In this document: positions 1 to 32,000 of the stretch, piece after piece | Numbering within the stretch: position 1 is the first letter of the stretch | Layout of the letters: each line of letters opens with the position of its first letter | DNA from: Candidatus Woesearchaeota archaeon | Lineage (GTDB): Archaea > Nanobdellota > Nanobdellia > Woesearchaeales > JACJVW01 | Direction: 5' to 3' | DNA: 32,000 bases | Assembly (NCBI GenBank): GCA_046496745.1 | Contig: JAWOGQ010000090.1 | Span: 7,861-39,860, forward strand | The notes under the pieces: model-generated | Told to the model about the DNA's origin: nothing | Seen by the model: only the letters and a program-made list of their open reading frames with translations | Database searches by the model: none | Made by a program: the position numbers and the translations under genes

Positions 1-642
1 ATCTCAAACCTTCTTGTGGGTAACCAGGGCCTTTTCAGGAGATTTCTCAAGCAGCGGCCTAAGGGGATGATACTGCTTCTTGATAATGCTGTAGCCTTGC
101 CAAGGAAGAGTTATGAATTGCTGCAATACTACTTTGATCAGGATTATATCAAGTCAATCGTTATAACAACAAAAGATCACAAGAAACTGGAGCTTCCAGG
201 AAGCCTTAAGGACAGGATTGGAAAACGGATTTTCAAGACCAAATCGCTATCCATGGACGAGGCTGTGGAACTTGTGCTTGACAGGCTGAACCAGGACCTG
301 ATCTCAAAGGATAACCTGGAGAAGCTGTTCATACTTTCAGACAAGAACATGAAGAAGTTCCTTGCAAACTGTGAGACAGTCCTCAAGTACATGGTGGACA
401 ATGATCTTGAAGAGATCGATTTCAAGACAATAAGCAAGGTTGCCGGAAATGACGAGGGAGATGAGGATGAAGAGGATGTCTTTATCTGCACAGAATGCGG
501 TGAAGAGCTTGTCAAGGTAGGTGAGCATTACAGGTGCAAGAACTGTGACATGTATTGTCCGGTCTGTGGAGTGCTTATTGAGGAAGAAGATTATGAATGC
601 CCAAACTGTGGTGTGCAGTTTGAAGATGAAGAGGATGAGTAA
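1..642 (+). CDS. AAA+ ATPase paralog (ORC/Cdc6- or ExeA-like, AAA_22-type), 5'-truncated by the window edge, with acidic linker and C-terminal double zinc ribbon
   Basis: The frame is open from base 1, so the GTG at 16 is probably internal. A Walker-B-like KGMILLLDNA lies near the start and no Walker A is present in the window. It aligns by eye (~30% identity) with the downstream paralog at 644..1333. The tail has four Cys pairs (CTEC, CKNC, CPVC, CPNC) after a DEGDEDEED linker. Confidence 0.6.
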   Translation: MSNLLVGNQGLFRRFLKQRPKGMILLLDNAVALPRKSYELLQYYFDQDYIKSIVITTKDHKKLELPGSLKDRIGKRIFKTKSLSMDEAVELVLDRLNQDLISKDNLEKLFILSDKNMKKFLANCETVLKYMVDNDLEEIDFKTISKVAGNDEGDEDEEDVFICTECGEELVKVGEHYRCKNCDMYCPVCGVLIEEEDYECPNCGVQFEDEEDE

Positions 643-643
643 A

Positions 644-1333
644 ATGTGGTACGAAGAATACGATTTTATCTCAAATCCATTTACCATAAAGCCACAGGAT
701 AGCTCCGAAGATTTCTTCGGGCAAAAGACCCTTATCAAGAAGGTGATAAACCATGTCAAGAAAGGTGAGGTCTGTGTTGTAAGGGGTAAGTATGGTACTG
801 GGAAGACAACTATACTGAAAGGCATAATCGACATGTACAAGGGCAAGCGTAAGGTTGCTTATTACAATGCTTATACTTCTGAGAGGAGTATTGATTACGA
901 GGATATCCTTGTCCAGGGAGGAAGCAAGATGTCAACCTTCTTTGGATTGAAGAGCAAGGGGATGATACTGCTTCTTGATGAGGCTCATAACCTGATGAAA
1001 GGAGATTTCGAAAGGCTTGCAAACTATTATCTTGATGGTTATTTCAAGTCAGTCATACTTGTAACAAGCAAAGTGGATTTCACTTTTCCAAGCATAGTGA
1101 AGGACCTTGTCAGTGACAGGGACTATGAGCTGGAGAAGATGGGTGAAGAGGATGCTTTCAAGATGGTTGAGAGCAGGCTTGAAGGGGTTGAGCTTCTTGA
1201 CAAGAAGACAGTCAAGGATATTCTCAAGAAAAGCGATTCACCAAGGGATTTTCTCATGCGATGCGAGGATGCCTGCCGTTCAGCTGTTGAACGGGGTTCT
1301 GAAAAGGTCGAAGAGAAGGATATTCCTGCCTGA
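644..1333 (+). CDS. AAA+ ATPase (ORC/Cdc6- or ExeA-like, AAA_22-type)
   Basis: Walker A GKYGTGKTT and Walker B GMILLLDEAH are present. The N-terminus MWYEEYDFISNPF resembles the ExeA/AAA_22 leader, and the C-terminal SPRDFLMRCEDACRSAVERG resembles the Cdc6 lid (GDAR-type) segment. I chose the ATG at 644 because GAGG lies 9 nt upstream and it starts just after the upstream stop. ATG 626 and 635 are in-frame alternatives. The track start at 521 would overlap the upstream gene by ~120 nt. Confidence 0.75.
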   Translation: MWYEEYDFISNPFTIKPQDSSEDFFGQKTLIKKVINHVKKGEVCVVRGKYGTGKTTILKGIIDMYKGKRKVAYYNAYTSERSIDYEDILVQGGSKMSTFFGLKSKGMILLLDEAHNLMKGDFERLANYYLDGYFKSVILVTSKVDFTFPSIVKDLVSDRDYELEKMGEEDAFKMVESRLEGVELLDKKTVKDILKKSDSPRDFLMRCEDACRSAVERGSEKVEEKDIPA

Positions 1334-1334
1334 A

Positions 1335-1352
1335 CGAAAGATTTAAAAAATA
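1335..1352 (+). promoter_or_regulatory. BRE/TATA-like archaeal promoter for the 1374 ORF
   Basis: CGAAAGATTTAAAAAATA. The TATA part is centred ~28 nt upstream of ATG 1374, a spacing consistent with a leaderless transcript. It matches the consensus seen at 7139, 8860 and 15171. Confidence 0.45.
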
Positions 1353-1373
1353 CTTTTTTTCTCTTACTATATA

Positions 1374-1580
1374 ATGCCAAAAAAATGTATTCTATGTGGG
1401 GAACCTGCACTTTATTGTGTAAAGGGTACGTCTGATTATTATTGCGAGGAGTGCGCAAAAGAGAATTTTGCGGATATTGCCTTGCTGGTAAGAGTTGAAG
1501 ACATAGCCCGTAAACTTAAGGAGCGCCTGGATGAGATCAAGGTGGATGAAGACGGCCAGGTCATTGTAGATAAGGATTAG
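1374..1580 (+). CDS. small zinc-ribbon protein (68 aa), family not recognised
   Basis: Two Cys pairs (CILC ... CEEC) are followed by a charged helical tail. A promoter-like element sits at the right distance upstream. The stop overlaps the convergent gene's stop by 4 nt. Confidence 0.55.
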   Translation: MPKKCILCGEPALYCVKGTSDYYCEECAKENFADIALLVRVEDIARKLKERLDEIKVDEDGQVIVDKD

Positions 1581-2107
1581 ACTTCTTTTTCAAGCTCTCG
1601 TAAGGGTATTGAAAGCTTTCCTGGAACGAATCTAATGGCTCCTGCCCATGATTTATACTTGAAATGCGCAGTTCTTACTTCTTCTCCTACTAACAAGTCT
1701 GAGTTGTGGAGCTTCTCAGGGAAATCGCATTTCTTCTGTTTTGCGGCAATGAAGGCGTAGTATCTTCCTCCCCCCCGGGAGAAACGGATTGCTGCGAGGA
1801 TGTGTTTCCCTTTTCTTCCAACGACTCTTGTCTTTACTGAAAGATAGCTTGACATCTCAGGCATTATTGCCTCAAACATCGGGTCAAGGACAGTATCCTT
1901 TTCCTGGGAGGTCTTTACTTCTGGCTCTTTTTTCAGGATATCTCTCATCTCATTTTTTATCCGGGGTGTCTCTATGAATTCGAGGGATGGAACTTTCTTT
2001 ATCAGAAGATATATCCCATAGGCTGCAGCTGCAGCAAGAATAACGTACAATAGAGGGTCAATTCCGGGGCTGATTATGGTTCTCACTATCCTGATTGTTC
2101 CTCGCAA
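1577..2107 (-). CDS. membrane-anchored hypothetical protein
   Basis: An N-terminal hydrophobic helix (LLYVILAAAAAYGIYLLI) precedes a ~130-aa soluble domain. The track start is TTG at 2107. GTG at 2086 lies ~29 nt from a GTTTAAAT element on this strand and is an alternative start. No family recognised. Confidence 0.5.
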   Translation of the reverse strand: MRGTIRIVRTIISPGIDPLLYVILAAAAAYGIYLLIKKVPSLEFIETPRIKNEMRDILKKEPEVKTSQEKDTVLDPMFEAIMPEMSSYLSVKTRVVGRKGKHILAAIRFSRGGGRYYAFIAAKQKKCDFPEKLHNSDLLVGEEVRTAHFKYKSWAGAIRFVPGKLSIPLRELEKEV

Positions 2108-2160
2108 AGTATTTAAACTTTTTGTGAGTCAATATTTGAAGTGTTGTACAGGATCTGACC

Positions 2161-2176
2161 AAAAAATATTTAAGAA
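2161..2176 (+). promoter_or_regulatory. possible TATA-containing promoter of the 2210-6956 operon
   Basis: AAAAAATATTTAAGAA lies ~40 nt upstream of GTG 2210. This would leave a short leader carrying the GGGGGG Shine-Dalgarno-like run at 2199-2204. Confidence 0.3.
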
Positions 2177-2209
2177 TGTTCTACTATACAGTGAAAACGG
2201 GGGGACAAC

Positions 2210-4696
2210 GTGGACTTTACTGAAGCATTAAAGCATATTGATGATTTCACTTTCTCTAAAGATATCTCAGATTATCTTGATTCAGAGATAGATAAATATT
2301 CTAATGGTGGTTATGTCAGGCTTTCTGATCTTGTAAGTATGATTGATGAGAATCTTTATCGGAGTATCCGACCAGAAACTGTTGTAAAAAAGGAGGAAGC
2401 ACAGAAAGCATTGCGTTCAATCATGCTTGAGCATCCAGAGGGATTCGGTGATTATATGCAGAATCTTGAGGAACGTCTGGAGGTTCAGGCTGATCCTTCT
2501 CAAGACTATAGTTCTATGCTTGAGCATTATGCGCGACAGAATCGGCAGAAAAGTAATGATGCGGTTCCATTGTCCAGGCTGGTCAGCCTGTTCTATGATG
2601 ACCCAAATCCTAATACTGTAAAGAATAAGGTCTATAATGTAAAGCCCCATCTCCTGGAGGACCTGGAGGATAAGCTTATCTGCAAGACTTCAAGGGTATC
2701 GGTGCCTATGGAGAATGTTGAGGAAGTGGTTGGTGAAATATCAGCCCATTTCCATGAAACTGCATGGGATAATGTCATGGCTAACCTTTCCAGGGAAGTC
2801 TCCAGTATTGATGCTTTGACTTATAAGCCTGATAAGACAAGGAATAAGTCCAGTATTGATACTTTTGATAGGCAGGAGAACACTGACGAGAAATGGAATG
2901 AGGAGGAACAGTTCAATGTTGGTGCTTTTGATGGTCAGGCATATAATGAGAACCATTTCAGTGATGAATTGAATGCTTATTGCCAGGATAACCTTCAAAG
3001 GGGAATGATCCCTTTTAGCAGTCTCCTGGCATTGTTCTATCCTAAAAATGCCCGGCAGGCTGTATTTGCACGGACCAACAGGATAAAGGAGGAATTGAAG
3101 GAAGGCAAATTGACTTATCTACAGGATAAATCAGAGATAATAACAACAGGGCGAAATGAGAAGCTTATGGTTCATCCTGATTATGCTCCTGATGTGGTAA
3201 GGTATTTCATGACAGATAATGAAAGGTTAGATCATTTCCGGAAGAATATTTCTTATGCTAATAGGTCGGCTAATAGCTCAGGGATGTCTGATGCTTCTTT
3301 AGAATCATGCATCAGGAAAAAATTCTCCTCGTTTGAAACACATGAACAGGATTACATGCTTGAAAATCTTAATGGCGAGTATAGTCCTTTGAAGTTGCTA
3401 CATGCATCAGTGGATGCTTATCTTGAGATGCCTGCCAGTGAAAGAAGCCATTACAGCAGGAAAGAGGCTGTATCTTATGTATCAGATAAGCTTGGTATTG
3501 ATCCAGAAGATGCTAATGAGATCATACCTGGTGAGTTCTTGTTTCGCGTGGTAGCGACAAGGGATCTTGTGGACAAGAAAAAGCTTGAAGATTTTCTGGC
3601 TGAAACTAATTATTCTGAAAAGCCTGAAGTGACTGGAATTCCAGGTAACCCAGTATCTCCTGCATCGTCTTATGAATCAGCAGATTCCTCTGCAGGAATG
3701 GCGATTGCTCCTGATAAGGATTTGCCTGAATCTTCTGAAGATAAAACCTTATCCTCTGATAAATCATTTTCAGGAGAAGATACTATTCTTGTCAAAGACC
3801 CTGAAACAAGATCTATCTATGATGAAAGTCCTGATTCTTCCGATTCTGTCAAAGACCCTGGAATTGATACTACTTATGATAAACCTGCTACATTACCTGA
3901 ATCCTTTGGTAAATCAACTGGATCCTTTGATAAATCAGTTGAATCTTTTGAAGGGTTAGATGATACTGCTCCTGTTAAAGATTCTGAGATAGCTGATACT
4001 GTTCATGGTCCTGAGACAATTGATATCACTTATGATAAGGGTTCTTCCGATTCAGTTCAAGGGCCTGAGATAATATCCCGGGAGAAGCTTTATGCAACTA
4101 ATGCAAAAAAGTTTCTCAAACAAGTGAATCCTTATCTTTCGCCTGCGCTTATAGATGATATCCTTAGAAGGGCGGATAATACGGTCGAGAAACAGCGAAA
4201 GTTTTTTACCACCTCTGCTTTGATTGATAGTTTCCTGCAGATGGAGGATTGCCAGTTTGAGGAACTAAGAATCAAGGAACAGTATTCCTTAGCACCAAAC
4301 GAGGTCGTTGGTTATGTGGATCATTCACGTTTTGTTGATTCTTTGCCAAAGGAGGAACTTGAGCAATTTGGTTCCCTGAATTCCTTCATAATAAAACACA
4401 GGTTAACCGGGCCTTATACAAGGAATGGAAATGTTTGCAGGGCATCATATGACTTATTGAAGGACCATCTTAAGGTATCAATCAAGAGTATCCCTGAGTA
4501 CCAGCCGCCTACATGGATGGCAGGAGAAACAGAATACACTGATTTTAAGGGTGCGGTTGACATGATGGGAATACGGATGAGCGAGTTTACAAAATACGCT
4601 GATAGATTCACACTTGAGGATTTTGGGGTCACTGGAGTCCCTTTGCATGAAGTCATTGATATAAAGAACAGGGAGCTTTCAAATGGGATTAAATGA
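2210..4696 (+). CDS. large hypothetical protein (828 aa), upstream partner of the sigma-70-like gene
   Basis: A long uninterrupted ORF with a GTG start preceded by GGGGGG, overlapping the downstream gene by 14 nt. It contains two copies of a ~30-aa [VI]P.S.L..LFY module (nt 2564-2659 and 3008-3100). It also has a Ser/Asp/Pro-rich degenerate-repeat region (nt ~3617-4075) and a C-terminal HTH-like segment (IRMSEFTKYADRF). No known family recognised by eye. Confidence 0.8.
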   Translation: MDFTEALKHIDDFTFSKDISDYLDSEIDKYSNGGYVRLSDLVSMIDENLYRSIRPETVVKKEEAQKALRSIMLEHPEGFGDYMQNLEERLEVQADPSQDYSSMLEHYARQNRQKSNDAVPLSRLVSLFYDDPNPNTVKNKVYNVKPHLLEDLEDKLICKTSRVSVPMENVEEVVGEISAHFHETAWDNVMANLSREVSSIDALTYKPDKTRNKSSIDTFDRQENTDEKWNEEEQFNVGAFDGQAYNENHFSDELNAYCQDNLQRGMIPFSSLLALFYPKNARQAVFARTNRIKEELKEGKLTYLQDKSEIITTGRNEKLMVHPDYAPDVVRYFMTDNERLDHFRKNISYANRSANSSGMSDASLESCIRKKFSSFETHEQDYMLENLNGEYSPLKLLHASVDAYLEMPASERSHYSRKEAVSYVSDKLGIDPEDANEIIPGEFLFRVVATRDLVDKKKLEDFLAETNYSEKPEVTGIPGNPVSPASSYESADSSAGMAIAPDKDLPESSEDKTLSSDKSFSGEDTILVKDPETRSIYDESPDSSDSVKDPGIDTTYDKPATLPESFGKSTGSFDKSVESFEGLDDTAPVKDSEIADTVHGPETIDITYDKGSSDSVQGPEIISREKLYATNAKKFLKQVNPYLSPALIDDILRRADNTVEKQRKFFTTSALIDSFLQMEDCQFEELRIKEQYSLAPNEVVGYVDHSRFVDSLPKEELEQFGSLNSFIIKHRLTGPYTRNGNVCRASYDLLKDHLKVSIKSIPEYQPPTWMAGETEYTDFKGAVDMMGIRMSEFTKYADRFTLEDFGVTGVPLHEVIDIKNRELSNGIK

Positions 4697-6956
4697 TTTG
4701 TTGACGGTTGAGGATACTAAATGGGTGCATGAACAACAGCTTATAGATTATGGCATGAAAGGGTATCTTAACAAGCTTGTATGGTCAAAGGATGATGAGC
4801 ATGGTTCATCTTATCTTGCATGCGAGGTAAAAGGCATGCTCCTGAGAGAAGGGCTTGTCTCGCGTAATGGTTATAGCGGGTTTGTTGATCCGCTGAAGCT
4901 TGCAACAACACTTGCGAGAAATTATGATATGAGTGTGGGACAGATTCTCGGAAGAATCGAGGAAGATCAGAGTTTATGGGACGAATATGTGGAAGATAAT
5001 CAGATACAAAGGGGGGTTCCTGCTGAGCGTGTGAGCGACTTATTCTATGGGAAGAGCCAGAAGTTCTCGATTGAGCATATGGATCGTGTGAATACTGCTG
5101 TAAAAGAAGATATCCCTCCTATATCTATAGATAGCACGAATTGCAACCCATTCCAGGCGCTGGCTTATCTACTTGAGAATGTGGGTAAGAAGAGTGCAGA
5201 AGAGATGGCATATGAGATCGGAGAGGATACAACAAAGATTGAGCTTTTTCTCTATAAGAATGATTTTTTAGTGCTTACAGAGGATGAATTGAGTGAGAGG
5301 CTGGCAAGATACAAGAAAGGGGATGTCGAGTTTCCAAGTACTTTCTCAGATAAATATGATGACATGTCAATCTCTGAGTTCGTGAAAAAGACAAATGTCT
5401 CTTATGGGGATACGCTGAAGCTTACGCATGCAGGATTACTGGAGAGTTATGTCACTTATCTGAAATCTGAACATACTGGTTCTCATCCGGTGCATAAGAT
5501 TACAGGAAGAAGCATAATCTATCATCTGAGAGAATTGCGTAACGAGGAATACCAGAAAAAGGTTGACGAGGCACTTGCTATAGATGATATCCCCTGGGAC
5601 AATAAGAAGGGAAAAGAGTTGGATTCATGGTCAAAATATGGAGTCTCTCCTTTCAAGAGACATATCAACCAGCTGAAAAAGATTCCTGTCTTCACGAGGG
5701 AAGAGGAAAAGGCACACTTTGAAAAGATAAATCAGGAGAAAGATAATATCCTATCTGAGGTGGCTTCAACAAAATATATGCAGTCTGAACTCGAAAAGTT
5801 ATGTGAGCATGCAGAGAAGGGTTCAAGGGGATTCTTGAGAGCTTATCATCATAAGATACTCGATGGAGCAGATGTTGAAGAAGTAAGGGAGAACTTTCTT
5901 GAACAGTACTCCAGGTTTAAAGAAGGGGAGGCTGATGTGAGATCCCTTGATCTGTCATACCGGATAACAGAGAGGGTTGTCAGGAATCTGAAGAATGTAT
6001 GCTGGGATCTCAGGATACTGGATCAGAAGAAGGCTACTTTTGATGAACAGATAAACAGGGTAGGTTCTGCATCTGATCATGAATTGGCAAGGCGGGTGAA
6101 GTATAATCGACAGATGTCAAGAAAAATTCAGGGCAAAAAGGAAAGTCTACTTAATGATTTTGAGATGACGCAGGAGGAGCTTGAAAGCAAGATGGAAAGG
6201 ATTGTATCAAGTGAGGCCAATATCGAACACCTTACGCATGAACTTGTCCTGAGGAATGCCAGGATCCTGTCATACATGTCTTTGCCTCATCAATATTCTT
6301 ATTCAGTAGAGGGTCTTATGCATGCTGCTGAGTTGTTCGATCCGAAAAAGGGTAACAGGTTCATGACATATGCTCTTTCCTGGATCAGACAGAGCATTAA
6401 GCGTTCAAAGCATAATACCGGGTCTACAATCAGAAAACCAGTCCATATATGGAGTAAGGTTGAGGCCATGACTGAGACAGAGATAGATTTCATGCATCAA
6501 TACAAGCGGCCACCTACCATGAAGGAGCACTGGAAGGTATACAATGAGAAATCAGAGGAGGATATCTCTTTCAAGAGATTCCAGGAACTCAAGATAATTG
6601 CTGCAGATACTGTTTCTTTGGATTCTCCTGTTAATGGAGGCAACAGTTTTGAGAGAAATGAGAGTAGCCTGATCGATTTTATCGAAGGAAAGGGCAGCGA
6701 GCATTACCTGACTCCTGAGAAATTAGTCGAGAAAAATCAATTAAAGGACAGAACTCAAAAACTGATGGCTGAACTGACTGCAAGGGAATCAAAAGTCCTT
6801 CGCATGCGTTTTGGTATAGGTTATGAGCCGCATTCTCTTGAAGAGGTAGGATCTGACCTTGAAGTCACAAGGGAGCGTGTCAGACAGTTGGAAAAGAAAG
6901 GTCTCAATAAACTCAAGCATTACAAAAGGTCGAGGCAACTCAAGCCTTTTTCATAG
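4683..6956 (+). CDS. sigma-70-family protein (regions 1.2, 2, 3, 4 present) with a novel ~320-aa N-terminal extension
   Basis: Region 1.2: SPFKRHINQLKKIPVFTREEEKAHFEKI. Region 2: GNRFMTYALSWIRQSIKRS...STIRKPVH. Region 4: LTARESKVLRMRFGIGYEPHSLEEVGSDLEVTRERVRQLEKKGLNKLKH, near-identical to the RpoD LTAREAKVLRMRFGI...LEEVG..F.VTRERIRQIE.KALRKLRH. AGGGAG lies 8 nt upstream of ATG 4683. The frame has a stop at 4662-4664, so 4683 is the first possible start. Confidence 0.9.
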   Translation: MGLNDLLTVEDTKWVHEQQLIDYGMKGYLNKLVWSKDDEHGSSYLACEVKGMLLREGLVSRNGYSGFVDPLKLATTLARNYDMSVGQILGRIEEDQSLWDEYVEDNQIQRGVPAERVSDLFYGKSQKFSIEHMDRVNTAVKEDIPPISIDSTNCNPFQALAYLLENVGKKSAEEMAYEIGEDTTKIELFLYKNDFLVLTEDELSERLARYKKGDVEFPSTFSDKYDDMSISEFVKKTNVSYGDTLKLTHAGLLESYVTYLKSEHTGSHPVHKITGRSIIYHLRELRNEEYQKKVDEALAIDDIPWDNKKGKELDSWSKYGVSPFKRHINQLKKIPVFTREEEKAHFEKINQEKDNILSEVASTKYMQSELEKLCEHAEKGSRGFLRAYHHKILDGADVEEVRENFLEQYSRFKEGEADVRSLDLSYRITERVVRNLKNVCWDLRILDQKKATFDEQINRVGSASDHELARRVKYNRQMSRKIQGKKESLLNDFEMTQEELESKMERIVSSEANIEHLTHELVLRNARILSYMSLPHQYSYSVEGLMHAAELFDPKKGNRFMTYALSWIRQSIKRSKHNTGSTIRKPVHIWSKVEAMTETEIDFMHQYKRPPTMKEHWKVYNEKSEEDISFKRFQELKIIAADTVSLDSPVNGGNSFERNESSLIDFIEGKGSEHYLTPEKLVEKNQLKDRTQKLMAELTARESKVLRMRFGIGYEPHSLEEVGSDLEVTRERVRQLEKKGLNKLKHYKRSRQLKPFS

Positions 6957-7138
6957 GGAAATCCTCAACTAAATTTTTTCATAAATTAATGCTTGCACTC
7001 AATCGTTTATCCTGCGGATCCTTTAGATATTGCCTTGCGTAACTTCTTTTATAGGTGTCATCAATCAGTACCGCATAAACCTGTTATTCCTGTTTGCTGC
7101 ATTTGAGTGTACGCATTCTATGGTTTCTGGAAAGCGCT

Positions 7139-7155
7139 AGAAAGATTTATATAAG
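7139..7155 (+). promoter_or_regulatory. BRE/TATA archaeal promoter
   Basis: AGAAAGATTTATATAAG, with the TATA centre ~26 nt upstream of ATG 7176. This implies a leaderless mRNA. Confidence 0.5.
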
Positions 7156-7175
7156 TATATCCTTGATAAAAATGC

Positions 7176-7841
7176 ATGTTTGAAACAGATATAAACCTGG
7201 CAAAAAGATTCATGGATGCTCATCTCCAGGGTGCTGAACTTGTTCTTGTGACTGGTTCAAGGGTCTTTGGTATAACAGAGAGCGATTTTGACCTTTGCGT
7301 GGTAGGGGATTTTTCCGAAGAAGAACTTCGTCGTTATACAAAGTTTGTCACTCTTGAAAAAAAGGTATTCTCAGGTGTTGAGTTTGAGGTACAGGTGGTC
7401 TCATGGGATGAGATCGAAAAGGCTATGGGGAATTATCTTTCCTGGGAAGCATGGCATTTCCATAATGCTTATGTGTTGCATGATCCTTCTGGAAGGTTTG
7501 AAAAACTTAAAGGGCCTTTTCCTGAGTGTAAGGAGGATATGCTGAGGCTCTATGAGCATGCATATGACAGCGTGAAGAACGCGAGAAAAGCGCACATGAG
7601 AGGGATGTATGCTACAGAGGCATCACACAGTTCAGAGGCTCTGCAATATTCATTGTCAGTGCTTTTCTTGTTGAACCGCTCGTATATCCCGCCTGTAAAA
7701 TGGAGGCTTTACTTGTCCGCTAACCTTGAAAAGACGGTCCCTTACGAGGAATCATACATGCTTGAGCAGGTAGAAAGCTTTCTTGAGGGTGTGCGAAAGC
7801 TCCTGGCACAGGAGGTGCCTGTAGAAAGGGTAGAAGGATGA
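7176..7841 (+). CDS. Pol-beta-superfamily nucleotidyltransferase domain protein (KNTase-like, helical C-terminal half)
   Basis: GSRVFGITESDFDLCVVGD fits the minimal nucleotidyltransferase signature G[SG]-x(9-13)-[DE]x[DE]. The C-terminal ~120 aa look all-helical. Confidence 0.65.
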   Translation: MFETDINLAKRFMDAHLQGAELVLVTGSRVFGITESDFDLCVVGDFSEEELRRYTKFVTLEKKVFSGVEFEVQVVSWDEIEKAMGNYLSWEAWHFHNAYVLHDPSGRFEKLKGPFPECKEDMLRLYEHAYDSVKNARKAHMRGMYATEASHSSEALQYSLSVLFLLNRSYIPPVKWRLYLSANLEKTVPYEESYMLEQVESFLEGVRKLLAQEVPVERVEG

Positions 7842-8452
7842 AACTTCTGGATATTCTCTTGCGTCCGAAGAAAGGTATCGATGAGATCAGGGAGGATGGA
7901 CTGGGACAGGCAGCATTCTTTCTTGTGACGCTCATACTGTTTGTCTTCTTGTTTCTCACCTATACATATCTCCAGCAGATAAACGCTTACCTTCAGCAGA
8001 TCGGGTTGGGGATAACGATAACTCCAAAGGTCTATATACTCGCGTATGTGGGGTTCTCGGTATTCTTCATAATCCTTGCATTTTTCAGGTGCTGGATAAT
8101 ACATCTTTTTGTGCGCCTTTTCAAAGGGAAACATGGCTATGCTGAGACATACAAGGCACTGGTGTATGGGCGGGCGCCGGAATACATATCTGCACCGCTC
8201 CTGTTCTTGATTTTCATCCTGGTATTGAGGGGAATGTATCTATGGGTCATTATTCCTGGGTTATTGGTTGCAGGTCTTTCTGTATATCAGATGGTGCTCC
8301 GGTCCAGTGCATTGGCAAGCTTGCAAGGACTCAGTAAGGGAAAGGCTTTTCTGAGCATATATGTCCTTGGTTTTATCGTGCAGTTGCTGGTCTTGGTTGT
8401 AATCGAGGTTATCTTGATATTGCTTTTTCTTGTGGTTAGATCAATCGGCTGA
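7838..8452 (+). CDS. polytopic membrane protein, Yip1-domain-like
   Basis: A polar N-terminus (MKLLDILLRPKKGIDEIRED) is followed by about five hydrophobic helices. An ATGA start/stop overlap links it to the upstream nucleotidyltransferase gene. Confidence 0.6.
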   Translation: MKLLDILLRPKKGIDEIREDGLGQAAFFLVTLILFVFLFLTYTYLQQINAYLQQIGLGITITPKVYILAYVGFSVFFIILAFFRCWIIHLFVRLFKGKHGYAETYKALVYGRAPEYISAPLLFLIFILVLRGMYLWVIIPGLLVAGLSVYQMVLRSSALASLQGLSKGKAFLSIYVLGFIVQLLVLVVIEVILILLFLVVRSIG

Positions 8453-8487
8453 TTGGTAATGTATATCTGCTGTGGTGCAATCTTGGG

Positions 8488-8522
8488 TTCAAAACGGAGC
8501 CAGAGAATTTTTTTGTTTTGAA
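8488..8522 (+). terminator. hairpin plus oligo-T tract downstream of the membrane-protein gene
   Basis: TTCAAAAC (8488-8495) pairs with GTTTTGAA (8515-8522), giving an 8-bp stem. TTTTTTTGTTTT at 8508-8519 is an archaeal-style oligo-T terminator signal. Confidence 0.45.
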
Positions 8523-8579
8523 AGCGGGTCATTTGAAATCATAGGTAAATTAAAATAGTGGTATTTGTAAGTAATCCTT

Positions 8580-8837
8580 ATGGATAATAAAAATGATATG
8601 GATGAGATGGATGGAATGAATGACATGGATGGTGCATTTGAAGATGATGCAAGAGAAGTCACAATAATTGGCAAGCAATTGGAGTGCAATTTCTGTGGGA
8701 ATAATACCTTCTATGAAGTGGATGTCAAACTGAACACCACAGCAACAACTTTTTTTAGCGGGGTATGGAGTTTGCTTGCAGAGAATGCTAAGGCCTATAT
8801 CTGCTCAAAATGCGGAAAAAAGCAAGAATTTGCTTGA
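8580..8837 (+). CDS. small zinc-ribbon protein with Met/Asp-rich N-terminus
   Basis: CNFC ... CSKC Cys pairs flank a ~45-aa core. The N-terminus MDNKNDMDEMDGMNDMDG is encoded by ATGGAT-like repeats. An AAATTAAAATA element is centred ~27 nt upstream of the ATG. Confidence 0.55.
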   Translation: MDNKNDMDEMDGMNDMDGAFEDDAREVTIIGKQLECNFCGNNTFYEVDVKLNTTATTFFSGVWSLLAENAKAYICSKCGKKQEFA

Positions 8838-8859
8838 GTCCAAGACAGGAGAATTTTTT

Positions 8860-8874
8860 AGAAAGCTTTATATT
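8860..8874 (+). promoter_or_regulatory. BRE/TATA archaeal promoter
   Basis: AGAAAGCTTTATATT, with the TATA centre ~26 nt upstream of ATG 8897. It follows an ATTTTTTA T-run (8853-8860) that could terminate the upstream gene. Confidence 0.45.
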
Positions 8875-8896
8875 GGATTGGCAATAAACTATGCTA

Positions 8897-9187
8897 ATGA
8901 AGAAAATTATCCTGATACTTTTGTTCTCCTTGGCCTTGGTGGCCTGCGATCATTCAGAGGATAATATAAAGAAAGAGATCGAGAAGGCCAATTATTGCGA
9001 GACAAAAGATGACTGCATCGATGTTGGAGGCAAATGCCCTTTCGGATGTTATGTGTATGTCAATGAGAATGAGGCTGACAGGATAAAAGGTCTTGTCGAT
9101 TCGTATGAATCGGATTGCGTATACGGATGCATGGCCTGTTTTGATGTCGAATGCAGGGATAATCGGTGCGAGCCTGTCTGTGAATAG
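8897..9187 (+). CDS. secreted cysteine-rich putative lipoprotein
   Basis: The signal peptide MKKIILILLFSLALVAC has a lipobox-like LVAC. The mature part has 10 further Cys. ATG 8891 (track) is 2 codons upstream; I prefer 8897 from promoter spacing. Confidence 0.6.
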   Translation: MKKIILILLFSLALVACDHSEDNIKKEIEKANYCETKDDCIDVGGKCPFGCYVYVNENEADRIKGLVDSYESDCVYGCMACFDVECRDNRCEPVCE

Positions 9188-9205
9188 TTCCTGATTTTCT
9201 AGGGG

Positions 9206-9586
9206 TTAATTAATAGGTTCAGATGTGGGTTGGCATTTTTTATCATCTTGTTCGCACGAAGCTTTTTCATCGAATAATTCCCTGAAAGAATTCTCGCCTT
9301 TTTTGACTGTCTTTTCATACCTCTTTTGTTTGAAATAGGGTGCTTTTGGGTCTAATTCCTGAAGGATTTTTTCAGTTGCCTGCAGGTCGTTTAGGTCTGT
9401 ATTGTTGATTCTTTGGAGTAAATCTGTAAACTCTGAAGGATCGAGCTCTTTTTGGCGGTAGTTGACATAGTTTTGGGTGCGGGTTATTATGTCATCTATG
9501 TTCTCTTTATGGATGATTCCCAACAATATCTTATTGAGCTTGATTGCAAGTTCTTGTCTAGTGATCTTGATTATGTATTCCTGCAT
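9206..9586 (-). CDS. hypothetical protein (126 aa, helical, charged)
   Basis: A clean ORF with an ATG start, divergent from the 9693 gene. No motif recognised. Confidence 0.5.
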   Translation of the reverse strand: MQEYIIKITRQELAIKLNKILLGIIHKENIDDIITRTQNYVNYRQKELDPSEFTDLLQRINNTDLNDLQATEKILQELDPKAPYFKQKRYEKTVKKGENSFRELFDEKASCEQDDKKCQPTSEPIN

Positions 9587-9692
9587 ATGGGGGTGGTAGA
9601 TTTTCTTGTATTAGAATTTATCTGTATTCTATCGTATCTGTATAGTGGTAAAAATAGGAAATTTTATAAATAAGAAAGGTTTTCCTAAGGTT

Positions 9693-10541
9693 ATGAAGGT
9701 TGCACTTGATACTGATATGAACAGGTTGATGGAGGATGCCAGGCAGGAAATAGTGAGTAATTTCCGCCGTTTTTGCGTGCATGAGGATGAGCCTGATGCA
9801 AGGGATTATCTGGGCCTGGAAGATCAGATCGTGGAAGCTGCCAAGCATGACTATAAAGAGCAACATGGGAAACCCTTCAGGGGTGTACTGACGGACAGTA
9901 TCCATAAGGACCTGCTTCTTTCTCTCTGGAATGAGGAGTCAGGAAATAAGCTGGAGAAGATAGTAAAGCCCAGGAGGGAAGGATTTAATCACATAAGGAA
10001 TATCTATTTAGGATCATCTTTCCTGAAGCTTCCAGATGAGGCCAGGGAACTTTTCACTCCTGTGGAAAGGATGGTATTGTATGATGGTGTTGCACGATTC
10101 AAGGCGCAACTTCCCAAGTATGTCCCGCGCAAGACATCAAATGGTGTGCCGACTGAAAAGCTCTTTGATATGCCTGTATATCTTCAGCTTCATGAGCTGG
10201 CATCTACTGCATTCGAAAAGTCAGCGAAAAAAGCCAGAGAGATCGGTAATGTTGGTTATGAAAATCTTGAGAATACTTATGGGATAAATTCTATGGAGTT
10301 GTTTGACCTCAAGGTGCAGGCTCTTTCAGGGGAATGCCAGGAAGAGATCGGGCGTAACCTGCAGAAACCGAATGCGGTTTATGAAAAGCACCGGATTGCA
10401 AATGGCAGGGAGGTTCCTGTGCTGCAGGGAATAACTGACATATACCAGAAAGATCCCTGGACGAGGGTTGGGGGACAAAAGGTTCCTTCAAAGCGACTTA
10501 TAGGAAACTATATAGGCCTTATCACTTCAATGGATCCTTAG
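9693..10541 (+). CDS. hypothetical protein (282 aa)
   Basis: ATTTTATAAATAAG (9661-9674) is centred 26 nt upstream of ATG 9693, so I prefer this start over the track's GTG at 9645, which lies upstream of the TATA. No family recognised. Confidence 0.6.
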   Translation: MKVALDTDMNRLMEDARQEIVSNFRRFCVHEDEPDARDYLGLEDQIVEAAKHDYKEQHGKPFRGVLTDSIHKDLLLSLWNEESGNKLEKIVKPRREGFNHIRNIYLGSSFLKLPDEARELFTPVERMVLYDGVARFKAQLPKYVPRKTSNGVPTEKLFDMPVYLQLHELASTAFEKSAKKAREIGNVGYENLENTYGINSMELFDLKVQALSGECQEEIGRNLQKPNAVYEKHRIANGREVPVLQGITDIYQKDPWTRVGGQKVPSKRLIGNYIGLITSMDP

Positions 10542-10568
10542 ATTCTTTGAGTTTTTTTCTTATCAGGG

Positions 10569-11072
10569 TCAATGATTACTGCCCCTTGAAAGATGGCGGA
10601 TGATTGTTGCCATGCTGTTGGGCTCGCCCTGGATTATGTAGTGGTTGAGGTTGGAGAGATTCTTTATCCGATATACATAGTATTGCAATTCGCGAGGTGT
10701 AAGGCCTCCTTGTTCAGAAGGGACATTGCGTTTGCTGAATACGGGATCCAGTATCGACATGTCTATCACCAGGAGGACTTTTTCTGCCTGGCGTGCAGCA
10801 ACCATCACTGAGTCACATATCTCCTGGTCACTTTCAATAAGCATCTCCTTATCGCTGAACACCCGATAGCCTTTAGGGTATTCCATGCGGGTGCCAAGGA
10901 AGATTGTCCTGGGAAACTGCTTGTGATAGGCGCTGATGTATATCATCTTGTTGTTTTCAGACAAGAAGAGGGAGATGTCCTTTGTTGCGTCTTTTCTTAT
11001 GAGGAAATTATCATGTTCAAGGCTGCCTTCTTTCTTGTGGGGAAACGGAATGTTGTATTCTGAGACTATCAT
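10569..11072 (-). CDS. short, degenerate ureohydrolase (arginase/agmatinase)-fold protein
   Basis: VLLVIDMSILDPVFSKRNVPSEQGGLTPRELQYYV parallels the family motif [LV]S.D.D.LDP.FAPG.G.P..GGL[TS].RE. It is only 167 aa, against ~280-300 for typical family members. An ATGA overlap links it to the upstream CNNM gene. Confidence 0.45.
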   Translation of the reverse strand: MIVSEYNIPFPHKKEGSLEHDNFLIRKDATKDISLFLSENNKMIYISAYHKQFPRTIFLGTRMEYPKGYRVFSDKEMLIESDQEICDSVMVAARQAEKVLLVIDMSILDPVFSKRNVPSEQGGLTPRELQYYVYRIKNLSNLNHYIIQGEPNSMATIIRHLSRGSNH

Positions 11073-12283
11073 CTTGTACTCACCCTTACGAGCAATCGCT
11101 TGCCTGTGCTTTCTACCATCATGGTGGCTTTTTTTGTGGAGTAGGTGTCTTTTTCCTCAAGTTCCTTGTTGAGGCGTCGTTTAAGGAAAGTCTCTATTGT
11201 CTCGTACTCTCTTCCCTTGAATCTAAGGTGACATACCATGTTGAGGTCATAGATGGTGGTATTCCCATCGATTATGTAATTGTTCTCATCCACCTTGCGG
11301 ATGTGTGTCTTGTCAATGTCTGTCTCATCGTATATCTCTCCTACTATCTCCTCAAGGATATCTTCGAGGGTGAGTATGCCTGCAATAGAGCCATCATCTT
11401 TCTTTAGTATGGCAAAATGAACTTTCTTCTTTTGCAGGATGCGAAGCAGGTTATCAAGGAAGATATTTTCCGGAGCAAATATTGCGGGGCGCATCAGTTC
11501 CCTGACTGTAAGGTCTGTTCGCAGGTTTCGAAGTATGTCCTTGATATAGAGTATACCTATCAGGGAATTGTGGTTGTTTGAGAAGACAGGTATCCTGGAG
11601 AAACCTCTCCTGTTTGCGCGGGGTATTATCTTTGAAACCGGGTCTTCTTCATTGACATAGAACACTTTATCGAAAGGGACCATTATCTCATTTGCTTTCA
11701 TATCAGAGAACCTGAATATGTTGTGGATCATCTCTCTTTCGTCTTCTTCAACCTCTCCTAGCTCTTCTCCGAGGTTGATCACTGATTTTATCTCATCTTC
11801 GGTTATCTCAGGACGTATGTGCCGGGGAAATAGGCGGGTTATGAATCTTGTGAGATGCTGGAACATGAAGCTTAGCGGATAGAAAAGCTTGACGAGAAGG
11901 TTGATAAAGGGCGCTGTCATGAGGCATATCTTTTCGTTGTGGACCATCGCGATGTTTTTCGGGGTTATCTCGCCGAACACGAGTATTATGAAAGTCATGA
12001 TGCCTGTTGCGATGCCTACTCCTACTGATCCGAAAAGATCTATGGCTATTCCAGTTGCAATTGCGCTTGCTCCAATGTTCACGAGATTGTTGCCTATGAG
12101 GAGGGTTATTATCAATCTGTCATAATCATCCTTAAGTTTCTTGATGAGGCGTGCTTTCTTCTCTTTTTTTTGTATAAGATGATGGATCCGGAAGTTGCTC
12201 ATAGAGACAAAGGCTGTTTCTACTCCTGCAAAGAATGCTGAGCCTGCAATGAGTATTACCAGTAAAAGTATATCAAATATCAT
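11069..12283 (-). CDS. CNNM/HlyC-CorC family transporter (DUF21 membrane domain + CBS pair + CorC_HlyC)
   Basis: The N-terminus MIFDILLLVILIAGSAFFAGVETAFVS and LLIGNNLVNI are typical of DUF21. These are followed by a CBS-pair-like region and a C-terminal transporter-associated domain. Confidence 0.8.
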   Translation of the reverse strand: MIFDILLLVILIAGSAFFAGVETAFVSMSNFRIHHLIQKKEKKARLIKKLKDDYDRLIITLLIGNNLVNIGASAIATGIAIDLFGSVGVGIATGIMTFIILVFGEITPKNIAMVHNEKICLMTAPFINLLVKLFYPLSFMFQHLTRFITRLFPRHIRPEITEDEIKSVINLGEELGEVEEDEREMIHNIFRFSDMKANEIMVPFDKVFYVNEEDPVSKIIPRANRRGFSRIPVFSNNHNSLIGILYIKDILRNLRTDLTVRELMRPAIFAPENIFLDNLLRILQKKKVHFAILKKDDGSIAGILTLEDILEEIVGEIYDETDIDKTHIRKVDENNYIIDGNTTIYDLNMVCHLRFKGREYETIETFLKRRLNKELEEKDTYSTKKATMMVESTGKRLLVRVSTR

Positions 12284-13945
12284 TTACATCCGCTCTAGTG
12301 CAGTGATGCCAAGAAGCTCAAGCCCTTCTTTTATTACCTTTCGTGTCGCATCAATCAGTTCCAGCCTTGCATCACGTATTACATCCTCTTCTTTCAGAAC
12401 CGGGTACTTGTGGTAGAACTCGTTTGTCAGCTGGGAAAGACGGACGAGGTAACGGGCTATGACTGAAGGGTCATTCCGTTCTGCGCTTTCCCTGATTGTC
12501 CCGGGAAAATCATTGATGAGCTTGAGGATCTCTTTTGTCTCATCTTCCCTGAATGCCTTGCAATTGATCTCTGTGGGTCTCTCTCCTTTACGTAGTATTG
12601 AGCAGAGCCGCGCGTGGGTGTACTGGATATAGGGGCCTGTTTCCCCGTCGAATGAGATGGATTCGCTTGGCTTGAATACGAAGTCTCTTAATGGGTTGAA
12701 CTTGAGGAAAAAGAATCTTATCGCTGCTTCTGAGATCGCATTGCTTCTCAAATCACGTTCGTCGGGTGTGAGGTCCTCGTAGCGCCTGTCAATCTCATCC
12801 AGTGTGAGCTGGTGCACTTCGTCTAAAAGATCGTCTGCATCAATCACTGTCCCTTCCCTGGATTTCATCTTGCCTTCAGGAAGCTCTATCATTCCATAAG
12901 CAAGATGGATACAATCATCTGCAAAAGAATATCCCAGTCTTCTGTATATCTCGAAGAGGACATTGAAGTGGTATTTCTGCTCGTTTCCCACTATGTAGAT
13001 CATCTTATCAAATGTGAAGTCCTCATGACGGAGTTTTGCAAGGTAGATGTCCTGGGTCATGTATACTGCTGTCTTGTTTGCCCTGAGGACAATCTTTTTT
13101 CCGAGGTTCTTATCTTCAAGATCGATTGTTACTGAACCATCCTCTTCTTCCTGGAATACTGTTCCGGTGTTTTCCATGATTATCTCTTTTCCCTTGTGAT
13201 AGATATCGCTTTCGTAGTAGTTCTTGTCTATCCTGAAATCAAGTCGTTCAAAGGTCTGTTCAAAGCCCTGCAAGACCCAGTTGTTCATCTTCTTCCAGAG
13301 CGCTATGACTTCTTCATCTCCTTTTTCCCATCTCTCAAGCATCTGCTGGGCTTCTTCTTCCAGTTCAGGTGTCTTGTTCTTTGAGAAGAGAACGTAGTAG
13401 TCACCTACAAAATGGTCTGGTTTTTTTCCTGCACTCTCGGGAGTGTCATTGCCCCATTTCTTGTAGGCAAGCATTGACTTGCATATGTGCACACCGCGGT
13501 CGTTCACCATGTTCACTATGTAAGGGGTGTGTCCTGCGGCGGCAAGAATCCTTTTCATTGAATCTCCAAGCAGGATGTTCCTGAGATGCCCTACATGAAG
13601 AGGCTTGTTCGTGTTTGGGCTTGGAGACTCTAAGAGGATAACCTTGCCTGTGTTTTCGCTTTTTCCATAATCCTCTTTCAGGGGAAGGATCTCTTCAGCG
13701 AGTTTTCTTTGATTGATAAAGAAGTTGAGGTAGGGGCCTTTGACTTCAACCTTACTTATGGCATCGCCCAATTGTACCTGTTTTGCAAGATCCTCAGAGA
13801 TCTCTGCAGGGTTTTTCTTCAATTTTCTTGCGAGCGGAAAGCAAGGAAGCGCGAAGTCACCTAGTGATGGGTCTGGGATCTCGAGTTCCAGTTTTTCTCC
13901 TGTAAGTTCTTCTATGTGATCCTGGATTATCCTGTGGTGATCCAT
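12284..13945 (-). CDS. argS: arginine--tRNA ligase
   Basis: It has the class I HIGH motif (PLHVGHLRN), ArgRS-typical length (553 aa) and a C-terminal ...ALERM ending in Met. The anticodon-binding DALR-type C-terminal region is present. Confidence 0.9.
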   Translation of the reverse strand: MDHHRIIQDHIEELTGEKLELEIPDPSLGDFALPCFPLARKLKKNPAEISEDLAKQVQLGDAISKVEVKGPYLNFFINQRKLAEEILPLKEDYGKSENTGKVILLESPSPNTNKPLHVGHLRNILLGDSMKRILAAAGHTPYIVNMVNDRGVHICKSMLAYKKWGNDTPESAGKKPDHFVGDYYVLFSKNKTPELEEEAQQMLERWEKGDEEVIALWKKMNNWVLQGFEQTFERLDFRIDKNYYESDIYHKGKEIIMENTGTVFQEEEDGSVTIDLEDKNLGKKIVLRANKTAVYMTQDIYLAKLRHEDFTFDKMIYIVGNEQKYHFNVLFEIYRRLGYSFADDCIHLAYGMIELPEGKMKSREGTVIDADDLLDEVHQLTLDEIDRRYEDLTPDERDLRSNAISEAAIRFFFLKFNPLRDFVFKPSESISFDGETGPYIQYTHARLCSILRKGERPTEINCKAFREDETKEILKLINDFPGTIRESAERNDPSVIARYLVRLSQLTNEFYHKYPVLKEEDVIRDARLELIDATRKVIKEGLELLGITALERM

Positions 13946-13971
13946 GGTCTAAGGGTCGGATGGGTTCTTTA

Positions 13972-15120
13972 TTAAGTTATGCCTTCAAGATTCAGGTCGT
14001 CTAGTTCTTCTACTGTGTTTATGAATGATTGCAGGGCTATGATATGAAAACTGTGGGCCCAGGCAAGCGGGCAGTTATCGTTCGGCTTACCTTCTGTGTA
14101 GAGTTCGGGAATGCAACCATCGACCAGAAGCCCGTCAAGCATCTCAAGGTATGACTTGCTTTTCCTGAGATGTTCTATGCTCTCCTGGTTATGCTTTCTT
14201 GATGCAAGCTTGTTATGGACTATGGATAACCAGGCGATACCAAGCGGCCATTCAGCTTCTTTACCCTGGGAATTGAAGTACCAGTCACCTTTGTATCTTA
14301 TGACTCCTTTTTCCCGGAGCAATTGGCTCTCTACGTCTGAAAGGAGCTTGTCCTGCATGCTCATCTCTATTATGTTATAGGGCCAGATAAGTGATAACTG
14401 GGCCATGTCAGTGTCTCGTGTCTCAGATTCCCTTGGCAGGAGGTCCTTTAGGGCTTTTTCACCTGTCTCAAAGTACCTGTCTGAAACCGGTACTATCTTT
14501 GAGAGATTGACCAGGTCCTTGTACTTGTAGTCGTAGTACCCTTCATCATGCCACATTGTAAGGCCTGCAAGGATGGCAGCAAGGGATGAGGAATGCACCT
14601 CAGGTCCTTCTTCCCACATGCCGTAGTCAGGATAAGTCTCCCAGCGGAATGTGAAGACGTACTGTATGAGGTCACGGATCAGCTCCCGCTGTTCCATTGT
14701 CTTTATGACCTGGTGACCTTTCTTGATAAGGTCTCCTGTCTTGTACAGGAAAAGGCCTATGACATCAAGCTGGTGATGGCCCCACTCGTTGGAGAGCTCT
14801 TCTAAGGTGTTTGGATGGAACCGGGCATGGAGGGCGTGTTCTTTCGGGATCTTGGTAATGAGGAGCTTGTGGCGATATTTCAGCATTATGGTCATGACCA
14901 GTTCAAAGCTCTTGATCATGTGGTTGAAATTACCGAGGTATTCGTTGGCGTAGGTCGCATACATTATATCCCTTAACCAGAGAACATTGTACCTGCCTGT
15001 GCCGTCTGGTTTGCCGGGGTTTGGGGATGCCAGGTATCCGCCATTGATCCGTCTCAGGGTCTCGAGTTTTTCGAATGAGCGCTCGAGCCGTGTACTACGT
15101 GTTGATGCGAAGGATTCCAT
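13972..15120 (-). CDS. glycoside hydrolase family 15-like (glucoamylase-type alpha/alpha-barrel) protein
   Basis: NVLWLRD and PDYGMWEEGPEVHSSSLAA match the GH15 catalytic WEE region. I chose ATG 15120 because TTTATATAT on this strand (15143-15152) lies only 6 nt from ATG 15138 but ~28 nt from ATG 15120. Confidence 0.7.
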   Translation of the reverse strand: MESFASTRSTRLERSFEKLETLRRINGGYLASPNPGKPDGTGRYNVLWLRDIMYATYANEYLGNFNHMIKSFELVMTIMLKYRHKLLITKIPKEHALHARFHPNTLEELSNEWGHHQLDVIGLFLYKTGDLIKKGHQVIKTMEQRELIRDLIQYVFTFRWETYPDYGMWEEGPEVHSSSLAAILAGLTMWHDEGYYDYKYKDLVNLSKIVPVSDRYFETGEKALKDLLPRESETRDTDMAQLSLIWPYNIIEMSMQDKLLSDVESQLLREKGVIRYKGDWYFNSQGKEAEWPLGIAWLSIVHNKLASRKHNQESIEHLRKSKSYLEMLDGLLVDGCIPELYTEGKPNDNCPLAWAHSFHIIALQSFINTVEELDDLNLEGIT

Positions 15121-15142
15121 GATGAGAACAGTAACCATCTTG

Positions 15143-15152
15143 ATATATAAAT
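15143..15152 (-). promoter_or_regulatory. TATA box for the GH15 gene
   Basis: The minus-strand sequence ATTTATATAT is centred ~28 nt upstream of ATG 15120. Confidence 0.4.
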
Positions 15153-15170
15153 GTGTGGAATATGGGCTGC

Positions 15171-15186
15171 CGAAAGCTTTAAATAT
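15171..15186 (+). promoter_or_regulatory. BRE/TATA archaeal promoter for the FKBP-ftsZ-secE-spt5-rpl11 cluster
   Basis: CGAAAGCTTTAAATAT, the same consensus as at 1335, 7139 and 8860. It is divergent from the GH15 promoter. Confidence 0.45.
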
Positions 15187-15265
15187 GCCACTAGTTTTTC
15201 TAAGGGCATAGTTCTTCTTGATAGTGAAAAGCTATCCAGATGAAAAACCAAAAGGAGAAATTACA

Positions 15266-15997
15266 ATGAGCACAATAAAAGAGCATGATTTCATAGAACT
15301 CGATTATACCGGAACCCTCCAGGAAGACGGGATGGTATTTGATACCACCGACAAGGAGACAGCGAAGGAGCATGGGCTTGATGACGGTTCACGTACGTTT
15401 GAATCACTTGTCATCTGTGTAGGGGAAGGCCATGTCCTGCCAGGGATAGATGAGTTCCTGATAGGAAAAGAGCTGGGGAAATACAAGATAGATATCCCTC
15501 CTGAGAAGGGTTTTGGAAAACGGGATGCTAAATATATCCAGCTCATACCAACCTCAAAATTCAAGAAGCAGGGGATACAACCTGCGCCAGGGCTTCAGGT
15601 CAATGTTGACGAAGCAATGGGGATAGTAAAGACAGTCAGTGGCGGAAGGACTATCGTTGATTTCAATCATCCTTTCTCAGGACGGGCCCTGCATTATGAA
15701 GTTGAGGCAAAACGGATTGTTACAGATCCACAGGAACAGATCAAGGCACTCCTTTCTGTAAAATACGGGGTTTCTATAGGAGTCTCTGTTGCAGAGGAGG
15801 TCTGTACTCTTAAATTCAAGCAGGAGCTTCCTGACGAGATAAAGGATGAACTGAAAAAGGAGATCACCAGGCTTGTTGCAGTCAATGATGTGGTCTTTGA
15901 AGTAGAACCTGATCAAATTGAGCAAAACAAACATAAAGAGGTAGCACATAACAAACCAAAAGAGGTCTCTCATGATAAGCATGAAGAACTGAACTGA
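15266..15997 (+). CDS. FKBP-type peptidyl-prolyl cis-trans isomerase, long archaeal/SlyD-like type with insert-in-flap domain
   Basis: DYTGTL..G.VFDTT, GEGHVLPGIDEFL and VDFNHPFSGRALHYEVE are FKBP/SlyD signatures. ATG 15266 is preceded by AAAGGAG, whereas the track start at 15218 is a TTG. Confidence 0.85.
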   Translation: MSTIKEHDFIELDYTGTLQEDGMVFDTTDKETAKEHGLDDGSRTFESLVICVGEGHVLPGIDEFLIGKELGKYKIDIPPEKGFGKRDAKYIQLIPTSKFKKQGIQPAPGLQVNVDEAMGIVKTVSGGRTIVDFNHPFSGRALHYEVEAKRIVTDPQEQIKALLSVKYGVSIGVSVAEEVCTLKFKQELPDEIKDELKKEITRLVAVNDVVFEVEPDQIEQNKHKEVAHNKPKEVSHDKHEELN

Positions 15998-16007
15998 GGT
16001 GCACTCT

Positions 16008-17084
16008 ATGGATGAACCCTTCATCAAAGAAGATACAAAGGTATCAACCGATAATGAACTTGAGCAATACCTCGCAACCCGGAAAGCACGCATAAAGGTC
16101 GTGGGAACTGGTGGCGCAGGTAATAATACAATCAATCGTATGTCCCAGGTGGGGATTGCAGGCGTTGATACAATCGCTTTGAACACTGATGCCCAGGATC
16201 TTCTTTATACAACCGCAGACAGTAAGATACTCCTTGGAAAGGATGTAAGCGGTGGTCTTGGAGCAGGGTCCCAGCCGAAGGTCGGAGAGGAATCAGCAAG
16301 GGACAGTGAAGGGGACATAAAGAAAGCGCTTGGAACACCTGACATGGTGTTTATCACTTGCGGGCTTGGTGGCGGAACTGGTACAGGTTCTGCTCCAGTT
16401 GTTGCTGAAATCGGAAAAAAGGTTGGTGCACTTGTAGTGGGTGTCGTGACAATACCTTTTTCCATGGAAGGCAAGCGCAGGTACGAGAATGCGGTCATAG
16501 GGCTTGAGAAGCTTGAACAGACTGTTGATACACTCATAGTTATACCAAACGACAAGCTGATGGAGATGGCTCCTGATCTTCCGATCAGTACAGCATTCAA
16601 GGTCGCTGATGAGATCCTTACCAATGCGGTGAAGGGTATAGCTGAACTGATAACGACTGCAGGGCTTGTCAATCTTGACTTTGCGGATGTACGTGCTATC
16701 ATGGATAGCGGGGGTGTTGCCCTTATAGGTACAGGTGAAAGTGATAGCGAGAACCGGGCGACCGAGGCAGTCGAGAAGGCCATACAGAATCCTTTGCTTG
16801 ATGTGGACATCTCAGGGGCAAGCGGGGCGCTCATCAATGTTGCAGGAGGTCTTGACATGACGCTTGAAGAGGCGAGAAAGGTTGTCGAGACTATCTCAGA
16901 GAGGCTTGATGATGATGCAAAGATCATATGGGGCTCCCAGATCAACGAGGATCTGCAGAATTCGATAAGGGTCATGATAATTGTCACAGGAGTGACATCC
17001 AGCCAGATACTTGGCTCTAACACACTCCGGAAAAGACAAAAACAGGAAATAGAAAACGAGTTGGGGATAGAGTTCGTTAATTAA
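16008..17084 (+). CDS. ftsZ: cell division GTPase FtsZ
   Basis: Tubulin signature GGGTGTGSAPVVAEI, plus N-terminal IKVVGTGGAGNNTINRM and NTDAQ. GAGGTG lies 6 nt upstream of ATG 16008; the track's GTG 15999 is 3 codons upstream. Confidence 0.95.
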   Translation: MDEPFIKEDTKVSTDNELEQYLATRKARIKVVGTGGAGNNTINRMSQVGIAGVDTIALNTDAQDLLYTTADSKILLGKDVSGGLGAGSQPKVGEESARDSEGDIKKALGTPDMVFITCGLGGGTGTGSAPVVAEIGKKVGALVVGVVTIPFSMEGKRRYENAVIGLEKLEQTVDTLIVIPNDKLMEMAPDLPISTAFKVADEILTNAVKGIAELITTAGLVNLDFADVRAIMDSGGVALIGTGESDSENRATEAVEKAIQNPLLDVDISGASGALINVAGGLDMTLEEARKVVETISERLDDDAKIIWGSQINEDLQNSIRVMIIVTGVTSSQILGSNTLRKRQKQEIENELGIEFVN

Positions 17085-17085
17085 A

Positions 17086-17271
17086 ATGGGTATGGATAGA
17101 ATCAAAGCAAGACTGAGGCACCACATCAAGGAGTATTGGCGTGTGCTGAGACTGACAAAGAAACCTTCAATGCCTGAGTTCAAATCTATTGTTAAGATCT
17201 CAGGACTTGGTATGGCAATCATAGGTTTCATAGGATTTATAATAACAATGGTAAGACAAGTACTATTTTAG
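17086..17271 (+). CDS. secE: protein translocase subunit SecE / Sec61-gamma
   Basis: A 61-aa protein with a basic N-terminus (EYWRVLRLTKKPSMPEF) and a single C-terminal TM helix. Its position between ftsZ and spt5 is conserved. Confidence 0.85.
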   Translation: MGMDRIKARLRHHIKEYWRVLRLTKKPSMPEFKSIVKISGLGMAIIGFIGFIITMVRQVLF

Positions 17272-17280
17272 GGATGTACG

Positions 17281-17856
17281 ATGGATAAGAAAAAAGAACA
17301 GATGGAAGAAGACGAATTTGCAGAGATGAAGAAGGAGCTTGCTTCTGAAGAGACTCCAGAGGAACCTGCTGAGCCTGAAGAGGCTGCTGAGGAGCCTGAA
17401 TCTGGTGAGATAAGCACCTCGCTTTTTGCTTTGCGAACAACGGCCAATCGTGAAGATCAGGTCATGGATTTCCTAATCAGCAATGTCAAGAAAAAAGAGC
17501 TTGCGGTGTATTCAGTGATAGCACCTCACGGGATGAGAGGCTACATATTCATTGAGGCAGGTAACAGGACAGACGCTGAGCAAGCTGCATTCAATATACC
17601 TTATGCACGTGGATTGTTACCAAAAGAGGTCAATTACAAAGAGATTGAGCATATGCTTGAACAGGTAAAAAAGGATGTCAACATACAGAAGAATGATATC
17701 TGCGAGATCATATCAGGACCGTTCAAGCGTGAGAAAGCCAAGGTTACCAGGGTGGACAAGCAAAAAGAGGAAGTGGTAGTTGAATTGCTTGAATCTGCAG
17801 TTCCTATCCCGATAACTGTCAAGGTTGATGCGATCAAAGTTATACGAAGAGATTAA
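17281..17856 (+). CDS. spt5: transcription elongation factor Spt5 (NusG homolog) with acidic N-terminal extension
   Basis: The NGN domain (LFALRTTANREDQVMDFL ... GYIFIEA) and KOW domain (ISGPFKREKAKVTRVDKQKEEVVVEL...VPIPITV) align with archaeal Spt5. They are preceded by ~46 Glu/Pro/Ala-rich residues. Confidence 0.9.
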   Translation: MDKKKEQMEEDEFAEMKKELASEETPEEPAEPEEAAEEPESGEISTSLFALRTTANREDQVMDFLISNVKKKELAVYSVIAPHGMRGYIFIEAGNRTDAEQAAFNIPYARGLLPKEVNYKEIEHMLEQVKKDVNIQKNDICEIISGPFKREKAKVTRVDKQKEEVVVELLESAVPIPITVKVDAIKVIRRD

Positions 17857-17868
17857 GGAGAGATATTT

Positions 17869-18348
17869 ATGGCAAAAGAGAAGATTGAGATATTGATTGA
17901 AGGTGGAAAAGCAACAGCAGCTCCGCCACTGGGTCCTGCTTTAGGCCCTATGGGTGTGAACATAGGAGAGATTGTTACAGAGATAAACAAAGTTACTGCA
18001 TCTTTCAAGGGCATGCAGGTGCCTGTGAATGTCATTGTTGATACAGTGACAAAGGATTATGAGATAACTGTCGGTACGCCACCAGCATCAGCGCTCATAA
18101 AGAAAGAGGCCGGGATAAATAAGGCTTCAAAGAGCGCAGAGGTTGCAGGAAACCTTACATTTGATCAGGTCGTAAAGATTGCTGACATGAAGAAAACATC
18201 ACTGCTTGGTGTTGATGTCAAGCAGAGGGTAAAAGACATACTTGGTACCTGTAATTCAATGGGTATAACAGTTGAATCCAAGGATCCAAAGACTGTGACC
18301 AAGGAAATCAATGAAGGCGCTTACGACGAGCAGCTCAAATCTGCTTAA
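17869..18348 (+). CDS. rpl11: 50S ribosomal protein L11 (uL11), archaeal type
   Basis: GGKATAAPPLGPALGPMGVNIGEIV...FKGMQVPVNVIV is the archaeal L11 N-terminal signature. AAGGAG lies upstream of the ATG. Confidence 0.95.
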   Translation: MAKEKIEILIEGGKATAAPPLGPALGPMGVNIGEIVTEINKVTASFKGMQVPVNVIVDTVTKDYEITVGTPPASALIKKEAGINKASKSAEVAGNLTFDQVVKIADMKKTSLLGVDVKQRVKDILGTCNSMGITVESKDPKTVTKEINEGAYDEQLKSA

Positions 18349-19142
18349 ATAGCTTTATTTCTTTTTACTTCAATATCCATTTCAGCGAGAATTTCTTTTA
18401 TCTTTTGCTTGTGGGGGCCAAGGCCTTTCCAGTCAAGCACTATGAGGTCTGCTCTTGTTGTGTTCTTTTCTATTGCCTGCTCCAGAATATCCCTGTCCAG
18501 GTGTTCAAGGAGGAATTTTGCGCAGATATGGCCTATCGCAAGGTCAGAATCCCGTATCAGCCTGTTTGCGGTCTCATTGTAATGACCGCCTCCCAAGACA
18601 ATGGCAGTCCTTCTTTCTTTAGGGGGTTCTTTTGTAAGTCTTATTATGGTCTCTGCTATAAGCTTGCCTGCTTTCTTGTTCTCCCATTCCTCCTGGCTTG
18701 AGCCTATCTCAATGAACATGCAGGGCTTATTGATCGCTGGGCCATGATGGGTCTGCTCAATGCTCACCTCAAAGCCAAGATCGTTTATCTCGTCCAGGAT
18801 GCGAAGGGCTTCCCTGATATATTCAGCCGGTGCCTTGCAAAGGGTCCGGTCTTCTCCTCCGATGTCTGCGGTGTTCCAGTTGCCGGGGACATGACAGCAG
18901 AGACAGGGTCTTTTAGCCTTGCTTTGGTGTTTTGTCGCAAAAATGATCATGTCTTCTGGCAGGTCCTGGTCAATGCCTTCACAGTAGACTGAATCTTTGT
19001 CTGTGGTGTAAAGGGTGAAATCTTTGAAAGAATAGACTTTGTGATTGAATTTTTCTCCTGATTCTTTTGCAGGGTATTTCAGAAGATGCTCTTTGATGTT
19101 CATGCCTGCAGGGTCTTTGGTTGAAACGATGACTGCTTTCAT
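18345..19142 (-). CDS. dtdA: D-aminoacyl-tRNA deacylase, archaeal DTD2 type
   Basis: MKAVIVSTKDPAGMNIKEHLL, plus an overall length (~265 aa) and HHGP / GGGHY motifs typical of archaeal DtdA. An ATGA overlap links it to the upstream radical-SAM gene. Confidence 0.75.
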   Translation of the reverse strand: MKAVIVSTKDPAGMNIKEHLLKYPAKESGEKFNHKVYSFKDFTLYTTDKDSVYCEGIDQDLPEDMIIFATKHQSKAKRPCLCCHVPGNWNTADIGGEDRTLCKAPAEYIREALRILDEINDLGFEVSIEQTHHGPAINKPCMFIEIGSSQEEWENKKAGKLIAETIIRLTKEPPKERRTAIVLGGGHYNETANRLIRDSDLAIGHICAKFLLEHLDRDILEQAIEKNTTRADLIVLDWKGLGPHKQKIKEILAEMDIEVKRNKAI

Positions 19143-20197
19143 ATGTATTCCCTCTCAATCTCCAGTTGGTCCCATGTTGGATATTCTTCGATTATTGCAC
19201 AGGGTTCTTTTAGCTTTCTTTTTATGTGCTTCATTGCTGCAGCTCTTGTCAGGACACGGTTCTTGTCTGTATCTATGAAGATGTGCTTTTCAGGAATGTT
19301 GCATTTTCTTATTATGCGCTCTTTTGTATCTTCAAGGGAATATTTCTCGGGAAAGACTGCTCCTCTTATCAGGAGGCCTTCATCAGTTATCTTGTCAAAT
19401 GGTTTTGCTGCGTTCTTTGCCCTGCGCTTGATACGGTTCGCCATCTGGACAGCGTCCTTGAGGCGGGTTGTGCAGTAATGGACATTTACCCCTGAGTCTT
19501 CCAGGGTTTCCATGAGCTTTGTTGCTTCCTCTTCGCTTCCCTCTATTGCGTATGAGAGCTGTGACTTGATGTTGAACCCTTTCTCCTCAAGCTTGTTTGC
19601 GTTGGTATCTGATAGTTCTAGCTCGTTGAGGTTGATGAAATCCACCTTGTCTTTCACGTATTCTATCAGTGGGCGTGCATCTGTTCCAGGTATGACTGGT
19701 ATCTCGATCCCTATGTCCCAGTCGAATTCTCCTGCAAGCTTTAGCCTTGGCCAGTCCTCTTGTGATTCGTAATCTGGATGGAAGCGTATCTCGTCAAGAC
19801 CAGCATCGTGGAGTGCCTTCAGTTTTTCTTTAGTGACATTCTTCAAAGGAGTGTATAGGTGGATGTGGAAGTGGCCGAATTCCTGCTTTAGTTTTCTTAT
19901 GATCCTTGTTGTCCGCTCTATCTTCAGGAGAGGGTCGCCGCCTGTGATGCCTGCGCCTCTTGCATCTGATATCCGGGCTTCTTCCAGGATCTCCTCATCA
20001 GATGTCACTGGCCTCTCATTGGCATAGATTACGTCCTTGTTCTTCTTCTCATCAGAAAGAGGGCAAAAGTAGCATGACTTGTTGCAGAGGCCGGTTATGA
20101 AAAGCACCAGCTTTTGGCCTTTCACGCATTGGCTGCAGCCCTTTGGAAGGTCGTTTATCTTTTTCGAGAAGTAAGGTGTATCTTTCATGTATTTCAT
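19139..20197 (-). CDS. radical SAM protein (COG2108-like, related to PFL-activating enzymes)
   Basis: CNKSCYFC is the CxxxCxxC radical-SAM cluster motif, and GGDPLL is a SAM-binding motif. ATG 20188 (MKDTPYF) is an alternative start ~28 nt from a TATTTAAAAAG element on this strand. Confidence 0.8.
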   Translation of the reverse strand: MKYMKDTPYFSKKINDLPKGCSQCVKGQKLVLFITGLCNKSCYFCPLSDEKKNKDVIYANERPVTSDEEILEEARISDARGAGITGGDPLLKIERTTRIIRKLKQEFGHFHIHLYTPLKNVTKEKLKALHDAGLDEIRFHPDYESQEDWPRLKLAGEFDWDIGIEIPVIPGTDARPLIEYVKDKVDFINLNELELSDTNANKLEEKGFNIKSQLSYAIEGSEEEATKLMETLEDSGVNVHYCTTRLKDAVQMANRIKRRAKNAAKPFDKITDEGLLIRGAVFPEKYSLEDTKERIIRKCNIPEKHIFIDTDKNRVLTRAAAMKHIKRKLKEPCAIIEEYPTWDQLEIEREYI

Positions 20198-20503
20198 TAA
20201 TCTGTGTCTTTTTAAATAATTAACTGGTTTCAGGGTGTGGTTTATAAAGATAAGTATAAAAATAAGCTTTTAAATTAAATCTAATAAAAGAATTTAAATA
20301 AGTTTCTATCTAGGGTTTTTTAGAAGGTTTAAAAAAAGAATAAATAAGAATATAAAATAAAGTATAAAAAATAAGTAAGAAAAGGTAATCTAATAAAGTA
20401 TTAAATAAAGGGTTTAAATAATAACTTAAATAATATCTAAAATAATAGATAATATAAAAGCAAAAATAATATAAATAAGCAGAATAAATATAATTATAGA
20501 AAG
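20198..20503. repeat. extremely AT-rich intergenic tract with dispersed short repeats
   Basis: By eye it is far more AT-rich than the rest of the window (not computed). A ~25-nt imperfect direct repeat occurs at 20277-20302 (AAATCTAATAAAAGAATTTAAATAAG) and 20386-20410 (TAATCTAATAAAGTATTAAATAAAG). There are at least five copies of AAATAAG. The flanking genes are divergent. Confidence 0.6.
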
Positions 20504-20632
20504 ATGGAAATTTATAAGAAAAGTTTCGAGATCTGTGATGAGGAAGCCTATTCCCTTGATTTTTGGGTCAATGGTGATGATCTGCTTATCGGATATTTCA
20601 GTGATGTAGATCACCCAAATCTTTATATATAA
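20504..20632 (+). CDS. possible small ORF (42 aa), unsupported beyond composition
   Basis: MEIYKKSFEICDEEAYSLDFWVNGDDLLIGYFSDVDHPNLYI. GC content rises sharply here relative to the AT tract. It is below the 60-aa cutoff of the supplied track. No family recognised. Confidence 0.3.
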   Translation: MEIYKKSFEICDEEAYSLDFWVNGDDLLIGYFSDVDHPNLYI

Positions 20633-20652
20633 GTAAAAAAGTAAGTATAAAC

Positions 20653-20820
20653 ATGAATACTACCACTTTCAGGAGGAAATTGTACAAAAGGGGTTCGAGT
20701 TATGAGACAACAATCCCGATGCCTCTATTGTTTGCAGTCGATAAGACCAAAAAGAATAATGTCTTGTTCGTGTATGATCGGGATCAGGACAGATGGTATA
20801 TCGAATTTGAGGAATCATGA
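20653..20820 (+). CDS. small AbrB/SpoVT-like DNA-binding protein (55 aa)
   Basis: MNTTTFRRKLYKRGSSYETTIPMPLLFAV resembles the swapped-hairpin AbrB/MazE N-terminal pattern (R.v.k.G.S...tIP...). TTTATATATAAG is centred 26 nt upstream of the ATG, implying a leaderless mRNA. Not in the supplied track (<60 aa). Confidence 0.5.
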   Translation: MNTTTFRRKLYKRGSSYETTIPMPLLFAVDKTKKNNVLFVYDRDQDRWYIEFEES

Positions 20821-20847
20821 GTCTTGGCGAGACACGGGTTGGCGATT

Positions 20848-20873
20848 GGGTTTTTAGGGTTTCCTAAAAACCC
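20848..20873. promoter_or_regulatory. perfect 9-bp-arm palindrome/hairpin upstream of the 20887-23825 operon
   Basis: GGGTTTTTA (20848-20856) and TAAAAACCC (20865-20873) are separated by 8 nt. It is preceded by a TTGGCGA direct repeat (20824-20830 and 20839-20845). It lies between the AbrB-like gene and the AAGGTGA ribosome-binding site of the next gene. Confidence 0.4.
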
Positions 20874-20886
20874 TTAAGGTGATAAG

Positions 20887-21183
20887 ATGAATTATGTAAG
20901 GATAAGGGATGTGATTCCCAGGCTGGATATGGATGAGCTTATAAAGATCAAGCGGGATCTGGATTCAGGATCGATTCATCTGAAAAAATTAATTAATGAC
21001 GAGATTGCAAAAAAGAAGAATGAGCATTCAGGGGTTTGCGCGGTGTGCATGAAGCCAATCGATCCTGCGGATCATGATACTTTCACACTCATATTCGGCC
21101 CGGATGATTTCAAGAAGAAGGCGTCCTTTTGCGCGCATGATTGCATGACTTATTTCATTTCAAGGCTTAAAAAAGAGGTTTAG
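20887..21183 (+). CDS. small Cys-motif protein, TRASH/YHS-like zinc or metal ribbon
   Basis: CAVC-x27-FCAHDCMTYF resembles the TRASH pattern C-x2-C-x(19-22)-C-x3-C with a slightly longer spacer. Its stop lies 2 nt before the GTG start of the P-type ATPase. Confidence 0.5.
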   Translation: MNYVRIRDVIPRLDMDELIKIKRDLDSGSIHLKKLINDEIAKKKNEHSGVCAVCMKPIDPADHDTFTLIFGPDDFKKKASFCAHDCMTYFISRLKKEV

Positions 21184-21185
21184 CA

Positions 21186-23825
21186 GTGTTCTTTGATAAG
21201 GAACCAGAAGAAGTATTTAATGAGTTGATTAGTTCTGATACCGGTCTCTCTGAAAATGAGGTTGAACGCCGGCAGGGGATGTATGGGAAGAATATCGTGT
21301 ACAGGGTCCCAAAGGTAAAGGGCTTTCCTTTCCTGATTGCACAGTTCAGGAGGGTGAGCATCTACCTGCTGCTTATTCTTCTGTTATTATCTGTTCTTCT
21401 TGGAGATTACCTGAAGGTTCTGGTAGTATTGCCTATCCTGCTTTTCAATGGTTATCTTGGGTATCGCAAGATGTACGATTACCAGAGGGCCAAGTATCTT
21501 CTGCAGGAGTTAAGCAGCCAGAATGTAAAGGTCATGAGGGATGGTAATTTCAAGTCAATTGATTCTACTGAACTTGTCCCGGGGGATGTCATCTATGTCC
21601 AGACCGGTGAAAGGGTACCTGCAGATGCGCGGCTATTTGAGATGAAGGATCTTGAGACCTCGGAGTCACGCATTACAGGCAAATACAGCCCTGTGAAGAA
21701 ATCCCTGAAACTGGTGATACCAGGCAGTCCCATGGAGAAACAGAATAACATGATCTTTTGCGGTTCAACAGTCACTAAGGGATATGCGAAGGCTGTTGTT
21801 GTGAGGACAGGAAGTGATACTTATCTTGGAGATCTCATGAAGGGGGAAGAAGGATCTTATCATGAGGTGATCCCTCTTGAAAAGAAAACCTCCAGGCTTA
21901 AGCTCTGGCTTGAGAGAATGATTGGTATCTGTGCTCTAACAGTCCTGGGAATCGCGTTGTACTCTTCGTCAGAATTCCTGCAGATTCTCATGCAGCTGGA
22001 CATGTCTGTGGAATGGTTCAGCAGCCTGTTTTTTAGTATACAGGATTATGCTTATGTTGCTGTTGGGCTTAGTGTTGGTGCGGTACCGGCTGGTTTTGCA
22101 AATATAATAGGTGATGCCTTGTCCAGGGGATTAAAGCTGATGCACAAGAATAAGGTGGTGATGCGAAAACTTAATCCCATACTTAATCTTGGCTTCACCA
22201 GCGCGCTTTGTTCTGATATAACAGGAATCCTTACTGAAGAGCGCATGACTGTCCGGAAGATATTTGCCAATGGTTCAGTGATGGAAGTGACAGGAAACGG
22301 ATCTGAAGGGGAGATACTCAAGGATGGCATGCAGGTCAAGCCTCATGAGGTGGACCTTATATTGAAGATAGGCATGCTGAATAATGATGCATCAATCGAT
22401 GCGGAATCATACCTTGGGGATCCGACAGAACTTGCTCTTATAATGAGCGGGGCAAAGAATAATCTCAATAAGACAGATCTTGAAAAAAATTTCCCGCGTA
22501 TAGCTGACAAGCCTTTTGATTCTGACAGGAGAAGAAAGGCTACACTGCACAGGACAAAGACTAAAAACTATCTTTTTGTGAAAGGGGCATGTGATACAGT
22601 ACTTAATCTCTGCACTTCTGTTATCATAGACGGGAAAGTACAGAAGATGACCCCTGAGCGGATGGAATCTATAAAGCGGATGAATGAATCTTTCTCCCAG
22701 GAAGGGTTAAGGGTGATCTCCTTTGCTTTCAAGGTTCATCCTGATACAGAGATAAAGGAGGAAAACCTTATCTTTGTGGGGCTGCAGGCACTGGAGAACC
22801 CGTTGAGAAAGAACTCGCAGGCAGCGATACATAAGCTTGAGAAGGCAGGAATCAAGACAACATTTGTCACAGGAGAACATATGAATACTGCTCTGGCGAT
22901 CGGTTCAAGCCTGGGGATAAAAGGGAATGCTGTAAATGCCGCGGAGCTGGATAAGGAAAAGGATCTTGAGAACAGGATAGAGGATATATCCATTGTTGCA
23001 CGGGCTAGCTCAGCGCATAAACTCAAGATTGTGACAGCTCTTCGGAATAAAGGCTATAATGTGGCTGTCACCGGAGATAGCATGAATGATGCATTCACGC
23101 TTCAGAAGGCGGATACAGGCATATCGATGGGGGAGAGCAGTGATATTGCAAAAGAGGCTTCAGATGTAGTGGTAGAGGATAATTCCTTTTTTACCATAGT
23201 AAGAGGGATTGAGGAGTCGAAAGGCATAAACGAGAATATCCAGAAGTTTCTCATGTCAATCTTTTCAGGAAATCTTGCAATGCTCTTCATTATGCTTGTT
23301 CCTGCGTTATTGTCTCTTTTGTTTGGGATACAGTTCCTCTCTCCTTTGCAGGGTGTACATATCTTATGGATCGCTTTTATTGCAGATGGTCTTTTCTCCT
23401 ACATGATGCTGCATGATCCAGTCAGACCTTCTATAATGGGCTATTCCCAGAAATCCTTTGACAGGAGATCAATGATGGATACAGTGATAATCGCGATAAT
23501 GATCTATGGCCTGACTGCTCTTATCATGAGTGTTGACAGGTTTCCATACACTATGGTATTTACAGCACTTGTGCTGTTCCAGTTTGTAAAGGTCTTGATT
23601 GTCCGCATGAAGCATAAGGTCTGGTTCTTTTCCAATAAGAACTTATGGCTTACGATGATTCTGATGGTATCTTTACAGGGGCTTATAGTCTATGTCCCTT
23701 TCTTGCAGCCTGTATTTGATACAGTACCTCTGGCACTTGATGATCTGCTGCTTGTAATTGCGGCTGCTACTGGGTTGTTTGTCCTGGGATTGATATTCTC
23801 CTTTGTAAGGCGAAAAGATATTTAA
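21186..23825 (+). CDS. P-type ATPase, P2-like architecture, with divergent catalytic and ion-site motifs
   Basis: A Cation_ATPase_N-like start (LSENEVERRQGMYGKNIV), VPGDVIYV..GERVPADARL, GDPTELAL, FVKGACD and VTGDSMND place it in the family. However, DKTGT reads DITGI, TGES reads TGKY and PEGL reads PAGF. The GTG start has AGAGG 8 nt upstream. Confidence 0.85.
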   Translation: MFFDKEPEEVFNELISSDTGLSENEVERRQGMYGKNIVYRVPKVKGFPFLIAQFRRVSIYLLLILLLLSVLLGDYLKVLVVLPILLFNGYLGYRKMYDYQRAKYLLQELSSQNVKVMRDGNFKSIDSTELVPGDVIYVQTGERVPADARLFEMKDLETSESRITGKYSPVKKSLKLVIPGSPMEKQNNMIFCGSTVTKGYAKAVVVRTGSDTYLGDLMKGEEGSYHEVIPLEKKTSRLKLWLERMIGICALTVLGIALYSSSEFLQILMQLDMSVEWFSSLFFSIQDYAYVAVGLSVGAVPAGFANIIGDALSRGLKLMHKNKVVMRKLNPILNLGFTSALCSDITGILTEERMTVRKIFANGSVMEVTGNGSEGEILKDGMQVKPHEVDLILKIGMLNNDASIDAESYLGDPTELALIMSGAKNNLNKTDLEKNFPRIADKPFDSDRRRKATLHRTKTKNYLFVKGACDTVLNLCTSVIIDGKVQKMTPERMESIKRMNESFSQEGLRVISFAFKVHPDTEIKEENLIFVGLQALENPLRKNSQAAIHKLEKAGIKTTFVTGEHMNTALAIGSSLGIKGNAVNAAELDKEKDLENRIEDISIVARASSAHKLKIVTALRNKGYNVAVTGDSMNDAFTLQKADTGISMGESSDIAKEASDVVVEDNSFFTIVRGIEESKGINENIQKFLMSIFSGNLAMLFIMLVPALLSLLFGIQFLSPLQGVHILWIAFIADGLFSYMMLHDPVRPSIMGYSQKSFDRRSMMDTVIIAIMIYGLTALIMSVDRFPYTMVFTALVLFQFVKVLIVRMKHKVWFFSNKNLWLTMILMVSLQGLIVYVPFLQPVFDTVPLALDDLLLVIAAATGLFVLGLIFSFVRRKDI

Positions 23826-23827
23826 AG
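23811..23827 (+). promoter_or_regulatory. BRE/TATA promoter for elp3, overlapping the ATPase stop codon
   Basis: CGAAAAGATATTTAAAG, with the TATA centre ~27 nt upstream of ATG 23849. The ATPase TAA stop (23823-23825) lies inside the TATA element. Confidence 0.45.
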
Positions 23828-23848
23828 AGGCCCTGGTTCTATCGTCTT

Positions 23849-25474
23849 ATGTATCCAAAAGAGTTCATAGATGAGTTGAGGGCCAATTATGATCTTTCTC
23901 CAAGGGATTTCATGAAACTCAAGACAAGGCTTTGCCGTAAGTACAAGGTGTCCAAGATACCTACAAATATAGAGATATTCCTGCATTCTGATGATACTAA
24001 TGCGCTCGTGACAAAACCAACCCGTAGTCTTAGCGGAGTATGTGTCGTAGCTGTGATGAGCAAGCCTTATCCATGCCCTCATGGAAAGTGTTCAATCTGC
24101 CCGGGTGGACCTGACTCTTTTTTTGGTGATGTCCCGCAAAGCTATACTGGAAAGGAGCCTGCTACTCGAAGGGCTATCAGGAATGAATATGATGGCTACC
24201 TGCAGGTCATGAACAGGCTTGAGCAGTACGTGGTAACAGGGCATGTGCCTGAGAAGATAGAACTTATAGTCATGGGCGGGACATTCCCTTCTTTTCCAAA
24301 AGCATACAGGGATACATTCATAAGGGATTGCCTGATGGCAATGAATGATTTCTCAAGCAAGTTCTTAGGGGAGATGAAAAGGTTCAAGTCATTCTTTGAA
24401 TTGCCAGGGGACCTTTCTGATATGGAAAGGGAGAAAAGGGTCTTGCAGAAGCTTAAGAGGATGAAGAGGAAAAGCACCCTGGAGGCTGAGCAGAGGCGGA
24501 ATGAGCGCTCAAGGGTCAGGTGCGTTTCTCTTGTGCTTGAGACAAGGCCAGATTATGCGAAGAAAAAGCATGCCCTTGATATGCTGAGGCTTGGCTGCAC
24601 CAAGGTTGAGGTTGGGGTGCAGGCTGTATCTGATGATGTCCTTGAGGGAATCGAAAGGGGCCATACAGTGCAGGACTCGATTGATGCGACGCGTATCCTC
24701 AAGGATCTCGGGTTCAAGGTGACGTATCACATGATGATTGGCCTTAAGGGGGCAGATGATCTTGATATGTTCTCCAGAATATTTAATGATGAATCTTTCA
24801 AGCCTGACATGCTCAAGATATATCCATGCATGGTCCTGAAAGGGACTAAGCTTTATGATGAGTGGAAACAGGGACGCTTCAAGCCAATCACGACTAAAGA
24901 GGCAAAGGTTGTCCTAAAATCAATAAAGGAGATGGTCCCTCCCTATGTTCGCATAAACCGGATACAAAGGGATATACCAACCTACATGACAGAGGCAGGG
25001 GTTGACATGACAAACCTGCGCCAGCAGGTGCTTGAGGAATTGCATGCTGAAGGAAAGGAATGCAATTGCATAAGATGCCGGGAGGTAGGACGTAAAGGGG
25101 ATTCTGGTACGACACATATCAAGATATATTCATACAGCGCTTCAGGTGGAGATGAATTCTTTATCTCTGCTGAAAACAATGGTCTCTTGGGTTTTTGCAG
25201 GATGCGGTTTCCTTCAGCGTCAGTCACCCGTGAGATAACTGAGGATTCTGCAGTAATCCGTGAGCTTCATGTGTATGGGACTGCGCTTGGTATCGGTAAG
25301 AAGGGTAAATCCCAGCATTCAGGATGGGGGAAGAAACTCCTTGAAAAGGCAGAGGAGATAGCACTTCAAAATAACAGGCGTAAGATTGTCATAATCAGCG
25401 GTATAGGTGTAAGACCATACTACAGAAAATTCGGGTACAGGAAGCAAGGGCCTTACATGGTAAAAAGGAGATAA
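23849..25474 (+). CDS. elp3: Elp3-type tRNA uridine(34) modification enzyme (radical SAM + GNAT acetyltransferase domains)
   Basis: It has GVCVVAVMSKPYPCPHGKCSICPGG (Elp3 radical-SAM cluster region). The C-terminal GNAT region (IRELHVYG...HSGWGKKLLEKAE) and length (541 aa) are typical of archaeal Elp3. Confidence 0.9.
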   Translation: MYPKEFIDELRANYDLSPRDFMKLKTRLCRKYKVSKIPTNIEIFLHSDDTNALVTKPTRSLSGVCVVAVMSKPYPCPHGKCSICPGGPDSFFGDVPQSYTGKEPATRRAIRNEYDGYLQVMNRLEQYVVTGHVPEKIELIVMGGTFPSFPKAYRDTFIRDCLMAMNDFSSKFLGEMKRFKSFFELPGDLSDMEREKRVLQKLKRMKRKSTLEAEQRRNERSRVRCVSLVLETRPDYAKKKHALDMLRLGCTKVEVGVQAVSDDVLEGIERGHTVQDSIDATRILKDLGFKVTYHMMIGLKGADDLDMFSRIFNDESFKPDMLKIYPCMVLKGTKLYDEWKQGRFKPITTKEAKVVLKSIKEMVPPYVRINRIQRDIPTYMTEAGVDMTNLRQQVLEELHAEGKECNCIRCREVGRKGDSGTTHIKIYSYSASGGDEFFISAENNGLLGFCRMRFPSASVTREITEDSAVIRELHVYGTALGIGKKGKSQHSGWGKKLLEKAEEIALQNNRRKIVIISGIGVRPYYRKFGYRKQGPYMVKRR

Positions 25475-25476
25475 GG

Positions 25477-26391
25477 ATGTTCAAGAAAAAATTCGTGGAA
25501 AGATACAGCCAGCTTACTGATTTTGAGGCTTTCTCAGCAGCATCAATGAAATATCCCCGGAAATCTATCCGGGTGAATACTCTGAAGATACCAGTCCCTT
25601 CTCTTGTGAAAAGGCTGGAAAAAGAATGGACTCTTGAGCAGGTTCCCTGGTGTGAGGAGGGGTTCTGGCTTGAGCATTATAAGGGACGAAGGGATGTAGG
25701 GAATCTGATTGAACATACGTTAGGCTACATCTATATCCAGGATGCAGCTTCGATGATCCCGCCAATTGTACTTGATGCAAAGCCAGGTGATTATGTCCTT
25801 GACATGTGCGCAAGCCCTGGCTCTAAGAGCTCGCAGATTGCAGCACAGCTGGGAAAGGAGGGATTTTTGGTTGCAAACGACTATAAGGGTATACGTCTTG
25901 CACCATTGGGGCTGAACCTGCAGAGGGTAGGAGCATATAATGTCCTGATCACACTCTCTGAGGGCGGATTCTTTAAGGATGTGCTATTCGATAAGATCCT
26001 TGTTGATGCTCCCTGCTCCGGGACAGGCACAATAAGGAAGTCACAGAAGACAATCCAGATGTGGAACCCTAATGTCATCAAGCGTCTGGCAGGGACACAG
26101 CGGCAGTTGATAACAACTGCTTTCAGGTGTCTCAAGCCAGGGGGAACCTTGGTCTATTCGACTTGCTCATGCGAGCCTGAAGAGAATGAGGGCGTCATTA
26201 CGCACTTGCTCGAGACTTTTGAGGATGCTGATGTAATGGATGTTGATTTACCTATGAAGAGGTCTGAGCCGGTGCAGGAGTTCAATGGAAAGCGATATAG
26301 TCCGGAAGTGAAAAAGACAATACGTATATGGCCTCAGGATAATGATACTGAAGGATTTTTTGTTGCAAAGATAAGAAAATCAGGTTCTTAG
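25477..26391 (+). CDS. NOL1/NOP2/Sun-family RNA (cytosine-C5) methyltransferase
   Basis: SAM motif DMCASPGSKSSQIA. Catalytic motif IV is DAPCSGTGTIRK and motif VI is YSTCSCEPEENE. Confidence 0.9.
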   Translation: MFKKKFVERYSQLTDFEAFSAASMKYPRKSIRVNTLKIPVPSLVKRLEKEWTLEQVPWCEEGFWLEHYKGRRDVGNLIEHTLGYIYIQDAASMIPPIVLDAKPGDYVLDMCASPGSKSSQIAAQLGKEGFLVANDYKGIRLAPLGLNLQRVGAYNVLITLSEGGFFKDVLFDKILVDAPCSGTGTIRKSQKTIQMWNPNVIKRLAGTQRQLITTAFRCLKPGGTLVYSTCSCEPEENEGVITHLLETFEDADVMDVDLPMKRSEPVQEFNGKRYSPEVKKTIRIWPQDNDTEGFFVAKIRKSGS

Positions 26392-26414
26392 TTCTATTTC
26401 TTTTTTGTAAAGAC

Positions 26415-26561
26415 GAGTTTTTCGAATAATTCCGGCATCGACTTCGGCTTGAATTCCTTTTTAGAAAGAGGTGACATCCCCGTAAGGGACCTCCCCCTGT
26501 CACCTTATATAGGGATAACTGATTGCCCTTCATAATAATGATGCATTTCTTCGAAAAACTC
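26415..26561. mobile_element. MITE-like 147-bp non-coding insertion
   Basis: Perfect 12-bp terminal inverted repeats are present: GAGTTTTTCGAA (26415-26426) and TTCGAAAAACTC (26550-26561). They are flanked immediately by a 9-bp direct repeat, TGTAAAGAC (26406-26414 and 26562-26570), which looks like a target-site duplication. The interior has no ORF. It contains an 8-bp-stem hairpin, AGGTGACA (26469-26476) pairing with TGTCACCT (26498-26505). Confidence 0.5.
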
Positions 26562-26620
26562 TGTAAAGACGCTAAATTTATAAATCAACTAATCTGTGAT
26601 TTTTAGAAAAGGAGGATTTT

Positions 26621-27814
26621 ATGGATAGTCTTATAGTAATAGTCACCCTCTGCCTTACCTTGTCTCTGTTTTTCTCTGAGCTTTGCTACCGTCTGGGTTA
26701 TCCACGTATCCTGGGGCCAATGATAACAGGGATCTTCCTCGGGTTCCAGCCTTTCAAAGATTTCATTGAACCTTTCACAGAACAGATATCTTTTCTTTCT
26801 GAACTTGCAATCGTATTCTTGCTCTTGCTTGCGGGGCTTGAGATCAATATAAGAAAACTTCAGAAGACAAGCAAGGATGCGGTCCTCATCGCTTTCTTTT
26901 CAGCTCTCATACCTTTTGTATTAGGGTTTTCTATAACTAAACTGCTTTATAGTTTTGGAATACTGACAACACTTGCGGATCAGAGCAATATAGTTGCAGC
27001 AGTTGTAGGAGCCTGCCTTTCACTCACTGCTGAAGGTACTTCGCTTGCCATGCTTATCGAGATGAAGGCACTCAATACACGCGTTGGTGCGCTTGTACTT
27101 GGGGCCGGGATATTGGATGATGTATTTGAGATAACTTTTCTTTCTGCATTGCTTGTTTTCGTGAGCAATTCCCGGAGCATGATAGAGCTTCCAATACTGG
27201 TTTTCATGTTTGTTGTCTGCATAATACTCATCTGGAAGGTGGTTCCAGGACTCATAAAGTTTATCCAGAAAGAAGATTCAAGGATAACCACTGTATCGAC
27301 CATAATAGTCATAACCCTCATAATCGCTTCATTGTCATCGTTATTTGGGTTGAGCCCAATAATAGGTGCTTTTATCGGAGGTCTCATAATACAGGTATCA
27401 AACAAGGACAAGGAAGATGAGCGGATGGATATCGAAGAACTCAAGACATTGAGTTTCAGTCTTATAGTCCCTTTCTTCTTTATCAATATCGGCCTTAACT
27501 TTGATGTGGCAAGTATATTTGCTCATCCCCTGGTTGTCTTTGTGATCGTTATTGCAGGTTTTGCAAGCAAACTTATCGGCTCAATAATCGTCACGCCTAT
27601 CACGAGTCTCACATTGAAGCAGACTTATCTTATAGGATGGGCAATGAATTCAAGGGGGGCTATGGAGCTTGTCATTCTCGAGCTTGCGCGGCAGAATAAT
27701 CTGGTGACACCTGAAGTATACTCCGCGGTTGTTGTCATGGCGATACTTACTACCCTGGTCTTTCCGATAATGTTTAGCAGAATAGTGAAAAAAGATAAGA
27801 GTATCCTTAATTGA
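26621..27814 (+). CDS. cation:proton antiporter (CPA2 / Na+/H+ exchanger family)
   Basis: A ~12-TM profile and an N-terminus (LFFSELCYRLGYPRILGPMITGIFLG) typical of Na_H_Exchanger/Kef-type proteins. AAGGAGG lies 8 nt upstream of the ATG. Confidence 0.8.
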   Translation: MDSLIVIVTLCLTLSLFFSELCYRLGYPRILGPMITGIFLGFQPFKDFIEPFTEQISFLSELAIVFLLLLAGLEINIRKLQKTSKDAVLIAFFSALIPFVLGFSITKLLYSFGILTTLADQSNIVAAVVGACLSLTAEGTSLAMLIEMKALNTRVGALVLGAGILDDVFEITFLSALLVFVSNSRSMIELPILVFMFVVCIILIWKVVPGLIKFIQKEDSRITTVSTIIVITLIIASLSSLFGLSPIIGAFIGGLIIQVSNKDKEDERMDIEELKTLSFSLIVPFFFINIGLNFDVASIFAHPLVVFVIVIAGFASKLIGSIIVTPITSLTLKQTYLIGWAMNSRGAMELVILELARQNNLVTPEVYSAVVVMAILTTLVFPIMFSRIVKKDKSILN

Positions 27815-29075
27815 TCAGTTCAAGAAAATGCGTGGAGCAACTGATGCATGGGTCATAGGCCCGGACAAGCTTTTCCGCTTCATCAAGGATCTTCTTCTCT
27901 GATTTTGTCTTTTTCATTAACTGCGGAAGCAACTCTTTTATGTCCTCTTCTATGCTCTTGAGATTCTGGGTAGTTGGTGCGATTATGTTTGCGTTCCTGA
28001 TCATGCCTTTACTGTCAATCTCGTATTCATGGAACAGAAGTCCGCGGGGGGCTTCGATTGCTGCGAAACCTGTGCCTTCCTTGAATTTCTCTTTTGGTTT
28101 CTCATCTTTTAGTTTGAGCTGGTTGAGGATAGAGACAGACCTGTCATAGAAGTCTATGAGCTCGAATGCCTGGGCTGCGTTATTGTGGAATGGATTGTTG
28201 CTTGGAAACTTTATCTTGGATTGGTTGATCATGCGCTTTGCATTACGTGAAAGCAGGGTCTTGTTCAGGTTGATCCTTGCAAGAGCACCTACCATGAAAT
28301 CCTGGTCTTTAAGTGTGACACATTTGGTGTTTGAGTAGTTGACAACCTGTTCTTTTATGTGCTTGTGATAATTCTTCACTGTTGTGGATAGACCGTCAGA
28401 AACCAGCTTTCCTTTGAGATAGTTCAGCTTGGTGTCCCTTAGCGCGAGATACTGGGTCTTACGCTCGAACTTTGGATACTTGAGTTTGGAGAAAAGTTTT
28501 GCTGTCTCCTCGAAATCTGTCTTGTGTTCCTTGAATCCTGCAAGAAGCTCTTTTAGGTCTTCTTGTGATGGAAGCCGGCTGAAGCCTCCGATTGTCGGGG
28601 TTATGCTGTGTATCTCCCTTCCTCCGATGGTTGTCACAACCTGGTTTGCGAATCTTTTGAGGCGCAGGGCGCGCTCTACTGCTTTCTTGTGTTTTTTGAC
28701 CATCTGTAGGGCATTATCATAGCCCAGGTATTCAGGCAATGCCAGGAAATAGAGATGGAGAACATGGCTTTGTATCAGGGATGCAAGCATCATCAATTCC
28801 CTCAACTGCTGGCTTTGGGGGCTGATGCGTAGTTTCATGGCATCTTCGATTGCGTACAATGCGCACAGAAGGTGGCTCTGGCTGCAGATGCCGCATATAC
28901 GTGAGGTTATATCAGGGACTTCACTGTAATGCCTTCCCTTGACAAGGGACTCGAAGTATCTTGCTCCTTCGAATATCTCCATCTGGACACATTCGACTTC
29001 TCCCTTGTCTATGTTCACATAGAGCTTGCCGTGGCCTTCGACTTTTGTGATGTGGTCAATCTTGAGCTCTTTCAT
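27807..29075 (-). CDS. hydA: [NiFe]-hydrogenase large (alpha) subunit, group 3b/sulfhydrogenase-like
   Basis: N-terminal Ni-binding RICGICSQSH and C-terminal DPCISCSTH. The length (422 aa) and operon context match group 3b. An ATGA overlap links it to the small-subunit gene. Confidence 0.9.
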   Translation of the reverse strand: MKELKIDHITKVEGHGKLYVNIDKGEVECVQMEIFEGARYFESLVKGRHYSEVPDITSRICGICSQSHLLCALYAIEDAMKLRISPQSQQLRELMMLASLIQSHVLHLYFLALPEYLGYDNALQMVKKHKKAVERALRLKRFANQVVTTIGGREIHSITPTIGGFSRLPSQEDLKELLAGFKEHKTDFEETAKLFSKLKYPKFERKTQYLALRDTKLNYLKGKLVSDGLSTTVKNYHKHIKEQVVNYSNTKCVTLKDQDFMVGALARINLNKTLLSRNAKRMINQSKIKFPSNNPFHNNAAQAFELIDFYDRSVSILNQLKLKDEKPKEKFKEGTGFAAIEAPRGLLFHEYEIDSKGMIRNANIIAPTTQNLKSIEEDIKELLPQLMKKTKSEKKILDEAEKLVRAYDPCISCSTHFLELIN

Positions 29076-29806
29076 TTCATCTTTTCCTCTACGTATTTTT
29101 TGAATACATGCTGGATCTCTTTCTTTGAGATGTTCTTCTTTTCCATCAGTTTGATGAAAGCTTCCAGGCGTGTATCATCATGAAGCCCTCTGCATGCAAC
29201 GCATGGCTGGCCCTGGGAAGGGCAAGGTGCATTGCACCCCATATAGGCAAGTGGGCCAAGGCATAATTTGCCCTGTTCAATGAGACAAGGATTCTCTTTT
29301 AGCCTGCATTCCGTGCAGACAGGGTAGGGCCTCTGGTAAGGCTCTTTTTCGTTGAGGAGGCTTAACACGAGTTCGGTGAACTCTTCCTTGACCATTGGGC
29401 AGCCTCTCAGGTAATAATCCACGTGGACGTATTTGTCTATGGGTTGTGCCTGCTGGGACAGGTGATGGCGTTTCTTTCCATAAACATCAAGGCGAAGCTT
29501 TTCCCTGCTGGTCTCGTTTTTCATTGCAGGGATTCCACCGGTGCATGCGCATGAGCCCATGGCTACCATCACTCCTGACATCTCCCTTAGCTTATTGAGC
29601 TTTTCCACTTGCTTTTTTGTTGTTATGGCGCCTTCGATAAAGGCTATATCAACGGGCTCTTCCTTGTTTTTTGCCTGTATCAGGTGAAAATAACGTATGT
29701 CAAATTTTGAGAGGATATCTACCAGTGCATCTTCAAGGTTCAGGATCGCGATCTGGCATCCTGAGCAGGAAGTGAATGAATAGACTCCGATCTTTTTTTT
29801 GCTCAT
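29072..29806 (-). CDS. hydD: [NiFe]-hydrogenase small (delta) subunit
   Basis: MSKKKIGVYSFTSCSGCQIAILN plus GSCACTGGIP and C-terminal Cys clusters. I chose ATG 29806, which forms an ATGA overlap with the gamma-subunit stop. The track's 29905 start adds 33 non-homologous residues inside the upstream gene. Confidence 0.85.
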   Translation of the reverse strand: MSKKKIGVYSFTSCSGCQIAILNLEDALVDILSKFDIRYFHLIQAKNKEEPVDIAFIEGAITTKKQVEKLNKLREMSGVMVAMGSCACTGGIPAMKNETSREKLRLDVYGKKRHHLSQQAQPIDKYVHVDYYLRGCPMVKEEFTELVLSLLNEKEPYQRPYPVCTECRLKENPCLIEQGKLCLGPLAYMGCNAPCPSQGQPCVACRGLHDDTRLEAFIKLMEKKNISKKEIQHVFKKYVEEKMK

Positions 29807-30570
29807 TCCTTTATCCCCTCGATGGTCTTGTAATTGAATACCGGCCCGTCCTTGCAGACGTAATAAGGGCCTATCTGGCAGTGCCCGCATTTGCCTTCTC
29901 CGCATTTCATATCCCTTTCAAGGGAAATCCATATCTGTTCTTTTGTGAATCCTTTCTCCAGGAGATATTTTATCACGAATTTTATCATTATAGGCGGGCC
30001 GCAGGTAAGCACATTTGCTTGTGTGTCAAGTTTTGACTTTGCCAGAAGGTCGGTTATGACTCCTACATTACCTTTCCAGGTTTTGGTTCTCTTATCTACG
30101 GTTATATTCGCGTCAAGCCTGCTTAGTTCTCTTTTGAAGAGCATATCTTCTTTTGTCCTGAACCCGAAAAACATCTCTGTATTCAGGAACTTATCCTTGT
30201 GCTTCTCGATATAATGGATGATCCCTCTTAGTGGGGCTACGCCTGTGCCACCACCTATTATTATAAGAGGCTTGTACTCAAATTCAGTCATGGGGTAGCC
30301 ATTTCCATAAGGGCCACGGATGCCGATCTTATCCTTTTCTTTGAGTTCAAATATCTTGCTTGTGACTGTGCCAACTTTTCTTATGCAAAGGTCCATGTAT
30401 GTATGATCATAGGAACTGATTGAGATAGGGCATTCACCAATCCCTAAGACGGAGACTTCAACAAACTGTCCGGGCATGTGGTCTGACTTGTACTTGACCC
30501 TGAAAGTGCGGGTATCATCAGTCTCTTTTGTGACCTTCTCGATCTGTACCATCTGTGGCTTATTTGTCAT
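29803..30570 (-). CDS. hydG: hydrogenase gamma subunit (FNR-like FAD/NAD(P)-binding, C-terminal 2Fe-2S)
   Basis: It has an RTFRVKY...PGQFVEV...PISISS flavin-binding barrel and a GGGTGVAPL nucleotide-binding motif. The C-terminus carries CGEGKCGHCQ...CKDGPVF. I prefer ATG 30570 over the track's TTG 30579. Confidence 0.85.
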   Translation of the reverse strand: MTNKPQMVQIEKVTKETDDTRTFRVKYKSDHMPGQFVEVSVLGIGECPISISSYDHTYMDLCIRKVGTVTSKIFELKEKDKIGIRGPYGNGYPMTEFEYKPLIIIGGGTGVAPLRGIIHYIEKHKDKFLNTEMFFGFRTKEDMLFKRELSRLDANITVDKRTKTWKGNVGVITDLLAKSKLDTQANVLTCGPPIMIKFVIKYLLEKGFTKEQIWISLERDMKCGEGKCGHCQIGPYYVCKDGPVFNYKTIEGIKE

Positions 30571-31522
30571 TTTTTCCAAGATTATCTATAATTTTTAGCA
30601 TGTCAATCCCTGCGGGGCATACATTGATGCACCGGCCGCATCCAACACAAAGATGCCTGCCCTGGCGTTCCTTGAAATACTTTAGCTTGTGGAGTATGCG
30701 GTGACGAAAGCGGTTTATCTTGTTCTCCCTGAAGACGAATCCTCCTGCAACCTTAGTGAAGTCTTTCATATGGCAGTAATCCCAGTATCTTACCCGGTCA
30801 CCGCTTTTCTCGTCCACGTTCAATTCATCGCGGATGTCAAAGCACATGCAGGTTGGGCATACTGAGATACAGGCATTGCAGTTGAGACATTTTTCAGCTG
30901 CTTTTTCCCATTCAGGGTCATCCATATGGGTCTCGAGCCTGTCAAGGTTCTCTGCCTTGCGCTCGCATTCGAATACGATACGCCCGTCGCGGATTATCGG
31001 GGCAAAGCGCTTGTTCTTGACAAGTTCCCTTCCTTTTTTTGTTCCGGGTATGAGGATGTACTGGTTGCCGATATCTATGAAAAGGACATCATATACCAGG
31101 GGGTCAAGAGTACCAACAGAGCTGCAGAAGCAGTTCTTTCCTGGTTGCTTGCACTTGAAAACAAAGAGATATGTGTTTTCCCTCCTTCTCCTGTACATCT
31201 CATCCGGATTCTCATCCAGATATATCCGGTCTATGTTCAGCAATGCGTTGGCATCACAAGGACGCATGCACAGGATACGTTCGGGGATTTCAGGCTCTTC
31301 CTTTACTGGTTTGCCGTTCTTGAAACTGAATAGTTTTTCCTTATTTGGAAGGATATATTTCTTGAAAGAAAATGTGGTCTGCTCATCAAGGTAGATATCT
31401 TCAAAGGAGGATATCGGATTGAAAGCGACGGTATCGTTTTTGACTGGGGCTATGACCTCATATTTCCTGATAAGCTGGCTGAAGTGGTTGTTCAGGTCAT
31501 TCTTTTTGGCCAGTAGGTTCAT
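30560..31522 (-). CDS. hydB: hydrogenase beta subunit (4Fe-4S ferredoxin-type, AsrA/HydB-like)
   Basis: CLNCNACISVCPTCMC and CVGCGRCINVCPAG are 4Fe-4S motifs. It is the first gene of the B-G-D-A order known from Pyrococcus sulfhydrogenase. Confidence 0.8.
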   Translation of the reverse strand: MNLLAKKNDLNNHFSQLIRKYEVIAPVKNDTVAFNPISSFEDIYLDEQTTFSFKKYILPNKEKLFSFKNGKPVKEEPEIPERILCMRPCDANALLNIDRIYLDENPDEMYRRRRENTYLFVFKCKQPGKNCFCSSVGTLDPLVYDVLFIDIGNQYILIPGTKKGRELVKNKRFAPIIRDGRIVFECERKAENLDRLETHMDDPEWEKAAEKCLNCNACISVCPTCMCFDIRDELNVDEKSGDRVRYWDYCHMKDFTKVAGGFVFRENKINRFRHRILHKLKYFKERQGRHLCVGCGRCINVCPAGIDMLKIIDNLGKNDK

Positions 31523-31655
31523 GTAAAAAATACTTGATATTTGTAGTTTATAAAATTTATCTCAAAGTGGTATATTTAAACGCCTGCAGGTATAGTTTTA
31601 TGGATACTGGTAGTTATCTGTTAATTTTTTAAAGCTTTGGTTCTTCTTTTTTCGG

Positions 31656-32000
31656 ATGATTCAGAAGCTAAAGGATATATCCCGTGTGACAGAGGAGATT
31701 GATGTACTGAAAAAGCGTGTCAGGGACACATCAGATGCTGTTGCGACTTTGAAGGAGGATGTTGCAGGCCTGAGGGAAGAAGTATCAGGTTTAAGCTCTT
31801 TATTGAAGGAGCAGAATGAAGCTGTTGCTTCTCTTAAGTATGGTGCTGATAAGCATAAGGAGATATGTGATGGGCTCTTGCAGGAGCGATATGAGTTCAA
31901 GAAACTTCGCGGCTATCTGCAGAAGACGATCCTTGATGAGTTTGATGTGCAGCTGCGTTCAGGGATGAAGAATTTTGAGGAGATAAGAAGCCAGGAATTC
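31656..32000 (+). CDS. coiled-coil protein, 3'-truncated by the window edge
   Basis: ATG 31656 opens a frame that runs to base 32000 with no stop. It shows heptad-like, charged sequence (EEIDVLKKRVRDTSDAVATLKEDVAGLREEVSGL...). The track's only ORF here (31661-31900, minus) is a Ser-rich antisense shadow. Confidence 0.55.
   Translation, partial: MIQKLKDISRVTEEIDVLKKRVRDTSDAVATLKEDVAGLREEVSGLSSLLKEQNEAVASLKYGADKHKEICDGLLQERYEFKKLRGYLQKTILDEFDVQLRSGMKNFEEIRSQEF

Follow-up and report, generated by a model that had tools for sequence, protein, structure and literature searches.

The gene at positions 4683-6956 of the window, that is, of the whole 32,000-nucleotide stretch of Candidatus Woesearchaeota DNA that was analysed, encodes a protein whose C-terminal ~435 aa are a homologue of the group-1 sigma-70 factors, and the contig that carries it is archaeal. 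Throughout the small clade of this protein, the core-binding motif of region 2.1/2.2 is replaced, the DNA-reading residues are kept in part in regions 2.3/2.4 and fully in region 4.2, and in its full-length members the gene follows a conserved partner gene. The explanation preferred here for the whole, held tentatively and with slightly less than even confidence, is that a bacterial rpoD gene was acquired in ancient times and would now act, together with its partner, as a core-independent DNA-binding regulator. The features of the locus, all on the forward strand, are the following.

2161-2174, forward: A-rich/TATA-like box AAAAAATATTTAAG, about 36-49 nt upstream of the partner's GTG, read from the sequence; putative archaeal BRE/TATA promoter of the two-gene operon
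2210-4696, forward: partner gene, 828 aa, GTG start; NCBI hypothetical protein R6V53_06045
4670-4675, forward: Shine-Dalgarno-like AGGGAG, 7 nt upstream of the sigma ATG, inside the partner's 3' end
4683-6956, forward: sigma-70-family gene, 757 aa (ORF list, Pfam, phmmer, NCBIfam, AlphaFold2 model)
4683-5624, forward: N-terminal clade-specific domain, aa 1-314, in place of region 1.1
5646-5732, forward: region 1.2-like helix, aa 322-350, SPFKRHINQLKKIPVFTREEEKAHFEKI (MAFFT alignment to bacterial region 1.2)
5733-6236, forward: non-conserved region (NCR), helical, about 170 aa, aa ~351-518, between regions 1.2 and 2
6237-6326, forward: degenerate region 2.1/2.2, aa ~519-548, about 9 aa shorter than its bacterial counterpart
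6327-6449, forward: regions 2.3/2.4, aa ~549-589 (Pfam, phmmer, column analysis)
6450-6749, forward: region 3, aa ~590-689 (phmmer alignment to RpoD, MAFFT, model)
6750-6953, forward: region 4, aa 690-757 (Pfam, column analysis)
6974-6979, forward: oligo-T run TTTTTT, 18 nt past the sigma stop codon, read from the sequence; possibly an archaeal termination signal

A first-pass annotation of this DNA had assigned a complete sigma-70 architecture to the reading frame. The frame was found exactly as described (757 aa), its subdivision was correct (region 1.2 at aa 322-350, spacer at ~351-518, region 2 at 519-589, region 4 at 690-747), and the sigma-70 homology is borne out by Pfam, phmmer, NCBIfam and Foldseek. 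In detail, Pfam Sigma70_r4 matches aa 694-746 along the profile's full length (1-50 of 50) with E 1.7e-17 and 63.1 bits against a cut-off of 24.1, and Sigma70_r2 reaches 25.1 bits (cut-off 24, E 1.5e-5) with only aa 544-575, corresponding to profile positions 33-64 of 71. RpoD and SigA proteins of the PDB are aligned by phmmer with aa ~476-756 at E 1e-35 to 1e-27. The NCBIfam RpoD model PRK05658 covers aa 455-756 (E 1.2e-48) with 166.6 bits, below its equivalog cut-off of 555, and TIGR02393 gives 154.8 bits, under its cut-off of 354; among the NCBIfam sigma models the protein passes only the superfamily model TIGR02937 (71.6 vs 42.9). With the full-length AlphaFold2 model (pLDDT 86.9), Foldseek obtains an alignment of ~490 columns to sigma70 of the E. 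coli holoenzyme (E 3e-15), and these columns take in the segment upstream of region 2.

The completeness of the architecture was upheld for regions 2.3/2.4 and 4, but region 1.1 is absent and region 2.1/2.2 is degenerate and shortened. Of the Pfam models that the annotation had named as a check, Sigma70_r2 (partially) and Sigma70_r4 match the 757-aa protein, and Sigma70_r1_2 and Sigma70_r3 do not. There is no match to Sigma70_r1_1 either, and the first 314 aa form a different fold, specific to the clade. The full-length NCBIfam sigma models begin at aa 323-325, and of the residues conserved in bacterial region 1.2 only the E of TREEE is retained. The NCR is modelled as long helices with pLDDT >90 and lies inside the columns aligned to E. 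coli sigma70. An NCR of its own is also found in E. coli sigma70. Region 3 carries insertions of ~7 aa in 3.0/3.1 and of 4-5 aa in the 3.2 linker; the model shows the helices of region 3 and gives the linker a low pLDDT, and weak Pfam r3 matches were obtained for the relatives P0009, P0010 and P0003. Region 4 retains the whole recognition helix of the HTH, TRERVRQLE (E. coli T583-E591), and has in addition a C-terminal tail of the primary-sigma kind.

The surroundings of the gene are archaeal, as had been claimed: the window carries Spt5 (TIGR00405), archaeal-type L11 (NF002232), DTD2 (PF04414), Elp3, FKBP26 and FtsZ, so that a protein classified as sigma-70 lies on a contig with otherwise archaeal (DPANN) genes. 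The NCBI labels of the clade are Woesearchaeota and Nanoarchaeia; the host is a very small, symbiotic archaeon. An assembly or binning artefact, in which archaeal DNA was assembled or binned together with a piece of a bacterial rpoD gene, was considered because the source is a metagenome-assembled genome and because one relative lies on a contig of 2.9 kb whose bin bears the label Methanosarcinales, an indication that the bin labels of short contigs are unreliable. Such an artefact is nevertheless extremely improbable. The sigma gene is inside a 39.9-kb contig, 10 kb from Spt5-L11; GC stays at 0.40-0.45 across 1-12 kb with uniform composition, and the codon-usage distance of the gene (0.036) is as low as that of ArgRS or Elp3, with no sign of an outlier. 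Relatives sit between archaeal genes in independent assemblies (P0008 is adjoined by TopoVI, PriS, archaellin and Hef, and P0009 by L15e). The protein also shares only ~25-30% identity with any bacterial sigma and has clade-specific domains. In addition, the passages of Castelle et al. (2021; PMC8204110) on Woesearchaeota sigmas exclude mis-binning for them.

The clade is small: 1.84 billion representatives yielded seven full-length clusters and one split form. A scan of genome contigs for more members returned only two loci, both already known, and a scan of metagenome contigs returned none. The indels are identical across all eight members in the MAFFT alignment, and the next-best matches after the clade are ordinary bacterial rpoD genes behind dnaG. 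Judged by these comparisons, the gene appears to descend from a bacterial primary (group 1, RpoD/SigA-type) sigma. A single, ancient acquisition by an ancestor within the Woesearchaeales/Nanoarchaeia is suggested by the indels shared by all eight members and by the low identity (~25-30%) of the closest bacterial genes; thereafter the gene would have been kept under selection as a two-gene operon with its upstream partner. An origin from a virus or a mobile element was not supported, as there are no relatives in IMG/VR and the genomic contexts are chromosomal and varied. The neighbouring genes gave no PHROG matches beyond generic P-loop matches to an AAA ATPase.

The upstream partner is conserved and apparently translationally coupled to the sigma gene, and had been overlooked by the first-pass annotation. 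The two genes share 14 nt, from the sigma start (4683) to the end of the partner's stop codon (4694-4696), an arrangement suggestive of translational coupling, and a stop/start overlap is present in seven out of seven full-length members (the window and the loci L001, L003, L004, L005, L006 and L008). Purine-rich, Shine-Dalgarno-like stretches are located at the junction in most of the other six loci. The earlier claim of archaeal promoters agrees with A-rich/TATA-like boxes upstream of 2210 and 7176, and such boxes also precede the partner genes in L004 and L005. The C-terminal ~200 aa of the partner (nt 4082-4693) are conserved upstream of every full-length family member (alignments A2 and A5), and a Ser/Asp/Pro-rich linker at aa ~470-620 is specific to the window copy. 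The partner protein has no match in Pfam, NCBIfam, PHROGs or PADLOC and no recognisable domain; there are weak, sub-threshold hints of HTH_17, and a search for homologues in the protein database returned only the self-match.

Two proposals about the partner were examined and set aside. A degenerate DnaG, by analogy with the bacterial dnaG-rpoD synteny, was not supported, with zero Pfam/NCBIfam signal. A repeat module common to the N-terminal part of the partner and the N-terminal domain of the sigma protein was rejected as unproven: BLASTP between the two gave E 0.008, the partners scored no better than shuffled sequences with an HMM of the candidate module, and hhalign found no significant similarity between the N-terminal alignment of the sigma (A3) and the C-terminal alignment of the partner (A5).

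The N-terminal extension of ~320 aa without sigma homology, described in the first-pass annotation, is real and clade-specific. Its aa 1-314 are predicted to form four small helix/beta-hairpin modules of winged-helix-like appearance, conserved in seven clusters (alignment A3). Modelled alone, the domain reaches pLDDT 78, with the same secondary structure as in the full-length model. Foldseek against the PDB gave no significant match (best E 0.14); the list is rich in wHTH proteins and includes TFE-alpha and the tandem winged helices of the Pol III RPC3 type. Matches to MerR_2, HTH_12 and TrmB are all sub-threshold, and no relatives of the domain were found in the IMG/VR viral contigs.

The most conserved segment of sigma factors is region 2.1/2.2, which binds the beta' clamp helices. 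In PMC2715106, where Joo et al. (1997) is cited on this point, region 2.2 is described as a highly conserved determinant of core affinity. The column analysis of eight family members against 64 bacterial-type sigmas shows that the core-binding motif DLIQEGNxGL has become (S/T)xxxEGL in the clade, and that D403, Q406, E407 and N409 are gone from all its members. The canonical pattern is present in 140 of the 146 non-family matches, the six exceptions being three fragments and three near-canonical variants, and in none of the eight family members. Positions 1-28 of the Pfam r2 profile are matched in no family member, whereas bacterial controls match 1-71 with 82-88 bits. A replacement motif, (S/T)xxxEGL(M/I)xAxxxF, is common to all eight.

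The HTH of region 4.2 reads the -35 element, and regions 2.3/2.4 serve in -10 recognition and melting. In the latter (E. coli numbering), F419, F427, Y430, W434, Q437, R441, R451, P453 and H455 are kept; W433 is Ser in the window's sigma protein and is lost throughout the window subclade, and the relative P0003 has lost further residues of region 2.4/3.0. In region 4, R562, L573, E575, G577, R584, E585, R586, R588, Q589 and E591 are invariant in all eight members, and F563, G564 and T572 are retained in at least six.

These losses bear on whether the protein could be a bona fide sigma for a bacterial-type RNA polymerase, whether encoded at another place in the genome, carried by a virus or mobile element, or belonging to a bacterial partner cell. 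The overall group-1 layout and the intact region 4 would fit such a role, as would the match of the sigma part to PHROG 351 (a phage sigma family) and the rve integrase directly downstream of the relative P0002 (L001). The explanation is very unlikely all the same: the core-binding determinant kept by nearly all bacterial-type matches is lost clade-wide, the N-terminal domain lacks viral relatives in IMG/VR, the neighbours of the relatives are ordinary chromosomal archaeal genes in varied contexts, and no secretion signal is evident. Furthermore, in the parts of Castelle et al. (2021; PMC8204110) that deal with transcription, DPANN are reported with TBP, TFB and TFE and no bacterial-type polymerase is mentioned. 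On the explanation preferred here, the source genome would lack a bacterial-type core enzyme. Among the roles listed in the first-pass annotation, the loss of region 2.1/2.2 favours a repurposed DNA-binding module over a factor acting on a foreign RNAP.

It was also considered whether the protein belongs to an anti-virus defence system akin to Mza. NCBIfam MzaA (NF041931) aligns aa 323-756 to its profile positions 328-713 with E 6.7e-45, PADLOC MzaA gives E 1.9e-24, and the two proteins are similar in overall size and in having a long N-terminal extension (~330 aa in MzaA). However, the NF041931 score of 154.1 bits falls far short of the cut-off of 800 and does not surpass the generic RpoD match, the sigma part alone aligns and the N-terminal parts do not, and PADLOC found neither MzaB-E nor other defence proteins among the 10 neighbouring proteins. 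Its only matches there were generic P-loop ones (the AAA protein at 521-1333), besides the MzaA match of the sigma itself, and the conserved partner has no PADLOC match. With a score below the cut-off and the partner genes of the system absent, this slight possibility was rejected.

The preferred explanation, a core-independent regulator, joins these observations as follows. In the clade, region 1.1 has disappeared together with the surface of region 2.1/2.2 by which a sigma grips the bacterial beta' coiled-coil, the two DNA-reading heads have been kept (sigma-2.3/2.4 partly and sigma-4.2 fully), and the N-terminal array of four winged-helix-like modules has been gained. Taken together, these changes suggest that the protein is no longer a subunit of a bacterial-type RNA polymerase. 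It would rather be a sequence-specific DNA-binding regulator, whose region 4.2 would probably read a TTGACA-like element and which would act in a stoichiometric complex with the co-translated partner; its targets would be genes that the usual archaeal TBP/TFB/RNAP machinery transcribes. A precedent exists in B. subtilis sigma-A, a primary sigma that can recognise promoter DNA in the absence of the core enzyme (PMC3035472). Counting against the regulator, the partner has no recognisable domain, and across 1-12 kb of the window, sigma-70-type promoter-like sites with at least 9 of 12 matches are not enriched (28 vs 25.6 +/- 4.6 expected). At 11 or more of the 12 matches a marginal excess of such sites is seen. 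A further point against the regulator is the conservation of the melting residues of sigma-2.3/2.4, of the sigma-3.2 linker and of the primary-sigma C-terminal tail; a simple HTH regulator would have no need of them, which hints at some RNAP-associated function.

Such a function is offered by a different explanation, rather unlikely in our estimation, according to which the remodelled sigma binds the archaeal RNA polymerase, for instance through its altered region 2.2 on the Rpo1 clamp coiled-coil. This coiled-coil, on which TFE and Spt5 dock, is homologous to the beta' clamp helices. The protein would then be an alternative or auxiliary initiation factor, or an inhibitor or modulator, with the partner possibly as an adaptor. 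Consistent with this, region 2.1/2.2 has not merely decayed, as its replacement motif is conserved in eight of eight members; the strand-separation residues Y430 and W434 and the sigma-3.2 linker are retained; the sigma layout is retained in full in a model of high confidence; and TFE-alpha and RPC3-type tandem winged helices appear, none of them significantly, in the fold list of the N-terminal array. Against this explanation, the loss of W433 in the window subclade and of the region 2.4/3.0 residues in P0003 suggests a relaxed melting function, and the flap and dock surfaces of the archaeal enzyme differ from the bacterial ones used by sigma-4 and sigma-3.2. A more specific proposal, which seems improbable, would regard the region 2.2 replacement as an adaptation that docks the sigma on the archaeal clamp coiled-coil, with the N-terminal array and the partner as adaptors; some Woesearchaeota would then use a hybrid, sigma-assisted initiation or promoter selection beside TBP/TFB, and this would naturally bridge the bacterial initiation system and the archaeal/eukaryotic one.

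Textbooks present bacterial sigma factors as the alternative to the archaeal/eukaryotic TBP-TFB system. An archaeal sigma under selection raises the question of what use a sigma has without its polymerase, and the question is now narrowed to two testable models, the core-independent regulator and the archaeal RNAP binder. If the second were true, the protein would be a rare natural hybrid of the two initiation systems and a useful tool for studies of clamp-directed regulation. The novelty implied by the first-pass annotation did not stand, as NCBI already names the 757-aa protein "MAG sigma-70 family RNA polymerase sigma factor" of Candidatus Woesearchaeota archaeon and Castelle et al. (2021) reported the prevalence of such genes. 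With sigma-70 genes in Woesearchaeota already published, their existence is no surprise; what is new here is the delimitation of the clade, the loss of 2.1/2.2, the N-terminal array and the coupled partner.

Compared with known systems, the protein is closest to bacterial RpoD/SigA, which provide the best sequence and structure matches. Both have regions 2.3/2.4 and 4 and, as far as the alignments suggest, region 1.2, the NCR and region 3, all in colinear order, together with R584, E585, R586, R588 and Q589 in the 4.2 recognition helix and the same kind of C-terminal tail. The archaeal clade differs in having the 314-aa winged-helix-like array instead of region 1.1, a replaced 2.1/2.2 motif that is about 9 aa shorter, and insertions in 3.0/3.1 and 3.2; its gene stands behind a novel partner, whereas bacterial rpoD stands behind dnaG, and the window protein falls below all NCBIfam equivalog cut-offs.

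The fam00359 genes of Castelle et al. (2021; PMC8204110) share the lineage and are likewise sigma-70-family genes on verified archaeal contigs. The sections of that work concerned with them call sigma-70 genes "particularly prevalent in Woesearchaeota", report their occurrence with TBP, TFB and TFE and the finding of no anti-sigma factor, and leave the mechanism unclear, with which the unexplained role in the first-pass annotation agrees. The same sections contain no architecture or residue-level analysis, nor do they mention the N-terminal array, the partner or the loss of region 2.2. MzaA, at ~700 aa, likewise belongs to the sigma-70 family and carries a long N-terminal extension unrelated to sigma, but the N-terminal parts are dissimilar and no other Mza genes are near the window's sigma gene. 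For sigma-A of B. subtilis, a normal sigma, core-independent DNA recognition is a secondary activity seen in vitro; here, by analogy, it is proposed as what may be the main, evolved function.

The ORF at 4683-6956 encodes a protein of the sigma-70 family and lies in a two-gene operon behind a second gene, here called the partner. The elements of the locus are:

2161-2174, A-rich/TATA-like box, ~35-50 nt before the operon begins
2210-4696, partner gene, 828 aa, directly upstream of the sigma gene
4683-6956, + strand, sigma gene, ORF of 757 aa
3' of the sigma stop codon, oligo-T run
upstream of the gene after sigma, A-rich/TATA-like box

In Pfam, the sigma assignment of the first-pass annotation stands for region 4 (Sigma70_r4, aa 694-746, E 1.7e-17) and in part for region 2 (Sigma70_r2, aa 544-575, E 1.5e-5, profile positions 33-64 of 71 only). 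RpoD, SigA and RpoS were matched over aa ~476-756 at E 1e-35 to 1e-21 (phmmer, all PDB chains). The full-length NCBIfam sigma models align between aa 323-455 and 756, all below their equivalog cut-offs (for RpoD, PRK05658, 166.6 bits vs 555), and the superfamily model TIGR02937 is the sole NCBIfam sigma model to pass. The AlphaFold2 model (72-sequence alignment as input, mean pLDDT 86.9) was aligned by Foldseek with E. coli sigma70 in holoenzyme structures over ~490 columns (E 3e-15, TM ~0.5 on the target). From these matches and structural alignments, the colinear order of region 1.2, spacer and regions 2, 3 and 4, previously read from the DNA alone, is real, and its positions are as given there. 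The architecture had also been called complete, which holds for this layout but not for its content: region 1.1 is replaced and the region 2.1/2.2 motif is lost. The observation is confirmed and its interpretation supported in part.

The host is archaeal, as had been proposed. The window carries Spt5 (TIGR00405), an archaeal-type L11 (NF002232) and the archaeal D-aminoacyl-tRNA deacylase DTD2 (PF04414), together with Elp3, a long FKBP26-type PPIase, FtsZ, ArgRS and a sulfhydrogenase operon. Sigma and the gene upstream are both labelled Candidatus Woesearchaeota archaeon by NCBI, on a 39.9-kb contig. The A-rich/TATA-like boxes before the operon and before the next gene agree with the archaeal-type promoters described earlier. 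An assembly artefact as the source of the sigma gene is disfavoured by its codon usage, which lies as near the window average as do ArgRS and Elp3 (Jensen-Shannon-type distance of 0.036 for sigma); GC is 0.40-0.45 throughout the first 12 kb. The join of sigma and archaeal DNA is no artefact.

The sulfhydrogenase-like operon (27807-31522, - strand) has four genes, with alpha (ShyA/HydA-like) and beta (ShyB/HydB-like, also AsrA-like) subunits as closest likenesses, a small Oxidored_q6 subunit and a FAD/NAD-binding subunit; its products score under the equivalog cut-offs. At the other end of the window, ORFs 16-642 and 521-1333 are adjacent and P-loop-ATPase-like, and neither is conserved beside other family members. 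The first may run off the window start and has sub-threshold zinc-ribbon matches at its end. The second has sub-threshold Pfam matches only (AAA_14, nSTAND, archaeal ATPase_2), and its true start is probably further downstream, since the listed coordinates overlap the first ORF.

When 1.84 billion representative proteins were searched exhaustively by profile, only seven clusters had the full-length architecture (P0001-3 and P0007-10; 25-45% identity, 351-1399 bits). One further relative, P0011 (480 aa), has the sigma part alone. The next matches reach at most 214 bits and cover the sigma part only; the two looked up (P0013 and P0014) are ordinary bacterial rpoD genes behind dnaG. Contigs of family members carry Nanoarchaeia or Woesearchaeota labels, with TopoVI A/B, PriS, archaellin, Hef and ribosomal protein L15e among the neighbours. 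The indels relative to bacterial sigmas are identical in all eight members, which argues for a single acquisition with vertical descent thereafter.

On its contig (JGI 3300072015), P0011 shares the region 2.2 deletion and is preceded by overlapping ORFs of 335 and 446+ aa; its N-terminal domain may exist as a separate protein, in a split architecture. The P0002 relative in locus L010 (CAZBGG010000183.1) lies on a contig of 2.9 kb whose bin is labelled 'uncultured Methanosarcinales archaeon', probably a binning-label problem. On the longer ENA contig (locus L001, 3096-3866), an rve-family integrase is located directly 3' of the P0002 sigma gene.

The eight members were compared column by column with 64 bacterial-type sigmas at positions at least 85% conserved in the bacterial set. 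E. coli numbering was transferred from P0005, a non-family sigma whose region 2 we take to be identical to that of E. coli sigma70. In region 2.1/2.2, V387, S389, I390, Y394, N396, R397, G398, D403, L404, Q406, E407, G408, N409 and I410 have been substituted or deleted throughout the clade; the region is ~9 aa shorter and DLIQEGNxGL becomes (S/T)xxxEGL. Region 2.3/2.4 retains F419, F427, S428, T429, Y430, A431, W434, I435, Q437, R441, I450, R451, P453, V454 and H455, while W433 is kept in some members and is S/S/T in the window's subclade. Region 4 retains R562, F563, G564, T572, L573, E575, G577, T583, R584, E585, R586, R588, Q589, I590, E591, A594, L598, R603 and L607.

Two independent checks agree with this comparison. 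The canonical 2.2 motif pattern is matched by 140 of 146 non-family proteins (the other six being three fragments and three near-canonical variants) and by none of the eight members. This speaks against a genuine sigma that serves a core of bacterial type. In Pfam, Sigma70_r2 is matched at profile ~29-68 only, with 37 bits or less, or not at all, vs profile 1-71 and 82-88 bits in bacterial controls; Sigma70_r4 scores 53-64 bits in every member. At the sequence level, the clade no longer has the core-binding motif and keeps the DNA-reading residues. The interface of sigma region 2 with the beta' clamp helices is well established structurally. [quoted passage not shown] 1997, in the passage citing it in PMC2715106). 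Given this role, canonical docking on a bacterial core would be lost, and the DNA-reading surfaces seem to be under selection. Alternatively, the conserved motif that has taken the place of the canonical one in region 2.2 could, with the melting residues and the 3.2 linker that are also kept, serve binding to the clamp coiled-coil of the archaeal RNAP. This is the main rival reading.

The long N-terminal extension without sigma homology, noted in the first-pass annotation, is a 314-aa domain in place of region 1.1, conserved over the seven clusters (alignment A3). Modelled alone (pLDDT 78), it is predicted to form four small helix/beta-hairpin modules, winged-helix-like, and the secondary structure is repeated in the full-length model. 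Foldseek against the PDB gave nothing significant (best E 0.14); the non-significant list consists mostly of wHTH proteins (AbfR2, TFE-alpha, MarR, RPC3). Pfam matches to MerR_2, HTH_12 and TrmB are all sub-threshold. No relatives of the domain were found in IMG/VR or JGI metagenome contigs.

The partner and sigma genes overlap, stop with start, in each of the seven full-length members (14 nt in the window), and an SD-like purine-rich stretch usually precedes the sigma start. Elsewhere the partner has 691 or 607 aa, or is split (399 + 222 aa). Its conservation is confined to the C-terminal ~200 aa (NPYL...CRAxFDxLK...IPEYxPPTW...EYxDxxGA...LGIxxS). Beyond these two genes, none is conserved at the family loci, and database searches with the partner returned only itself. 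The linker at 3618-4070 (partner aa ~470-620), of low complexity and rich in Ser, Asp, Pro and Glu, shows 'KDP...YD...DSSDSV' segments in loose repetition and is missing in the partner homologues of loci L004, L005 and L006. A defence role like that of Mza, an anti-phage system with a sigma-70-family component, is disfavoured by PADLOC and NCBIfam scans; the partner matches no model in Pfam, NCBIfam, PHROG or PADLOC. The sigma derives from group 1, and an archaeal lineage maintains it in a module of two translationally coupled genes with an archaeal-type promoter.

For the sigma we propose a function independent of a bacterial core: it would bind DNA sequence-specifically as a regulator, in complex with the partner. 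The half-site expected from region 4.2 would be TTGACA-like, with further contacts perhaps made by the winged-helix-like modules. There is in vitro precedent for a primary sigma recognising a promoter without core (PMC3035472). Sigma-70-type promoter-like sites showed no enrichment near the sigma gene (28 vs 25.6 +/- 4.6 expected). Matches of at least 11/12 to TTGACA-N16-18-TATAAT number four in the window vs 0.67 +/- 0.74 in first-order Markov simulations:

9462-9490, + strand, 11/12 match
8728-8701, - strand, 11/12 match
23031, + strand, 11/12 match
30564, + strand, 11/12 match

Since all four fall within coding regions, the excess is marginal, and it could be a chance or codon-structure effect.

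Hairpin-plus-T-run terminator-like sites in 1-12000 are in mild excess (17 vs 8.7 +/- 3.1 in shuffles). A ~450-nt non-coding stretch (20198-20650), whose 20001-21000 bin has the lowest GC of the window (0.33), contains several imperfect direct repeats with TAAGTATAAA-like motifs, and the two arms of a 24-nt inverted repeat lie 515 nt from each other. The stretch could be regulatory or replication-related. Two small ORFs are located 3' of it, and the one of 55 aa may resemble AbrB/SpoVT:

20653-20820, small ORF
20887-21183, small ORF

The presence of a sigma in Woesearchaeota is already published and is not new, as the NCBI annotation pipeline names the protein a sigma-70 family factor and, in Castelle et al. 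(2021; PMC8204110), sigma-70 genes (fam00359) are "particularly prevalent in Woesearchaeota". The same paper excludes mis-binning, reports no anti-sigma factors and calls the mechanism beside TBP, TFB and TFE unclear. Compared with these accounts, what is undescribed for the clade, as far as we could find, is that region 2.1/2.2 has been lost, that winged-helix-like modules are arrayed at the N-terminus and that the partner is obligate.

Follow-up and report, generated by a model that had tools for sequence, protein, structure and literature searches.

A sigma-70-like protein of Woesearchaeota is encoded in conserved overlap with a partner of no recognised family

Introduction

Archaeal transcription initiation relies on TBP, TFB and TFE, and sigma factors are not supposed to be used. 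In bacteria, a helix of sigma region 2.1/2.2 grips the beta-prime clamp helices of core RNA polymerase, and the tryptophan pair of the TWW motif in region 2.3 acts as the promoter-melting wedge. Bacterial rpoD follows dnaG, and other bacterial sigma genes are co-transcribed with anti-sigma factors, for instance ECF sigma factors with a zinc-binding anti-sigma domain, SigB-RsbW and FliA-FlgM.

Sigma-70 genes in Woesearchaeota are already on record. Castelle et al. 2021 (PMC8204110; fam00359) reported such genes in DPANN archaea, most prevalent in Woesearchaeota, ruled out mis-binning, did not find an anti-sigma factor, and considered both control mechanism and role to be unclear. By description, the gene treated here belongs to the same phenomenon (the fam00359 entry itself is absent from the supplement text), but the published account describes no partner, no N-terminal extension and no changes in region 2 (PMC8204110).

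Results

Two overlapping genes on an archaeal contig

The window analysed here is the whole stretch of 32,000 nucleotides. Its contig is archaeal and belongs to Candidatus Woesearchaeota, with Spt5 (TIGR00405), archaeal L11 and Elp3 encoded on it, each above its NCBIfam cut-off. The homologous loci of the relatives described below likewise speak for an archaeal host, as they carry genes for L15e, TFE-alpha, a histone and Hjc; neither Rfam nor tRNA matches occur within the window. An initial annotation, made from the letters alone, had described two open reading frames with a 14-nt overlap and a ribosome-binding site inside the first of them, and both are present:

2161 to 2174, plus strand: AAAAAATATTTAAG, a putative promoter element of the archaeal BRE/TATA type that precedes the GTG by 36-49 nt
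2199 to 2204, plus strand: Shine-Dalgarno-like G-run GGGGGG, as read from the sequence, 5 nt before the GTG at 2210
2210 to 4696, plus strand: partner gene, GTG start, 828 aa
4670 to 4675, plus strand: AGGGAG ribosome-binding site for the sigma-like gene, within the partner gene, 7 nt 5′ of the ATG
4683 to 4696, plus strand: 14 nt shared by the two genes, from the ATG of the sigma-like gene (4683-4685), which reads in the +1 frame, to the TGA that ends the partner gene (4694-4696)
4683 to 6956, plus strand: sigma-like gene, ATG start, 757 aa
6974 to 6979, plus strand: oligo-T run, 18 nt past the sigma-like stop, a likely archaeal terminator

A near copy of the putative promoter element, AAAGTATTTAA, lies at 2106-2116, and a separate TATA-like sequence, TTTATATAA, precedes the next gene (7176) at about 7146. 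BRE/TATA-like and oligo-T elements are thus found on either side of the gene pair. The pair is probably transcribed as a single mRNA from the archaeal BRE/TATA promoter, and the oligo-T run likely closes this bicistronic unit as its terminator.

A sigma-70-like protein with an altered region 2

That the second protein is sigma-like, as the initial annotation held, was confirmed by two Pfam families. Sigma70_r4 (PF04545) matches residues 694-746 (E 1.7e-17, 63.1 bits against a cut-off of 24.1), and Sigma70_r2 (PF04542) matches residues 544-575 (E 1.5e-5, 25.1 bits against 24), the latter match being limited to model positions 33-64 of 71. The sigma-70 superfamily model TIGR02937 is passed as well, with 71.6 bits against 42.9, but no RpoD equivalog model of NCBIfam is, the scores lying far below the cut-offs (PRK05658, E 1.2e-48, 166.6 bits against 555; RpoD_Cterm, 154.8 bits against 354). 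Judged by its sequence, the protein is a member of the sigma-70 family at the superfamily level and derives from RpoD. It can be divided as follows:

4683 to 5648, plus strand: family-specific N-terminal extension, residues 1 to ~322, helical, with several HTH/wHTH-like segments that all lie below significance thresholds
5649 to 6953, plus strand: RpoD-homologous part, residues ~323-757, comprising a region 1.2-like segment, a helical non-conserved region and regions 2, 3 and 4
6312 to 6407, plus strand: sigma region 2.3-2.4, residues 544-575 (Pfam Sigma70_r2)
6762 to 6920, plus strand: sigma region 4 HTH, residues 694-746 (Pfam Sigma70_r4)

The likeness to RpoD/SigA (group 1) covers the C-terminal ~435 residues, which align from the region 1.2-like segment through region 4 to an RHPSRS-type tail. 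Foldseek searches with an AF2 model, which was built from a shallow alignment and has a mean pLDDT of 55 (below 50 in the extension), gave sigma70 chains of E. coli and Vibrio holoenzymes as best structural matches (E 1e-12, about 490 columns). The differences from RpoD/SigA, apart from the archaeal host, lie in the N-terminal part and in region 2. For region 2, the four archaeal proteins were aligned with three from bacteria. Region 2.1/2.2 is shorter by 7-9 residues in all four archaeal members, the gap falling opposite ‘(G)LQFLDLIQEGN’ of RpoD. In the TWW motif, the first tryptophan is replaced in each of the four (Ser, Ser, Thr and His; Ser in the window), whereas the second is retained throughout. 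The RERVRQ recognition helix of region 4 is invariant among the four. By analogy with the bacterial factors, the loss of the region 2.1/2.2 segment and of the first TWW tryptophan would remove the features most closely tied to core binding and melting.

Could the protein nevertheless be a genuine initiation factor that serves the archaeal RNA polymerase as promoter-specificity subunit? In that case the lost region 2.2 contact would be made up for by the extension, the partner or both, which would anchor the sigma-like protein on the archaeal clamp or on TBP/TFB. Regions 1.2, 2.3-2.4, 3.0-3.2 and 4 do follow one another in order across the lineages at 25-42% identity, and the extension is strongly conserved. 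To our knowledge, a bacterial RNA polymerase is not to be expected in an archaeon, which likewise favours a role with the archaeal enzyme. Castelle et al. 2021 (PMC8204110) left this possibility open. However, the deletion and the loss of the melting-wedge tryptophan would strip the protein of two core sigma functions. A likeness of the extension to TFE-alpha was not detected (hhalign P 0.31), nor does any Pfam family match it, and the window has no excess of sigma70-type promoter-like sites (28 observed against 25.6 +/- 4.6 in shuffles). We therefore regard a genuine initiation factor as quite unlikely. The retained regions 2.3-3.2 could still mean that contact with RNA polymerase is needed. 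A sigma factor domesticated into the archaeal machinery, with the partner docking or gating it and an alternative promoter specificity conferred on RNA polymerase or TBP/TFB, appears improbable to us; if true, it would amount to hybrid bacterial/archaeal initiation with its own, new class of sigma regulator.

The extension is unrelated to RpoD and occupies the place of its region 1.1. Pfam detected neither PF03979 nor PF00140 in the sigma-like protein, while the bacterial matches (P0005-P0007) carry both. Identity of the extension to the archaeal relatives P0003, P0004 and P0010 amounts to 47, 42 and 33%, above that of the sigma part, making it the most conserved portion of the protein. Along with the RpoD-like architecture, the shared region 2 losses and the invariant RERVRQ helix, this speaks for a protein under selection. 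Below threshold, Pfam gave MerR_2, TrmB and HTH_12, and searches of PDB sequences gave ArsR/CzrA at residues 211-287 (E 0.1-0.8, below significance).

A large partner with internal repeats and a conserved C-terminal domain

Public records contain a protein identical to the 828-aa partner, labelled hypothetical and assigned to a Candidatus Woesearchaeota MAG. The initial annotation had recognised no family in the partner or in the extension and had proposed profile searches. These agreed with it, as Pfam assigned no family to either, and the partner also remained without a match in NCBIfam, PADLOC and PHROG; internal repeats were confirmed in the partner only. An exhaustive phmmer search with the partner against 1.8 billion representatives found only two proteins, P0008 and P0009. 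We distinguish the following parts:

2510 to 2761, plus strand: repeat copy 1, residues 101-184 (extent by a six-repeat HMM), containing VPLSRLVSLFY
2960 to 3229, plus strand: repeat copy 2, residues 251-340, matched by the HMM and containing IPFSSLLALFY
3290 to 3613, plus strand: middle domain, residues 361-468, AF2 pLDDT 65-86
3617 to 4069, plus strand: linker rich in Ser, Asp, Pro and Glu, residues ~470-620, pLDDT 23-30, no secondary structure
4067 to 4693, plus strand: C-terminal domain, residues ~620-828, with the motif CRA.[FY]D.LKD.L...I..IPEY.PPTWM

The repeats were assessed with an independent HMM built solely from three repeats of a distant homologue (L005), leaving the window sequence out. 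This HMM matches the partner at E 5.6e-12, with domains at residues 103-133 (i-E 0.027) and 261-352 (i-E 1.3e-7). The homologue itself has four copies, and its repeats match one another at about 1e-5. On this sequence evidence, the [VI]P..[RS].L..LFY units of the partner are part of a true internal repeat of ~90 aa. A repeat profile gave only matches at E>=0.1 among PDB sequences.

AF2 models from shallow alignments have a mean pLDDT of 43 for the partner, most of which is below 50, and the middle domain is the sole confidently modelled segment. Its beta-alpha-alpha-beta-beta-alpha order is winged-helix-like, and it is homologous to residues 8-187 of P0008 (E 1.7e-9). Foldseek against PDB and BFVD returned weak wHTH matches of the RacA, BldC and PrtN type, none of them significant. 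The confident segment together with these weak fold matches suggests a winged-helix character of residues 361-468. In secondary-structure order and weak matches, partner residues ~410-468 and sigma-extension residues 211-287 resemble MerR/excisionase-like and ArsR-like wHTH proteins (RacA, BldC, PrtN, CzrA), with sub-threshold Pfam matches to MerR_2 and Rv2175c_wHTH; unlike in true members, no match is significant (E 0.07-4), and all HTH and wHTH assignments in the two proteins are to be read accordingly. The linker is probably disordered according to the model. TRF finds a tandem repeat with a 21-nt unit in it (3897-3951), and an 812-aa homologue of the partner does without the linker.

As rpoD follows dnaG in bacteria, a decaying, functionless relic of a horizontally acquired dnaG-rpoD region might be suspected. 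The region 2.2 deletion and the tryptophan loss do look degenerative, and nonsense variants are present in the partner homologue of one lineage (L005/L007). Against this, the partner has no primase domains: CHC2 zinc ribbon, TOPRIM and DnaB-binding domain are all absent from it even at a Pfam threshold of E<=1, so that the view of the initial annotation that it is not DnaG is upheld. Further, intact reading frames of more than 750 codons persist in four lineages with GC contents of 27-46%, extension and region 4 are strongly conserved, and the GC content of the pair equals that of its contig. A relic is, in our judgement, highly improbable.

The overlap is conserved in all lineages with the sigma-like gene

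Members of this very small family come exclusively from metagenome contigs of low coverage. Word-index searches found one protein with the partner, six with the sigma-like protein and four with a concatenated profile of partner C-terminal domain and sigma extension; the latter gave only matches at E>=0.1 among PDB sequences. GTDB species genomes yielded only an already known contig (L004 = L002), and relatives were absent from JGI metagenome contigs and IMG/VR viral contigs. The sigma-like protein is thereby known from four lineages, namely the window, L001/L002, L003 and L006/L008, spanning 27-46% GC.

In each of these four, a homologue of the partner C-terminal domain is encoded immediately upstream of the sigma-like gene. 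The genes overlap by 14 nt in the window and by 11, 8 and 8 nt in the others, and GGAG- or GGGTG-like motifs occupy the equivalent place in L001, L003 and L006. The C-terminal domain matches the truncated upstream reading frames of L001/L002 and L003 at 36-47% identity (E 1e-37 to 1e-39), and also P0009 and P0008. In L006, the partner (P0009) has 222 aa and consists of the C-terminal domain alone, lacking the repeat-bearing N-terminal half; a 399-aa protein encoded upstream in this lineage was considered as the missing N-terminus and rejected, as it shows no similarity. By sequence comparison, then, only the C-terminal ~200 aa of the partner are conserved alongside the sigma-like gene. Both proteins diverge in parallel (45, 36 and 27% identity for the partner domain, 44, 40 and 28% for the sigma-like protein), and apart from the pair the neighbourhood differs completely among the lineages.

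The initial annotation was prepared to give up its proposal of a jointly acting pair if relatives of the sigma-like gene never had the partner next to them. Since the partner is adjacent in all four lineages, this objection falls away. Conserved coupling and parallel divergence support genes that evolve together and probably act together, although the argument from shared modules, with which the proposal had been made, failed (see below).

The two genes may also be independent neighbours, their overlap being due to the compactness of DPANN genomes and the partner having a separate task as a protein of chromatin or one that binds DNA. This is suggested by a fifth lineage (L005/L007), in which a full-length partner homologue adjoins a histone gene and no sigma gene is found directly downstream, so that the partner can also stand by itself. 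The lack of detectable shared modules between the two proteins points in the same direction. On the other hand, independence leaves the retention of pair and start/stop overlap among otherwise unlike neighbourhoods, the parallel divergence, and the reduction of the L006 partner to exactly the conserved domain without an explanation, and we consider it unlikely.

The proposed shared modules

The initial annotation had quoted five peptides as modules common to both proteins. They were placed correctly within a few nt at the 3′ ends (re-read as 2564-2644, 3008-3088, 4571-4609, 5016-5096 and 5364-5417). Of the ~30-aa LFY unit, said to occur three times, the two copies in the partner belong to the genuine repeat described above, but the third, in the sigma-like protein, is not supported. 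Pairwise blastp gave E 0.034, and the score of 6.8 bits from the six-repeat HMM lies within what shuffled sequences reach. When six repeats of the partner were compared with four of the extensions, hhalign returned probabilities of 1.1-1.5% (E 0.035-0.048, 19-42 columns). Moreover, LFY is not kept in the sigma-like orthologues, which have ELHN, ELCR and EFFT instead. The HTH-like M[SR].SEF[VT]K unit attributed to both proteins amounts to a resemblance of about six residues; its profile-profile comparison gave P 0.42, with the best alignment elsewhere. Modules repeated across the two proteins are, hence, not borne out. A repeat alignment without significance between profiles is an outcome that the initial annotation had itself named as refuting its proposal, and for these modules it has come about, which leaves them without weight as evidence for the pair.

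Discussion

At this locus and its relatives, translation of one archaeal sigma subfamily is invariably coupled to that of a particular partner domain of no recognised family. Its sigma part has lost the bacterial core-binding segment and a melting residue while keeping the DNA-reading helix. Coupling, region 2 losses and the conserved extension together make a defined two-protein system out of a vague curiosity.

We tentatively favour the possibility that the pair forms a sequence-specific DNA-binding regulator, i.e., an exapted sigma factor with a dedicated partner, rather than a canonical initiation factor. The two genes make up a module of restricted distribution among Woesearchaeota-type DPANN archaea. 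The sigma-like protein is translated by termination-reinitiation coupling, the overlap and the Shine-Dalgarno site being conserved, and the C-terminal ~200-aa domain of the partner would be made in fixed proportion to it. The product is a rebuilt RpoD derivative, in which a ~320-aa helical extension with winged-helix-like segments stands in for region 1.1, and which has retained regions 2.3-2.4, 3 and, above all, the region 4.2 recognition helix. We infer that the C-terminal domain of the partner binds the sigma-like protein, most likely at the equally conserved extension. The N-terminal part of the partner varies by lineage, with ~90-aa repeats, a winged-helix-like domain and an acidic disordered linker, and may serve as an accessory DNA- or protein-binding arm. 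Anatomy, homology, conserved coupling and the derived traits of the sigma part are seen in the sequences themselves, whereas a physical complex, DNA binding and a regulatory role of the pair are predicted.

Because it is coupled in every sigma-like relative found, the partner is a first candidate regulator of archaeal sigma factors. It could be a dedicated regulator or adaptor, taking the part played in bacteria by anti-sigma or co-sigma proteins. As in bacterial sigma/anti-sigma pairs, a gene of the sigma family and its dedicated neighbour form a tight, conserved unit, and the adjacency and overlap with the sigma gene seen in anti-sigma factors are found for the partner in 4/4 lineages. The partner differs in being encoded upstream instead of downstream, and in its very large size with repeats and a disordered linker; its binding to the sigma-like protein would be predicted rather than established as in those pairs. 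A known anti-sigma factor finds no support, as neither the partner nor its homologues match anti-sigma families (Pfam at E<=1, NCBIfam at E<=0.1).

A further comparison is offered by MzaA (NF041931, PDLC02203), a sigma-70-family protein of ~700 aa with a large non-sigma N-terminal part, which strongly matches residues 323-756 of our protein. The NCBIfam match (E 6.7e-45) about equals that of RpoD, and PADLOC also reports MzaA (E 1.9e-24). Along with the variable gene context, an rve integrase directly downstream of the pair in L001, and nucleotidyltransferase genes nearby in the window and in L008, this may hint at a mobile element or a defence system like the Mza anti-phage system. But the MzaA score of 154 bits remains far from the cut-off of 800 and stems from the sigma part only, the N-terminal parts do not match, and no other Mza components (MzaB-E) are adjacent to the pair. 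The neighbours also lack PADLOC system proteins; the partner and four other scanned window genes are without a PADLOC model, save for generic P-loop ATPase matches of the reading frame at 521-1333. The absence of relatives from the viral and metagenome contigs mentioned above argues in the same sense, as do the flanking genes, which are housekeeping genes. An Mza-type defence module was rejected on these grounds, and we hold a mobile or defensive nature in general to be distinctly improbable.

Organization of the gene pair

Two overlapping reading frames, their 14-nt overlap and an AGGGAG motif before the second start codon had been claimed in the initial annotation, and all were found in the window as described.

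Features of the partner/sigma-like gene pair (window coordinates)
2161-2174, + strand: AAAAAATATTTAAG element, TATA-like at 2166-2173, 5′ of the partner start, along with a G-run
2210..4696, + strand: partner ORF, GTG start, 828 aa
4670-4675, + strand: ribosome-binding-type AGGGAG, 7 nt upstream of the second ATG
4683..6956, + strand: sigma-like ORF, ATG start, 757 aa
6974-6979, + strand: oligo-T run 3′ of the sigma-like stop

Since the gene downstream has a TATA-like element of its own, and given the 5′ element, the G-run and the 3′ oligo-T run, the pair has the appearance of a bicistronic unit bearing signals of archaeal type. Judged by its gene content the contig is archaeal, as Spt5, archaeal-type L11, Elp3, FtsZ and ArgRS each score above the NCBIfam cut-off. 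The partner is identical to a database entry from a Candidatus Woesearchaeota MAG, annotated as a hypothetical protein. Immediately upstream of the pair lie two tandem paralogous P-loop ATPase genes (16-642 and ~635-1333) with generic matches only (AAA, STAND, clamp-loader); zinc ribbons form the end of the first, and a 68-aa zinc-ribbon ORF of its own (1374-1580) comes after the second.

Conservation of the overlap in related lineages

A word-index search with the partner retrieved only the partner itself, and when 1.8 billion representative proteins were searched exhaustively with phmmer, two matched, P0008 and P0009. Three full-length homologues of the sigma-like protein were detected (P0003, 44% identity; P0004, 40%; P0010, 28%). 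In all three further sigma-like lineages (contigs L001/L002, L003 and L006/L008), the gene immediately upstream is a homologue of partner residues ~620-828 (27-47% identity, E-values of 5e-15 to 2e-39), which overlaps the start of the sigma-like gene by 11, 8 and 8 nt, respectively, and a GGAG-like motif precedes the start. The remaining neighborhood differs between the loci without any relation, at GC contents from 27% to 46%, and the L006 partner comprises, at 222 aa, the conserved C-terminal domain alone. Based on these comparisons, what is conserved as a unit is the extended sigma-like protein together with the C-domain of the partner.

The strongest evidence is comparative: every lineage known to carry this sigma subfamily retains the start/stop overlap. 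Furthermore, the two genes diverge in parallel across lineages. Together with the one-domain partner of L006, this points to a dedicated pair, bearing out the proposal that the coupled genes evolve together; coupled translation would supply the partner C-domain and the sigma-like protein in fixed proportion, and the two probably form a complex. That they are merely neighboring genes, independent of each other, is unlikely with an overlap conserved in this way.

The family is known from five lineages, all metagenomic and some at 4-5x coverage. The fifth, L005/L007, encodes a full-length partner homologue, collinear over the entire partner (composite ORF of 812 aa), with a histone gene downstream and Hjc and TFE-alpha upstream; the available contig shows no sigma gene after it. 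The two contigs, from sister samples, are 99.87% identical, and each carries a different nonsense SNP in this gene (TGA vs. TGG at codon 403, TAG vs. AAG at codon 516). All four differences fall inside the gene (L005 positions 1981, 2303, 2318 and 2321, corresponding to L007 positions 2819, 3141, 3156 and 3159), three of them grouped at codons 511-517, and they could reflect incipient pseudogenization, variation in the population or, at 4-5x coverage, sequencing errors. In GTDB/NCBI, the 2982-bp contig L004 (identical to L002), with the P0003 pair, is assigned to a bin labeled uncultured Methanosarcinales; this short contig was mis-binned, or else the family reaches past DPANN.

Some neighboring genes were also recorded. 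In L006 (1877-3076), a 399-aa protein, P0013, is encoded upstream of the 222-aa partner and contains several HTH-like segments (HTH_38, E-value of 0.065); similarity to the N-terminal half of the window partner was undetectable, and P0013 may substitute for it without being homologous. Two lineages have a gene for a Pol-beta-type nucleotidyltransferase a short way 3′ of the sigma-like one (window 7176-7841, with DUF4037; L008 3315-3893, minus strand, with NTP_transf_2/Polbeta), which may be coincidence. An rve-family integrase gene of an IS element (L001 3096-3866) adjoins the sigma-like gene downstream in this lineage only.

The sigma-like protein

Sigma-70 genes have already been reported in DPANN archaea, above all in Woesearchaeota, by a study that found no anti-sigma factor and termed the control mechanism unclear (Castelle et al., 2021, PMC8204110). 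More specific literature on these genes was not found, and the conserved partner, the N-terminal extension and the shared region 2 changes appear to be new.

In Pfam, the sigma-like protein matches Sigma70_r4 at residues 694-746 (E-value of 1.7e-17) and only the second half of Sigma70_r2, at residues 544-575. It qualifies for the sigma-70 superfamily; the tests for RpoD, MzaA and region 2.2 were negative. RpoD is the nearest NCBIfam model for the C-terminal ~435 residues (E-value of 1.2e-48), although its score falls well short of the 555-bit equivalog cut-off. The model of MzaA, the sigma-70-family protein of the anti-phage system Mza, scores about as high as that of RpoD, its match being confined to the sigma part; we regard a Mza-type mobile or defence module as improbable. 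The AF2 model is of moderate confidence over the sigma part (pLDDT 70-88), and Foldseek aligned it with the sigma70 subunits of holoenzymes from E. coli and Vibrio (E-value of ~1e-12, ~490 columns).

For a comparison by region, the four archaeal members of the family were aligned to three RpoD-like proteins from bacteria. All four archaeal members share a deletion of 7-9 residues in region 2.1/2.2, spanning the ‘(G)LQFLDLIQEGN’ stretch, which in sigma70 is the main contact to the beta-prime clamp helices. The first Trp of the TWW motif is replaced by Ser, Ser, Thr or His, and the region 4.2 recognition helix RERVRQ is invariant in all four. In contrast to bacterial RpoD, region 1.1 is absent, and an extension of ~320 aa is found instead. 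This extension matched no family, and AF2 confidence over it was <50. Sub-threshold matches to MerR_2 (in two orthologues, E-value of about 0.1), TrmB, HTH_12 and, for residues 211-287, ArsR/CzrA chains (E-values of 0.1-0.8) hint at winged-helix domains. Identity among the four members is higher in the extension (47/42/33%) than in the sigma part (42/38/25%).

Because the host is archaeal, region 2.2 is truncated, the melting Trp is gone, and region 4.2 and the winged-helix-like extension remain under strong constraint, we tentatively favor an exapted regulator that would bind DNA over a canonical sigma factor. A true specificity factor of the archaeal RNA polymerase is quite doubtful. The partner failed the anti-sigma and DnaG tests at sequence level. 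A decaying relic of dnaG-rpoD is very unlikely, and a minor share of the probability is assigned to none of the readings considered.

Partner architecture and repeats

Structure models were poor overall. Residues 361-468 are the only confidently modeled part of the partner (AF2, pLDDT 65-86) and show a beta-alpha-alpha-beta-beta-alpha order, which is typical of excisionase/MerR-type winged helices; Foldseek hits of the model (RacA, BldC, PrtN and phage HTH proteins) were weak, all with E-values >0.2. Residues ~470-620 form a Ser/Asp/Pro-rich linker, disordered in the model and missing in the 812-aa homologue. A 21-nt tandem repeat of 2.6 copies (window 3897-3951) lies within it, which suggests linker growth via repeat expansion.

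The two proteins had also been said to share modules, namely a [VI]P..[RS].L..LFY unit occurring three times and an M[SR].SEF unit occurring twice. The L005/L007 protein contains four repeats at ~120-aa spacing (inter-copy E-values of ~1e-5), and an HMM built from three of them, without the window sequence, matched the partner with an E-value of 5.6e-12 (domains 103-133 and 261-352). Hence, the two LFY units within the partner are cores of a real repeat of ~90 aa (residues 101-184 and 251-340). The third copy, in the sigma-like protein, failed every test: pairwise blastp (E-value of 0.034), hhalign between the profiles of the repeat and of the sigma extension (probability 1.1-1.5%, E-value of 0.035-0.048), a six-repeat HMM (6.8 bits, inside the range of shuffled sequences) and orthologue conservation, as the sigma-like orthologues do not keep the LFY core. 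For the M[SR].SEF unit, the likeness extends over six residues (profile-profile P of 0.42). Since the top-scoring spot in the extension was each time that of the claimed third copy, a very remote kinship may exist, which carries no weight as evidence.

Elsewhere in the window, positions 20200-20500 and 20653-20820 matched no Rfam family. The former is AT-rich and intergenic (GC about 0.33) with degenerate 12-nt A-rich tandem repeats, and the latter is a small ORF whose N-terminus is AbrB/SpoVT-like in appearance.

Follow-up and report, generated by a model that had tools for sequence, protein, structure and literature searches.

The question raised by this locus is what a bacterial-type sigma-70 protein does on the chromosome of an archaeon, and whether such a protein may read promoter-like DNA after giving up the surface by which sigma factors hold a polymerase. 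The window analyzed is a stretch of 32,000 nucleotides from contig JAWOGQ010000090.1 of a Candidatus Woesearchaeota archaeon, and it contains a sigma-70-like gene whose product (P0001) has a Pfam Sigma70_r4 match of 63 bits and a partial Sigma70_r2 match, finds RpoD as its best PDB match (phmmer, 1e-35), and gives a structure model that resembles E. coli and Vibrio sigma70 over about 490 columns (Foldseek). An earlier reading of the sequence alone had pointed to positions 6237-6443, proposing that DNA-contact residues are kept there while the core-binding region 2.2 is eroded. The location was correct, since these positions encode residues 519-587 (regions 2.1-2.4) of the open reading frame at 4683-6956.

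The host chromosome is archaeal. TBP and a split Rpo1, whose Rpo1N part is a 914-aa ORF, were found in the genome, and a search for a bacterial core enzyme found only the archaeal split Rpo1 and no alpha-CTD; this Rpo1 scored 292 bits against the 963.5-bit cut-off of bacterial beta-prime. The 39.9-kb contig encodes aIF2-alpha, S15, Spt5, L11, archaeal DtdA, and ArgRS, and these archaeal housekeeping genes rule out bacterial contamination or mis-binning. P0001 is a sigma-70 protein of a DPANN-type genome. Sigma-like matches occur in 132 of the 401 genomes of the phylum, and a set of 62-63 further sigma-likes drawn from this phylum, 17 of them located on contigs >100 kb, served for comparison. 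Because the genome has no bacterial core, a loss of core binding is meaningful only when measured against these other archaeal sigma-likes.

The arrangement of P0001 and its surroundings is given in Table 1. The N-terminal domain has no Pfam or NCBIfam match and is shared with only P0002, P0003, and P0009-P0012 among 1.84 billion representative proteins; region 1.1 was not detected in P0001, and this domain occupies the N-terminus instead. AF2 confidence is low for the domain (pLDDT below 50), only moderate for the sigma part, and low around residues 533-575. The spacer that follows the region 1.2-like segment resembles the sigma non-conserved region: the model contains long helices across residues 339-524, and the Foldseek alignment to E. 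coli sigma70 takes in the sigma70 non-conserved region. The NCBIfam RpoD alignment begins at residue 455 and the MzaA alignment at residue 323. Region 4 carries a Sigma70_r4 (PF04545) match of 63.1 bits (cut-off 24.1, residues 694-746), and the clade-specific inserts in regions 3.1 and 3.2 are, by alignment, HWKVYNEKSEEDISFKRF and GGNSFERNESS.

Table 1. Positions in the window of the sigma-like gene, its domains and its neighborhood
Feature	Position	Strand	Basis
Accessory two-gene cassette	2131..7140		Flank comparison with same-genus genomes
Candidate archaeal BRE/TATA, A-rich stretch and TATTTAAG	2161..2174	+	Read from sequence
Partner gene P0007, 828 aa, upstream of sigma gene	2210..4696	+	ORF
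Sigma-70-like gene, 757 aa (P0001)	4683..6956	+	ORF, Pfam, phmmer, Foldseek
Family-specific N-terminal domain, residues 1-320	4683..5642	+	Without known family
Region 1.2-like segment (322-350), then helical spacer (351-515)	5646..6227	+	Profiles, model
Region 2.1 (516-537), C-terminal end shortened	6228..6293	+	hhalign, alignment
Region 2.2 remnant, rewritten (538-552, YSYSVEGLMHAAELF)	6294..6338	+	Alignment, hhalign
Regions 2.3-2.4 (553-586), -10 recognition/melting residues	6339..6440	+	Alignment
Regions 3.0-3.2 (587-685), clade-specific inserts in 3.1 and 3.2	6441..6737	+	Alignment
Region 4 (686-757), including -35 recognition helix TRERVRQ	6738..6953	+	Pfam Sigma70_r4, alignment

In P0001 and its relatives the 2.1/2.2 hairpin is shortened at its tip by nine residues, the counterparts of E. 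coli N396-L404. The segment N383..M413 measures 22 aa in P0001 against a modal 31, and profile-profile alignment (hhalign) opens a single 9-column gap opposite N396-L404. The sequence-only reading had placed a three-residue deletion (NIG) here; MAFFT and hhalign both favor the nine-residue deletion, with a junction at about 6293/6294 whose exact placement is uncertain (HMMER pairwise alignments are unstable across the hairpin), and the NIG placement stays a formal alternative given the invariant E-G pair described below. Region 2.1 retains counterparts of N383 and R385, has A in place of L384, and has lost V387; in region 2.2 the changes are Q406 to S, E407 to Y, G408 to S, and N409 to V, while D403 lies inside the deletion (profile alignment) or is H (MAFFT). 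D403, Q406, E407, and N409, the residues that reportedly dock sigma region 2.2 on the beta-prime clamp helices, are all replaced throughout the clade.

This pattern is peculiar to the clade. Among the 62-63 other archaeal sigma-likes sampled the 2.1/2.2 segment is near-canonical, and D403 is kept in 58 of 63 (15 of the 17 on contigs >100 kb). Over E. coli 399-410 the identity to RpoD is 0% in P0001 and its two closest relatives against a mean of 58% in the 63 other sigma-likes of the phylum, none of which (0/63) is as low. The Sigma70_r2 profile (PF04542) tells the same: P0001 matches positions 33-64 of 71 at 25.1 bits (cut-off 24), family matches begin at position 29-33 (24-37 bits) or are absent, and in all nine controls, archaeal sigmas located on large contigs, the match runs from positions 1-5 to 66-71 and scores 53-82 bits. 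A complete region 2 with the docking residues is thus not present in P0001.

The clade consists of seven full-length proteins and one short protein (L029) with SH-aLRT 99, and it nests among canonical archaeal sigma-likes. Since the family and L029 form one clade, the hairpin change is, on this tree, derived and of single origin. L029 shares the truncated hairpin, but it lacks both the N-terminal domain and a neighboring P0007 gene. Four of the members (P0009-P0012) were found by an exhaustive HMMER scan, whose eighth match, P0013, was rejected as a spurious C2H2 zinc-finger protein. Pattern scans of genome and metagenome contigs returned only the known P0002 contig, word-indexed searches with the N-terminal region and P0007 gave no further members, and plasmid and phage collections yielded generic RpoD-like matches only.

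What is left of region 2.2 in the clade follows the motif [YF][ST]x[ASC]xEG[LG][MI]. Residues 538-547 are the best-conserved segment of the seven-member family, their mean pairwise identity being 57% where region 4.2 reaches 52%, and E543 and G544 are invariant in proteins that are just 28-45% identical overall. With such conservation region 2.2 cannot be called eroded, as had been supposed; it points instead to remodelling towards a new interface.

Residue calls in the DNA-reading regions were made against E. coli K-12 RpoD itself (L027). P0001 keeps the equivalents of F419, F427, Y430, W434, R436, Q437, R441, and R451; the changes in regions 2.3-2.4 are Y425 to N, W433 to S, and T440 to K, together with K418 to L, and in region 3.0 H455 is kept and E458 is replaced by S. 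In region 4, E555, R562, F563, I565, R584, E585, R586, R588, and Q589 are all kept, the helix TRERVRQ corresponding to TRERIRQ (583-589) in E. coli. The first reading had recognized the intact -35 helix, the four retained residues Y430, W434, Q437, and R441, and the substitutions of W433 and T440, and all of these agree with the alignment. Identity to RpoD is 53% in region 2.4 (mean of 63 comparators, 56%), 62% in region 4.2 (mean 64%), and 59% in region 4.1 (mean 35%), the last being higher than in all 63 comparators. The asymmetry between the segment at E. coli 399-410 (0%) and regions 2.4 and 4.2 (53% and 62%) is therefore real in a proper alignment.

A column scan gave the same localization across the family. 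Of 48 columns conserved at ≥75% in 62 other archaeal sigma-likes, the seven-member family loses four (V387, D403, E407, and G408), all of which are among the 11 that belong to regions 2.1/2.2 (p about 0.002, hypergeometric); the other 44 are not lost (kept in at least two of seven members), and 37 are kept in at least five. R584, E585, R586, R588, and Q589 are present in all seven members, as are Y430 and W434, and Q437 and R441 in five. As judged from this conservation, the -35 helix-turn-helix, the extended -10/-10 duplex contacts, and the base-flipping pocket stayed under selection in the clade. W433, Y425, and K418 are lost in P0001 and its two nearest relatives, so that retention of DNA contacts is incomplete in P0001; the more distant members P0009 and P0011 keep the W-W dyad. 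The first reading had overlooked the changes at Y425, K418, and L384. The broader interpretation, DNA recognition retained and core binding lost, is partly supported: the predicted sequence pattern exists and is sharply localized, but region 2.2 appears remodelled and the DNA contacts are incomplete. Sites of the form TTGACA-N16-18-TATAAT are not in excess genome-wide (705 observed vs 687 +/- 30 simulated), nor are sigma-70-type promoters enriched locally (28 vs 22.8 +/- 5.9).

The gene upstream, encoding P0007, overlaps the sigma-like gene by 14 nt. P0007 belongs to no Pfam, NCBIfam, or PADLOC family. In L004, L005, and L006 the gene immediately preceding the sigma gene encodes a counterpart of its C-terminal 200 aa at 36-47% identity. 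In each of the three loci whose context could be read, the stop of the P0007 homologue overlaps the sigma start, and by this arrangement the two genes are translationally coupled. The C-terminal domain gave a model confident in its first 60 residues alone and no significant fold match. A search of 400 further genomes of the order did not recover the domain, apart from one borderline match (E 0.006) to a 121-aa frame. An rve integrase adjoins the homologue in L004. A candidate BRE/TATA element lies ~40 nt upstream of the P0007 start.

The two genes form an accessory cassette. Its flanks match two same-genus assemblies, G364 and G463, at 72-91% nucleotide identity, and 2127-7140 has no match in either, homology to G364 ending at about 2131. 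No convincing terminal repeats bound the cassette, and its composition is not odd (GC 41.0% vs genome 42.7 +/- 1.7%). It is flanked by STAND-like AAA+ ATPases and a nucleotidyltransferase-like gene; the flanking ATPases are also conserved in a same-genus genome without the cassette.

We tentatively favor, with somewhat less than even confidence, the proposal that P0001 is a neofunctionalized DPANN-type sigma-70 homologue that has lost docking and serves as an accessory DNA-binding or regulatory module. In one rare clade the nine-residue deletion removed the 2.1/2.2 hairpin tip, and the rest of helix 2.2 was rewritten to a new conserved motif, so that every residue by which bacterial sigmas dock on the clamp coiled-coil is gone. 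P0001 may still read promoter-like -35/-10-type elements via regions 4.2 and 2.3-3.0, and would no longer dock on a polymerase clamp in the way canonical sigmas do, other archaeal ones included. The rewritten helix, possibly with the N-terminal domain, would contact another partner, most likely the translationally coupled P0007, an assignment that rests on gene order in three loci and against which L029 speaks, having the truncated hairpin and no P0007 gene beside it. P0001 and P0007 together would then be a sequence-specific accessory module and not a general initiation factor; the absence of the cassette from the two same-genus genomes and of any promoter-site excess fits the accessory status. 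Two observations speak against the loss of docking: the retained base-flipping residues Y430 and W434 fit promoter melting on a polymerase, and the region 4.1 flap-contact residues E555, R562, F563, and I565 are kept, although these are also structural.

The same observations would suit a polymerase-bound initiation or specificity factor whose rewritten region 2.2 docks the archaeal Rpo1N clamp coiled-coil directly or via P0007, and which would direct the archaeal RNAP to -35/-10-like promoters. This is unlikely, though it is the alternative that survives best. The strong conservation of the rewritten helix is compatible with it, as are the melting-pocket residues (Y430, W434, F419, and F427, with the full W-W dyad in two members), the region 1.2-like segment, region 3.2, and the flap contacts. 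Yet other sigma-likes of the order retain the canonical 2.2 residues in cells with an RNAP of this kind, and a change that fits sigma to archaeal RNAP should not be confined to a single rare clade. The cassette is not found even in same-genus genomes, the genome has no excess of sigma-70-type promoters, and P0001 has lost W433, Y425, and K418.

It is rather improbable that P0001 serves in a defense module or mobile element, in the manner of MzaA in the MZA anti-phage system, and senses or regulates foreign DNA instead of host genes. MzaA is the only PADLOC match of P0001 (84 bits) and scores 154 bits in NCBIfam over residues 323-756, but the latter score is far under the cut-off of 800 bits and does not exceed that of generic RpoD (167 bits), and neither MzaB-E nor any other PADLOC component was found among the neighbors. 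The accessory, sporadic character of the cassette, the integrase at L004, and the neighboring ATPases and nucleotidyltransferase-like gene agree with such a role; the ATPases, however, persist where the cassette is absent, and the cassette lacks terminal repeats and has a GC content inside the genome range.

More doubtful still is the view of the clade as a separation-of-function variant, in which canonical DPANN sigma-likes would keep helix 2.2 to dock the archaeal RNAP clamp coiled-coil and the clade's helix would be re-targeted to P0007, a large multi-module protein that may itself bind DNA, giving a polymerase-independent or adaptor-bridged reader of promoter elements. That P0001 stems from a transferred sigma gene now in decay, without function and eroding first in region 2, is very improbable: regions 2.1-2.3 do diverge from the consensus, and Q437 and R441 are lost in L006 and L029 and W434 in L029, but this reading is already disfavored by the intact 756-810 aa ORFs of seven proteins only 28-45% identical, the 44 of 48 conserved columns not lost, the standing of the supposedly eroded helix as the clade's best-conserved segment, and the conserved coupling to the partner.

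Returning to the accessory module that we favor, the contrast with archaeal sigma-likes that keep their docking residues is what makes the finding informative. Most of the archaeal sigmas compared keep the exact clamp-gripping residues, and the archaeal cell therefore still seems to select for the docking surface; one rare clade has cleanly exchanged it for another conserved surface with the DNA-reading parts retained. A canonical and a rewritten-helix archaeal sigma form an experimental contrast that could settle whether either touches archaeal RNAP, and the clade is a possible handle on the role of archaeal sigma genes; if the separation-of-function view were true, the difference between the two forms would reveal the role of bacterial sigma factors in archaeal cells.

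Among known systems, MzaA (NF041931, PDLC02203) resembles P0001 in its sigma-70-like character, its length (about 700-750 aa), and the long extension at its N-terminus, but the N-terminal 320 aa of P0001 do not match MzaA, and membership in MZA was rejected (154.1 bits against a cut-off of 800, with no PADLOC MZA match in the neighbors). The group 1 factors RpoD/SigA share with P0001 a colinear region 1.2-like segment, long spacer, and regions 2.3-2.4, 3, and 4, and RpoD is its best sequence and fold match with a nearly identical -35 helix; P0001 nevertheless scores 166.6 bits against the 555-bit cut-off of the RpoD equivalog model NF004208, is without the 2.2 docking determinants and W433, carries the 3.1 and 3.2 inserts, and resides in a cell without bacterial core enzyme. 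The closest relatives are the DPANN sigma-70 homologues (fam00359), described as "particularly prevalent in Woesearchaeota" (Castelle et al. 2021, PMC8204110). That DPANN archaea carry such genes has been known since at least 2021; the literature searched contained no mention of a hairpin-deletion variant. Like P0001, these homologues are bacterial-type sigma-70 proteins on archaeal chromosomes with TBP and archaeal RNAP, with no anti-sigma factor known; unlike the other members, the P0001 clade combines a nine-residue hairpin deletion and a rewritten helix 2.2 with a unique 320-aa N-terminal domain and a coupled 828-aa partner.

The host of the sigma-70-like gene (1.33 Mb in 107 contigs, 96% complete) is archaeal and lacks a bacterial core enzyme. 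Its genome encodes TBP and a split Rpo1 of the archaeal type (914- and 379-aa ORFs side by side) that scores 292 bits against the bacterial beta-prime cut-off of 963.5 bits; no alpha-CTD was found in the genome, and its single Sigma70_r4 match is the window gene. A binning artefact as the source of this gene was ruled out because the same 39.9-kb contig carries archaeal genes, encoding aIF2-alpha, S15, a DHH (RecJ/GAN-like) protein, ArgRS, FtsZ, Spt5, L11, an archaeal D-aminoacyl-tRNA deacylase and Elp3. Its order comprises well over 100 families with genomes of 0.6-2.1 Mb and, taken with the literature, is probably DPANN/Woesearchaeales. Sigma-70 genes in DPANN archaea are an already known phenomenon, "particularly prevalent in Woesearchaeota", for which mis-binning has been ruled out, no anti-sigma factors were found and the mechanism was left unclear (Castelle et al. 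2021, PMC8204110). Of 401 genomes sampled across the phylum, 132 gave sigma2-4-like matches, within ORFs of 260 to 1,763 aa. Several genomes carry tandem pairs of sigma-like genes with ORFs of about 290 to 700 aa (L010, G195:C3; L038, G252:C13; L059, G151:C6; L064, G084:C7). The sigma-like ORF of locus L008 (G210:C21), nearly identical to E. coli RpoD in region 2, was placed with bacterial sequences in the tree; it represents a very recent transfer or else a bacterial contig binned with this genome.

When 66 sigma-like ORFs of same-phylum genomes were aligned with E. coli K-12 RpoD (whose residue numbering is used here), regions 2.1 and 2.2 were near-canonical in most archaeal copies. In bacterial sigmas, D403, Q406, E407 and N409 reportedly contact the beta-prime clamp helices (work of Sharp et al. 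1999 and Young et al. 2001). D403 is present in 58 of 63 other archaeal sigma-likes (loci L008-L068), and on contigs larger than 100 kb D403 (15/17), G408 (16/17), E407 (13/17) and N409 (12/17) are kept. Since bacterial docking residues are retained in most copies and the window's own genome lacks the bacterial core, selection in these archaea seems to maintain some clamp-helix-like partner.

The window protein departs from this pattern. Over E. coli positions 399-410, it and its two closest relatives have 0% identity to RpoD vs a mean of 58% in the other 63, none of which is as low; D403, Q406, E407 and N409 are substituted in all three, and the N383-M413 segment has 22-24 aa vs a modal 31. 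The window protein is 53% identical to RpoD in region 2.4, 59% in 4.1 (exceeding all 63 comparators) and 62% in 4.2, all at or above the group means. Kept residues include F427, Y430, W434, R436, Q437, R441, R451 and H455 in regions 2 and 3, and E555, R562, F563, I565, R584, E585, R586, R588 and Q589 in region 4. The asymmetry between region 2.2 and regions 2.4/4.2 proposed in the sequence-only reading is thus confirmed and quantified, and its residue calls (Y430, W434, Q437 and R441 as kept, W433S, T440K and an intact TRERVRQ) were all correct. Its interpretation, that DNA reading is kept and bacterial core binding lost, is partly supported: the docking residues are replaced, but W433 (to S/T), Y425 (to N/S) and K418 (to L) are changed as well, as is L384 (to A).

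Features of the sigma-like gene and its upstream partner (window coordinates)
Feature	Position	Strand	Remarks
Cassette (P0007 gene and sigma-like gene)	about 2131-7140
P0007 residues 621-680	4070-4250		only confident part of modelled C-terminal region
Sigma-like ORF	4683-6956	+	2,274 nt, 757 aa
Residues 519-587 of sigma-like ORF	6237-6443
Clade-specific insertion, region 3.1	6510-6560		HWKVYNEKSEEDISFKRF, conserved in three closest family members
Clade-specific insertion, region 3.2 linker	6620-6660		GGNSFERNESS, conserved in three closest family members

Two HMMER alignments of the window protein with RpoD/SigA chains of solved structure disagree on gap placement between regions 2.1 and 2.2; in place of the three-residue "NIG" deletion suggested earlier, profile-profile comparison (hhalign) gives one 9-residue deletion opposite N396-L404, which takes in the tip of the hairpin and the initial turn of helix 2.2. 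In Pfam, the Sigma70_r4 match is 63 bits (residues 694-746) and the Sigma70_r2 match is partial and at the threshold, with 25.1 bits for residues 544-575 aligned to positions 33-64 of the 71-position profile. Across the family, Sigma70_r2 matches start at position 29-33 with 24-37 bits or are missing; in archaeal controls on large contigs they start at position 1-5 with 53-82 bits (9/9).

With the N-terminal 330 aa as query, a full HMMER search over 1.84 billion representative proteins yielded six relatives of 756-810 aa (P0002, P0003 and P0009-P0012), all of which have this N-terminal domain and, like the window protein, a shortened hairpin. Maximum-likelihood analysis of the sigma2-4 region groups the seven full-length proteins with L029 (about 460 aa, from a same-order genome, without the N-terminal domain) in a single clade (SH-aLRT 99) that lies among canonical archaeal sigma-likes; by this placement the hairpin change is derived and has a single origin. 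Of 48 columns that reach at least 75% conservation across 62 other archaeal sigma-likes, only V387, D403, E407 and G408 are lost in the family, all within the 11 columns of 2.1/2.2 (probability of all four falling there by chance about 0.002); the remaining 44 are retained, W433 surviving in two of seven members. Family members are 28-45% identical overall, and the helix 2.2 remnant (window protein residues 538-547, motif [YF][ST]x[ASC]xEG[LG][MI], with E543 and G544 invariant) is better conserved than any other segment of the protein: mean pairwise identity reaches 57% there, 52% in region 4.2, 40% in region 2.4, 30% in the N-terminal domain and 22% in the spacer. By this conservation helix 2.2, earlier described as eroded, appears remodelled instead, the signature expected of a new, selected interface.

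The sigma-like gene overlaps by 14 nt the upstream ORF encoding P0007 (828 aa), which matches no known family and is Ser/Asp/Pro-rich in its middle. The C-terminal 200 aa of P0007 are conserved upstream of the sigma gene, again with stop/start overlap, in the three loci with readable context; L029 has no P0007 neighbour, and a search of 400 further genomes from the order found this C-terminal domain in none. A weak repeated module is common to P0007 and the sigma-like protein (E = 0.03). P0007 residues 621-680 (pLDDT 73-87) are modelled as a 60-residue beta-alpha-alpha-beta-beta-alpha unit reminiscent of a winged helix; the C-terminal domain gave no significant fold match in the PDB. About 40 nt upstream of P0007 lies an A-rich/TATTTAAG element, a candidate archaeal promoter. 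The cassette (GC 41.0%, unremarkable; no terminal repeats found at its bounds) has no counterpart in two same-genus genomes, although these match its flanks with 72-91% nt identity. In G364 the contigs break off precisely at the two borders (window 2131 and about 7141-8051), and the site therefore looks like a variable spot. The downstream nucleotidyltransferase/Yip1 pair is kept in G463 (65% nt identity). On the 10.6-kb ENA contig with P0002, the encoded aminoacyl-tRNA synthetase (Pfam tRNA-synt_1b) shares 70% identity with that of same-order genomes, which assigns this contig to the window's order; the NCBI MAG copy of the gene (2,982-bp contig; L005/L069 vs L004) bears the name 'uncultured Methanosarcinales archaeon', which is probably due to faulty binning or labelling. 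Downstream of the P0002 sigma-like gene, at a distance of about 290 nt, L004 3096-3866 encodes an rve-family integrase.

We tentatively favor, at somewhat under even odds, a sigma-derived protein that would read promoter-like DNA as an accessory regulator, its polymerase-docking helix re-targeted, most likely to the coupled partner P0007. The host genome has no excess of TTGACA-N16-18-TATAAT (705 observed vs 687 +/- 30). It is rather unlikely that the protein is still polymerase-bound via the new helix, and somewhat less likely again that the gene belongs to an MzaA-like defence or mobile-element module, for which the membership tests failed. A decaying relic is very improbable, being contradicted by the shared N-terminal domain and hairpin, the conserved 2.2 remnant and the retained columns. 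Among known proteins, RpoD/SigA chains are the closest relatives of solved structure (HMMER, E = 1e-35), and the AF2 model, confident for parts of the sigma portion only, aligns with sigma70 of E. coli and of Vibrio across about 490 columns; the top NCBIfam models are RpoD (167 bits vs a cut-off of 555) and MzaA (154 bits vs 800), and the protein differs from both in scoring far below their cut-offs.
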